29,956 bases of DNA, taken from assembly GCA_964510165.1 (NCBI GenBank), contig CAZEBC010000026.1:1-29956 (forward strand). The letters are read 5' to 3'. Position numbers and translations under genes: made by a program. Numbering within the stretch: position 1 is the stretch's first letter; every line of letters starts with the position of its first letter. This document shows, one piece after another, positions 1 to 29,956 of the stretch. This DNA comes from an uncultured bacterium. GTDB lineage: Bacteria; Abyssobacteria; SURF-5. The notes under the pieces were generated by a model. That model saw only the letters and a list, made by a program, of their open reading frames with translations. It made no database searches and was not told the DNA's origin.

Positions 1-29
1 TAACACGGTCATTTTCGGCCTGGAACGGA

Positions 30-866
30 TTGATTGAGAGTTGCAAGGTGTTGGGTTCGCTGGCAGATATTCCGGTACGCGAGCTGATGTTCGTCGCGGT
101 CGATGTGGAGACAACCGGCCTTGACCCACGGGAGGAGAAAGTGGTCGAGGTCGGGGCGTTCAGATTTGACAAGAGCGGAGCGCGCGGCTCGTACGAGCAA
201 CTGGTGAATCCGGGCAGGCCGATCCCGAAGCCGGCTTCGGCGGTGCACGGGATTACGGACAGGATGGTGGCGTGGAGCCCGTCGCTGACGAGGATTCTTC
301 TTGACGTTGTCCGTTTTTTCGGGGACTCGGTGCTCTTGGCGCACAATGCGAAGTTTGACATAGGGTTTTTTGATGTCGCCTTTGAAGAGGCCCGGGTGGC
401 GCCGCCGGCAAATGCGATTCTTTGCACGCGCGAGTTGGCGCGGGTGATTTATCCTGGGCTGTCGAACTACAAGCTTTCGACGTTGGCCAACTTTCTCGGG
501 ATTCGTCCGATCGAGGAACATCGCGCGCTGCCTGACGCCATCAATAGCGCAGAGGTGTTCATGCACTGCATGAGCCAGCTTGACCCGGCGTGGGATTTCA
601 CGTTTGGCGAACTGGTGAAGATATATGGTGCGCCGTCCTGTTTCCGCGCCTCGCCGACGCGGTCGCTGGAGAGGATACGGAGAGCGCTGAGCAGCGGCTC
701 GTCGCTCACCATCACATATTGCGCGAGGAACGGCAGGATCACGCAGCGCGATATCACCCCCTTGAGCATCGAGGGAGCGGGGCTCGGCGCGAAGATCGTC
801 GCCTATTGTCATCTACGGCGGGAAAACCGCACGTTCCGGCTCGATTGCATCACGAAAATCGTCTGA
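30..866 (+). CDS. DEDDh 3'-5' exonuclease (DnaQ/Pol III epsilon-like) with C-terminal WYL domain
   Basis: ExoI DVETTG, ExoII AHNAKFD, ExoIII HRALPDA; the C-terminal ~70 aa 'LTITYCARNGRITQRDITP...AYCHLRRENRTFRLDCI' matches the WYL pattern. Start uncertain (TTG 30, GTG 48 or TTG 51). Confidence 0.85.
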   Translation: MIESCKVLGSLADIPVRELMFVAVDVETTGLDPREEKVVEVGAFRFDKSGARGSYEQLVNPGRPIPKPASAVHGITDRMVAWSPSLTRILLDVVRFFGDSVLLAHNAKFDIGFFDVAFEEARVAPPANAILCTRELARVIYPGLSNYKLSTLANFLGIRPIEEHRALPDAINSAEVFMHCMSQLDPAWDFTFGELVKIYGAPSCFRASPTRSLERIRRALSSGSSLTITYCARNGRITQRDITPLSIEGAGLGAKIVAYCHLRRENRTFRLDCITKIV

Positions 867-885
867 ATCCGGCCCGCACTCGTCA

Positions 886-914
886 TTGAAAAACCCCTGT
901 GGTTCTGGTATAAT
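886..914 (+). promoter_or_regulatory. sigma70 promoter of the yebC-ruvCAB cluster
   Basis: TTGAAA (886-891), 17 nt spacer, TATAAT (909-914), extended -10 TG at 906-907. Confidence 0.85.
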
Positions 915-1032
915 TTAAGAGCGTAAATGCAGCGCTGGAAAGTGGCTGCAGCGCTGCCGGTACGAGGTAAGACAGCCGGAACATTGGAGGCGCGGAGGAC
1001 TTCGGGGGTTACCGTCGAAGGAAGGGGTATCT

Positions 1033-1782
1033 ATGTCCGGTCATTCCAAATGGAGCAAAGTCAAACATGTCAAGGCGAAAGAAGACGCCAAGCGCGGGAA
1101 GGTATTTTCGAAACTCATCCGTGAAATCATGATCGCGGCCAGGGAGGGAGGCGGCGACCCCAACTTCAACCCCCGGCTGAGAACCATCATCGCGACCGCC
1201 AAGGCGGCCAACATGCCGAACGACAACATCGACCGTGCGCTCAAGAAAGGGACCGGCGAACTCGGCGGGGCCGCCTTCGAGGAAATCACCTATGAGGGCT
1301 ATGGGCCGGGCGGCGTGGCGATAATCATAGATGTCCTGACGGACAACAAGAACCGCACGGTTTCCGAAATCCGGCATATTATGAGCCGACATCACGGCAG
1401 CCTCGGCGAGGGCGGGTGCGTCGCGTGGAACTTCGACAAGAAGGGTCTTATCATGGTGGATGCTTCCGCCGTCTCCGAGGAGGGGCTTTTCGACATTGCT
1501 CTGGAGGCGGGGGCCGAGGACATCCGGACGGAGGGCGACACGCACGAGGTGATCACCGCGCCGAACGACGTGATGGATGTCAAGGAATCGCTCGAGCAGA
1601 AAGGCATTCGGGTTGCGAGCGCGGAGATCACGATGCTTCCGAAGAGCACCATTCAGGTGGACAACAAGACCGCCGAGGCGGTGTTGAAACTGATGGATGC
1701 TCTTGAGGAACACGACGACGTCCAGCACGTGTATTCCAATTTCGATATTCCCGAGGAGATAATGGCGAAGATTGGAGGCTGA
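1033..1782 (+). CDS. yebC: YebC/PmpR family protein
   Basis: MSGHSKW N-terminus, GGDPNFNPRLR, YEGYGPGGVA, LEEHDDVQHVYSNF; canonical position upstream of ruvC. Confidence 0.97.
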   Translation: MSGHSKWSKVKHVKAKEDAKRGKVFSKLIREIMIAAREGGGDPNFNPRLRTIIATAKAANMPNDNIDRALKKGTGELGGAAFEEITYEGYGPGGVAIIIDVLTDNKNRTVSEIRHIMSRHHGSLGEGGCVAWNFDKKGLIMVDASAVSEEGLFDIALEAGAEDIRTEGDTHEVITAPNDVMDVKESLEQKGIRVASAEITMLPKSTIQVDNKTAEAVLKLMDALEEHDDVQHVYSNFDIPEEIMAKIGG

Positions 1783-1838
1783 TCCGAATTCGTGGAACCA
1801 GCCCGACCCCAGGCTTTCGCGGCGACTGCCCGCCCGAC

Positions 1839-2354
1839 ATGAGGATCATGGGCGTTGACCCCGGCCTCACCGCGACCGGTTACGGAATCATCGAGGTCTC
1901 AGGCAGACGGCCTTCCCTCATCGAGGCCGGAGTGCTGCGAAGCCGTGACACCGACCCTCTGGAAACGAAGCTTCTTGATATTCATCGCGGAATCTGCGAG
2001 GTAATCCGCGAGTTCATGCCCGCCATCGTAGTAGTCGAGGAACTGTACAGCACGTATACTCATCCGCGGACCGCAATACTCATGGGACACGCGCGCGGCA
2101 TCATTTATCTGGCGGCAGCCGACCGAGGCATACCCGTGGTGAGCTATGCGTCCACGCGCATCAAGAACTCGCTCACCGGTCACGGCAGGGCGAGCAAGGA
2201 ACAGGTTCAAAAGATGATCCAGCACGTTTTCGGGCTTCACCGGGCACCGCACCCGCCGGACGTTGCGGATGCGCTCGCGGTGGCACTGTGTCATCACAAT
2301 GTGGTCATGCACGAGAATGGCCCGCTTGGCATCACGGGAACGAGGCGGAGATGA
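1839..2354 (+). CDS. ruvC: Holliday junction resolvase RuvC
   Basis: IMGVDPGLTATGYG, VVEE, HARG, GHGRASKEQV, DVADALAVALCH. Confidence 0.97.
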   Translation: MRIMGVDPGLTATGYGIIEVSGRRPSLIEAGVLRSRDTDPLETKLLDIHRGICEVIREFMPAIVVVEELYSTYTHPRTAILMGHARGIIYLAAADRGIPVVSYASTRIKNSLTGHGRASKEQVQKMIQHVFGLHRAPHPPDVADALAVALCHHNVVMHENGPLGITGTRRR

Positions 2355-2983
2355 TATCCAGGATAACCGGCACGTTGATCCAAGTGCGAGAAGACAGGGT
2401 GACGGTCGAGCACAACGGAATCGCATACGACCTGCTTGTTCCGAGCGGCAGCATTCACCGGCTGCGGGGGTTGCGCGGCAAAGAGGTCACTCTCTACACG
2501 TTTCACTATCTGGAGGGAGGCATGGGAGTCTCCAACCCGATCCCGCGTCTCGCCGGATTCACGAACGAGATAGACCGCGAGTTTTTCGAGAAGCTGATCA
2601 CGGTGCAGGGCATGGGCATCAAGGGCGCGCTGAAGGCGCTCTCGGCGCCGGTGCAATCGATCGCGCGCGCCATCGAGAGCAAAGACGTGAGCGCGCTCGT
2701 CTCGCTGCCGGGCATCGGCAGGCGCACCGCCGAGAAGATAATCGCCGAACTCAACGGCAAGCTCGCCAAGTTCGCGCTCATCCGGGCGGACGAGGAGATT
2801 CGCGCTCCTGTCCGCGAGCCCGACTTCAAGGAAGAGGTCATTGACGTGCTCCTGCAACTGGGCTATTCGAGCGGCGAATCGGAGATATTGCTCCGGCGGG
2901 CGCTCTCCACGCACGCCAACGTGGAGACTGCCGAGGACCTCATCAGGGAGATTTTCAAGCAGCAGCGCGAAACGGGCGCGTGA
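2351..2983 (+). CDS. ruvA: Holliday junction branch migration protein RuvA
   Basis: MISRITG OB-fold start at ATG 2351 (SD GGAG, ATGA overlap with the ruvC stop), HhH motifs VQGMGIKGA and LPGIGRRTAEKII, C-terminal LLQLGY. Confidence 0.96.
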   Translation: MISRITGTLIQVREDRVTVEHNGIAYDLLVPSGSIHRLRGLRGKEVTLYTFHYLEGGMGVSNPIPRLAGFTNEIDREFFEKLITVQGMGIKGALKALSAPVQSIARAIESKDVSALVSLPGIGRRTAEKIIAELNGKLAKFALIRADEEIRAPVREPDFKEEVIDVLLQLGYSSGESEILLRRALSTHANVETAEDLIREIFKQQRETGA

Positions 2984-3103
2984 GGCAGAGTGGAAGCAGG
3001 GCAACGGCGTAGGCGCAACCAAAGAACTGGGAAGCAACCGCGGATTGCACAGATTTCACGGACCTTGAAGGGGCGCGCTCAGGCGTGGGGACCGTCCCCA
3101 TCG

Positions 3104-3158
3104 TGGATTCCCCGGTCAAGCCGGGGAATGACAAAAAGAAGAAGCCGGGAATGACAAA
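3104..3158. repeat. REP-like palindrome (minus strand GTCATTCCCCGGCTTGACCGGGGAATCCA) plus partial tandem half-copy
   Basis: 3104-3132 ATTCCCCGG-TCAAG-CCGGGGAAT; AAGCCGGGAATGACAAA repeated at 3142-3158; same family as 25749-25775. Confidence 0.75.
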
Positions 3159-3187
3159 TCGAAGAGGCTGAGGCCAAAAGCGAAGTC

Positions 3188-4213
3188 ATGACACGCGAAC
3201 GCATAGTGGATGGGAGGCCGATATCGTCGGCGGACGAGACGTTCAGTTGGAGCCTGCGCCCGAAGCGGCTCTCCGAGTACATCGGCCAGAAGACTGTGGT
3301 GGAGAAACTCTCGATCTCGATCCAGGCGTCGAAGGCGCGGGGTGAGCCGCATGAGCACGTGCTCTTCTACGGCCCGCCCGGCCTGGGCAAGACCACGCTC
3401 GCGAGCATCATCGCGAATGAGATGGAGACGAACCTCGTGGCCACGTCGGGCCCGGCGCTCGAGCGGACGGGAGACCTGATGGGGCTTCTCACCAACCTCG
3501 AGCACGGCGATGTGCTGTTCATTGATGAGATTCACCGCCTGTCGCGCGTCATCGAGGAGTTCATCTATCCGGCGATGGAGGATTTCCAGGTGGACTTCCT
3601 CGTTGACAAGGGCGCGTTCGCGAAGAGCATCAAGGTGCAGCTCAAGCGGTTCACCTTGGTCGGGGCGACGACGCGGGCGGGCTTCCTCACGGCCCCGTTC
3701 CGCGAGCGGTTCGGCATTTACCATTATCTGGATTTCTATCCGCCCGATGAGATCGCGCAGATTATCGAGCGCTCGGCGAGGATACTCGGAATAGAAGTCG
3801 AGCAGACTGCGGTGGAGCAGGTGGCCCGGCGGTCGCGGGGCACTCCGCGCGTTGCGAACCGGCTGCTGAGGCGGGTGCGCGATTTCGCCGAGGTGAGGCA
3901 CGACGGGCGGGTGAGCGAACACATAGCCGTGGAAGCGCTCGAACTCGAGGGTGTGGACTCGATCGGCATGGATGACCTGGACAGGAAATATCTCAGAACT
4001 ATCATCGAGGGATATGGCGGCGGGCCGGTCGGCATCACCGCGATTGCGGCGACATTGAACGAGGAGACCGACACACTCGAGGATATGGTGGAACCATATC
4101 TGCTCAAGATAGGGTTCCTCAATCGGACGCGCCAGGGGAGGGTGGCCAGCGCGCGCGCGTTTGCGCACCTCGGCTATAAGCGCGGCAGGTCGGGGCAGGT
4201 TGAGTTGTTCTGA
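3188..4213 (+). CDS. ruvB: Holliday junction branch migration ATPase RuvB
   Basis: [12 protein letters not shown], Walker [10 protein letters not shown], Walker [34 protein letters not shown]. Confidence 0.98.
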
Positions 4214-4242
4214 GCGCCTCGGCTCAACTCACAAGGGATTCC

Positions 4243-4794
4243 ATGAAACTCCTGCTTCACATGTGCTGTGGACCGTGCGCGACGCATCCGGTCGCCTCGC
4301 TGCGGGAGGCCGGTCATGAGGTCCACGGTTTTTTTTACAACCCGAACATCCACCCGCTGGCCGAGTTCAGGTTGCGGCTCGAGTCGCTCCGGAAACTGCT
4401 GGCCGCCGAACGCATTGATGCGACCGTCCATGAGGAATACGACATCGAGGAGTATTTCAGGCGGGTCTCCTTCAGGGAATCGAATCGCTGCGCCGCATGT
4501 TATCACTTGCGGCTCGAGAAGGCGGCGCGAGAGGCGACCGACCGGGGCTTCGATGCATTCACCACGACGCTGCTGGTGAGTCCATACCAGAAGCACGACC
4601 TTATCCGTGAGATCGGCCAGAGCGTCGGCCAGGAGCGCGGCGTCGAATTTTATTATGAGGATTTTAGGCCGGGCTGGCCGCAGACACGCCAAATGTCGGT
4701 CCGGCTGGAGCTATATCGTCAAAAGTATTGCGGCTGCATCTACAGCGAGCGGGAGCGTTTCCTGGCCGGGGAGACGAGCCGCCGCAAGAACTGA
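4243..4794 (+). CDS. queH: Epoxyqueuosine reductase QueH (DUF208)
   Basis: LLLHMCCGPC, FYNPNIHP, RCAACY, TTLLVSPYQ, YRQKYCGCIYS; adjacent to queA. Confidence 0.93.
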   Translation: MKLLLHMCCGPCATHPVASLREAGHEVHGFFYNPNIHPLAEFRLRLESLRKLLAAERIDATVHEEYDIEEYFRRVSFRESNRCAACYHLRLEKAAREATDRGFDAFTTTLLVSPYQKHDLIREIGQSVGQERGVEFYYEDFRPGWPQTRQMSVRLELYRQKYCGCIYSERERFLAGETSRRKN

Positions 4795-4802
4795 CATTTC
4801 CC

Positions 4803-5837
4803 ATGCTCACGCTTTCCGATTTCGATTATGAACTTCCGACAGAACTGATTGCGCAGTATCCGACCGAGCGCAGGGGGCACTCGCGGCTGATGGTGGTGGA
4901 ACGGGCGAGCGGCGCGATCAGGACCGGCGTCTTTGACGACATCATGGGATATCTCGAGAGCGGCGACGCGGTCGTGCTCAACGACGTCAAGGTGTTCCCC
5001 GCGCGGCTGAGGGCCATCAAGACCGACACAGGGGCCAAGATCGAGATACTTCTGCTTCACGAGATCAGGAAGGGCGTGTGGGAGGCGATGGTGCGGCCGG
5101 GCAGGCGCGTGAGCGTGGGAACGAAGCTTGTCATCGAGGGCGCCCGGCAGGCTGACACCGTCGAGGTCATCGGCAATCACGGCCTGACGAAGACTCTCCA
5201 GTTCGAAGTTGAAGACGTGAGGCGGCTGTGTTGGCGCGTGGGCGAGATACCGCTGCCGCCGTATATCAAGCGAGAGGCGGAGCCCGCCGACCTCGAACGC
5301 TACCAGACGGTGTTCGCAAGGACGGAGGGCGCCATTGCGGCGCCGACGGCGGGACTTCATTTCACCGCCGATATCATTCAGGCGCTCCGCGACAAGGGGG
5401 TGCTCCTGGAGTTCGTCACGCTGAATATCGGGCTTGGCACCTTCCAGCAGCTTGAGCATGAGGAACTCGCGATGAACCGGCTTCTGCCCGAGCAGTACTA
5501 CGTAACCGCCAAGACGGCCAGACGCCTGAATGAGGTGCGTCGAAAGAAGCATAAAGTGCTCTCCGTGGGCACCACCACGATGCGCGTGCTCGAGACCACA
5601 ACCACGGAGCAGGGCGAGTTCAAGGCCGGTGAGGGACTGGCTGACATATTCATCTACCCCGGCTACAGGTTCCACTCGGCTGACGCGCTCCTCACCAATT
5701 TCCATCTGCCGCGAAGCTCGCTGCTGCTGCTGGCGTGCGCGTATGGCGGGCGCGACCTCATCATGCGCGCATACGAGACTGCCGTCAAGGAACGATTCCG
5801 CTTTTACAGCTACGGCGACGCGATGCTTATCATCTGA
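4803..5837 (+). CDS. queA: tRNA preQ1(34) SAM ribosyltransferase-isomerase QueA
   Basis: FDYELPTELIAQYP, PLPPYIKR, YQTVFA, AAPTAGLHF, TNFHLPRS, RFYSYGDAM; start taken at ATG 4803. Confidence 0.97.
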   Translation: MLTLSDFDYELPTELIAQYPTERRGHSRLMVVERASGAIRTGVFDDIMGYLESGDAVVLNDVKVFPARLRAIKTDTGAKIEILLLHEIRKGVWEAMVRPGRRVSVGTKLVIEGARQADTVEVIGNHGLTKTLQFEVEDVRRLCWRVGEIPLPPYIKREAEPADLERYQTVFARTEGAIAAPTAGLHFTADIIQALRDKGVLLEFVTLNIGLGTFQQLEHEELAMNRLLPEQYYVTAKTARRLNEVRRKKHKVLSVGTTTMRVLETTTTEQGEFKAGEGLADIFIYPGYRFHSADALLTNFHLPRSSLLLLACAYGGRDLIMRAYETAVKERFRFYSYGDAMLII

Positions 5838-5881
5838 GCCCAGATAGTCCGGGCGCTCCCCCGATTTGTTCAAGGAAGCAC

Positions 5882-6676
5882 TCATTCCCCTTTGAAATCT
5901 GGCGGGCGTTTCTCGAAGAAGGCGCTGATGCCTTCAAGGGCGTCGGCGGACTTGATGAGGCGGGACTGCGTGGAGGCGACCTCGTCGAGCGGGGAGGAGG
6001 CGTTGATGAGGCGCTTGGCGGCGGCCATCGCGAGCGGCGCGCGCGAGGAGAGTAGGCCGGCGAGTTCTTTCAGGGACTCTTCGAGCGATTCCCGTGCGAC
6101 CACTCGATTGACCATGCCGAGGGTCAGCGCATCGTCGGCTGTCACGAGTTCGCCGGTCAGGATCAATTCCTTGGTTTTCGCGACCCCGATGAGTTTCGGG
6201 AGGCGGGTGGTGGCGCCGAGCGCGGGCACGATGCCGATCTTGACATCCGAAAGCCCCAGCTTGACGCCACGGGTGGCGATGCGGAAATCGCACGCCAGCG
6301 CAAGCTGAAGCCCCGCGCCGACCGCGTGGCCGTTGATTGCGGCGATGGTCGGCATGGGGAGCGCTTCCACCATATCGAGGACGCTTTGCGCCTGCCTGAT
6401 GCCGTTGGCGAGGGCATCACCTTCAGCATCGGAATGATACTGGCTGATGTTCGTGAGGTCCGCGCCCGAACAGAACGCGCGGCCCGCTCCGGTGAAGATT
6501 GCGACGCGAACGTCCTTGAGTTGAGAGGCGCGAGTGACGGCTTGCGCCAGGTCGCGAAACATCTCGGCGTTGAATGCATTGAGCTTGTCGGGGCGATTGA
6601 GCGTGATCGTGAGAACGGAGCCTTCCCGGCGCCAGATGAGCGTTTCGAATTGTGGCGAGTCGGTCATAAGGTTCAT
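5882..6676 (-). CDS. Enoyl-CoA hydratase/isomerase (crotonase) family protein
   Basis: TLNRPDKLNA, GRAFCSGADL, AAINGHAVGAGLQLALACDFRIA, FFEKRPPDFKG; ATG 6676 overlaps the upstream stop (ATGA). Confidence 0.93.
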   Translation of the reverse strand: MNLMTDSPQFETLIWRREGSVLTITLNRPDKLNAFNAEMFRDLAQAVTRASQLKDVRVAIFTGAGRAFCSGADLTNISQYHSDAEGDALANGIRQAQSVLDMVEALPMPTIAAINGHAVGAGLQLALACDFRIATRGVKLGLSDVKIGIVPALGATTRLPKLIGVAKTKELILTGELVTADDALTLGMVNRVVARESLEESLKELAGLLSSRAPLAMAAAKRLINASSPLDEVASTQSRLIKSADALEGISAFFEKRPPDFKGE

Positions 6677-7317
6677 TTCCCCGTTGCGTGGTGGTCGGCG
6701 ACGGCGTCCTTGATGGCCTCGATCAAATACTTCTCGTGCGCGTAGAAGAAGTGGTCGGTTCGCGGGACGACCTGGAGCGATTTGGGCTCGGGCAGTTGCT
6801 TGTAGATTCTCTGGAGTTCGTCGCGGTCGCAGAACTGGTCGCGTTCGCCCACGATGACATGGCGCGCCCGCTCCTCTTTGTCTTCGAGCAAGGATGAAAA
6901 GTCGAACATCGAGGTCGGCGGCGCGATGAGGATCAAGTGCGAAACGATGGCGTCGCCCTGGAGCGAGTGAGAGGCGACCCACGAGCCAAACGAGTAACCG
7001 GCGAGCACGATCGGCTCCGACTCCGGCGCCTGCTCCAGCAAAAAGCGTATCGCTGCGCGCACGTCCTCGACCTCCGCCAGGCCCTCGCCGTAGCGGCCCT
7101 CGCTTCGGCCAACCCCGCGGAAATTGAAGCGAAGCGTCGAGTGCCCCGTCTGCTGGAGCGCCTGCACCGCGGCATCCACAACATTGTTATCCATCGTCCC
7201 GCCATACGCCGGATGCGGATGGCAGATGACGGCGCCTGGAGCAGTAGGTGACACGTGGGAATATCTCCCCTCAAGTGTTATCGAGCCGGCCTTGAAGAAT
7301 ACGGCGTGTTCCGACAT
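6673..7317 (-). CDS. Alpha/beta hydrolase (COG2945-like)
   Basis: HPHPAYGGTMDNNVV, RFNFRGVG, nucleophile elbow GYSFG, Asp in GERDQF, His in DHFF. Confidence 0.92.
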   Translation of the reverse strand: MSEHAVFFKAGSITLEGRYSHVSPTAPGAVICHPHPAYGGTMDNNVVDAAVQALQQTGHSTLRFNFRGVGRSEGRYGEGLAEVEDVRAAIRFLLEQAPESEPIVLAGYSFGSWVASHSLQGDAIVSHLILIAPPTSMFDFSSLLEDKEERARHVIVGERDQFCDRDELQRIYKQLPEPKSLQVVPRTDHFFYAHEKYLIEAIKDAVADHHATGK

Positions 7318-7357
7318 CTATGTTCCTTCTGGTTGAAGTTAATGAAAAGATCGCCTG

Positions 7358-7388
7358 CCCTCTCTCCCAAGGAGAGGGTGAGGGTGAG
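7358..7388 (-). repeat. REP-like CCCTCACCCTCTCC...GGGAGAGAGGG palindromic element
   Basis: Minus strand reads CTCACCCTCACCCTCTCCTTGGGAGAGAGGG; related element at 13271-13318. Confidence 0.6.
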
Positions 7389-7412
7389 CACAAAAAAGGA
7401 TTCGGGAAAGCC

Positions 7413-7553
7413 TTACTTGAAGGTCTCGATCTTGTTGGGGAACGAGACGTACGGGCTTCCGCTCTCCTTCATCGCCACTGCGCACCGATACATTACGAAC
7501 AAGAATATCATGGAGAGCAGGAAGAATACAATTTTTTGCACCTTCGCCTTCAT
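7413..7553 (-). CDS. Small single-TM protein, 46 aa (MKAKVQKIVFFLLSMIFLFVMYRCAVAMKESGSPYVSFPNKIETFK)
   Basis: Translated by hand (below the ORF-track cutoff): basic N-terminus, ~15-aa hydrophobic stretch, G-rich SD-like run upstream, extended -10 about 40 nt upstream. Confidence 0.65.
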   Translation of the reverse strand: MKAKVQKIVFFLLSMIFLFVMYRCAVAMKESGSPYVSFPNKIETFK

Positions 7554-7594
7554 GTGCGCCCCCGAAGGGAACCTGGAAGAGCTTCTGTATTAAT

Positions 7595-7603
7595 ATTTTA
7601 CCA
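7595..7603 (-). promoter_or_regulatory. Extended -10 promoter element for the small protein/hydrolase/crotonase unit
   Basis: Minus strand TGGTAAAAT (TGn-TAAAAT); -35 weak (TTCTCT). Confidence 0.5.
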
Positions 7604-7694
7604 TATAAGCCTGAAAAAGAGAATAGACATTACGCGCAAGAGAGCCGGGAATGGGATGGGCCGCGCCCATTTTTGCACTTGGCAAGACACGCCC

Positions 7695-7724
7695 TTGACA
7701 ACTCTCTCCGAATTTGTTTAAGTT
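7695..7724 (+). promoter_or_regulatory. sigma70 promoter of the metal-uptake operon
   Basis: TTGACA (7695-7700), 18 nt spacer, TAAGTT (7719-7724), followed by palindrome GTTTGCAAAC (7725-7734). Confidence 0.6.
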
Positions 7725-7766
7725 GTTTGCAAACGATGTGATTGGTGAGGCGTTGACTATGGTTGT

Positions 7767-8090
7767 ATGGCGCGGGGGGGCGCTGTGAGAAGCGTTTCGC
7801 GCATGCTCAGGAATTGCGGTGACGCACGGCGGACCGCGATTGGCAGTCTCGTTCTGCTGGCCTTCGTGTGCGCGTTCGTCCTTAGCACGCTTCACCTTTC
7901 CGTTTCGCATGCTTTGCATAAGGCGGAACACTGCCCGCTATGCAGTTTCCACACACAGTTCTCGGCAGACATTCCGAGCATTGTTTCGATTGACTTCTTC
8001 CCGAGGGCCGACATCTGGTCCTCCGTCATTCTGAATCGGTACCATAGCCGTCTTTCAGTCATCACATCTCCCCGAGCGCCTCCCTTTTAG
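7767..8090 (+). CDS. DUF2946/CruR-like leader protein: TM segment, His/CxxC motif, C-terminal RAPP arrest motif
   Basis: Hydrophobic IGSLVLLAFVCAFVLSTL, then HLSVSHALHKAEHCPLC, ending SPRAPPF-stop. Start uncertain (7767 ATG, 7785 GTG, 7803 ATG). Confidence 0.75.
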   Translation: MARGGAVRSVSRMLRNCGDARRTAIGSLVLLAFVCAFVLSTLHLSVSHALHKAEHCPLCSFHTQFSADIPSIVSIDFFPRADIWSSVILNRYHSRLSVITSPRAPPF

Positions 8091-8187
8091 TCCTGCAATC
8101 CCATTCCGACCTGTCCTGCATGATTTTCGCGAGTTAAACAAGCGTCGGCGTCTCCCTATGCGCCTGCGCGCACGCGGGAGACTGATC

Positions 8188-8212
8188 GGGCGGGTGCGGG
8201 GGCCTGCCCTAC
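8188..8212 (-). repeat. GTAG-family REP-like hairpin
   Basis: Minus strand GTAGGGCAGGCCCCCGCACCCGCCC. Confidence 0.55.
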
Positions 8213-8228
8213 AATATGGGAGAGAGGC

Positions 8229-9599
8229 ATGAAAGTGGGCATAATTGTCTCTTTGTTCCTGGTCGCATTGCTCTGTTCGCCCGTTTGGGCGACTGGGGCG
8301 GAAACCGGCTCCGAAACGGAGTCGCTGAAGGTGCAGATACAGGAGCTGCGAAGCGCTCTTGAGCAATTCCAGCGGCAGCACAACGCGGAGGTCGAATCGC
8401 TCAAGCAACAGATTCGAGACCTTTCGGACGAGTTGGAAGAACAGCGCAGAATCGGCGCGGAAGAGCCGGTCGTTTACGAGGAGTTCTACGAGCCGACGCC
8501 GTCGGCATATCAAGCTTCGCCAATCGGGGCCGGGTTGGGGCAGTACTTCAACCCCGACATCTCGGTCATTGGCGACGCGCTCGGACAATATGCGAGCCAT
8601 GAGAACGAAGGCGACCGGCCGGATGATCAGTTCATCTTCCGGGAATTGGAGGTGAATTTCTCCGGAGTCCTTGATCCGTTCGCGCGCGCCGACTTTACGG
8701 CGGCCGTGCATGAGGAATTTCATGAACACGAGGCGGAGGAGCATGAACACACGTACGAGAGTCCCCGCGGCGAAGGCCATGAACACAACTTCGCAATTCA
8801 CATTGAGGAGGCGTATCTGACTGCGCTTGCGCTTCCCCACGGATTGCAGGCGCGCGCGGGGAGGATGCGCGAGCGGTTTGGAAAGGTAAACTCCACGCAC
8901 CTGCACGCGCTTCCCTGGGTTGATTATCCGCTCATAATCAAGAACTACCTCGGGGATGAAGGCTTGATGGCCGACGGCGCCGAACTGAGCTGGCTGGCGC
9001 CCACTCGGCATTACCTTGAATTGGTATATGCGGTCTTCAACAACGACAACGCTTCTTCGTTCGGAGGAGAGGAATTTGACGACTTCGTGCACCTGGCCCG
9101 CATGAAAAACCTGTTCGATATTTCAGACGCAACCACGCTCGAACTCGGCGGCAGCCTCGCAACCGGTCCCAACGACGACAGCCACGGAAGAAACCGCACT
9201 TGGCTGGAAGGGTTGGATGTGACCTTGAAATGGCGACCGCCCACCGAGGCGCTATATAGAGAACTCACCTGGCAGACGGAATTTCTGCTCTCTCAGAAGG
9301 AGCTTGAGGACCGGCAGGACCAGGATACGTGGGGCATGTATTCCTCGCTGGAGTACCAGTTCGCCCGGCGCTGGAGCGCGGCGCTCCGCTACGACTACTC
9401 GGAGTTTCCCGATTTCGAGTGCTTCCGCGAAAAAGGGTACTCCGGCTATCTGACGTTCGCCCAGAGCGAATTCGTGTTCTGGCGGTTCGGCTACATGTTC
9501 GTTGACCGCAATCTTGCGGACCCGGTGGAAGAAGACGAACATCTCGTCTGGCTTCAACTGAATTTCGGCCTCGGGCCGCACCGGACGCATGAATACTAA
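8229..9599 (+). CDS. Outer-membrane beta-barrel (porin-like) with His-rich loop, associated with metal ABC transporter
   Basis: Signal peptide, coiled coil, FNPDISVIGD, ELEVNFSGVLDPF, His-rich HEEFHEHEAEEHEH...GHEH, IEEAY, C-terminal QLNFGLGPHRTHEY; SD GGGAGAGAGG. Confidence 0.8.
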   Translation: MKVGIIVSLFLVALLCSPVWATGAETGSETESLKVQIQELRSALEQFQRQHNAEVESLKQQIRDLSDELEEQRRIGAEEPVVYEEFYEPTPSAYQASPIGAGLGQYFNPDISVIGDALGQYASHENEGDRPDDQFIFRELEVNFSGVLDPFARADFTAAVHEEFHEHEAEEHEHTYESPRGEGHEHNFAIHIEEAYLTALALPHGLQARAGRMRERFGKVNSTHLHALPWVDYPLIIKNYLGDEGLMADGAELSWLAPTRHYLELVYAVFNNDNASSFGGEEFDDFVHLARMKNLFDISDATTLELGGSLATGPNDDSHGRNRTWLEGLDVTLKWRPPTEALYRELTWQTEFLLSQKELEDRQDQDTWGMYSSLEYQFARRWSAALRYDYSEFPDFECFREKGYSGYLTFAQSEFVFWRFGYMFVDRNLADPVEEDEHLVWLQLNFGLGPHRTHEY

Positions 9600-9625
9600 A
9601 TTCAACGGGGAAGAGGGAGAATAAA

Positions 9626-10693
9626 ATGAAATTGAAACGAAGATTGCGGGCCACTCTCATATGGGCGTTCCTGGGGACATTCCTATTGTTGGGCTCCGGC
9701 GAAGGCGCGCAGAAACTCAACGTGCTCACCACGCATACGGTGCTGAAATCTATTGCGGAGGAAGTGGGCGGCGAGCACGTGTCGGTAGCGTGCCTGGCGA
9801 CCGGAAGGGAAGACCCTCACGCAATAGAAGCGAAACCGAGCTACATGGTGAGCGCTCGCAAGGCGGACCTGTTTGTAAAGATCGGCATGGATCTGGAAAT
9901 CGGGTATGAGCAGCTTGTGATAGACGGCTCGCGCAACTACAAGATCAGACTTGGGCAGCCGGGCTATCTTGACGCGTCGCTCAACGTGCTCAGGCTCGAG
10001 GTCCCGACGATAAAGGTTGACCGGTCAATGGGGGACGTTCACCCGCTCGGAAACCCGCACTACTGGCTGGACCCATACAACGCGCGAATCGTGGCGCGGT
10101 CCGTAGCGGACCGGCTTGGCGAGCTTGATCCTGCTCACGCCGCCGATTACGAGGCCCGCTGCGCCGACTTTGAGAGGCGCCTCGATACGGCGATGTTTGG
10201 CGAGCGCCTCGTCGAACGCATTGGAGGGGACCGACTGTGGTCACTGGAATTGGCCGGACGATTGGACGCGCACCTGCGGGATAACGGCCTTGAAGGCGAG
10301 GCGGGCGGATGGTATCAGCAGGCGCAGTCCCTCAGAGGGTTACGCCTGGTCACGTACCATCGGAGTTGGGTCTATTTTGCCAAGAGGTTCGGGTTGAACA
10401 TTGTCGGTGAGCTCGAGCCGAAGCCCGGCATCCCGCCCAGCCCCGGTCATCTGCGTTACATTGTCGCCACGGCGCGAAGCGCGAAGGCGACGGTGATCCT
10501 GATGGAGCCCTATTATAGCCCGAGGGCTGCCGAATTCGTCGCCGAGAAGATCGAAGGGCGTGTGGTCGAAGCGGCCAATGCGGTGGAAGGGCAACAGGGC
10601 GTGACCGATTATTTCTTGCTAATGGAAAACGTTATCGGGCGACTGAAAGAGGCAACCGCGATTCCCGAAGCGAAGCAGGCGTTTGTCCAGTAG
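9626..10693 (+). CDS. Cluster A-I metal ABC substrate-binding protein (ZnuA/AdcA-like)
   Basis: EDPHAIE, DVHPLGNPHYWLDP, TYHRSWVYF, ELEPKPGIPP; N-terminal signal. Confidence 0.92.
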   Translation: MKLKRRLRATLIWAFLGTFLLLGSGEGAQKLNVLTTHTVLKSIAEEVGGEHVSVACLATGREDPHAIEAKPSYMVSARKADLFVKIGMDLEIGYEQLVIDGSRNYKIRLGQPGYLDASLNVLRLEVPTIKVDRSMGDVHPLGNPHYWLDPYNARIVARSVADRLGELDPAHAADYEARCADFERRLDTAMFGERLVERIGGDRLWSLELAGRLDAHLRDNGLEGEAGGWYQQAQSLRGLRLVTYHRSWVYFAKRFGLNIVGELEPKPGIPPSPGHLRYIVATARSAKATVILMEPYYSPRAAEFVAEKIEGRVVEAANAVEGQQGVTDYFLLMENVIGRLKEATAIPEAKQAFVQ

Positions 10694-10706
10694 GGAGTCT
10701 TCCTTT

Positions 10707-10731
10707 GTAGGGGCGGTTCGCGAACCGCCCC
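10707..10731 (+). repeat. GTAG-family REP palindrome
   Basis: GTA followed by perfect 22-bp palindrome GGGGCGGTTCGCGAACCGCCCC (10710-10731). Confidence 0.8.
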
Positions 10732-10755
10732 GGCAAGCTTTTTGAGGTGAACCAC

Positions 10756-11634
10756 ATGAGCGACACGATGCTTTTTATGGCGGCGCCGTTCGCCGCGTGT
10801 TTGATCCTGACGGGAATACACTGTTATCTCGGGCTTCACGTGGTGAGTCGGGGGGTCATCTTCGTCGACCTCGCGCTCGCGCAGGTGGCCGCGCTCGGGA
10901 CCACTCTGGCCCTGCTGCTCGGCTATGAACTGAAGAGCCCGCAGGCTTATTACTGCTCGCTCGGCTTCACCTTTGTCGGGGCCGCCGTGTTTGCGCTCGG
11001 CCGGTTTCGAGAGGAAAAGGTTCCGCAGGAGGCGATCATCGGAATCGTATACGCGGTCTGCTCGGCGGCGGCTATCCTTGTGCTCGACCGCGCGCCTCAC
11101 GGACACGAGGCGATTACGGCCATGCTGGTAGGCAATATCCTGTACGTTACATGGCCGGGCATAGCGAAGACAGTCGTGATCTATGGGCTGGTCGGCGCGG
11201 TCCACTACCTGCTTCGGCGCAAGTTCCTATTGATCTCCCTGGATATCAAAGAGGCATGGAATCAGGGATTGTCCGTAAGATGGTGGGATTTTGTCTTCTA
11301 TGTCACCTTCGGCTTTGTCGTCACCAGTTCCGTGCAGATCGCGGGCGTGCTGCTGGTGTTCAGCTATCTGGTCGTTCCGGCGGTGTGCGCGATCCTGTTC
11401 GCCGAACGCATTTCAAGCCGTCTGGTGATCGGATGGACCCTCGGATTCCTCGCGAGCGCTTTCGGGATGATCGCCTCTGTCAGATGGGACTTACCGACCG
11501 GCGCCTCCGTGGTCGCCGCGTTCGGGGTCGTGCTGATAGCGTGCGCCGTTCTTGCGTGGATGACACCCTCCCGCGCGTACCCACGACAGCGTGTTGCGGC
11601 CGCCACCGAGATGCGACACGATCACCAAGCTTGA
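10756..11634 (+). CDS. Metal ABC transporter permease (ZnuB/ABC-3 family)
   Basis: GLHVVSRGVIFVDLALAQVAALG, EAIIGIVY, GVLLVFSYLVVPA, DLPTGASVV; SD GAGGTG before ATG 10756. Confidence 0.92.
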   Translation: MSDTMLFMAAPFAACLILTGIHCYLGLHVVSRGVIFVDLALAQVAALGTTLALLLGYELKSPQAYYCSLGFTFVGAAVFALGRFREEKVPQEAIIGIVYAVCSAAAILVLDRAPHGHEAITAMLVGNILYVTWPGIAKTVVIYGLVGAVHYLLRRKFLLISLDIKEAWNQGLSVRWWDFVFYVTFGFVVTSSVQIAGVLLVFSYLVVPAVCAILFAERISSRLVIGWTLGFLASAFGMIASVRWDLPTGASVVAAFGVVLIACAVLAWMTPSRAYPRQRVAAATEMRHDHQA

Positions 11635-11639
11635 CGCGC

Positions 11640-11670
11640 GGGTCAAGAGGCACAGTCGCCCTCTTGATCC
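11640..11670 (+). terminator. Stem-loop after the permease (possible terminator; no U-tract)
   Basis: GGGTCAAGAGG / CCTCTTGATCC 11-bp stem (one G-U), 9-nt loop. Confidence 0.4.
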
Positions 11671-11674
11671 TCAT

Positions 11675-11724
11675 GTTGCAATCGTGCAACTGATGTCGCG
11701 TTGCAATCGTTGCATACATGCAAC
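11675..11724. promoter_or_regulatory. Twin palindromes GTTGCA-N4-TGCAAC, putative bEBP upstream activating sequences
   Basis: 11675-11690 GTTGCAATCGTGCAAC and 11709-11724 GTTGCATACATGCAAC, 34 bp apart, ~100-150 bp upstream of a -24/-12 motif. Confidence 0.7.
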
Positions 11725-11825
11725 TTTCCTCGAACGGTGCGAAGGATTCCTTCCTGGCAGCCGTTTCTTCTTATCTTATTGCATCCGCATATGTTACACA
11801 GTGAAAGCTTCGCCCCAAAATCGAG

Positions 11826-11840
11826 TGGCATGATATGTGC
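11826..11840 (+). promoter_or_regulatory. sigma54 -24/-12 promoter of the activator gene
   Basis: TGGCATGATATGTGC = GG-N10-GC. Confidence 0.65.
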
Positions 11841-11901
11841 CTTACCAGACTCCATGCAACAAACCAGGTTCACATCGTTTTTCACCGGAAATGGGAGCAT
11901 C

Positions 11902-13242
11902 ATGCTAAAGAATCACTCTCTTGAACAAAAGGATATCTCGACGATAATCTTCGACAGCATCAGCGAAGGGGTGTTCACGACGGACCATGACTGCCGCATC
12001 ACCTCGTTCAATCGAGCGGCGGAGACGATATCGGGATTCAGCCGGGAAGAGGCCGTCGGCAAGTACTGTTTCGACATATTCCGGACCGATTTGTGCCAGA
12101 CGGGCTGCGCGCTGCGCAACACGCTGCAAAACGGAAAACCGATCTCGAACGTCAGGGTTACCATCATCACCCGCGATGGCCGAAAGGTCCCCATCAGCGT
12201 CAGCACGACGCTGCTTCGCGATGAAGACAAGCAATGCCTCGGCGCGGTAGAGTTCTTTCGCGATCTCTCCGAGCTGGAAGACCTTCAAAATCAGGTGTCG
12301 AAATTGAACCGTTTCGAGAATCTCGTGAGCTGCAACGAAAAGATGCAGCGCATCTTCGAGTTGCTGCCGGAGATCGCCGAGTCCGAGTGCAACGTGCTGA
12401 TCCAGGGACCAAGCGGGTCGGGCAAGGAACTCTTGGCGCAGGCGCTCCACAACCTGAGCCCCCGCAAGCAGAACGCATATATCCGCATCAATTGCGCCGC
12501 GCTTCCCGAGACGTTGCTCGAGTCGGAGCTGTTCGGCTACGTGAGGGGCGCATTTACGGATGCGAAGCGGGACAAGCCGGGCATGTTCTATCTGGCGCAG
12601 GGCGGCACGCTTCTGTTGGACGAGATCGGCGATATGCCTCTCGCGCTTCAGGTGAAGCTACTGAGGGTTCTCAACAACGGTGAATATCAGCCGCTGGGTT
12701 CGACGCGGATGTTGCAGACCGATGCGCGCATCCTCACCTCCTCAAACCAGGACATCAAGCGGATGGTCGAGCAGGGATTGTTCCGGGAGGACCTCTATTA
12801 TCGCATCAACGTGATCAATATTCAGATACCGCCGTTGCGGGAGCGACTCGAGGATTTGCCGCTGCTGATCGAGCATTTCGTGGAGAAGTTCCGTGTCAGG
12901 CGCAAGAAGGACATACGCGGGGTGTCCAATGACGTCCTCAACCTTCTGAGACAATACGATTTCCCGGGCAACGTGAGGGAACTCGAGAACGCGATCGAGC
13001 ATGCCTTCGTCATCTGCCGAAAGAACGTTATCGAGGTCGAGCATCTGCCTGAAAGATTGCTGGAAGCGGCAAGACGCAATGGCGAACGTTCATCGCGGCC
13101 CGTGTATGGAGGGAGTTCCGAGGAGTCCATCATTCGGGAGGCGCTCGAGCGAAACAAGGGGAACCGCGTCAAGACTGCGGAAGAACTTGGGATGCACCGC
13201 TCGACGCTGTGGCGGAAGATGGAAAGATACGGGATGGGGTGA
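11902..13242 (+). CDS. sigma54-dependent activator, PAS-AAA+-Fis HTH, OrpR-like
   Basis: PAS with CFDIFRTDLCQTGC (C-X8-C-X3-C), Walker A GPSGSGKE, ESELFG, GAFTDA, LLDEIGD, FREDLYYR, FPGNVRELEN, HTH LGMHRSTLWRK; SD GGGAG before ATG 11902. Confidence 0.92.
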   Translation: MLKNHSLEQKDISTIIFDSISEGVFTTDHDCRITSFNRAAETISGFSREEAVGKYCFDIFRTDLCQTGCALRNTLQNGKPISNVRVTIITRDGRKVPISVSTTLLRDEDKQCLGAVEFFRDLSELEDLQNQVSKLNRFENLVSCNEKMQRIFELLPEIAESECNVLIQGPSGSGKELLAQALHNLSPRKQNAYIRINCAALPETLLESELFGYVRGAFTDAKRDKPGMFYLAQGGTLLLDEIGDMPLALQVKLLRVLNNGEYQPLGSTRMLQTDARILTSSNQDIKRMVEQGLFREDLYYRINVINIQIPPLRERLEDLPLLIEHFVEKFRVRRKKDIRGVSNDVLNLLRQYDFPGNVRELENAIEHAFVICRKNVIEVEHLPERLLEAARRNGERSSRPVYGGSSEESIIREALERNKGNRVKTAEELGMHRSTLWRKMERYGMG

Positions 13243-13270
13243 AGCGTAGCAGTTGTTGTCGCGTTTCGTT

Positions 13271-13318
13271 TCCCTCACCCCTCCCTCACCCCAACCTCCC
13301 ACTGGGCAGGGTGAGGGG
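13271..13318. repeat. REP-like/terminator hairpin between convergent genes
   Basis: Direct repeat TCCCTCACCCC x2; stem CCCTCACCC (13283-13291) / GGGTGAGGG (13309-13317). Confidence 0.6.
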
Positions 13319-13357
13319 CTTCGATTGCGGCACGCCACGCCGACAGAACAATCGGCC

Positions 13358-13912
13358 TCAGGCGCGGGCGGCTTCCTTCCCCGCGTCCAGATATATCTCT
13401 TCCCAGGAACCATCAGGTATCCCCAGCTTATCAATGAGCATCGAGGCCGACGGGTTTAAATGGAACTGATTGGGCCTGTCGGGCCCGACGAGGACGACCG
13501 GCGCATTGAACCTGTACGCGAACTCCTCGATGGGGATGTTGCCGAAGGTGATTCCCCGCTCGAGGTGCGGGATCACCAGTAACTGGTATTCGCGGTTCAT
13601 GAGGCAGGTTCTGAGTTCCTTTGCGTGTCGGCTCTCTTCACAGACCTTGAACCCGACATCAACGTACTCGCCCAGGCACTTGTCGTAGTACTCGCGCAGC
13701 TTGCGGTCGGTCGCGATCAGGATTTTGTCATCCATCTTGCGTCCCTGGCCGGGCGGATCGGAGTATTTCTCATACGGGGACCTGAGGAAGTAGAAGATGT
13801 TGAGCTGACACTTGTTTTTCTGGGCCAGAGAAAACGCGAAGTCGAACGCCCAGTCTCCCTTCTCCGAAAAATGGGCGCACAGCCCGATGCTGTCAAGTCC
13901 GATGGTTGTCAT
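13358..13912 (-). CDS. Universal stress protein-like protein
   Basis: USP-like layout: IGLCAHFSEKGDWAFDFAFSLA...QLNIFYF, YQLLVI, APVVLV; strong SD AGGAGGAG. Confidence 0.6.
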   Translation of the reverse strand: MTTIGLDSIGLCAHFSEKGDWAFDFAFSLAQKNKCQLNIFYFLRSPYEKYSDPPGQGRKMDDKILIATDRKLREYYDKCLGEYVDVGFKVCEESRHAKELRTCLMNREYQLLVIPHLERGITFGNIPIEEFAYRFNAPVVLVGPDRPNQFHLNPSASMLIDKLGIPDGSWEEIYLDAGKEAARA

Positions 13913-13942
13913 AGAAACTCCTCCTTCCTGTTGGCTCTGTGC

Positions 13943-14890
13943 TCAAATTTCCTTGAGAATCTCATCTATGTAGTACTTGGAGTACAGCGCACTGACCGGA
14001 TTGTTCGCGAGCGACTTGTCTTTTACGAACAGCGTCGAGGTCGGGGCTTTGCTGTGCCGGACAAAGATCAAATCGCATCCCACGCACAATCCGACCAGCA
14101 CGTTGATATCGGGTTCGAGCTCATTCAATATGTGTGCCTGGCCGATAGGATTGCACAGCACCCCGCGCGACGCGGTGATGAGGTCGGCCTCAATCCGGCC
14201 CCCCACCTTGCAGCACACCGAACTGACCGCGAAAAACCTGCGCAACAGTCGCACAAGTATCTCGGTTTCTCGAAACATCTCCACGCAGAACGCGACGCCG
14301 ACATGCTTGTATTCCATGCCAAGGCAGTAATAGATGAACTCGGCCACGCGACACAATCTCCGGTGAGTTTCCGCCGCGATATCAGTCGTCACCTCCATGG
14401 AATGATGGAACTCGTTATACTTTTCGGCGGAGAAGAGTTCCCCGAAGTCGCCCGTGCATGTCTCTCCCTTCAAGCACCTGCGGTCCACGCATTCGACACA
14501 GTCTATGGTTGGCTTGCACATCTCGCCCTCAGGATGTTTGGTCGGGGTCTGGCTGCGCCCCCTTGCGTCGTTCAATCCGAATCCGTTGTGCAACCTTCCG
14601 TTCCTCAATGCGACAAGAGCCTCATCGACCTCCGCCGCAACGTCGTGAACCACTCTGATGCCGTATGAGCCGGCCCGATTCTCAAATTCCTTGTCCATCG
14701 CGCCGCACACAAACAGGTCGACCTCGAGATCCGCAAGCTGAGAGAGCCGCTCTTCCTCCGTCATGCCCGCCGTCTCCACGATTCTTCGTGAGACTTCCTG
14801 GTTGTCAGCAAGCTGGACAAGCAGGGTCTTATCCGAATAAGACCATCGCGGAGAAACTCGCGTACCAAACAGCGGAACTGCTACCTTCAC
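13943..14890 (-). CDS. NifB/NifX (Orange-protein-like) domain fused to DUF1847 Cys-rich metal-binding domain
   Basis: N-terminal KVAVPLFGTRVSPRW...LFVCGA; C-terminal CVECVDRRC, RLCRVAEF, GVAFC, SVCCKVG, CNPIGQA, GLCVGCD, VKDK. Confidence 0.8.
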   Translation of the reverse strand: MKVAVPLFGTRVSPRWSYSDKTLLVQLADNQEVSRRIVETAGMTEEERLSQLADLEVDLFVCGAMDKEFENRAGSYGIRVVHDVAAEVDEALVALRNGRLHNGFGLNDARGRSQTPTKHPEGEMCKPTIDCVECVDRRCLKGETCTGDFGELFSAEKYNEFHHSMEVTTDIAAETHRRLCRVAEFIYYCLGMEYKHVGVAFCVEMFRETEILVRLLRRFFAVSSVCCKVGGRIEADLITASRGVLCNPIGQAHILNELEPDINVLVGLCVGCDLIFVRHSKAPTSTLFVKDKSLANNPVSALYSKYYIDEILKEI

Positions 14891-14945
14891 GATTCAATTC
14901 CCGGTGGCTCAGCGAGCGCACGCTGCGAAGAGCCGATTGTTCGAT

Positions 14946-15006
14946 TGAATTCGCATCTGCCATTCTGCAAAGTACGAGTGAATTCGCATCAGCGATTCCG
15001 CAAAGT
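14946..15006. repeat. Tandem imperfect direct repeat, 28 bp x2, 33-bp period
   Basis: TGAATTCGCATCTGCCATTCTGCAAAGT (14946-14973) and TGAATTCGCATCAGCGATTCCGCAAAGT (14979-15006), 25/28 identical. Confidence 0.85.
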
Positions 15007-15012
15007 GTCAGG

Positions 15013-15027
15013 GCAAGTACTGTGCCA
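15013..15027 (-). promoter_or_regulatory. sigma54 promoter (leftward)
   Basis: TGGCAC-AGTAC-TTGC, full consensus. Confidence 0.85.
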
Positions 15028-15288
15028 AGGGGGACGCCTCGAACCGTGCTGAGGCGCGGCCCGACAGTTTGCCTGAGTTTTGCGGCATTCCGGCCAGTCG
15101 TCGGTCCGGCGCGGACATCGCCCGAAATGTTGCGGCCACAGTTGCGCGCAACGTCGCGTTGCGAGCCTTCGCGTCGTTCTGCGACGACGAAACACATTGG
15201 TATCGGCGCATGACGCATCGCGGCAAATGCCATGTTTCTCGATAATATCGTTTGATGTTTGAGGGCGCCGATTCACTGCCGGCCGTGA

Positions 15289-15303
15289 TGGCACAGTTCT
15301 TGC
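15289..15303 (+). promoter_or_regulatory. sigma54 promoter (rightward, qrc-tmc-hmc operon)
   Basis: TGGCAC-AGTTC-TTGC, full consensus. Confidence 0.85.
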
Positions 15304-15385
15304 CAAAACTCTCCAACGGAAGTGATGTGGAAAGCGCGCCACCAGCGTCGCGCTCTCAATGAGAAATTAAGTGAGACCGCCATTG

Positions 15386-16024
15386 ATGAAACCCGAAAAG
15401 AACTCAAACGGCCAGAAATATTTCGGAACCGTGGTCGGCTTCTTTTCGTTCGGACTCGTGCTTTTCCTCCTGTTGGGATGGTTCTTGTTACCCGGTTTGA
15501 GCTACGTCAAGAGCACGCAGCCGGTGAATTACAATCCCCCGCTTCACGTGGAGAGGCTCGGCATCACCTGCGACACATGCCACTTCTTCCATGAGGACGG
15601 GAGCTGGGCCGGAATCCCCACGCTTGAAACATGCATTGATTGTCACGAAAATACGATTGGCGACTCGTCTGAAGAAAAGAAGTTCGTCGAGAATTACGTG
15701 AAGGAAAATCGTGAGCCGCAGTGGGCGCTTTACATCAAGCAGCCCGAGTGCGTGTCGTTCTCGCATTCCTCGCACGTGCGGATGGCGAAGATTGCGTGTG
15801 AAACGTGTCATGGCCCGCAAGGCCATTCGGACGCCGCCGAGTATCTCGCGAACCGCATCACCAAGTATGGTTATGTGGTGTATGATCCGCGCGTTCCGCT
15901 GAATGCCTTCACCATCATGAGCGAGAAGGGCAGGAACGTGTGGGGCACGATGCGGATGGACGAATGCGCGGCATGTCACAGGGCGCGCGGAACGAGCACG
16001 GCCTGTTTCATCTGTCACAAATAG
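15386..16024 (+). CDS. qrcA: Menaquinone reductase multiheme cytochrome c subunit QrcA (5 CxxCH)
   Basis: N-terminal TM; CDTCH, CIDCH, CETCH, CAACH, CFICH; QPECVSFSHSSH; first of a qrcABCD-type set. Alternative start GTG 15371. Confidence 0.88.
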   Translation: MKPEKNSNGQKYFGTVVGFFSFGLVLFLLLGWFLLPGLSYVKSTQPVNYNPPLHVERLGITCDTCHFFHEDGSWAGIPTLETCIDCHENTIGDSSEEKKFVENYVKENREPQWALYIKQPECVSFSHSSHVRMAKIACETCHGPQGHSDAAEYLANRITKYGYVVYDPRVPLNAFTIMSEKGRNVWGTMRMDECAACHRARGTSTACFICHK

Positions 16025-16036
16025 GGACTCGCTGGA

Positions 16037-18430
16037 ATGTCTTGGTTTAAGGAAAAAGCAACCGTAAAAGTTGACCGGAGGACGTTCGTCAAAGGGATGA
16101 CCTTTGCGGGAGGAGCGGCTCTCGGCCTGATGCTCTCGCCGACGCCCTGGTACCTCATGCGAGACGCCGCGTTCTGGACACAGAACTGGGCGTGGCTGCC
16201 GACGCCTTCTCCGGGCGCGCCCTCGTTCGAGGACGCCGTCTGCGGGCTATGCGAGGCCGGATGCGGCATCCGCGTGAGAAAGGTGGACGATCGCCTCGTC
16301 AGGATCGACGGCAACAAGAACCACCCCGTCAACCGAGGCTCGGTCTGTCCGCTCGGGGTCGCTTCGCTCCAGTTGTTGTACAGTCCGGCTCGCATCAAGA
16401 CTCCGATGAAACGAGTGGACGGTTCCTGGCGGCCCGTCTCGTGGGAAATCGCCATAAGAGAGATCAGCCAGCAAATACAAAGCCTCAGGGCGACCGGGCA
16501 ATCCCATGCGATCGCATGCATCACCAACCATCGTAACAGCGCGATAAACCGGATGCTCGAACGGCTGCTCCGCGCTGTCGGGTCCCCCAATTTCGTGCCC
16601 ATGAACAACGGTGTGGACGCCCAGAATATCGTTCACCAACTCATGACCGGCGGGAGCACTGCCGCATATGATATCGAAAACGCCCGCTGCATCCTGAGTT
16701 TCGGATGCAGCCTCTTTGAGGGATGGGGAGCGCCCGGCCGGATGTATCACGCACAGGCGACGTGGCTCAAGAGGCCGAAAGAGTCGCAGGTTGAGGTGAT
16801 TCAGATCGAGCCTAATCTCTCGACCACCGCGAACAAAGCGTCCCAATGGGCGCCAATCACGCCGGGGACCGAGGCCGCGCTCGCCCTTGCAATCGCTCAC
16901 GTGTTGATCAGAGACGAACTCTACAACAAGGCTTTTGTGAAAAAGCACTGTTTCGGCTTCGAGGATTGGACGGACTCGTCCGGCAAGACACACAAGGGCT
17001 TTGCATCCGAGGTGCTCGCGCGGTATTCGCCGCAATCCGTCGAACTCATCACGAAAGTGCCGGCGAGTGAGACGGAAGATATCGCGCGCAGGTTCGCCTC
17101 GAATGGGCCTTCGCTTGCAATCGGCGGCGCAGGTCGGGGAGAAAGGTTTGCCGACCTGTACGCGCTGATGGCCGTCAACAGCCTGAATGCGCTGGTCGGC
17201 AATATCGGTCAGGTCGGCGGCCTTTTCACTCAGGCGGCGGCGCCAGTCAGTCCGCTTCCGCCCGTCACGATGGACGAAGAATCGGCGCGCGGCAACGCGA
17301 CGGCCCGCTGCGACGGAGCGGGAAGCGGGCGGTATCCATTCAGCCCGTCTCTGCCACACAATCTCGATCCGCAAAAAATCAAAGTCTTGTTCATCCATGA
17401 GGCAAACCCGTACTATGCGCTTCGTGACCGAAAATCGGCGGATGGTATTTTCGAGAAAATCCCCTATGTCGTAAGCCTGGCGTCCCACATGGATGAGAGC
17501 GCACAGCGAGCGAACCTGGTCCTCCCTGTGCCAACCCCATTCGAGAGGTGGGACGACCTTGCCGGTGTCACCGGAGTGCCGTATGCGACGTACGGCGTGA
17601 ACCGTCCTCTGATAACCCCCTTGCACGATGCGAGGAACGCAGGCGACATCGCGATAATGATCGCGCGTTCAATGGGCGGCGCGATCTCGGACTCTTTCCC
17701 GTGGAACAACACCGCTGAGGTCGTGGCGGCGCGGGCCAGAGGACTGTACGAATCCGATCGGGGCATGATAAATGAGCCCGTTGACATCGTCTCCTCCGAA
17801 GGGAAGCCCCCGCGGTCGCTCCAGGAAAAATACCCGACATTTTCGACGTTCTGGAGCAGCCTGCTTGCGAACGGCTGCTGGTTCGACCCGGCATTCGAGC
17901 GTGGCAAGTCATCCTTCAGCACGCCGAGCAAGAAGTTCGAGTTCTTCAGCCAGCGACTTCACAAAGAGTTCGGTTTCAGCGACGACCTGAAATGCATGCC
18001 CCACTACATGAAGCCAGCCGCAAAGCCCATAGGCTTTGACCTGACCATTATGCCGGAGGAACTGGTGGCGATGGCGCACGACGGTCTCGGCACGCCTCCC
18101 TTGCTCATCAAGCAACTCAGCGACACGGTGCTCCGCGAGAGCGAGCTATTCGTTCGGATCAATCCGATAACCGCCATGCATCACGGCGTCAAGGACGGGG
18201 ACAAGGTGATCCTGGAATCATCCCGTGGCAAAGTGAGCGTGCGGGTGCACACCTTTGCGGGAGTGCATGAAGGAATAGTGCTGATTCCCCTGGACTTCGG
18301 GCATACAGGGTACGACCGCTACCTGCAAAACAAGGGCGTGAACGCGCGCCAGTTGCTCGAAGTCGCGTATGACGACATCACGGGGTTGGCCTCTTGTTGC
18401 GGTACTCCGGGAAAGATCAGAAAAGCCTAA
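16037..18430 (+). CDS. qrcB: Menaquinone reductase molybdopterin-oxidoreductase-like subunit QrcB
   Basis: Tat RRTFVK, SPTPWYLMRDAAFWTQNW, CGLCEAGC...CPLG, C-terminal MopB-CT-like RINP...DFGH. Confidence 0.88.
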   Translation: MSWFKEKATVKVDRRTFVKGMTFAGGAALGLMLSPTPWYLMRDAAFWTQNWAWLPTPSPGAPSFEDAVCGLCEAGCGIRVRKVDDRLVRIDGNKNHPVNRGSVCPLGVASLQLLYSPARIKTPMKRVDGSWRPVSWEIAIREISQQIQSLRATGQSHAIACITNHRNSAINRMLERLLRAVGSPNFVPMNNGVDAQNIVHQLMTGGSTAAYDIENARCILSFGCSLFEGWGAPGRMYHAQATWLKRPKESQVEVIQIEPNLSTTANKASQWAPITPGTEAALALAIAHVLIRDELYNKAFVKKHCFGFEDWTDSSGKTHKGFASEVLARYSPQSVELITKVPASETEDIARRFASNGPSLAIGGAGRGERFADLYALMAVNSLNALVGNIGQVGGLFTQAAAPVSPLPPVTMDEESARGNATARCDGAGSGRYPFSPSLPHNLDPQKIKVLFIHEANPYYALRDRKSADGIFEKIPYVVSLASHMDESAQRANLVLPVPTPFERWDDLAGVTGVPYATYGVNRPLITPLHDARNAGDIAIMIARSMGGAISDSFPWNNTAEVVAARARGLYESDRGMINEPVDIVSSEGKPPRSLQEKYPTFSTFWSSLLANGCWFDPAFERGKSSFSTPSKKFEFFSQRLHKEFGFSDDLKCMPHYMKPAAKPIGFDLTIMPEELVAMAHDGLGTPPLLIKQLSDTVLRESELFVRINPITAMHHGVKDGDKVILESSRGKVSVRVHTFAGVHEGIVLIPLDFGHTGYDRYLQNKGVNARQLLEVAYDDITGLASCCGTPGKIRKA

Positions 18431-18435
18431 GCACG

Positions 18436-19185
18436 ATGAACACGAGCGTGGAAAAGCAAACACTTGTCCGGTACGGCATGGTCATAGATTTGGATACATG
18501 CACTGGCTGCGGCAACTGCGCCGTCGCCTGCCACATGGAAAACAATGTCCCATTCCGCGTTGACGAGAGCGACAAGTCGCGCAACATCGAATGGCTACGC
18601 ATTTACAGGGTCGACAACGGCGCCGAGTATCCGCATGCGCGCATGGCGTATTTCCCCAGGCCTTGCATGCAGTGCGACCACCATACCCCCTGCGTTTCCG
18701 TCTGCCCGGCGAGCGCCACGAACTATGACGAGCTTACCGGAGTGGTGGATCAAATAAACACCCGCTGCATAGGATGCCGTTATTGCATGGCGGCGTGTCC
18801 GTATATGGTCCGCTGTTTCAACTGGTGGGACCCCGTTTGGCCGAAGGAAATGGAGAGGCACCTGAACCCTGACGTTGCCGTGCGCATGCGGGGCGTCGTC
18901 GAGAAGTGCACCTTCTGTTCGCATCGCTATCTGAAAGCCAAGAACAAGGCACACAACGAGGGCCGCAACTATCTCAAGGAAGACGAATATGTGCCCGCGT
19001 GCGTCGAGGCCTGCCCCGTTGGGGCAATGCATTTCGGCGATCTCAGCAATCCCGAACATGAGGTCGCACGGTTGATCAAAAGCCCGCGCGCATTCCGGCT
19101 GCTTGAGAAACTGCACACCGAGCCGAAGGTCTATTACATGAGTTCGCAGGAATGGGTCAGGAAACTCGCGGACAATCCTGCATGA
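18436..19185 (+). CDS. qrcC: Menaquinone reductase iron-sulfur subunit QrcC
   Basis: YGMVIDLDTCTGCGNCAVAC, PCMQC...CVSVCP, CIGCRYCMAACP, RMRGVVEKCTFC, PACVEACP. Confidence 0.9.
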   Translation: MNTSVEKQTLVRYGMVIDLDTCTGCGNCAVACHMENNVPFRVDESDKSRNIEWLRIYRVDNGAEYPHARMAYFPRPCMQCDHHTPCVSVCPASATNYDELTGVVDQINTRCIGCRYCMAACPYMVRCFNWWDPVWPKEMERHLNPDVAVRMRGVVEKCTFCSHRYLKAKNKAHNEGRNYLKEDEYVPACVEACPVGAMHFGDLSNPEHEVARLIKSPRAFRLLEKLHTEPKVYYMSSQEWVRKLADNPA

Positions 19186-19203
19186 ACGATGTGCCCGTGC
19201 GGC

Positions 19204-19243
19204 GGGCGGCCACTCGTGGCGAGCCACGCAGGGCCGCCCCTAC
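19204..19243 (-). repeat. GTAG-family REP-like hairpin between qrcC and qrcD
   Basis: Minus strand GTAGGGGCGGCCCTGCGTGGCTCGCCACGAGTGGCCGCCC; outer stem GGGCGGCC/GGCCGCCC, inner CGTGGC/GCCACG. Confidence 0.7.
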
Positions 19244-19272
19244 ACCTAATCTGAAAGGAAGAGGCCGATCGG

Positions 19273-20502
19273 ATGTCTGGCGAACATGAAATACCGAAAT
19301 TAGAGCGGTGTTCCCCGCGAAAGTTTGTGTTGTGGCTGAGCTTCTGGGGCTTGTTGCTTGCATGGGGCCTGTATGCCGCGTTCCTCTGCCTGTTCAAAGG
19401 ATTGAACCAGACCGGCATGAACAACTATTTTGTGTTCGGGCTGTGGATCACGGTGGACCTCGCCATCATCGCCCTCGGAGCCGGAGCGTTCTTCAGCGGA
19501 TTCCTATTCTATATCCTTAAGCTCGATTACCTGAAGGACCTGATAGGCGCCGCCGTGGTCATCGGATTTATCTGTTATAGCGGCGCAATCGGCATGCTGA
19601 CCATTGACATAGGCCAGCCGCTGCGCGGCTACTTCAGCTTCATGCATGCGAACGTGCATTCAATGCTGACCGAGGTCATTTTCTGCATCACGTGCTATCT
19701 GTTCGTGTTGACCATCGAGTTTGTCCCGCTCGTTGCCGAGAACAAGACAATCAGTCAATTCCCCCTGTTCAAATATGTAGGCGAGAATCTGCATGGAATC
19801 ATGGCCGTGTTTGCGCTCGTCGGGACTTTCCTCTCCTTCTTTCATCAAGGGTCGCTCGGAGGAATGTTCGGCGTCCTGTTCGCGCGACCGTTCTCATACC
19901 GGACCGGCGTCGCCATCTGGCCTTGGACATTCTTCCTGTTCATCTTGTCGGCAATCGCATCGGGACCGGCGCTGACCACCCTTGTCGTTTGGACTACCCA
20001 GAAGCTCACGCGGCGACAACTCGTCCGACGGTCCACGCTTTCGAAACTCGCGAAGTTGTCCGCCGTGCTGTTTGCCGTCTATCTGGTGCTCAAGTCGGCC
20101 GATACGGTGTATTGGGCGAACGTGACCGCACCCGCGAAGGGGTTCAATTTCACCGCGTTCTACAAAGGTCCCTACGGGATGGAACTGCTGTTCCTCGAGC
20201 TGTTCGTGTTCGGAATAGTCCCGGCGGTCCTGCTCCTGATTCCGCGGGCGCGCGATTATGACCTGTCACTTGTCACCGGTTGTTTGTTCATATGTCTTGG
20301 TGTCGTCTTGAACCGCTTTGTGATGACGATACAGACGCTTTCGATACCCGTGCTCCCGTTCGAGCGGTTCGTCGCCTACGACCCCACATGGCAGGAATGG
20401 GCTATTGCGGTTGCAGTCATCGGATACGGAGTCATCGTGTATTCACTATCGTATCGTTACTTGCATCTGTTTCCGCGTGAAAAGGAACTCAACGCGACTT
20501 GA
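19273..20502 (+). CDS. qrcD: Menaquinone reductase integral membrane subunit QrcD (NrfD/PsrC family)
   Basis: FGLWITVDLAIIALGAGAF, DIGQPLR, HANVHSMLTEV, SFFHQGSLGG, LNRFV, YDPTWQEW. Confidence 0.92.
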   Translation: MSGEHEIPKLERCSPRKFVLWLSFWGLLLAWGLYAAFLCLFKGLNQTGMNNYFVFGLWITVDLAIIALGAGAFFSGFLFYILKLDYLKDLIGAAVVIGFICYSGAIGMLTIDIGQPLRGYFSFMHANVHSMLTEVIFCITCYLFVLTIEFVPLVAENKTISQFPLFKYVGENLHGIMAVFALVGTFLSFFHQGSLGGMFGVLFARPFSYRTGVAIWPWTFFLFILSAIASGPALTTLVVWTTQKLTRRQLVRRSTLSKLAKLSAVLFAVYLVLKSADTVYWANVTAPAKGFNFTAFYKGPYGMELLFLELFVFGIVPAVLLLIPRARDYDLSLVTGCLFICLGVVLNRFVMTIQTLSIPVLPFERFVAYDPTWQEWAIAVAVIGYGVIVYSLSYRYLHLFPREKELNAT

Positions 20503-20523
20503 AACCGGGGAGGTCGAGGCGCC

Positions 20524-20736
20524 ATGCTTCCGACAACGTTTGAATTCAGATGGGACGCGGGCCACATGATCTTCTTTGGCGTGTTCTACGCCGTTATCGC
20601 GGTCGTGATGACCAGCCTCTTTTTCGTCGTCGCGAAATCCGTGACCGATGTGTATCGGACATTGAGGTCCGAGCCGGAGGCCGGCCCAACCGAGAACAAG
20701 CGGCCTCAGCGAGCCGGGGTCAACCCCGAAACCTAA
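20524..20736 (+). CDS. Small single-TM protein downstream of qrcD
   Basis: 70 aa, FRWDAGHMIFFG then ~22 hydrophobic residues; SD GAGG; tight spacing inside the operon. Confidence 0.75.
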   Translation: MLPTTFEFRWDAGHMIFFGVFYAVIAVVMTSLFFVVAKSVTDVYRTLRSEPEAGPTENKRPQRAGVNPET

Positions 20737-20750
20737 AGGATACCAATAGT

Positions 20751-22061
20751 ATGGATGCTCACGTGCAGAACATGGAGACAACCTTGCAGAAAGTTGCCGC
20801 GTCCGAGCCCGGCTGGGACTGGGAAACAGACGAAAAGCTCGTCGCCGATATTTCTCAAATGAGAGAGCGCTTCCCGGAGGTCCATCAGTTTACGGTCAGC
20901 CCGGACGGCGAGAGGATCGCCGCGCCCGTCAAGACCGAGGACGGCCAATTCACTATATGCGTCAACGGCGAGCCATGGGAGCGGTCGTTCGAGAAGGCGT
21001 GGTATGTGAAGTTTAGCCCTGATGGCAGACTCACCGCCCTCGTTCGGGCGGATGACGCCTGGACCGTCGCCGTCGAGGGCGACCCCTGGGAGCAGACGTT
21101 CGAATACGTGTGGAACACCACCTTCAGCGAGGACGGCAGCACGGTTGCCGCTCAGTGCAAGCGCGAGATGGACTACGGCGTGATTGTCAACGGTCAGGCA
21201 TGGAGCAATACCTTTGTATCCACCAGGGGATTGGCCGTGAGCCCGAACGGCGAGAGAGTCGCCGCCGTCGTTCAGTCAAAGCCGCTCAAAGAGGCCGACA
21301 TCTTCGGATTCCTCGAGGGGACATGGACCGTCGCAGTCAATGACAAGGTCTGGGACCGCAACTTCATCAACGTCTATTCTCCTACTTTCAGCTCCGATGG
21401 ACGACATGTGGCGGCAGAGGTGAGACTCGGCATATGCGAATATACCGTCGCCAGGGACGGACAGCCATGGGAGCAGAGGTTCGGCTGCGTGTGGGAACCC
21501 GGTTTCAGGCCCCAGCGCGGCTCGGTGCTGGCCCCCGTCAGAACCGCAGGGAAATGGATTCTGGTTGAGGACGGGCGTCCGTTGTGGAGCGGCCGCTACG
21601 ACCAGTTGTGGAGACAGAAGGTCAGTCCCGATGGTCGCTCCATCGCAGCGGTGGCGGCGCCAACGTTCGGCAAGTGGACCATCACCGTTGATGACACCCC
21701 GTGGAAGAAGACCTATGACGAATGCGTCCTCGAACCGTTCTTCTCGCCCGACGGCAGGCACGTCGCCGCTATAGTCAAGGAACAGAACCGATGGACCATC
21801 GCAGTTGACGGCGCCCCGTGGAATGAGACGTTCGATATGGTGTGGAATCCCGCGTTCAGTCCCGACGGCCAGACCGTTGTCGCCAAGGTCGAACGCGGCG
21901 GAGCCTTCACTGTCGCGGTGAATGGCAAGCTGTGGAACAGAAAATTCGAGATGCTCTGGGAGCCTGTGTTCAGCCCTGACGGCACAAAGGCGCTGATCAA
22001 GGCGGTCGAGGACGGCGTCTATTACCGCCGAATCGTCAGGATAAATGAACTGCCGGCATAA
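20751..22061 (+). CDS. tmcD: Tmc complex subunit TmcD (Trp-rich beta-propeller)
   Basis: WDWE start, repeated FSPDG...WTVAVDGxPW blades; precedes tmcC-tmcB; SD AAAGGA. Confidence 0.85.
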   Translation: MDAHVQNMETTLQKVAASEPGWDWETDEKLVADISQMRERFPEVHQFTVSPDGERIAAPVKTEDGQFTICVNGEPWERSFEKAWYVKFSPDGRLTALVRADDAWTVAVEGDPWEQTFEYVWNTTFSEDGSTVAAQCKREMDYGVIVNGQAWSNTFVSTRGLAVSPNGERVAAVVQSKPLKEADIFGFLEGTWTVAVNDKVWDRNFINVYSPTFSSDGRHVAAEVRLGICEYTVARDGQPWEQRFGCVWEPGFRPQRGSVLAPVRTAGKWILVEDGRPLWSGRYDQLWRQKVSPDGRSIAAVAAPTFGKWTITVDDTPWKKTYDECVLEPFFSPDGRHVAAIVKEQNRWTIAVDGAPWNETFDMVWNPAFSPDGQTVVAKVERGGAFTVAVNGKLWNRKFEMLWEPVFSPDGTKALIKAVEDGVYYRRIVRINELPA

Positions 22062-22081
22062 GTGAGTGAGGAGAGCCGAAC

Positions 22082-22729
22082 ATGTACGAGTTCGTAAGCG
22101 GACCGCTTGTCTGGGTAGCGTTCCTCGTGTTCTTCGGCGGGTCTCTTTACCGCCTCATCTGGATGGCGTCAACTGCGAGGAAAGACAGGGTCGTCTACCC
22201 CTACATGAGCCTGAAATTCGGACTGAGGTCCATCTTGCACTGGATAATCCCCTTCGCCAACGTGAGCATGCGGAAACAGCCGGTGATGACGGCGGTCGCG
22301 TTCATCTTTCACCTCTGCCTGTTAATCACGCCGATTTTCCTGTTGGCGCACAACGTGATGCTGCGCGAATCATGGGGAATCAAGTGGTGGAGCCTGCCGC
22401 CGATCGCCGCCGATATCATGACGGTGGCCGTTGTCATCGGAGGCCTGTTCTTCATCGGAAGGAGATTGCGCCTGCCTGAAGTGAAGAACGTCACTACCTA
22501 TTCTGATTTCCTGCTGATCGCATTAGTGCTTGCGCCGTTTGTGACGGGCTTCATCGCCTATCATCAGTGGTTCGCTTACAAGACTATGGTGATTCTCCAC
22601 ATCGTGACCGGTGCGCTCATGCTGATGGCTATCCCCTTCACGCGGCTGGCGCATATGCTGTTCTTCCTTTTCACGCGAGCGTACATGGGCTCTGAGTTCG
22701 GTTTCGTCAGACATTCGAGAGACTGGTAG
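22082..22729 (+). CDS. tmcC: Tmc membrane cytochrome b subunit TmcC (NarI-like)
   Basis: MYEFVSGPLVW, His pairs FIFH..LAH and ILH..LAH, PFTRLAHM, GSEFG. Confidence 0.88.
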   Translation: MYEFVSGPLVWVAFLVFFGGSLYRLIWMASTARKDRVVYPYMSLKFGLRSILHWIIPFANVSMRKQPVMTAVAFIFHLCLLITPIFLLAHNVMLRESWGIKWWSLPPIAADIMTVAVVIGGLFFIGRRLRLPEVKNVTTYSDFLLIALVLAPFVTGFIAYHQWFAYKTMVILHIVTGALMLMAIPFTRLAHMLFFLFTRAYMGSEFGFVRHSRDW

Positions 22730-22759
22730 ACCGGAGCCTTGAAATGGAGGTTGTGTCGC

Positions 22760-24142
22760 ATGGCCGAAAATAATAAGAGCCAGGCCGTTATCGAGCCGGT
22801 TGCGGAACACGCGGCCAGGAAACTGACTCCGGAACAAATGGTAAAGGACCCGGGGCTGGACGAAACGATCAAGAAGCTCAGTCTCGAACAGATCGAGCGA
22901 ACCATAAATCAGGTGCTCAAAGGTGAGGGCGCACGCCTCAAGGTATACCTGGACACGTGCGTTCACTGCGGCCTGTGCTCCGAGGCCTGCCACACGTTCC
23001 TCTCACGCGGCAGAGACCCGCACTATTCACCCGTCGGCAAGGTGAAAAATACATTATGGGAGATGGTCAAGCGAAAGGGAAAGGTCGACCACGAATTCAT
23101 CCGGAACGCCTCTCGAATCGCGTTCACCGAATGCGCCGTGTGCCGCCGTTGCAGCATGTATTGCCCGTTCGGGATCGATATCGCGTACCTCCTCATCGTC
23201 GTGCGCCGCATTCTCAACTTCCTTTACGTGGTGCCCGCATACCTTCAGGACACCACGAACAGCCACGCAGTCACCATGAACCAGATGTGGGTGCAGCAGG
23301 ACGAATGGATCGACACCCTCCAGTGGCAGGAGGAAGAGGCGCAGATGGAGATGCCCAAGGCGAAGATTCCCCTCGACAAGGAGGGCGCCGAGGTCATGTA
23401 TTCGGTCATCGCGCCCGAACCCAAAATCCTCGCCCAGCTCCTCGCGTATATGGCGCAGATTATGACCGTCGCCGGCGTCGATTGGACCATGCCGGCCACC
23501 GACGGATGGGACAACAGCAACATGGCCATGTACTCGGGCGATTTCGAGACGATGGCGCGCGTGGAGCGCCTCTTCTATGACACCGCCCTGCGCCTTAAGG
23601 TAAAGAAGATCGTGATGGGCGAGTGCGGACACGCATTCCGGGGCGCCGCTTACGACGGCCCAAAATGGCTGTCGTGGCGGTTCCCGCCCATCCCGCTCAT
23701 TCACGCCATCGAATGGTATTACGAACTGCTCACCAGCGGAAAAATCAAGATCGCCAAAAAATTCACCGAACCCGTGACCGTGCAGGACCCCTGCAATGTG
23801 GTCCGCGGCAGGGGACTCCATCACATGCTGCGTTACATCATGAACGCCTTGTGCGAGGATTTCAGGGACGTGGACCCCAGGTTCGAGCACAACTATTGCT
23901 GCATGGCTGGCGGCGGAACCGTCAACTGCGGACCGCCTTGGACCAAGTCGAGGGTGACGAGTAATCGGGTAAAGGCGGACCAGCTCAAGGCCACCGGCGC
24001 CAAATACGTGGTCACTCCTTGCCACAACTGTCACAGCGGCATCGAGCAGATCATCAATTTCTACAAGCTCGGCATCCACGTGAAGTTCATAGCCGAAATC
24101 TTGATCGAATGCATGGAAATTCCTCAGCACCTGAAAGCGTAA
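22760..24142 (+). CDS. tmcB: Tmc cytoplasmic Fe-S subunit TmcB (HdrD/DsrK-like, CCG domain)
   Basis: CVHCGLCSEAC, CAVCRRCSMYCPFGID, GECGH, DPCN...CCMAGGG...PCHNC; SD GGAGG before ATG 22760. Confidence 0.88.
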   Translation: MAENNKSQAVIEPVAEHAARKLTPEQMVKDPGLDETIKKLSLEQIERTINQVLKGEGARLKVYLDTCVHCGLCSEACHTFLSRGRDPHYSPVGKVKNTLWEMVKRKGKVDHEFIRNASRIAFTECAVCRRCSMYCPFGIDIAYLLIVVRRILNFLYVVPAYLQDTTNSHAVTMNQMWVQQDEWIDTLQWQEEEAQMEMPKAKIPLDKEGAEVMYSVIAPEPKILAQLLAYMAQIMTVAGVDWTMPATDGWDNSNMAMYSGDFETMARVERLFYDTALRLKVKKIVMGECGHAFRGAAYDGPKWLSWRFPPIPLIHAIEWYYELLTSGKIKIAKKFTEPVTVQDPCNVVRGRGLHHMLRYIMNALCEDFRDVDPRFEHNYCCMAGGGTVNCGPPWTKSRVTSNRVKADQLKATGAKYVVTPCHNCHSGIEQIINFYKLGIHVKFIAEILIECMEIPQHLKA

Positions 24143-24146
24143 AGGG

Positions 24147-25706
24147 ATGAAGAAAATGCGACGTCAATGGATAATCAGCCTCCTCGGAATGCTTGCTTGT
24201 TCAGCCCCTCTGTTCGTCGGCGCCGGCTGCGGGCAACCGGCAGAAGGAATTTCTATGCCGGCGAATAAAGCCGCATCCGAACCGCCGCCCCAAACCCTCA
24301 TCGAGTCGCGCGTCCTGATGGCTCGGCCCGAAGTGTTCGATACGTTTGAACGGCCGCCCGTTGTCTTCGACCATCGAAAACATACCGAAACGCTCAGCGA
24401 GGAAGGCTGTCAAACCTGCCACCCTGCCGATGCTGAGGGAAAAGTCAATTATGAATATGTGGCATGGCGCGAACTGGCCGACAGGCGCGCGTTGATAGAC
24501 GCCTATCACGAAAGATGCAACCAGTGCCATTACGAAGGTGCAACAAGCGGAGGCAAGAAGGTCCGCGCGCTCACCTGCGGCGAATGCCACCTCGATACGA
24601 CCGAGTATCTCAAGCCCGAATGGTATCCGGCCACCTTCGACCATTTTCCGCATATCGCCGCCATGGAGAAAGGTTGCGACACCTGTCACCACAGGTACGA
24701 CGAACAACAGAAGAAGCTGGTGTATGAGAAGGGACAGGAAGAATCCTGCGGCAATTGCCACAAGGACACGCCTGAAGAGAACAGGGACCCGCTCCGCAAG
24801 GTCGGCCACACCGGCTGCATCGGTTGCCACGAGAAGGAATACCTCGCGGGAAATAAGGAAATCGACCCGTACTCCTGTAACGAATGTCATCGGCCCGAGG
24901 CAAAACCCAGTGTGCCGGACGAGCGGGAAATGGTGGCCCGCGTGTATCAGGCCAATCCCGGCCAACTCCTCATCAGCTATCCCGGCGCGATTTTGCCGCC
25001 CGTCGCCTTCGACCACGAAAAGCACGACCCGAAGCAGGAATGCGCGAAGTGCTGTCACAACTTCCACGTGAGAACGCTCGTCGCCATGGACATGCGCTTC
25101 AAGCAGACTTCCGACTCCTGCCAGCAATGTCACGAAAAGGCCGACATCTCAGTGAGGCCAGGCTGCGTTCAGGCCGACAAGATTTACCACGACCCCGAAT
25201 CGCCCAACAGTTGCATCGGGTGTCACACTCAGAAAAACAAGGAAGACGGAGAGGAGAAGAGGCCCGTGAGCTGCAAGGGATGCCATAAAGGCACCCTCAG
25301 CGCCGCTCCCAGACCCGTTGCAATGGAACCCCTCGACGCCGAAAAGGGGCCGGAGACCTATGTCATCGCCCGGCTCTCAAGAAAATATCTTCCCGTCAAG
25401 TTCCCGCACCTTCAACACACGAAGATGATCCCGGACTGCCAGTCCTGCCATCACCACGGACCGGAAAAACAGATGCCCACATGCAACACCTGCCACGGCG
25501 AGCCGCTCGACTTCATGAAACTCACCAAGCCGCGGCTCATCAGCGCCTATCACCGCATGTGCATGGGCTGCCATAGAGACATGGGAACGGGGCCGGTCAC
25601 TTGCGCCAAGTGCCACGAGGAACGAGAAACCATCTATCCCTCAAGCCAACACCTGACGACATCTGTGACGCCCGCGGAAGCAGTTGTATTGGAAGAGAAG
25701 CTCTGA
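24147..25706 (+). CDS. hmcA: High-molecular-weight cytochrome c3-type protein, HmcA-like, 15 heme motifs
   Basis: 14 CxxCH plus CAKCCH arranged 3+4+4+4; HmcA-like segments CHHRYDEQQKKLVY..EESC and AYHRMCMGCH; signal peptide with possible lipobox Cys. Confidence 0.8.
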   Translation: MKKMRRQWIISLLGMLACSAPLFVGAGCGQPAEGISMPANKAASEPPPQTLIESRVLMARPEVFDTFERPPVVFDHRKHTETLSEEGCQTCHPADAEGKVNYEYVAWRELADRRALIDAYHERCNQCHYEGATSGGKKVRALTCGECHLDTTEYLKPEWYPATFDHFPHIAAMEKGCDTCHHRYDEQQKKLVYEKGQEESCGNCHKDTPEENRDPLRKVGHTGCIGCHEKEYLAGNKEIDPYSCNECHRPEAKPSVPDEREMVARVYQANPGQLLISYPGAILPPVAFDHEKHDPKQECAKCCHNFHVRTLVAMDMRFKQTSDSCQQCHEKADISVRPGCVQADKIYHDPESPNSCIGCHTQKNKEDGEEKRPVSCKGCHKGTLSAAPRPVAMEPLDAEKGPETYVIARLSRKYLPVKFPHLQHTKMIPDCQSCHHHGPEKQMPTCNTCHGEPLDFMKLTKPRLISAYHRMCMGCHRDMGTGPVTCAKCHEERETIYPSSQHLTTSVTPAEAVVLEEKL

Positions 25707-25713
25707 AGAAGCG

Positions 25714-25775
25714 GCGGGAATGATAGCTCTGGCGAGCATGTCCAAAATGTCATTCCCGCAAAAGCGGGAATCCAG
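25714..25775. repeat. REP-like palindrome GTCATTCCCGCAAAAGCGGGAATCCAG with upstream inverted half-copy
   Basis: 25749-25775 ATTCCCGC-AAAA-GCGGGAAT; GCGGGAATGA (25714-25723) can also pair with TCATTCCCGC (25750-25759); lies between the convergent cytochrome gene and tRNA. Confidence 0.75.
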
Positions 25776-25865
25776 GATTGATTCTTCTTGAGTCAAGTCT
25801 CGCTTGTGGCGGGGGTGAAAGCGCTCGCAATGATGGGGGGTCCACAAGTCCTTGTCTCTCAACGG

Positions 25866-25950
25866 TGCCGGAGGAGGGAATCGAACCCTCATGGTGCCAA
25901 GCACCGGGGGATTTTGAGTCCCCTGCGTCTACCAGTTCCACCACTCCGGC
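25866..25950 (-). tRNA. tRNA-Leu (anticodon CAA)
   Basis: Acceptor GCCGGAG/CTCCGGC, D-loop GGAACTGGTAGA, anticodon arm GGGGA-CTCAAAA-TCCCC, long variable arm, T-arm GAGGG-TTCGATT-CCCTC; discriminator A followed by CCG, so CCA is not fully encoded. Confidence 0.97.
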
Positions 25951-25965
25951 AACTCAACCGCCTTA

Positions 25966-25994
25966 AAATTACCAAATTCGCCGGGCTTTGTCAA
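25966..25994 (-). promoter_or_regulatory. sigma70 promoter of tRNA-Leu
   Basis: TTGACA, 17 nt spacer, TAATTT with extended TG. Confidence 0.8.
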
Positions 25995-25999
25995 TCCGA

Positions 26000-27034
26000 T
26001 TACTCGTACAACGCCCTGGTTTCAGGGTCCATTGCGGCGAGCCGTTTGGCCGCCTCCTCCGGCGGCATAGACTCGACCGAACCATCGGTACTCTGCACCA
26101 CGCAGCCGCTTTCGGTCAGCATCTTGTAACGCCTCTTCCGTTCTTCTTTGTCGGGCGCGCACACAAGCTGACACATGCCGCACGTCATGCTGAACTTGCC
26201 GTCTATCAACGGGTGAATCCGCGCCCCTTCCATGGCCGGTCTGCGAGTGTGGATATCAAGATGCTGCATGAGGGCTGGCCCGAAATCTTCATCTCTTACC
26301 GGAATCGGGAACCGGCCGGGCGACCACGTGGACCACTTGCCCGAGGGATGCAGCCCGGTGAATCCGCCGCACACGTATCCGCATCGGTTATACTCGCGAC
26401 GCTTCGCGTAGGTGATCTCAACGCCCCCAATCGTCACTCGTTCTTCTTCCTCCGGGTCCATCAGGCCCGACAGACAGGATGCCATGCAGATGCGGCAGCC
26501 GTCGCAGTAATTCTCTTCTTTCGGAAGCGGGGCGGTCGGCTCCAGCTCGGCCGTCGTGACAACGCCGCCGAGAATTATCGCAGCGCCCTCGTTTTTCGTT
26601 ATCGCGTTGCCCGAGAGGCTCATATGCGCGACTCCGCAACGCACCGCAAGGTATCGGAGCGAGATGTCGGGCTTCATGTCAAACATCCCGCGCGGCGTGT
26701 CCTCCCTGTACACCTGGTTCGACGCCACCGGATAAGAGGGGTACCCCTTCTGCTCCAGGAATCTCGCGAGGTCGAGCGCGATGCCGCTTGCCACCTTGTT
26801 GGCACGGGTGTTGTCTTTCTGCTGCGAAAGGTGGTCCCTCTTCATCAGGTACGGCGGAATGAATTTCTGGTCGAGCGGGACCGCGAAGCTCACCGCCGAC
26901 TTCGCGCCCGGCAGGACGTACTCAAGGTCCACTGAGGGCGGCCCGCCCGCAAGCGTTTCAGCCGTCGCAAATCCGATTGCGCACGCGCCCTCCCCCGTCA
27001 CCCTGTCGATTATAAGCTGCTCTAAACTGTACAT
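26000..27034 (-). CDS. QueG/reductive-dehalogenase-like 2x[4Fe-4S] (probably cobalamin) protein, paralog 2
   Basis: LPGAKSAVSFAV, ISLRYLAVRCGVAHMSLSGN, CDGCRICMASC, RCGYVC, CGMCQLVC; SD GAGGAG; no Tat signal. Confidence 0.75.
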   Translation of the reverse strand: MYSLEQLIIDRVTGEGACAIGFATAETLAGGPPSVDLEYVLPGAKSAVSFAVPLDQKFIPPYLMKRDHLSQQKDNTRANKVASGIALDLARFLEQKGYPSYPVASNQVYREDTPRGMFDMKPDISLRYLAVRCGVAHMSLSGNAITKNEGAAIILGGVVTTAELEPTAPLPKEENYCDGCRICMASCLSGLMDPEEEERVTIGGVEITYAKRREYNRCGYVCGGFTGLHPSGKWSTWSPGRFPIPVRDEDFGPALMQHLDIHTRRPAMEGARIHPLIDGKFSMTCGMCQLVCAPDKEERKRRYKMLTESGCVVQSTDGSVESMPPEEAAKRLAAMDPETRALYE

Positions 27035-27061
27035 GGTGCAGTCTCCTCGTTGTCCTCGCGC

Positions 27062-28102
27062 TTACTCGTAACACGCGCGTGTTTCCGAATCCATCGCGGC
27101 GACGCGCTCGGCCGCTTCGGCGGGCGACACGACATCGAGCGAGCCGTCCGTATTCTGCACGACGCATCCGCTCTCGGTCAACACCTTATAGCGGCGCTTC
27201 CTCTCTTCCTTGTCCGCGACGCAGATGATCTGGCAATTGCCGCACGTGAGCCCGATGCGTTTGTCGAGAAGCGGGTTGTAGAAACCGCCGTCGAGCGAGG
27301 GCCTTTGGAGATAAGCTTCCACCCCGCGCGCCAATGCCCGCCTGAATTCCCGGTCTGTTTCGGGTATCGGCAGCCGGCCGGGCGACCAGGTTGACCACTT
27401 TCCCGACGGATGAAGCCCGGTGAATCCGCCGCAGACGTATTCGCAGCGATGATAGTTGCGCCGCTTGGAATACGTGTGCTCAGTCCCGCCGAGCGTGACG
27501 CGCGCCTCTTCCTCCGGGTCCATCAGGCCCGACGCGCACGACGCGATGCACAGGCGGCAGCCGTCGCAGTAGTTCTCTTCCTTGGGCAAAGGCGGCGTGG
27601 GCTCCAGTTCCGCGCTCGTGACCACTCCTCCGAGCACAATCGCCGCGCCCTCCTTTTTCCTGAGCACGTTGCCGGACAAACCAAACGACGCGACACCCGA
27701 GGCAACCGCAAGATATCGGTGCGAGATGTCGGGTATCAAGTCGAGGATACCCCCCGGCGAACTGTCCGCCCTGTAGAAGTTGTTCGAGTTAAGTGGACGC
27801 GAGCGGTACCCACGCTGCTCCAGATAACTCGCAAGCTCAAACGAGATGCCGCTCGAAATGATGTGCGCACGGATGTGGTCGTGCTGATAGGAGCGACGGT
27901 CCTTCTTTGACAGAAACGGCTCTATCCGGCTCTGGTCAAGGGCGACGGCAAAGCTCACCGCCGACTTCGCCTCCGAAAGAACGTAGCTGATATCGGCAGT
28001 CGGCGGCCCGCCCGCGAGCGTTTCTCTCGTCGCCACCCCCACCGCGCAGGCGAAACCCTCGCACATTACATAGTCCATAACGGTCTGGGTCAAACTGTCC
28101 AC
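27062..28102 (-). CDS. QueG/reductive-dehalogenase-like 2x[4Fe-4S] (probably cobalamin) protein, paralog 1
   Basis: AKSAVSFAV, ISHRYLAVASGVASFGLSGN, CDGCRLCIASC, RCEYVC, CGNCQIIC; GTG start with SD AGGAG. Confidence 0.75.
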   Translation of the reverse strand: MDSLTQTVMDYVMCEGFACAVGVATRETLAGGPPTADISYVLSEAKSAVSFAVALDQSRIEPFLSKKDRRSYQHDHIRAHIISSGISFELASYLEQRGYRSRPLNSNNFYRADSSPGGILDLIPDISHRYLAVASGVASFGLSGNVLRKKEGAAIVLGGVVTSAELEPTPPLPKEENYCDGCRLCIASCASGLMDPEEEARVTLGGTEHTYSKRRNYHRCEYVCGGFTGLHPSGKWSTWSPGRLPIPETDREFRRALARGVEAYLQRPSLDGGFYNPLLDKRIGLTCGNCQIICVADKEERKRRYKVLTESGCVVQNTDGSLDVVSPAEAAERVAAMDSETRACYE

Positions 28103-28151
28103 CGGCCTTCTCCTTTCTGATTCGCGAATACATGCCGCCCTAAGAGCTCTT

Positions 28152-29240
28152 TCATATGGCGTCGTTGACAGAACACGTCATCCCCGGCGCCTCCCCCGGC
28201 ATAAAGCATTGCAGACAGCCGGTGCATTCATTTACTTCATTGGCGCGCCCTGTGAGCGACTTGGTCACGAGTTCAGGGTCGGCGATCAGTCCCCGCCCAA
28301 TGGCGACCATGTCGGCCTTGCCGTCACGAAGGGCAGCTTCGGCCTGCTCGAGTCTGATGATGCCGCCGACGCCGATGACGGGGATGCTGACGCGCCTCTT
28401 GATTTCGCCCGCCAACCTGAGCAGTTCTCCCTCGGCGGCTTCCTGAATCATGCGCGGGCCGGAATCAATGCCGCCCGCGGAGACATGAATCACGTCGAGG
28501 CCGCTTTCGACGAACATGGCGATCAGTTCGGCGCTTTCCTCCAGCGTCAGACCGCCATCAACGTATTCTTCAACACTCATCCGCAATCCGAGAACGAAAT
28601 CCTCGCCTACCCGCTTACGCGCCAAACGAAGTATTTCCCGCACGATGCGGCTGCGGTTCTCGGTGCTGCCGCCGTACTTGTCAGTTCGCTGATTCGAAGC
28701 GGGCGAGAGGAACTGATTCAGCAGAAAACTATGCGCTCCGTGGAATTCGACGAGGGACGCTCCGGCGTCCTTTGCCGCCTCCGCCGCATGCGCGAACTGA
28801 CCGATAAGCTCCTCCACCTCTCGGCCCGTCAACTCGCGCGGCGTCGCCGCGCCCATCGGCGAAGGGATCGGCGATGGACCGACAACGTCGCCCCCGGCAA
28901 GTTCAAGCGACAAGACCCGACCGCCATGATTCAGTTGCACGGCGGGGACCGAGCCGGCCATCCTGATGGCCGCGAACAGTTCTCGCGCCGAATCCACGTG
29001 GCTGTCGTCGTAAAGACATAGCGACTGCGGGCCCAGCCGAGACCTGGGCGAAATGCCCGTCGCGCCGACGATCGACAACCCCACATTGTTACGAGCGATA
29101 GTCTCATGAAATCGAATGAGACGCTCGCTCGCCATGCCGTCCGGCGTCGCATAATTGGTCATGACCGGCGGGAACACAACCCTGTTGCGAAAGGTCGTAT
29201 TCTTGATAGTGAACGGTTGTCTGAGCAGGTCGTACGCCAT
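28152..29240 (-). CDS. NADH:flavin oxidoreductase / Old Yellow Enzyme family with C-terminal Fe-S motif
   Basis: FRNRVVFPP, QLNHGGR, EFHGAHSFLLNQFLSP, NQRTDKYGGSTENRSR, GRGLIADP, CTGCLQC-X10-CSVN. Confidence 0.92.
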   Translation of the reverse strand: MAYDLLRQPFTIKNTTFRNRVVFPPVMTNYATPDGMASERLIRFHETIARNNVGLSIVGATGISPRSRLGPQSLCLYDDSHVDSARELFAAIRMAGSVPAVQLNHGGRVLSLELAGGDVVGPSPIPSPMGAATPRELTGREVEELIGQFAHAAEAAKDAGASLVEFHGAHSFLLNQFLSPASNQRTDKYGGSTENRSRIVREILRLARKRVGEDFVLGLRMSVEEYVDGGLTLEESAELIAMFVESGLDVIHVSAGGIDSGPRMIQEAAEGELLRLAGEIKRRVSIPVIGVGGIIRLEQAEAALRDGKADMVAIGRGLIADPELVTKSLTGRANEVNECTGCLQCFMPGEAPGMTCSVNDAI

Positions 29241-29298
29241 ATGCTTTCTCCGCCTTTGTGGATCACTCCATTAATTGGCTCGAAGATGACATCCACCC

Positions 29299-29868
29299 TT
29301 ACAACAGGCGCCGCAGCGTCCCAATGCTTCTTTCCATGACTTGCGGGTCCCGATGCGTTTTCCTCAAGAGGAACGACCCTTGAATCACGGCGATGGCAAA
29401 CTCGGCAACTTCCTTCGAAGCCAAGTCCTTCGGGAAATCCCCCGATTCCTTCCCCTCTTCAAGACATTCCTCCAATCGCTCGGCGATGTTGCGAAAGAAA
29501 TCGCTGAGAGTCTGGCGGAATGGCTCGTGGATACAACTCATTTCCTGGGCCAGATTCCCGAATGGACAGCCCAATTCACCCTCGGCCGAACAGCCGATCG
29601 AGAGGATCCTGTCGAGCAGCGCATCCAAACGCTCTGACGGGCGCAACTCGTGGTTGTCGAGCGACGGCGCCACGACAGATTCGTACCACCAGCGCATCCT
29701 CCGCCCCAGCACTTCAAAACCTAGCTGTTCCTTGGTCTCAAAATGGTAGTAGAAGTTGTTTCTAAACACTGACGACGCATCAAGAATATCCTGCACGCTG
29801 GTGTTGTGGTATCCCTTGGCATGGAAGAGTCTCGCCGCCGCCGAGACCAGTTGTTTTCTGGCATCCAT
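29299..29868 (-). CDS. TetR/AcrR family repressor (NemR/LmrA-YxaF-like)
   Basis: AARLFHAKGYHNTSVQDI...FYYHFETKE HTH; C-terminal GCPFGNLAQEMS; SD GGAGG. Confidence 0.93.
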   Translation of the reverse strand: MDARKQLVSAAARLFHAKGYHNTSVQDILDASSVFRNNFYYHFETKEQLGFEVLGRRMRWWYESVVAPSLDNHELRPSERLDALLDRILSIGCSAEGELGCPFGNLAQEMSCIHEPFRQTLSDFFRNIAERLEECLEEGKESGDFPKDLASKEVAEFAIAVIQGSFLLRKTHRDPQVMERSIGTLRRLL

Positions 29869-29885
29869 AGCCAGCGGCCTCCTTG

Positions 29886-29905
29886 TTTGGACCGGTTAGT
29901 CCAAA
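29886..29905. promoter_or_regulatory. Palindromic TetR operator
   Basis: TTTGGAC-N6-GTCCAAA immediately downstream of the -10 box, over the expected start site. Confidence 0.8.
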
Positions 29906-29933
29906 TTGTATCCCACCCTGAACGGTTTGTCAA
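29905..29933 (-). promoter_or_regulatory. sigma70 promoter of the tetR-OYE operon
   Basis: TTGACA (29933-29928), 17 nt spacer, TACAAT (29910-29905). Confidence 0.88.
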
Positions 29934-29956
29934 GAAGACAAAGGAGACAACGTTTT

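Follow-up and report, generated by a model that had tools for sequence, protein, structure and literature searches.

The 107-aa open reading frame at 7767..8090 of the window (by which we mean the whole 29,956-nt stretch of DNA analyzed; every window feature discussed below lies on the + strand) is a real gene, and it probably encodes an arrest peptide of the CruR type whose metal-dependent release would shut off the uptake operon that it heads; we put the probability of this reading at about 70%. The gene emerges from the ORF list, a sub-threshold Pfam match, and three homologs, and the elements that a first-pass annotation had picked out, namely an ORF with a transmembrane segment, a His-rich cluster, a CxxC motif, and a RAPP motif one residue before the stop, all lie where that annotation had placed them. 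Arrest, its release by metal, a role for Rho, the direction of control, and which metal is sensed would follow by analogy with CruR, whose logic (metal relieves the arrest and the operon goes off) we favor because the target is an uptake operon; the cruR-bfrG operon likewise has uptake genes downstream. The leader is a divergent, largely expected member of a known leader class and a plausible candidate for a change of ligand.

Read from its N-terminus, the leader has a basic stretch (6 K/R versus 1 D/E) ahead of a membrane anchor at residues 24-42 (7836..7892), which contains the best 19-residue hydrophobic stretch (Kyte-Doolittle mean 2.47, computed by script) and is predicted N-in from hydropathy, charge bias, and an AF2 helix. 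A His/Cys cluster located by script and alignment follows at residues 43-59 (7893..7943; H43, H48, H51, H55, C56, and C59) and ends in the CxxC motif, here CPLC (C56/C59, 7932-7943). The arrest-type motif RAPP occupies residues 103-106 (8073..8084, defined by alignment), with an invariant P102 just before it and a single Phe between it and the TAG stop at 8088-8090. The gap from C59 to R103, which the first-pass annotation had estimated at about 40 residues, counts 43. There are three in-frame start candidates (ATG 7767, GTG 7785, and ATG 7803). An AF2 model of the leader is confident for the membrane helix alone (pLDDT 86-93 at residues 21-40), and residues 68-107 are modeled as disordered (pLDDT <50); because of its low confidence (pLDDT 57.9 for the whole model), we left it out of any consideration of metal-site geometry. 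As a chance control we translated the window in six frames and kept every stop-to-stop segment of 60 aa or longer, 266 in all: R[AG]PP occurs anywhere in 3 of these, within the last 15 residues in 1/266, and as the composite CxxC-(40-48)-R[AG]PP near the end in 1/266, the single segment being the leader ORF in both of the latter cases.

A phmmer search of 1.84 billion representatives gave 4 matches at E <= 0.001. Two of these, P0001 and P0002, are long, internally repetitive proteins that match over short stretches and are without the C-terminal motif, and were set aside; the other two, P0003 (106 aa) and P0004 (121 aa), are true homologs, and a word-indexed search with a profile of all four leader sequences added nothing beyond them. 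A genome scan based on the downstream porin led to an orthologous locus, L001, in Candidatus Abyssobacteria bacterium SURF_17, where a leader ORF stands in the same place and is followed by the same order of porin, binding protein, and permease genes; this leader copy was not recovered in the protein searches. The scan also returned L002, a 24-residue match at a contig end that we excluded, and a plasmid tblastn search gave a single, irrelevant match (E 8). Conservation was therefore judged over four sequences (window, L001, P0003, and P0004), with the neighboring genes of the homologs known for L001 alone.

Nine residues of these motifs and their surroundings are invariant in the four-way alignment (T41, H43, H51, C56, C59, P102, R103, P105, and P106), as are the start Met and four further scattered residues. 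The terminal motif reads (D/S)PR(A/G)PP, with RAPP in three of the four sequences and RGPP in the fourth; the spacing from CxxC to this motif is 43 residues in the window and 44, 44, and 45 in the three homologs, while the number of residues following R[AG]PP is 1, 4, 2, and 8, so that the motif itself matters and not its distance to the stop codon. Hydropathy and charge bias indicate an export signal or N-in/C-out segment in 4/4 sequences. Outside the motifs the sequence drifts, residues 68-107 being poorly conserved except for the terminal motif, and the window and L001 leaders are 39% identical over 72 residues, as against 66% for the porin, 66% for the binding protein, and 80% for the permease. 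A regulatory leader peptide would be expected to drift rapidly while holding its motifs and spacing constant, as seen here. The first-pass annotation had named loss of CxxC and RAPP from orthologous loci as the observation that would count against it; at L001, the one such locus fetched, both are kept.

The best Pfam match to the leader is indeed PF11162 (DUF2946), as the first-pass annotation had anticipated, but with E 0.0055 and 17.9 bits it does not reach the gathering cut-off of 23.7. In that alignment leader residues 47-106 are paired with positions 55-117 of the 117-position profile, reaching its last column. Of the four subfamily members, two are matched by the DUF2946 model at E <= 1, and NCBIfam has no family for the leader or for the porin. 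The published marks of CruR/DUF2946 proteins are a CXXC motif, a C-terminal RAPP, and a spacing of about 45 +/- 1-2 residues between them (Roy et al. 2022, PMC9426467; here and below, what is attributed to this and the other cited papers refers to parts of those papers), together with an export signal in >95% of members and placement as the leading gene of the operon, which a long spacer separates from the next gene (PMC9426467); it was Roy et al. who gave the family the name CruR. The leader has the CXXC, the RAPP, the spacing, the export signal, the first-gene position, and the long spacer, so that its assignment to the DUF2946/CruR pattern, suggested by the first-pass annotation, holds for all of the published sequence features.

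Its likeness to CruR (Bp2923 of Bordetella pertussis) is close in several respects: i) both are small, exported or anchored first genes of an uptake operon; ii) both carry CXXC followed, about 45 residues on, by RAPP near the C-terminus, within a C-terminal half that is modeled as disordered here and was reported as such for CruR; iii) the spacer is 162 bp in CruR and 138 nt here; and iv) in both a C>G bubble begins in the 3′ portion of the ORF and extends to the spacer. The differences are that CruR has a predicted signal peptide whereas the window leader has a signal-anchor; that the window leader has two invariant His next to its CxxC and a Pfam match below threshold; that the genes downstream of CruR encode a TonB-dependent transporter and a PepSY protein, and those here a porin and ZnuA/ABC-3 components; that the host of CruR is a proteobacterium, and the window host a candidate-phylum anaerobe; and that the ligand of CruR is copper, whereas that of the window leader is probably not. 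The gene content of the window does match the anaerobe that had been proposed.

CutF of Rhodobacter capsulatus (Ozturk et al. 2023, and the 2025 preprint 10.1101/2025.02.05.636593) is also a DUF2946 member, in which an exported nascent chain with a Cys motif undergoes C-terminal, Pro-based stalling that controls the next gene. CutF, however, has CXXXC and PPP and is EF-P-dependent, whereas the window leader has CPLC and RAPP, with two consecutive Pro only; and the CutF target is a detoxifying oxidase, reached through the melting of a stem-loop over the RBS, whereas the window target is an uptake operon. Metal sensing is placed in the cytoplasm for CruR by Roy et al. (PMC9426467) and in the periplasm for CutF by Ozturk et al. 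(10.1101/2025.02.05.636593). ApdA/ApdP and SecM resemble the window leader as small secreted or membrane peptides that carry RAPP (RAGP for SecM) C-terminally, but what they monitor is the Sec/YidC machinery of the downstream genes, and a pulling force releases them (passages of PMC10951233), whereas the window leader has metal-uptake genes downstream and a conserved metal-type His/Cys cluster. Membership in that monitoring class, whose leaders stand upstream of secA, secDF, or yidC, was rejected, the downstream gene here being a porin.

That porin (8229..9599) was identified from AF2 and Foldseek and has a signal peptide, a 50-residue N-terminal helix, and a 16-strand barrel (AF2 pLDDT 81.7, 16 strands). 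Its top Foldseek matches in the PDB are all porins, both general and specific (VhChiP, OmpM1, Omp32, OprP/OprO, and OprB, with E from 2.5e-12 down); none of its 353 homologs has a Pfam domain for the barrel, and its closest named relatives are from Candidatus Abyssubacteria. The loop between strands 3 and 4 (residues 157-191) holds 8 His and 10 D/E and no Cys or Met. At least 5 His are present in this loop in 27 of the 53 aligned sequences (the window porin and 52 homologs), and 6-10 in the porins of the Abyssubacteria group. The UniRef name of a 67%-identical homolog, 'Zinc-regulated TonB-dependent outer membrane receptor', was rejected, since it denotes the wrong fold: the protein has no plug and is a 16-strand porin.

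The porin gene is followed by genes for a ZnuA-family (cluster A-I) metal-binding protein (9626..10693; PF01297, E 3.6e-49, 168 bits) and an ABC-3 family permease (10747..11634; PF00950, E 2.5e-32, 112.9 bits). The best solved relative of the binding protein is Synechocystis ZnuA (2ov1/1pq4), and the protein keeps His at the DPH, (D/N)PH, and (F/Y)H motifs of ZnuA (NPHYW and YHRSW); the three conserved His of ZnuA are presumably its Zn ligands. No His-rich loop was seen in the binding protein, and the NCBIfam models for AztC, MntC, and ZnuA all score it far below their cut-offs. The ABC-3 importer that the first-pass annotation had put behind the porin thus stands as far as its porin, binding protein, and permease go, but we were unable to find its ABC ATPase gene among the 25 larger window ORFs compared with Pfam (of 58 of at least 150 aa), and the L001 ORFs that were inspected, all beyond L001 2234, include nothing resembling an ABC ATPase, so that the importer is incomplete as seen. 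The window is 59% G+C and has many spurious ORFs.

Around the end of the leader ORF a C/G scan revealed a rut-like C>G bubble (8020..8139) that straddles the RAPP and stop codons and reaches from the 3′ end of the leader into the 138-nt spacer. The C/G ratio is at least 2.2 in the 60-nt scanning windows (10-nt steps) starting from 8020 to 8080, and the peak at 8052-8111, the most extreme on the + strand of the whole window, has C-G = 19 and C/G 3.71; this C-G value is attained in a 0.0001 fraction of the 29,897 scanning windows of that strand: those that start within 8048-8060, plus one at 25920. At L001 the corresponding bubble, at 3791-3850 within the 3′ portion of the ORF, has the highest value of all 9,315 scanning windows, shared with no other. 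The rut of Bordetella cruR is described as a C>G bubble that extends from the unstructured 3′ part of cruR into the spacer (a passage of PMC9426467). Ser and Pro codons account in part for the C-richness of the window bubble. The computed footprint of a ribosome with the first Pro codon in its P site is about 8064-8094, inside the bubble.

The 138-nt spacer of the window (8091..8228; its L001 counterpart, in a locus of identical gene order, has 118 nt) contains the porin SD GGGAGAGAGG (8218-8227) and predicted hairpins at 8150-8182 and 8188-8209, with no U-tract after either. Spacer folds are not stabler than those of shuffled sequences (z -0.35 for the window and +1.34 for L001), and the probability that the porin SD is unpaired is 0.20 in the window and 0.15 in L001. 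A search of 7300-8400 against Rfam at permissive thresholds gave no family and no riboswitch, and a scan for intrinsic terminators gave no U-tract terminator and one weak site, within the ORF at 7961-7978, a count of sites below the shuffle mean.

By analogy with CruR, we suggest that the nascent chain would be anchored N-in through its single hydrophobic segment, placing the His2Cys2 cluster (H43, H51, C56, and C59) just past the membrane segment, and that 43 residues on the ribosome would arrest at RAPP, its P site then holding the first Pro codon and its A site the second. RAPP arrest depends in some systems on upstream residues and on the ribosome species. The arrested ribosome would sit over the C-rich, G-poor sequence with which the ORF ends; with little metal present the arrest would persist, Rho would be kept off, and the porin, the ZnuA-type protein, and the permease would be expressed. 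Binding of metal by the His/Cys cluster of the nascent chain would release the arrest and allow translation to terminate, whereupon the bared rut-like stretch would let transcription end in the 138-nt spacer and uptake would cease. These steps parallel those reported for Bordetella, in which arrest at RAPP keeps Rho off the rut site, and copper, acting through CXXC, relieves the arrest so that transcription stops before the transporter gene (in the passages used from PMC9426467). Arrest at RAPP/RGPP is documented in parts of PMC10951233 and PMC12992588, the latter including in vitro arrest of CruR in which the P and A sites hold the two Pro codons.

An arrangement of the CutF type, in which metal induces stalling and the stalled ribosome melts a structure hiding the porin RBS, so that control would be translational and metal would turn the operon on, has a precedent in CutF, the other studied DUF2946 member, which works in this way according to the material used from 10.1101/2025.02.05.636593. 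In its favor, base-pair probabilities join the porin SD to the two Pro codons of the motif (summed probability 0.83-0.93 in L001 and 0.18 in the window), and bases just past the leader stop pair near the SD in both minimum-energy folds; pairing of SD and motif is, however, expected from composition, because CCN-CCN codons complement any G-rich SD. When the stalled footprint is forced to be unpaired, the accessibility of the SD does not rise: in the window it changes from 0.20 to 0.15-0.17, and in L001 from 0.15 to 0.12-0.15; nor is that accessibility below that of shuffled sequences (72/100 and 51/100 shuffles were at or below the observed value), and the spacer folds are no stabler than shuffles, as given above. 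The leader, moreover, has CXXC and RAPP rather than CXXXC and PPP, and expression induced by metal would hardly be sensible for an uptake system. We consider such an arrangement improbable.

Still less would we expect the leader to be a stable small membrane protein, such as a metal chaperone or a transporter accessory subunit, whose RAPP only slows synthesis, although its good anchor and conserved metal-type His2Cys2 cluster, and the lack of other accessory genes in the operon, speak for that. Predicted disorder and poor conservation of residues 68-107, save for the terminal motif, argue against such a protein; the 43-45 residue spacing and the C>G bubble would be left without a role; and, in the parts of the literature used here, RAPP-like motifs are strongly excluded from ordinary proteins (PMC12992588) and CruR was undetectable as a stable protein (PMC9426467). 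Finally, that the ORF arose by chance in intergenic DNA of high G+C content is scarcely credible. It would accord with the base composition and many spurious ORFs of the window, with the lack of a match when a word-indexed protein search was made with the ORF, which is thus absent from the searched collection and apparently unannotated, and with our failure to find, by sequence reading or promoter scan, a convincing SD or promoter before ATG 7767; but L001 preserves an ORF in the corresponding position with its frame, motifs, and spacing, the features recur in two independent database proteins, and the leader alone has the composite pattern among the six-frame segments of the chance control.

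Within the CruR-type reading, we hold Zn(II) likelier than copper as the ligand, giving zinc a little under half of the weight, copper some three-tenths, and another divalent metal about a quarter. Pointing to zinc are the ZnuA-like His positions of the binding protein, the His/Glu/Asp-rich loop of the porin, and the two invariant His beside the two Cys of the leader. A leader in which Zn(II) or another divalent metal at the His2Cys2 cluster releases the RAPP arrest, possibly with coupling to the mini-ORF described below, is a tentative proposal to which we give well under even odds; if true, it would be without precedent in two ways, as an arrest peptide shown to sense a non-copper metal and as one that governs a ZnuA-type ABC importer with its own His-loop porin. 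The same device with copper as its ligand, in an operon that imports copper or is shut by it and whose ZnuA-like protein is no zinc binder, seems to us rather unlikely. It would have to be squared with a binding protein that keeps the His motifs of the Zn-specific ZnuA and with a porin loop rich in His/Glu/Asp that is without Met or Cys; Cu(I) sites usually use Met or Cys. In its support, both characterized members of the family, CruR and CutF, respond to copper through their Cys motif (parts of PMC9426467 and 10.1101/2025.02.05.636593), DUF2946 genes show cofitness with a copper receptor in Pseudomonas (part of bioRxiv 10.1101/072470), and most of the genomic contexts of the family in Roy et al. 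are copper-related (PMC9426467, in the sections used). Against it, the Zn/Cd efflux operon czrCBA of Caulobacter, which bears a Zur box, is headed by a DUF2946 gene (part of PMC4176598), and the family is therefore not tied to copper alone.

Leaders of this kind are already on record ahead of porins. Fujiwara et al. 2025 (EMBO J, PMC12992588) surveyed RAPP/RGPP small ORFs in 52,895 genomes and, in the portions of the paper used here, found them enriched upstream of genes for TonB receptors, YcnI, PCu(A)C, PepSY, and thioredoxin proteins; the source data of their Fig. 4B include a 'carbohydrate porin' downstream class with 54 RAPP versus 5 AAPP. Among the 30 rows listed for porin-upstream RAPP leaders, 23 share the layout of the window leader, as judged by reading, and in most of the 30 a His motif precedes CxxC, so that the 'extra His ligands' singled out by the first-pass annotation are nothing special, and neither the leader-porin arrangement nor the His residues are new (PMC12992588). 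The porins in these data carry annotations of the OprB or OprO/OprP type, and that of the window comes instead from a family for which Pfam has no model; the porin class is not discussed in the results and discussion passages of Fujiwara et al. (PMC12992588), and the architecture of the window subfamily was not seen among the matches listed, the first two per motif string.

CXXC-RAPP leaders before porins are published, but our literature search found no arrest peptide in a ZnuA/ABC-3 context in print. The supplements of Roy et al. (PMC9426467), in the parts covered, have no ZnuA, ABC-3, or porin entry, and those of Fujiwara et al. (PMC12992588), apart from file 10, have no ZnuA or substrate-binding entry, an absence that is not complete. 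If our reading is right, CruR-like metal sensing by ribosome arrest would extend to an uncultivated subsurface lineage and the same mechanism to a zinc-type ABC uptake system, offering a natural test of whether the device is copper-specific or a general sensor of thiophilic metals. Gene callers miss such leaders, and the regulation of many metal operons may therefore be unannotated.

Some signals before and around the start of the leader deserve mention. An SD-like GGTGAGG (7744-7750) precedes a 9-codon, out-of-frame mini-ORF that runs from ATG 7759 to TGA 7786-7788 (the whole at 7744..7788), and its stop overlaps the in-frame GTG 7785 of the leader. The arrangement recurs at L001, where AAGGAG precedes a mini-ORF with a TGA that overlaps the in-frame ATG 3529; as two loci only are compared, this may be due to chance. 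A GG-N10-GC arrangement of the sigma-54 type was not found by eye near a conserved TTTGCAC block, and a consensus promoter scan reported no sigma-70 site ahead of the leader. By eye, a possible sigma-70-type promoter lies at 7695..7723, with TTGACA (7695-7700), a 17-nt spacer, and TTAAGT (7718-7723), and went unreported by the scan because its second hexamer fails the scan rule; at the matching place L001 has TTGACG, 18 nt, and TATATA.

The G-rich Shine-Dalgarno (SD) sequence of the porin gene is complementary to the Pro-Pro codons of the arrest motif, which read CCUCCC in the window and CCACCU in the orthologous locus of Candidatus Abyssobacteria bacterium SURF_17 (L001). The segments concerned are 8079-8084 with 8218-8227 in the window and 3856-3864 with 3985-3992 in L001, and partition function calculations give their pairing a probability of 0.18 for the window and 0.83-0.93 for L001. 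Both loci also carry an SD-like element followed by a short mini-ORF that is out of frame with the CruR-like leader ORF (window 7744-7788; L001 3484-3532). Specifically, i) the window mini-ORF runs for 9 codons from an ATG at 7759; ii) the L001 mini-ORF has 10-12 codons, depending on whether it starts at the GTG at 3500 or the TTG at 3494; and iii) in each locus the TGA of the mini-ORF overlaps an in-frame start codon of the leader, as GTGA at 7785 in the window and ATGA at 3529 in L001. These overlaps may reflect translational coupling, or may have arisen by chance.

Alignment of the regions upstream of the two leaders (window 7672-7760; L001 3410-3505) reveals the short common blocks TTTGCAC, TCTCTNTCCGNATT, and GCGTTGNCTNTG. 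In the window, the segment separating the putative -10 hexamer from the leader ORF contains a perfect 10-bp palindrome, GTTTGCAAAC (7725-7734). L001 shows no equivalent, and the palindrome could be either an operator or a chance occurrence.

Short stretches of the leader, namely a CPFC...LDFF-like stretch and one H-rich stretch, are matched 8 times in P0001 (682 aa) and 6 times in P0002 (460 aa), two long, internally repetitive database proteins that do not end in RAPP and probably represent translated tandem repeats.

The window porin carries a loop rich in His, Glu, and Asp between strands 3 and 4 (residues 157-191; window 8697-8801), which would be extracellular if the porin N-terminus is periplasmic. 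Members of the Abyssubacteria group have an expanded form of this loop, 35-42 residues long and containing 6-10 His; in many other homologues it is short and HxHxxxWHxH-like, and distant homologues lack it. A 67%-identical homologue of the window porin (P0010) is named "Zinc-regulated TonB-dependent outer membrane receptor" in UniRef, but "TonB-dependent" is wrong, the fold being that of a plug-less 16-strand porin.

The genes for the ZnuA-type binding protein and the ABC-3 permease are not joined by any ABC ATPase gene that was found in window 1-29956 or in L001 2235-9374, the stretch of L001 scanned. The gene after the permease encodes a TonB-dependent receptor (Plug domain) in L001 and a PAS/sigma-54 activator (11701-13242) in the window. 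Directly 5′ of the L001 leader (2235-3242) are two genes, one encoding a DUF364 domain ("putative heavy-metal chelation") and the other a zinc ribbon (PF09723); in the window their place is taken by alpha/beta hydrolase and enoyl-CoA hydratase genes on the opposite strand. Farther downstream, window 15371-25706 holds a respiratory gene cluster of a type usual for an anaerobe, comprising multihaem c3/c7-type cytochromes, a molybdopterin oxidoreductase that has a 4Fe-4S subunit, and a gene pair encoding nitrate-reductase-gamma-like and CCG domains.

What the first reader, a model, noticed from the sequence alone, without database searches (positions are those of the whole stretch)
15386..25706. 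Single sigma54 operon joining QrcABCD, TmcDCB and an HmcA-like cytochrome
Seen: nine co-oriented genes with gaps of 4-30 bp (87 bp at the REP) and no evident internal promoter. Known: in Desulfovibrio, Qrc (cytochrome c3:menaquinone), Tmc (tetraheme TmcA) and Hmc (16-heme HmcA) are separate loci, linked by soluble type I cytochrome c3. Inference: a self-contained conduit, possibly a supercomplex, in which the large cytochrome bridges the menaquinone pool (Qrc) and a cytoplasmic thiol/disulfide site (TmcB), under Fe-S redox control. This is most striking if the host lacks dsrAB.
Basis: partly seen in the sequence, partly recalled or inferred. Interest (0 to 1): 0.78.

Follow-up and report, generated by a model that had tools for sequence, protein, structure and literature searches.

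The report
Joined Qrc–Tmc electron-transfer operon
Nine tightly packed genes behind one sigma-54 promoter combine two respiratory membrane complexes that sulfate reducers normally encode at separate loci (Qrc and Tmc) with an unusual 15-haem cytochrome and a new small membrane protein; the parts are known but this arrangement seems confined to one little-studied bacterial lineage.

Summary
Nine co-oriented genes lie at 15386-25706: qrcA, qrcB, qrcC, qrcD, a 70-aa one-helix ORF, tmcD, tmcC, tmcB and a 519-aa multihaem cytochrome. Gaps are 4-30 bp, with one of 87 bp.

A TGGCAC-N5-TTGC sigma-54 element sits about 80 bp upstream of qrcA. It is identical in a related MAG.

The same gene order occurs in 2 of the 79 best TmcD loci out of 559 found: a Candidatus Abyssobacteria MAG and an unclassified one.

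The order tmcD-C-B-cytochrome is the usual tmc order. What differs is that the tetrahaem TmcA is replaced by a 15-haem HmcA-like protein that scores below the HmcA cut-off.

On the TmcB tree, the nearest relatives carry tmcDCB-hmcABC(D). Here QrcABCD stands where HmcBC stand there.

Best reading: one co-regulated unit sends periplasmic electrons both to menaquinone (Qrc) and across the membrane to a cytoplasmic DsrC-type disulfide (Tmc). A single supercomplex is possible but not shown.

"Fe-S redox control" is unsupported: the regulator is a PAS-domain enhancer-binding protein. The host's dsrAB status is unknown.

Verdict: a new variant of a known kind, of moderate interest.

The parts
11701..13242 (+). 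Sigma-54 enhancer-binding protein (PAS, AAA+ sigma-54 interaction domain, Fis-type HTH)
   Evidence: Pfam Sigma54_activat 217.5 bits, PAS_9 67.1, HTH_8 52.4. NCBIfam sigma-54 regulator models match. The same gene occupies the same place in L012, at 931-2304.
13358..13912 (-). Conserved 184-aa gene of unknown family, second gene of the divergent unit
   Evidence: No Pfam or NCBIfam match. An ORF of similar size sits in the same place in L012, at 2450-3049 (-); its similarity to the window gene was not tested.
13943..14890 (-). Cys-rich DUF1847 protein, transcribed divergently from its own sigma-54 element
   Evidence: Pfam DUF1847 119 bits; weak Nitro_FeMo-Co match, E 0.007. An ORF of similar size sits in the same place in L012, at 3046-4017 (-); its similarity to the window gene was not tested.
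14939..15004 (.). Two tandem 33-nt direct repeats in the divergent control region
   Evidence: the repeat finder family D3, 85% identity. Poorly conserved in L012. Role unknown.
15012..15027 (-). Sigma-54 -24/-12 element facing the DUF1847 gene
   Evidence: TGGCACAGTACTTGCC. The counterpart in L012 reads TGGCAT-N5-TTGC on the same strand.
15141..15152 (.). Palindrome GTTGCGCGCAAC between the two promoters; candidate activator binding site
   Evidence: Read. L012 has GTTGCATGCAAC at the aligned place. It lies about 140 bp upstream of the + element. Its function is inferred.
15289..15304 (+). Sigma-54 -24/-12 element of the nine-gene operon
   Evidence: TGGCACAGTTCTTGCC. It is 16/16 identical in L012 at 4447-4461, within otherwise diverged DNA.
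15386..16024 (+). qrcA, membrane-anchored cytochrome c with 5 CxxCH motifs
   Evidence: NCBIfam QrcA 196.1 against a cut-off of 180. Motifs counted in the translation.
16037..18430 (+). qrcB, molybdopterin-oxidoreductase-like subunit with a twin-arginine signal
   Evidence: NCBIfam QrcB 435.9 / 440. Pfam Molybdopterin and Molybdop_Fe4S4 domains match. There is a gap where ArrA and PsrA carry the Cys in 'SVCAE'/'SLCTA'. A CxxCxxxC...C motif is kept.
18436..19185 (+). qrcC, four-cluster iron-sulfur subunit
   Evidence: NCBIfam QrcC 404.9 / 400; HmcB model only 61.5.
19205..19238 (+). GC-rich hairpin in the 87-bp qrcC-qrcD gap
   Evidence: -42.3 kcal/mol, z -3.0, 0 of 200 shuffles as stable. Single copy in the window. 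No T tract follows it. Absent from L012 and L007.
19273..20502 (+). qrcD, NrfD-type quinone-interacting membrane subunit
   Evidence: NCBIfam QrcD 585.6 / 570; HmcC model only 92.9.
20524..20736 (+). Small ORF (70 aa) with one transmembrane helix; new conserved family
   Evidence: GGAGG lies 8 bp upstream. The N-terminal 45 residues are almost invariant across 24 sequences. It has 22 clusters of homologues. No Pfam or NCBIfam family matches, HmcD included. It lies between qrcD and tmcD in L012 and L007 too.
20751..22061 (+). tmcD, cytoplasmic Trp-rich beta-propeller-like protein
   Evidence: NCBIfam TmcD 560.2 / 440.
22082..22729 (+). tmcC, membrane cytochrome b subunit
   Evidence: NCBIfam TmcC 313.3 / 240; HmcE model 216 / 275.
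22760..24142 (+). tmcB, cytoplasmic HdrD/DsrK-like iron-sulfur protein with a CCG domain
   Evidence: NCBIfam TmcB 700.5 / 735; HmcF 396.5; DsrK 197.2. Pfam CCG and Fer4_8 match. A GECGH motif is present in the translation.
24147..25706 (+). HmcA-like cytochrome c with 15 haem motifs, probably a lipoprotein, in the TmcA position
   Evidence: 14 CxxCH plus 1 CxxxCH. Best solved relatives are HmcA structures 1GWS, 2E84 and 1H29, E about 1e-46. One HmcA haem motif is missing and the CxxxCH is conserved across the clade. A Cys at the signal-peptide end is present in 9 of 14 clade members.
25864..25950 (-). tRNA-Leu(CAA) on the opposite strand; marks the downstream end of the unit
   Evidence: ARAGORN; Rfam tRNA 52.7 bits.

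Best explanation
This is a sigma-54-dependent nine-gene transcription unit in a bacterium related to Candidatus Abyssubacteria. It co-expresses two kinds of respiratory module.

(1) A QrcABCD-type menaquinone reductase.
(2) A Tmc-type transmembrane complex (TmcD, TmcC, TmcB). Its periplasmic cytochrome is not the usual tetrahaem TmcA but a lineage-specific 15-haem HmcA-like protein, probably lipid-anchored.
A new 70-aa membrane protein is encoded between the two sets.

Proposed working: electrons arriving in the periplasm enter the multihaem proteins (the 15-haem cytochrome and QrcA) and then take two routes.
- Through the QrcC iron-sulfur clusters to menaquinone at QrcD. In sulfate reducers this feeds Qmo and APS reductase.
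- Through the haems b of TmcC to the CCG-domain protein TmcB, which reduces a cytoplasmic DsrC-type disulfide or trisulfide.

A PAS-domain enhancer-binding protein switches on both this operon and a divergent two-gene unit from a shared control region.

Shown: gene content, order and spacing, the promoter motif and its conservation, conservation of the whole arrangement in related genomes, and the family features of each protein.
Inferred: co-transcription, the electron donors and acceptors, the direction of flow, and any physical association between the two sets.
For: Gene identities come from curated equivalog models, and L012 gives the same result. Spacing is 4-30 bp plus one gap of 87 bp.

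There is one sigma-54 element upstream of qrcA, identical in L012. No further TGGYAY-N5-TTGCW match at up to 1 mismatch lies inside the operon. No excess of sigma-70-like or terminator-like sites occurs there.

The order sigma-54 activator / two divergent ORFs of matching size and place / qrcABCD / small ORF / tmcDCB / cytochrome is kept in L012. From qrcB onward it is kept in L007.

Homologues of the small ORF and of the cytochrome share contig lengths: 68731, 16570, 255430 and 21092 bp. This suggests the same linkage in four further assemblies.

QrcB has a gap at the position of the ArrA/PsrA active-site Cys, as expected for a cofactor-less QrcB (Duarte 2018, PMC6303296, passages).

TmcB keeps the CCG domain and the GECGH motif. 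That motif is discussed as probably essential in DsrK, HmcF and TmcB (PMC10861901, passages).

Genetics in Desulfovibrio alaskensis G20 found both Qrc and Tmc important during growth on hydrogen. Qrc feeds menaquinone and APS reduction, while Tmc feeds the sulfite-reduction pathway (PMC4215793, passages). This gives a plain reason to co-regulate the two.
Against: There are no transcript data, so co-transcription rests on spacing and motifs alone.

In L007 the gaps inside the tmc part are looser, at 121 and 231 bp. The window has a strong hairpin between qrcC and qrcD.

QrcB and TmcB score just below their curated cut-offs, and the cytochrome fails the HmcA cut-off.

The acceptor of TmcB is unknown here. 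The related SURF MAGs were reported to lack dsrAB and dsrD (PMC6121073, passages), so a DsrC-linked role is not assured.

Nothing in the window shows a periplasmic hydrogenase, a formate dehydrogenase or a soluble cytochrome c3.

Only the 79 best of 559 TmcD loci were examined, and no loci were fetched starting from Qrc.
Confidence: 0.6

Rival explanations
1. All nine proteins form one Hmc-like supercomplex. QrcCD (with QrcAB) take the place of HmcBC, TmcCB take the place of HmcEF, the 15-haem protein takes the place of HmcA, and the small ORF takes the place of HmcD. Menaquinone chemistry and transmembrane electron transfer to a cytoplasmic disulfide would then be coupled within one machine, as is proposed for Hmc and DsrMKJOP.
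For: On the TmcB tree the window, L012 and L007 form one clade (SH-aLRT 98). That clade lies inside a supported set of 8 rows (95). The other five rows carry tmcDCB followed by HmcA-type genes. In L003 and L027, HmcA, HmcB and HmcC all pass their cut-offs, and L027 also has HmcD. The Qrc genes therefore stand where the nearest relatives have the homologous NrfD/Fe-S pair of a single complex.

The small ORF follows the NrfD-type gene, as hmcD follows hmcC in L027.

Predicted QrcD-small ORF pairing gave weak support. The score was 0.32 against a best of 3 controls of 0.00. That mark was reached by 116 of 157 solved complexes and 2 of 215 mismatched pairs, but scores of 0.60 or under came from only 18 of those 157 and from both mismatches that passed. 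The runs agree in at least 65% of contacts and the partner's pLDDT is at least 59.

All nine genes share one promoter.
Against: No contact between any Qrc subunit and any Tmc subunit was tested. The small ORF is not a detectable HmcD homologue: no NCBIfam hit at E up to 0.01. Purified Qrc and Tmc from Desulfovibrio are separate complexes (from papers cited in the passages I read; I did not read those papers). The tree is unrooted and was built by the quick method, so 'replacement' is one reading of a sister relationship. Shared operons often encode separate complexes.
Confidence: 0.25
2. The adjacency is incidental. qrcABCD (with or without the small ORF) and tmcDCB-cytochrome are two units with an unrecognised internal promoter, brought together by rearrangement in one lineage.
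For: The two sets are self-sufficient, known complexes elsewhere. L007 has larger gaps within the tmc part. The consensus scans cover only sigma-70 and sigma-54 types. In sister-group loci L001 and L005 a sigma-54 motif lies directly upstream of tmcD, so tmcD can head its own unit.
Against: In the window, qrcD to the small ORF is 21 bp and the small ORF to tmcD is 14 bp, with ribosome-binding sites and no room for a promoter outside coding sequence. No sigma-54 motif occurs there in the window or in L007, and L012 has only the one upstream of qrcA. The junction is kept in three independent assemblies that share only 66-68% TmcD identity with the window.
Confidence: 0.1
3. The unit does not serve sulfate or sulfite respiration. 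In a host without DsrAB it would carry electrons between the menaquinone pool, a periplasmic or extracellular partner reached through the 15-haem protein, and a cytoplasmic thiol/disulfide other than DsrC. Flow might run in the reverse (outward) direction.
For: The SURF Abyssubacteria MAGs were reported to have sat and aprAB but no dsrAB or dsrD (PMC6121073, passages). L012 is from one of them (record title). Tmc without TmcA has been read as adaptation to a different electron donor in syntrophic sulfate reducers (PMC10553843, passages). A large multihaem lipoprotein is suited to longer-range periplasmic transfer (inference).
Against: Other Abyssubacteria bins are reported to have DsrAB, AprAB, Sat and Qmo (PMC7887784 and PMC10580873, passages). 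The SURF_17 MAG is 91% complete (PMC6121073, abstract), so absence is not secure. TmcB keeps the motifs shared with DsrK. The genome of the window's organism could not be examined.
Confidence: 0.15

Closest known systems
QrcABCD (type I cytochrome c3:menaquinone oxidoreductase of Desulfovibrio vulgaris)
   Same: All four subunits are present in the same order. QrcA, QrcC and QrcD pass the curated equivalog cut-offs. QrcB has a twin-arginine signal and lacks the Cys aligned with the ArrA/PsrA active-site Cys.
   Different: QrcB is 797 aa, keeps a CxxCxxxC...C motif and scores 435.9 against a cut-off of 440. QrcA has 5 haem motifs. A conserved 70-aa membrane ORF and the tmc genes follow in the same unit. 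It occurs outside Thermodesulfobacteriota, in Abyssubacteria-related MAGs.
TmcABCD (transmembrane complex of Desulfovibrio; gene order tmcD-C-B-A)
   Same: TmcD and TmcC pass their cut-offs. TmcB is the best model and keeps the CCG domain and GECGH motif. The order D-C-B-cytochrome matches 25 loci that have a 4-haem TmcA.
   Different: The periplasmic subunit is a 519-aa, 15-haem HmcA-like protein rather than a tetrahaem cytochrome of about 130 aa. The unit is headed by qrc genes and a sigma-54 promoter.
HmcABCDEF (high-molecular-weight cytochrome complex) and the tmcDCB-hmcABC(D) clusters found here in 25 of 79 loci
   Same: The overall parts list matches: a large c3-domain cytochrome, a four-cluster Fe-S protein, an NrfD-type membrane protein, a small membrane protein, a cytochrome b and a CCG protein. 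The nearest TmcB relatives come from such clusters.
   Different: The Fe-S and NrfD proteins are Qrc-type, not Hmc-type: HmcB model 61.5 / 420 and HmcC model 92.9 / 550. QrcA and QrcB are extra. The cytochrome lacks one HmcA haem and fails the cut-off. The small ORF is not HmcD.
DsrMKJOP
   Same: It has the same two-module logic: an NrfD/Fe-S/cytochrome c module on the periplasmic side, plus a cytochrome b/CCG module that reduces DsrC trisulfide (PMC10861901, passages).
   Different: The Dsr models score far below their cut-offs: DsrO 166 / 200, DsrP 46.7 / 350, DsrK 197 / 400. There is no DsrJ-type trihaem protein.

Membership tests
QrcABCD | Four genes qrcA-B-C-D, each matching its curated equivalog model | tested here: met
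   QrcA 196.1 / 180, QrcC 404.9 / 400 and QrcD 585.6 / 570 pass. QrcB at 435.9 / 440 is just under, but it is by far the best model, the next being PhsA at 260.6. L012's QrcB passes at 460.2.
QrcABCD | QrcB is a molybdopterin-family protein without the Mo/W cofactor | tested here: inconclusive
   The alignments to ArrA (6CZ7) and PsrA (2VPW) put a gap at the Cys of 'SVCAE'/'SLCTA'. That this Cys is the metal ligand is recalled, not tested here. The cluster motif CxxCxxxC...C is retained. Cofactor content needs biochemistry.
QrcABCD | Cytochrome c3:menaquinone oxidoreductase activity | not testable with these tools
   This needs a biochemical assay.
TmcABCD | TmcB, TmcC and TmcD equivalogs in the order D-C-B | tested here: met
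   TmcD 560.2 / 440 and TmcC 313.3 / 240 pass. TmcB at 700.5 / 735 is just under but is the best model, ahead of HmcF at 396.5. The order matches 25 canonical loci.
TmcABCD | Periplasmic subunit is the tetrahaem type II cytochrome c3 (TmcA) | tested here: not met
   The gene in that position encodes 519 aa with 15 haem motifs. The TmcA model is exceeded only because four c3-like stretches each match it.
TmcABCD | TmcB carries a CCG domain and the T/GECGH cysteine | tested here: met
   Pfam CCG 35 bits. GECGH is present in the translation. The motif's significance is taken from PMC10861901 (passages).
HmcABCDEF | 16-haem HmcA | tested here: not met
   There are 15 motifs, one of them CxxxCH. 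The motif present in three HmcA-type rows is absent from all 14 rows of this clade. HmcA model 241.8 / 400.
HmcABCDEF | HmcB, HmcC and HmcD subunits | tested here: not met
   HmcB model 61.5 / 420 on QrcC and HmcC model 92.9 / 550 on QrcD. No HmcD match for the small ORF at E up to 0.01.
Sigma-54-dependent operon | A -24 GG / -12 GC element (TGGCAC-N5-TTGC) upstream of the first gene, with an enhancer-binding protein nearby | tested here: met
   The element lies at 15289-15304 and is conserved 16/16 in L012. A PAS-AAA+-HTH activator lies 2 kb upstream in both. Use of the promoter in vivo was not tested.

The most novel reading that the evidence does not exclude
The nine products assemble into a single Hmc-like respiratory supercomplex that arose by module exchange. 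In this reading QrcABCD replaced HmcBC(D), a 15-haem lipoprotein wires the Qrc and Tmc halves together, and the new small membrane protein is part of the membrane interface. Such a machine would join menaquinone reduction or oxidation to transmembrane reduction of a cytoplasmic DsrC-type disulfide in one unit. It would be a natural experiment on how the NrfD-type and CCG-type modules of DsrMKJOP and Hmc cooperate.
Probability: 0.25. Interest if true: 0.7.

Novelty: new variant of a known kind. Interest (0 to 1): 0.45.

Why it matters
Qrc, Tmc, Hmc and DsrMKJOP are built from a small set of interchangeable modules. How the quinone-facing NrfD/Fe-S module and the cytoplasm-facing cytochrome b/CCG module work together is still open; the role of DsrJOP is called an enigma in PMC10861901 (passages).

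This lineage places a Qrc-type quinone module where its nearest relatives have the Hmc-type one. It adds a new small subunit and a shortened HmcA-like cytochrome. This offers a defined natural variant for testing whether these modules act as one machine or as two.

It also extends Qrc/Tmc-type respiration to Abyssubacteria-related bacteria, whose sulfur metabolism is disputed in the literature.

If the genes are merely co-regulated, the finding is a tidy example of packaging the two electron routes needed for sulfate reduction into one operon.

Tried and rejected
1. Is the small ORF HmcD? No NCBIfam hit at E up to 0.01 for the copies in the window, L012 or L007. No Pfam hit for the window copy.

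2. Is the small ORF a general Tmc-associated gene? Among the 77 other loci, no similar hydrophobic small ORF lies just upstream of tmcD and there are no tblastn hits.

3. Is the hairpin in the 87-bp gap a REP element? It occurs once in the window. It is not conserved in L012 or L007. It is not terminator-like, because no T tract follows it.

4. Internal promoters, terminators and RNA families. None exceed chance. Rfam found only the flanking tRNA.

5. Strict sigma-54 pattern TGGCAC-N5-TTGCW. It gave 0 matches because the sites end in TTGCC. The looser search found them.

6. Is QrcB a catalytic Psr/Phs/Arr-type enzyme? This was considered because PhsA and ArrA are the next-best matches. I set it aside because of the gap at the aligned active-site Cys, but biochemistry has not excluded it.

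7. The two GcvH-like genes of L012. They are membrane-anchored but do not carry the small ORF's N-terminal motif.

8. The comparative SRB genomics paper of Pereira et al. 2011 could not be read; it is not held. Whether it notes any qrc-tmc adjacency remains unchecked.

9. The literature searches listed no paper whose title, abstract or read passages describe a joined qrc-tmc operon. They cover open-access text only.

10. Input errors, corrected and re-sent: reference out of frame; search term too long.
Full report
WHAT IS THERE. The + strand between 15386 and 25706 carries nine ORFs. Curated NCBIfam models name eight of them:
- QrcA 196.1 bits (cut-off 180)
- QrcB 435.9 (440)
- QrcC 404.9 (400)
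- QrcD 585.6 (570)
- TmcD 560.2 (440)
- TmcC 313.3 (240)
- TmcB 700.5 (735)
- a 519-aa cytochrome whose best model is HmcA, at 241.8 against a cut-off of 400.

The ninth gene is a 70-aa ORF at 20524-20736, between qrcD and tmcD. It has a GGAGG ribosome-binding site and one hydrophobic helix. With the most likely starts, the gaps are 12, 5, 87, 21, 14, 20, 30 (or 9) and 4 bp.

PROMOTER AND REGULATOR. A sigma-54 type element, TGGCACAGTTCTTGCC, lies at 15289-15304, about 80 bp upstream of qrcA. A near-identical one lies at 15012-15027 on the other strand and faces a divergent DUF1847 gene. Three matches in 30 kb at up to one mismatch is what chance gives (2.23 expected), and the strict pattern ending in A/T found none. 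The count alone therefore proves nothing.

The stronger evidence is conservation. In the corresponding region of locus L012 the + element is identical at 16 of 16 positions while the surrounding DNA has diverged. The minus-strand element is retained there as TGGCAT-N5-TTGC. A palindrome midway between the two (GTTGCGCGCAAC here, GTTGCATGCAAC in L012) is also kept.

A PAS-AAA+-HTH sigma-54 activator is encoded 2 kb upstream in both loci. Within the operon, sigma-70-like sites (2 found, 4.6 expected) and terminator-like sites (11 found, 11.4 expected) are at chance level. Rfam finds nothing but the tRNA-Leu that closes the region.

The 87-bp qrcC-qrcD gap contains a very stable hairpin (-42.3 kcal/mol, z -3.0). 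It occurs once in the window, has no T tract, and is missing from the shorter gaps of L012 and L007. I see no basis for calling it REP, and it is not a conserved control element.

HOW COMMON THE ARRANGEMENT IS. A profile of TmcD (alignment A1) found 559 loci in one-genome-per-species contigs, and the best 79 were fetched. I compared the nine window proteins with these loci by tblastn.
- Only L012 (a MAG titled Candidatus Abyssobacteria bacterium SURF_17) and L007 (an unclassified MAG whose contig starts inside qrcB) have Qrc genes next to tmc. Both show the same order, including the small ORF and the large cytochrome.
- In the other 77 loci there is no QrcA, QrcB or small-ORF hit at all.
- The only QrcC- and QrcD-like hits in those loci are distant (at most 36% and 27% identity).
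- 60 of the 77 have at least 1.5 kb upstream of tmcD, so a qrcD there would have been seen.

Homologues of the small ORF (22 clusters) and close homologues of the cytochrome (about 20 clusters at 46-100% identity, followed by a drop to 34% or less) are similarly few. Several share contig lengths (68731, 16570, 255430 and 21092 bp), which suggests the same linkage in further assemblies. I could not read those contigs.

Two of these homologues are named as Candidatus Abyssubacteria proteins. One is an 82%-identical cytochrome annotated 'high-molecular-weight cytochrome c'. The arrangement is thus real, since it appears in independent assemblies. It is conserved in one lineage and was not seen in the Thermodesulfobacteriota loci examined.

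WHAT THE tmc HALF REALLY IS. The order tmcD-C-B is not reversed or odd.
- In 25 loci, mostly Desulfobacterales, it is followed by a 126-156-aa protein with four CxxCH motifs. This is TmcA, so D-C-B-A is the normal order.
- In another 25 loci it is followed by an HmcA-type cytochrome. In 19 of these the ORF is intact, with 16 or 18 haem motifs. In 6 it is partial or broken.
- Those HmcA-type genes are usually followed by HmcB- and HmcC-like genes.

I checked four such loci with NCBIfam. In L003 and L027, HmcA, HmcB and HmcC all pass their cut-offs, and L027 also has HmcD. In L018 and L065, HmcA passes, while HmcB and HmcC are the best models but score below their cut-offs.

A maximum-likelihood tree of 57 TmcB proteins was built with the quick method, using SH-aLRT support only. 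TmcB was missing, truncated by a contig end or under 80% covered in the other 23 of the 80 rows. The tree puts the window, L012 and L007 in one clade (support 98). That clade sits inside a supported set of eight rows (95) whose other five members all come from tmcDCB-hmc clusters. The tetrahaem-TmcA loci form a separate supported group. The tree is unrooted. The safe statement is that the closest relatives of this Tmc module belong to clusters which have HmcA plus HmcBC(D) where this lineage has a modified HmcA-like protein plus, upstream, QrcABCD and the small ORF.

THE CYTOCHROME. Its best solved relatives are the 16-haem HmcA structures 1GWS, 2E84 and 1H29 (E about 1e-46). It has 14 CxxCH motifs and one CxxxCH.

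In an alignment of 14 clade members with three HmcA-type proteins, 15 haem sites are invariant. The motif that follows the tenth site in the HmcA-type rows is absent from all 14 clade rows. The eighth site is CxxxCH throughout the clade, followed by an insertion of about 14 residues.

Nine of the 14 clade members, the window's protein among them, have a Cys at the end of the signal peptide in a lipobox-like context. A lipid anchor is therefore likely but not shown.

OTHER SUBUNITS.
- QrcB has a twin-arginine signal and keeps a CxxCxxxC...C cluster motif. Its alignments to ArrA and PsrA place a gap at the Cys of 'SVCAE'/'SLCTA'. That this Cys is the metal ligand is my recollection. The absence fits the cofactor-less QrcB described by Duarte et al. 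(PMC6303296, passages).
- TmcB has the CCG domain and a GECGH motif. That motif is discussed as probably essential for disulfide reduction in DsrK, HmcF and TmcB (PMC10861901, passages).
- The small ORF's first 45 residues (MLPTTFEFRWDAGHMIFFG.FY...) are almost invariant in 24 sequences, while its tail varies freely. It matches no Pfam or NCBIfam family, HmcD included.
- A profile search of 1.84 billion representatives found 67 hits at E up to 1e-3. Among them are proteins of about 270 aa in which the same N-terminal helix is fused to a Cys-rich linker and a GcvH-like domain.
- A predicted pairing of the small ORF with QrcD gave weak support only. The score was 0.32 against a best of 3 controls of 0.00. 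That mark was reached by 116 of 157 solved complexes and 2 of 215 mismatches. Scores of 0.60 or under came from only 18 of those 157 and from both mismatches that passed. The runs agree in at least 65% of contacts and the partner's pLDDT is at least 59.

HOW IT MOST LIKELY WORKS. In Desulfovibrio alaskensis G20 both Qrc and Tmc matter for growth on hydrogen. Qrc passes periplasmic electrons to menaquinone and on towards APS reduction. Tmc passes them across the membrane towards the sulfite-reduction pathway, perhaps DsrC (PMC4215793, passages). Encoding both routes, together with their own periplasmic multihaem entry point, behind one regulated promoter is the simplest reading, and I give it 0.6.

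The alternative is that the nine proteins form one Hmc-like supercomplex. The module-for-module correspondence with the sister clusters and the position of the small ORF suggest this, but no Qrc-Tmc contact has been tested. I give it 0.25.

Incidental adjacency with a hidden internal promoter is unlikely, given 21- and 14-bp junctions kept in three assemblies (0.1).

A role outside sulfate respiration stays open. The SURF Abyssubacteria MAGs were reported to have sat and aprAB but no dsrAB or dsrD (PMC6121073, passages). Other Abyssubacteria bins were reported to have DsrAB, AprAB, Sat and Qmo (PMC7887784 and PMC10580873, passages). The genome behind this window could not be inspected.

The description and the sigma-54 call are right. 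The rarity is real, within the limits of what I could scan. The 'TmcDCB' order is normal and the cytochrome stands in for TmcA. 'HmcA-like' is fair, but the protein has 15 haems and fails the HmcA cut-off. 'Fe-S redox control' has no support, because the regulator is a PAS-domain activator. 'Supercomplex' remains a hypothesis.

NOVELTY. Searches of open-access text listed no paper whose title, abstract or read passages describe a joined qrc-tmc operon: qrcABCD with tmc; TmcD, HmcA and Qrc; Abyssubacteria with Qrc, 0 papers; qrcABCD, tmcABCD and 'same operon'; Qrc, Tmc, Hmc, Nhc and Ohc. I read passages of only some of the listed papers. The papers read in passages treat the two as separate loci (PMC5109826, PMC10553843). 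The main comparative paper on these complexes (Pereira et al. 2011) is not held, so prior mention cannot be excluded.

I rate this a new variant of a known kind, of moderate interest.

Noticed in passing
Loci L003, L014, L017, L018, L020, L027, L029, L032, L034, L040, L049, L050, L052-L054, L063, L065, L067, L076 (also L005, L015, L033, L047, L071, L075, where the cytochrome ORF is partial or broken): In 25 of 79 TmcD loci, tmcD-tmcC-tmcB is followed by a 16- or 18-haem HmcA, then HmcB- and HmcC-like genes, and HmcD in L027. This 'TmcD plus Hmc' hybrid cluster is common in Nitrospirota/Thermodesulfovibrionales and in MAGs labelled Acidobacteriota, Gemmatimonadota, Ignavibacteriota and GN15. 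I did not find it described in the passages I read.
   Followed up: partly
Proteins P0275, P0279, P0287, P0289, P0293, P0300, P0306, P0310: The conserved N-terminal helix of the small ORF (M-L/F-P-x-x-F/Y-E-F-x-W-D-x-G-H) recurs at the N-terminus of proteins of about 200-280 aa. In these it is followed by a Cys-rich linker and a GcvH-like (lipoyl-type) domain. Their genomic context could not be fetched.
   Followed up: partly
L012 15096-21311: Downstream of the operon in the Abyssobacteria MAG lie a PAS histidine kinase (also present after the cytochrome in L007), two membrane-anchored GcvH-like genes (17294-18058 and 18077-18853), a 239-aa ORF, and then HmcB-like and NrfD-like genes. The window has a tRNA-Leu and unrelated genes here instead.
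   Followed up: partly
L001 1007-1021 and L005 9740-9754: TGGCAC-N5-TTGC motifs lie directly upstream of tmcD in two MAGs labelled Thermoanaerobaculia. One of them, L005, falls in the sister group of the window's TmcB. Sigma-54 control of tmc may therefore predate the joining with qrc.
   Followed up: no
L003 9367-9813 and L065 17603-17956: DVU0259-family single-domain response regulators flank the tmc-hmc clusters. The window's lineage uses a PAS sigma-54 activator instead.
   Followed up: no
window 14939-15004: Two tandem 33-nt repeats (85% identical) lie between the DUF1847 gene and its sigma-54 element. They are poorly conserved in L012. Their role is unknown.
   Followed up: partly
window 26000-27034 (-) and 27062-28102 (-): Two tandem genes of near-equal length (344 and 346 aa) and visibly similar sequence (not aligned) give only weak QueG-like and 4Fe-4S matches. 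An OYE-family flavoenzyme (28152-29240, -) and a TetR regulator (29299-29868, -) follow. This may be a separate reductase cluster.
   Followed up: no
window 1-4794: Housekeeping genes upstream: a DEDD exonuclease fragment, YebC, RuvC, RuvA, RuvB and QueH. This is ordinary chromosomal context, with no sign of a mobile element around the operon.
   Followed up: no
L050, L055, L067 (also L059, L073 with an extra tmcB): Some genomes carry two tmcDCB sets, or extra tmcB copies, within 10 kb of each other.
   Followed up: no

Follow-up and report, generated by a model that had tools for sequence, protein, structure and literature searches.

Tmc, Hmc, Qrc and DsrMKJOP are membrane complexes that link the electrons of the periplasm and of quinones to the reduction of sulfate and sulfite in the cytoplasm, and the exchange of electrons among them is still argued mainly from Desulfovibrio. 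The periplasmic subunit of Tmc is a type II cytochrome c3, and the complex is needed for H2 use and thought to feed DsrC; the passages on Tmc in the same source also describe it as devoid of the NrfD-like subunit that Hmc has (Price 2014, PMC4215793). The large cytochrome HmcA of Desulfovibrio (PDB 1GWS/1H29/2CVC, 2E84 and 1Z1N) is encoded together with hmcBCDEF and harbors 16 haem sites, beginning with a three-haem module that precedes c3-like four-haem modules. By comparison with the nine-haem cytochrome structure, its site 11 is the isolated inter-domain haem. Its last domain carries an FPHxxI motif and, after it, about 18 inserted residues, and the Ile reportedly caps the five-coordinate haem 15, as Matias is said to have found in 2002.

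The stretch of DNA analysed here (the window) comprises 29,956 nucleotides of contig CAZEBC010000026.1 (assembly GCA_964510165.1) from an uncultured bacterium of the Abyssobacteria lineage SURF-5. It encodes a class III cytochrome c with 15 haem sites, for which a literature search returned no description, and which resembles HmcA in sequence and occupies the place of TmcA, the acidic type II tetrahaem c3 of TmcABCD, in a tmc gene cluster.

Organization of the qrc-tmc gene cluster

The cytochrome is encoded in the cluster qrcABCD-tmcD-tmcC-tmcB-cytochrome, on the forward strand throughout, and not in an hmc operon. The genes for QrcA (15371-16024), the multihaem cytochrome c subunit of menaquinone reductase with five CxxCH motifs, for the iron-sulfur subunit QrcC (18394-19185) and for the NrfD-type integral membrane subunit QrcD (19273-20502) scored above the cut-offs of their family models (NF041781, 196.1 bits, cut-off 180; NF041782, 404.9 bits, cut-off 400; NF041784, 585.6 bits, cut-off 570), and that for the molybdopterin-binding-like subunit QrcB (16037-18430) scored just under its own (NF041783, 435.9 bits, cut-off 440). 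They are followed by tmcD (20550-22061; NF045725, 560.2 bits, cut-off 440), whose true start probably lies near position 20751, since the family match opens at residue 88; its relatives align from residue 68-90 in three of five loci. The tmcC gene (22082-22729; NF045723, 313.3 bits, cut-off 240) encodes a NarI-type membrane cytochrome b anchor, with His53, 77, 90, 173 and 191 invariant in 11 relatives. The product of tmcB (22739-24142) is a cytoplasmic Fe-S/CCG-domain protein of the DsrK/HmcF-like type (Pfam Fer4_8 and CCG), scoring just under the cut-off of NF045724 (700.5 bits, cut-off 735), with 396.5 and 197.2 bits on the HmcF and DsrK models, respectively. The same-strand gaps within tmcD-tmcC-tmcB-cytochrome measure 4-20 nt, and the cytochrome open reading frame (24147-25706; 519 amino acids) starts 4 nt past the tmcB stop codon.

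This arrangement is conserved. The order qrcB-C-D-tmcD-C-B-cytochrome was kept in all five related loci compared, and TmcB was encoded directly upstream of the cytochrome in six of six further genome loci, giving 11 related loci in all. Among 11 genomes of the phylum, seven encode the cytochrome together with TmcD and QrcD, and the other four have none of the three. A candidate sigma-54-type promoter with an exact TGGCAC-N5-TTGC pattern was located at 15289-15303, on the forward strand, 68 nt ahead of qrcA; it is one of only two exact matches in the window, both within the intergenic region 14891-15370. With up to two mismatches allowed, the pattern showed no overall enrichment (28 matches, 30.1 expected), and in a scan of positions 14600-26100 for promoter and terminator consensus sequences the counts equalled those in shuffled sequences (3 vs 4.3 and 11 vs 11.2, respectively). 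A gene for a PAS/sigma-54 activator was observed at 11701-13242.

Haem sites and domain layout of the cytochrome

The open reading frame contains 14 CxxCH motifs, whose His are residues 92, 128, 148, 181, 205, 228, 248, 329, 360, 380, 435, 450, 476 and 490, and one CAKCCH, making 15 haem sites laid out as 3+4+4+4, in agreement with the initial annotation. Among all frames of the 4.17-Mb genome it is the richest in CxxCH, the runner-up having 11, so its haem sites are not a chance pattern. Pfam Cytochrom_CIII (PF02085) matched it in four stretches (149 bits). The grouping follows from the His pattern: each block opens with HxxH and continues with haem sites accompanied by the extra His of c3-type domains, and the clade defined below conserves 15 His outside the motifs. 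Domain I (24366-24590) is a c7-like three-haem unit with HxxH 76/79, CQTCH, His121, CNQCH and CGECH, and is covered by a Pfam Cytochrome_C7 match at residues 72-148. Each of the remaining domains has four haems, namely domain II (24636-24890) with HxxH 166/169, CDTCHH, CGNCH, His221, CIGCH and CNECH; domain III (25008-25286) with HxxH 290/293, CAKCCH-x-F-H307, CQQCH, His348, CIGCH and CKGCH; and domain IV (25401-25616) with FPHLQH (residues 419-424, His421/His424), CQSCHH, CNTCH, His469, CMGCH and CAKCH. The FPHLQH motif had thus been correctly placed in the last domain.

The protein belongs to a fully supported clade of 20 protein clusters sharing the 15-haem layout (SH-aLRT 100; stem branch 0.67). 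A metagenome scan returned a single fragment of this clade, L018, with 72% identity on a 1120-bp contig, which provided no added context.

The CAKCCH at 25041-25058 (residues 299-304) is indeed the eighth site, as first described. All 20 clade members have C-x-K-x-C-H here, each with 14 CxxCH besides, which rules out a CxxC-CH oddity peculiar to this gene. Since the fourth residue (Cys302 in this protein) is variable across these members (Ala in seven, Cys in five, Ser in four and Thr in four), site 8 is a CX3CH motif formed by Cys299, Cys303 and His304. In HmcA, by contrast, site 8 is CxxCHH, and the 15-haem cytochrome has CX3CH-x-F-H there (CAKCCH-x-F-H307) and, compared with D. vulgaris HmcA, 12 additional residues before CQQCH. 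Canonical HmcAs can carry a CX3CH as well, but it was seen at their site 9 (seven sequences, including PDB 1Z1N). The lone Cys noted in RPGCVQ is Cys340 (residues 337-342; codon 25164-25166), and it occurs only in the five close relatives P0001-P0005.

At the N-terminus, the signal or anchor region (24147-24230) contains the two candidate lipobox Cys pointed out earlier, Cys18 in MLAC and Cys28 in GAGC. Both satisfy a PROSITE-like lipobox rule, which 7 of 17 clade N-termini satisfy; the remaining ones show G-[YF]-G or G-G in the corresponding position. Of the 17 clade rows with a residue in the Cys28 column, 9 have Cys. Translation may alternatively start at Met4 (24156). A Tat signal was ruled out, because RRQW is not kept across the clade. 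The AlphaFold2 model (mean pLDDT 71.6, pTM 0.47) is of moderate quality and does not give the domain placement; it predicts residues 3-27 to be helical and residues 27-46 to form a linker, the latter with low confidence.

Relation to HmcA and to the 16-haem sister cytochromes

HmcA is the best match of the cytochrome in both sequence and fold. Alignment to the HmcA structure established whole-length homology, with a phmmer match to 1gws over residues 38-493 (E 1e-46), and all of the top eight Foldseek matches were HmcA entries (E 2.9e-21 to 3.5e-16), although the model superposed on HmcA structures with TM scores of 0.32-0.36. The two proteins have in common the three-haem module placed first and the c3-like four-haem modules after it, and sites 1-10 and 12-16 of HmcA align site for site with the 15 sites found here. 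The c3-like domains of the nine-haem NhcA (PDB 19HC, 1OFW and 1DUW) also align (E 1e-14 to 3e-17; Foldseek E ~1e-6), but NhcA spans only half of the length of the cytochrome, and its model scored 158-208 bits on canonical HmcAs vs 57 bits on the 15-haem clade.

Nearest outside the clade are 16-haem cytochromes with a 4+4+4+4 layout (P0121, P0123 and P0124, in loci L038-L040; E 1e-93 to 1e-67), for which no published name was found. Like the clade, they are devoid of site 11 and of the domain IV insertion, and have CH-x-F-H with an insertion after site 8; they differ in having a complete four-haem first domain and a plain CxxCH at the site matching the CX3CH of the clade. They too are encoded after tmcD-tmcC-tmcB, but instead of qrcABCD upstream they have HmcB/HybA-like and HmcC/HybB-like genes downstream (order tmcD-tmcC-tmcB-cytochrome-HmcB-like-HmcC-like in 3/3 loci). 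In these loci, as in the 15-haem locus, the large cytochrome lies between the TmcCB module and an NrfD-type module.

The site by which the clade falls short of HmcA is site 11. In the alignment its column is filled in none of the 20 clade members vs all 100 relatives of the 16-site type, in which it sits 8-10 residues past site 10. A local phmmer pairing of CKGCH with D. vulgaris site 11, which would have put the missing haem in the 367-412 gap, was rejected: two multiple alignments put CKGCH at site 12, as do its spacing and its CHxG context. In particular, the eleventh site of the clade has the CxxCHxG context of canonical site 12, with Gly in 17/20 clade members vs 69/92 canonical sequences. 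The earlier proposal of a lost inter-domain haem stands as regards the count of one site fewer than in HmcA, the absent site being the eleventh, whereas the loss itself is unproven: the 16-haem sisters have no site 11 either, so that it may never have existed in the clade.

The suggestion of a restored His in the last domain was supported as regards the presence of that His. The second His of FPHLQH (His424) is invariant in 20/20 clade members, whereas outside the clade the motif reads FPHxxI (Ile at H+3 in 88/100 relatives), with the insertion of about 18 residues after it, so that the 15-haem protein shows the plain c3-type FPHxxH. The clade has 30 conserved His columns for 15 haems, compared with 31 for 16 haems in canonical HmcA and other relatives. 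With 30 conserved His, every haem can be bis-His, and from these conservation counts we infer that all 15 may have such ligation.

Two alternative views of the protein can be weighed against these data. According to one of them, the protein is a genuine HmcA, serving an Hmc complex as its cytochrome subunit, and differs only by the loss of one haem. Its full-length likeness to solved HmcAs and the shared layout of a three-haem module plus c3-like domains would fit, but on the HmcA model NF045713 it scored 241.8 bits, in two stretches, against an equivalog cut-off of 400 bits; three further clade members (P0006, P0010 and P0020) scored 230-239 bits, while all four HmcA controls (P0034, P0066, P0021 and P0230, the last being PDB 1Z1N) passed with 451-612 bits. 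Moreover, no HmcB, HmcC or HmcD gene adjoins the cytochrome, its neighbours fit TmcB over HmcF (700 vs 397 bits) and TmcC over HmcE (313 vs 216 bits), a fully supported long branch parts the clade from the canonical group, and the absence of site 11 extends to the 4+4+4+4 sisters. Gene context largely refutes this view, which we regard as very improbable. The initial designation as an HmcA variant accordingly holds for full-length homology and fails for orthology, and the cytochrome is, judged by its sequence, a distinct paralogue of HmcA. The other view concerns the two additional Cys, which might confer a special property, either as a structural or redox-active disulfide beside haem 8 or through Cys340 as a haem ligand (His/Cys, as in DsrJ). 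Cys302 and Cys340 occur together in 5/5 of the close relatives P0001-P0005 and in 0/15 other clade members, and Cys is not among the five commonest residues of either column in the 100 other relatives. However, one or two origins suffice to explain the pair on the tree, where P0001-P0004 form one clade and the placement of P0005 is unresolved; both Cys are missing from 15/20 clade members; and a Cys ligand is not needed, as the 15 conserved distal His already cover 15 haems. Such a property is conceivable but rather doubtful.

Proposed role in a Tmc-type complex

The most probable reading is that the 15-haem protein serves a Tmc-type complex as its periplasmic cytochrome, replacing the tetrahaem TmcA and possibly linking Qrc and Tmc. 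It occupies the cytochrome slot of the tmc cluster, although at this locus the order is D-C-B-cytochrome, with the cytochrome last, and in D. vulgaris it is presumably A-B-C-D. On the TmcA model NF045722 it reached 140.3 bits (cut-off 114), but as a sum of four stretches, with single domains at 27.7-48.6 bits; the model describes 125 positions, four haems and one domain, as compared with 519 amino acids and four modules here. A separate TmcA is absent from the genome, where nothing but the four domains of the 15-haem cytochrome matches the TmcA model, and no small stand-alone tetrahaem c3 was seen in it. What the data show directly is homology, haem and His counts, clade membership, synteny and co-occurrence, whereas the physical association of the cytochrome with the complex, its electron partners and the direction of flow are inferred.

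In the proposed mechanism, the exported cytochrome, with its four c3-type modules, would act as an electron wire with no open catalytic site, given that two His ligands are possible for each haem, and would form a transmembrane complex with TmcC (cytochrome b), TmcB (Fe-S/CCG) and TmcD. The haem chain would exchange electrons with carriers in the periplasm; these electrons would traverse the membrane via the b-haems of TmcC and reach the clusters of TmcB, which would reduce a cytoplasmic thiol/disulfide carrier, most likely DsrC. Since the cytochrome is in every case encoded right after qrcABCD-tmcDCB, the long haem chain probably exchanges electrons with QrcA too, a link that would join a quinone-linked NrfD-type module to TmcCB, as within the Hmc and DsrMKJOP complexes. 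A complex prediction for TmcC and cytochrome residues 47-495, run without controls, gave a score of 0.00 (mark 0.32) and is evidence neither way.

DsrC, DsrMKJOP, DsrAB and AprA are encoded in this genome, but dsrA was found in only two of the seven genomes carrying the cluster, so that a link to sulfite reduction is putative lineage-wide; contig geometry suggests that the missing dsrA reflects assembly loss. In this genome (97% complete) no [NiFe] hydrogenase large subunit was found, and thus the classical route from H2 through c3 to Tmc cannot be assumed.

Rather than being a fixed Tmc subunit, the cytochrome could be a free or lipid-tethered periplasmic electron hub that replaces the missing soluble c3 and serves Qrc, Tmc and others. 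In line with this, no small tetrahaem c3 was detected in the genome, the gene stands at the end of a joint qrc-tmc cluster, lipobox-like Cys are present and the linker past the signal region is flexible and of low confidence in the AlphaFold2 model; in addition, a decahaem cytochrome, distinct from this one, is encoded ahead of a second qrc locus in the genome, suggesting that each Qrc may have its own large cytochrome partner. We nevertheless consider a hub unlikely, as the 4-nt gap couples the gene to tmcB, which is directly upstream in 11/11 loci, the sister proteins are encoded inside tmc-hmcBC-like clusters, and the lipobox occurs in only 7/17 N-termini. A further alternative keeps the cytochrome in the complex and reverses the flow, with electrons passing from a cytoplasmic sulfur carrier through TmcB, TmcC and the cytochrome to Qrc and menaquinone. 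Qrc is annotated as a cytochrome:menaquinone reductase, no periplasmic [NiFe] hydrogenase that could supply the cytochrome was detected (1/11 phylum genomes), and sulfite oxidation is considered for named relatives in a passage of Momper (2018, PMC6121073). Against this stands the putatively reductive-type set of DsrMKJOP with DsrC, AprA and DsrAB; the sequence itself fixes no direction. The oxidative flow appears quite improbable, the reductive Tmc-type reading being preferred.

A bolder extension of the Tmc-type reading, advanced here only tentatively, is that QrcABCD, the 15-haem cytochrome and TmcBCD make up one supercomplex, in which an all-bis-His chain would wire the quinone-linked NrfD module to TmcC and to TmcB reducing a thiol carrier such as DsrC. 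If so, the two-module architecture of Hmc and DsrMKJOP would have been reassembled out of separate parts, and this in a lineage that lies outside the classical sulfate reducers and is devoid of soluble cytochrome c3. Under the same scenario, many uncultured lineages would have as their native 'TmcA' a member of the wider family, with 15 haems as 3+4+4+4 or 16 as 4+4+4+4 and without the isolated haem, and HmcA might have arisen from such a form by gaining that haem. At this conserved locus, a putative Tmc-type complex has an HmcA-like wire of 15 haems in place of a four-haem c3 and is genetically fused to Qrc. The locus is thus a natural system in which to ask whether Tmc requires an NrfD-type partner, and the 15-haem protein is predicted to have no high-spin haem. 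In current NCBIfam models, the unnamed subfamily of 20 clusters and its 16-haem sister group fall between HmcA and TmcA.

A 15-haem homologue of HmcA

The gene at 24147-25706 (+) translates without interruption into a protein of 519 residues (P0001) with 34 Cys and 32 His. A motif script located 14 CxxCH sites plus one CAKCCH (residues 299-304, nt 25041-25058), a lone Cys in RPGCVQ (Cys340), FPHLQH (residues 419-424), and two candidate lipobox cysteines, in MLAC (Cys18) and GAGC (Cys28), so that the initial annotation had described each of these motifs exactly and counted the 15 haem sites correctly. In the 4.17-Mb genome this frame holds the largest number of CxxCH motifs, the runner-up having 11. 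Long minus-strand ORFs overlapping the gene matched nothing and are taken as by-products of high G+C.

Comparison with Pfam returned Cytochrom_CIII in four stretches (149 bits) and Cytochrome_C7 over residues 72-148, while phmmer against PDB sequences retrieved the HmcAs of D. vulgaris Hildenborough and Miyazaki (E 1e-46), D. gigas HmcA (E 1e-34) and nine-haem cytochromes (1e-14 to 3e-17). The AlphaFold2 model, built with 120 sequences, reached a mean pLDDT of 71.6 and a pTM of 0.47, with low confidence at residues 27-46, 254-268, 386-397 and 494-519, which are inter-module linkers. Foldseek ranked eight HmcA chains on top (E 2.9e-21 to 3.5e-16), with TM-scores of only 0.32-0.36 because the model leaves the modules unplaced relative to each other. 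Together, the Pfam, phmmer and Foldseek matches show that P0001 is homologous to HmcA over its full length. The earlier designation "HmcA variant" is thus borne out by alignment with HmcA structures as far as homology goes, but not at the level of the NCBIfam HmcA equivalog, on which P0001 scored 241.8 bits versus a cut-off of 400; three further members of its clade scored 230-239 bits, and four canonical controls, including the PDB 1Z1N sequence, 451-612 bits.

Relatives were taken as the best 120 of 417 proteins at E <= 1e-10 in a word-indexed search, and figures for clade and non-clade relatives refer to this set. Nineteen proteins (P0002-P0020) share 46-71% identity with P0001, and the next match falls to 32%. 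In a 40-row tree these 20 sequences form one group (SH-aLRT 100, branch 0.67), and all carry 14 CxxCH and one C-x-K/N-x-C-H in alignment A1. Exactly 16 CxxCH occur in 92 of the 100 non-clade relatives; of the remaining eight, three have 14, three have 15, one has 17 and one has 18. Three HmcA-like proteins of the canonical group with Pseudodesulfovibrio titles (P0096, P0111, P0120) have only 14 CxxCH, with neither a CX3CH nor a CX4CH site.

The N-terminus of P0001 combines a basic start with a helix predicted by AlphaFold2 at residues 3-27 and a disordered linker. Translation may actually begin at Met4, since its spacing from an AGGG overlapping the tmcB stop codon is better than that of the first start, and clade member P0003 begins at the equivalent Met. 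Cys18 and Cys28 both match a PROSITE-like lipobox rule, and a lipid anchor is plausible for P0001. It is not a family trait, as the rule holds in only 7 of 17 clade N-termini; the Cys28 column contains Cys in nine sequences, Tyr/Phe in six and Gly in two.

Haem sites, ligands and spare cysteines

A MAFFT alignment of the 120 sequences revealed 15 haem-site columns shared by clade and non-clade proteins, and one, the eleventh in order, filled in 100/100 non-clade and 0/20 clade sequences. In the 92 relatives with exactly 16 sites, site 10 is followed after 8-10 residues by site 11, and this after 11-17 residues by site 12; the clade interval between the tenth and eleventh sites is 9-17 residues (median 16.5). 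Gly at His+2 marks the eleventh site of 17/20 clade members and site 12 of 69/92 canonical proteins, and is not a feature of canonical site 11. The phmmer pairing of CKGCH with D. vulgaris site 11 was rejected, since MAFFT columns, spacing and this Gly assign it to site 12. Going by the nine-haem cytochrome structure reported by Matias in 1999, site four of the last nine holds the isolated haem, which lies between the pair of c3-like domains at the C-terminus. The haem absent from the clade is therefore probably the inter-domain one; site 11 is empty in all 20 members, which may reflect the loss proposed in the initial annotation or a site that was never there.

His occupies 30 columns in at least 18 of the 20 clade sequences, namely 15 motif and 15 distal positions (residues 76, 79, 121, 166, 169, 182, 221, 290, 293, 307, 348, 421, 424, 436 and 469). 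The 100 non-clade relatives have 31 conserved His columns for 16 sites, a count compatible with a single haem that lacks a distal His. In their last domain, FPHxxI (Ile in 88/100, His in 4/100) precedes an insertion of ~18 residues and an invariant His, whereas the clade has FPHxxH and no insertion. In HmcA proper, the displaced His would thus serve the extra haem and leave one haem five-coordinate. Since the clade has neither the extra haem nor the ligand gap, all 15 of its haems would be bis-His, as the His counts suggest; the earlier proposal that the His may be restored agrees with this as a count-based possibility.

Within the CAKCCH motif, Cys299, Cys303 and His304 are invariant in the clade and Lys301 is present in 19/20, while residue 302 varies (Ala 7, Cys 5, Ser 4, Thr 4). 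The motif is therefore a CX3CH site, in which the second Cys of the adjacent pair is the one that binds haem. At site 8, canonical HmcAs have CxxCHH, whereas the clade has CH-x-F-H, with His307 in 20/20 where the others are gapped, and 12 inserted residues compared with D. vulgaris HmcA. Seven canonical HmcAs, among them the structurally solved D. gigas HmcA, likewise contain a CX3CH, but at site 9. Five sequences, P0001-P0005, have both Cys302 and Cys340, the 15 other clade members have neither, and Cys is not among the five commonest residues of either column in the 100 non-clade relatives. P0001-P0004 form one clade (support 99) and the placement of P0005 is unsettled, so one or two origins of the pair suffice. 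This co-occurrence is weakly consistent with a disulfide.

The qrc-tmc gene cluster

Upstream of the cytochrome gene and on the same (+) strand lie qrcA, qrcB, qrcC, qrcD, tmcD, tmcC and, directly upstream, tmcB. NCBIfam scores exceeded the cut-offs for QrcA (196 bits, cut-off 180), QrcC (405, 400), QrcD (586, 570), TmcD (560, 440) and TmcC (313, 240), and fell below them for QrcB (436, 440) and TmcB (700, 735). TmcC scored 216 bits on the HmcE model and TmcB 397 bits on the HmcF model, clearly below their scores on the Tmc models. The cytochrome gene starts 4 nt past tmcB and is followed by a tRNA-Leu on the opposite strand. The order from qrcB to the cytochrome is the same in five of five related genome loci searched by tblastn with the window proteins, one of them cut within qrcD by a contig end, and TmcB directly precedes the cytochrome in all six further loci. 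The cytochrome (E <= 1e-100), TmcD and QrcD occur in the same 7 of 11 phylum genomes, and the same four have none of them, one of these being only 77% complete. Related records include one titled Candidatus Abyssobacteria bacterium SURF_17, a class that NCBI puts under Hydrogenedentota.

No separate TmcA was found in the genome, where the TmcA model matches only the four P0001 modules and two weaker frames, nor was a small stand-alone tetrahaem c3 seen there. The 15-haem protein would be the cytochrome subunit of Tmc, and its length would let it reach QrcA too. The accepted view, set out in Price 2014 (PMC4215793), describes Tmc as having a periplasmic type II c3 subunit, taking electrons from the periplasmic c3 pool, being required for H2 use, probably feeding DsrC and missing the NrfD-like subunit of Hmc, and Qrc as passing c3 electrons to menaquinone; Murali 2023 mentions that TmcA is missing from the tmc operons of some syntrophic sulfate reducers.

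An exhaustive representative search returned 1020 proteins at E <= 0.001, including a sister group. P0121, P0123 and P0124 (E 1e-93 to 1e-67) have 16 CxxCH as 4+4+4+4 and, like the clade, lack site 11 and the domain IV insertion and carry CH-x-F-H; P0128 has 15 sites as 3+4+4+4, with a plain CxxCH at site 8. Sister proteins failed the HmcA cut-off (135-254 bits) and reached that of TmcA (114-202 bits), and their genomic relatives come from MAGs with Myxococcota, Phycisphaerales or Gammaproteobacteria in the title. In three of three loci the gene order is tmcD-tmcC-tmcB-cytochrome-FeS protein-NrfD protein, with NCBIfam scores at L038 of 501 (TmcD), 272 (TmcC), 711 (TmcB), 357 (HmcB, below 420) and 268 bits (HmcC, below 550). 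Clade and sister group thus share a large poly-c3 cytochrome encoded between TmcCB(D) and an NrfD-type quinone module; this module resembles HmcBC in the sister group and is Qrc in the window.

At three loci in Deltaproteobacteria MAG records (L007-L009), tmcC-tmcB is followed by a c3-like match of ~125-140 aa, with no TmcD match within the DNA examined; the C-B-cytochrome order is therefore not confined to large-cytochrome forms. The tmcD ORF of the window reaches 67-87 codons upstream of its family match (20550-20810), and relatives align to it from residues 1, 32, 68, 68 and 90, so its annotated start is uncertain.

Only two exact sigma-54 consensus matches (TGGCAC-N5-TTGC) occur in the window, at 15013-15027 (-) and 15289-15303 (+), where ~0.06 are expected in 30 kb by our own arithmetic with equal base frequencies. 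They point away from each other within the stretch that separates qrcA from a DUF1847 gene (13943-14890, minus), and a gene for a PAS-domain sigma-54 activator (11701-13242, +) lies 2 kb upstream. Transcription of the qrc-tmc-cytochrome cluster may depend on sigma-54.

Sulfur metabolism and neighbouring genes

The genome encodes a full DsrMKJOP as well as DsrAB and DsrC, each scoring above its cut-off, and AprA. In Desulfovibrio, Qrc, Tmc, Apr and Dsr work with periplasmic hydrogenases. The search for a large subunit of [NiFe] hydrogenase (PF00374) gave no match in this 97%-complete genome and a match in only one of the 11 phylum genomes; dsrA was found in only two of the seven cluster-bearing genomes. 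Both results speak against the Desulfovibrio scheme being simply copied here, and nothing observed fixes the direction of electron flow through the cluster.

The dsrAB genes lie in an exact 2622-bp direct repeat (C8:7818-10439 and C8:22106-24727; L015, L016, L045), whose copies stand on either side of aprA and precede dsrC and dsrMKJOP; in the relative G002, dsrA is likewise present twice, at a distance of 14.4 kb. In relatives without a dsrA match, aprA in three genomes and dsrC in four start ~2.0-2.7 kb from contig starts, close to their distances from the repeat ends in the source genome (2063 and 2420 nt). The missing dsrAB may therefore reflect assembly or binning loss, not true absence. 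The same repeat-linked cause could explain why the relevant part of Momper 2018 (PMC6121073) reports dsrAB as absent from the lineage's named MAGs; it does not mention a 15-haem Tmc cytochrome. Main-text literature on TmcA/HmcA/Qrc, Tmc multihaem cytochromes and Abyssubacteria yielded no description of such a cytochrome or of a qrc-tmc cluster; a 15-haem Tmc cytochrome would be relevant to anaerobic respiration, and this reading gives clear, inexpensive predictions.

A second qrc locus (C15:33803-40362, L046) consists of a 460-aa decahaem cytochrome without an NCBIfam match, followed by QrcA (192 bits, above 180), QrcB (459, above 440), QrcC (351, below 400) and QrcD (602, above 570), with a histidine kinase and an HmcC/HybB-like gene upstream and the contig end 330 bp after. 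At least two QrcD matches occur in each of the seven cluster-bearing phylum genomes. In the window, two paralogues in tandem, 344 and 346 aa long (26000-27034 and 27062-28102, both minus; 64% identity), have only weak QueG/reductive-dehalogenase-type Fe-S matches (25-27 bits, far under cut-offs), and are followed on the same strand by genes for a flavin oxidoreductase of the Old Yellow Enzyme family (28152-29240) and a TetR regulator (29299-29868).
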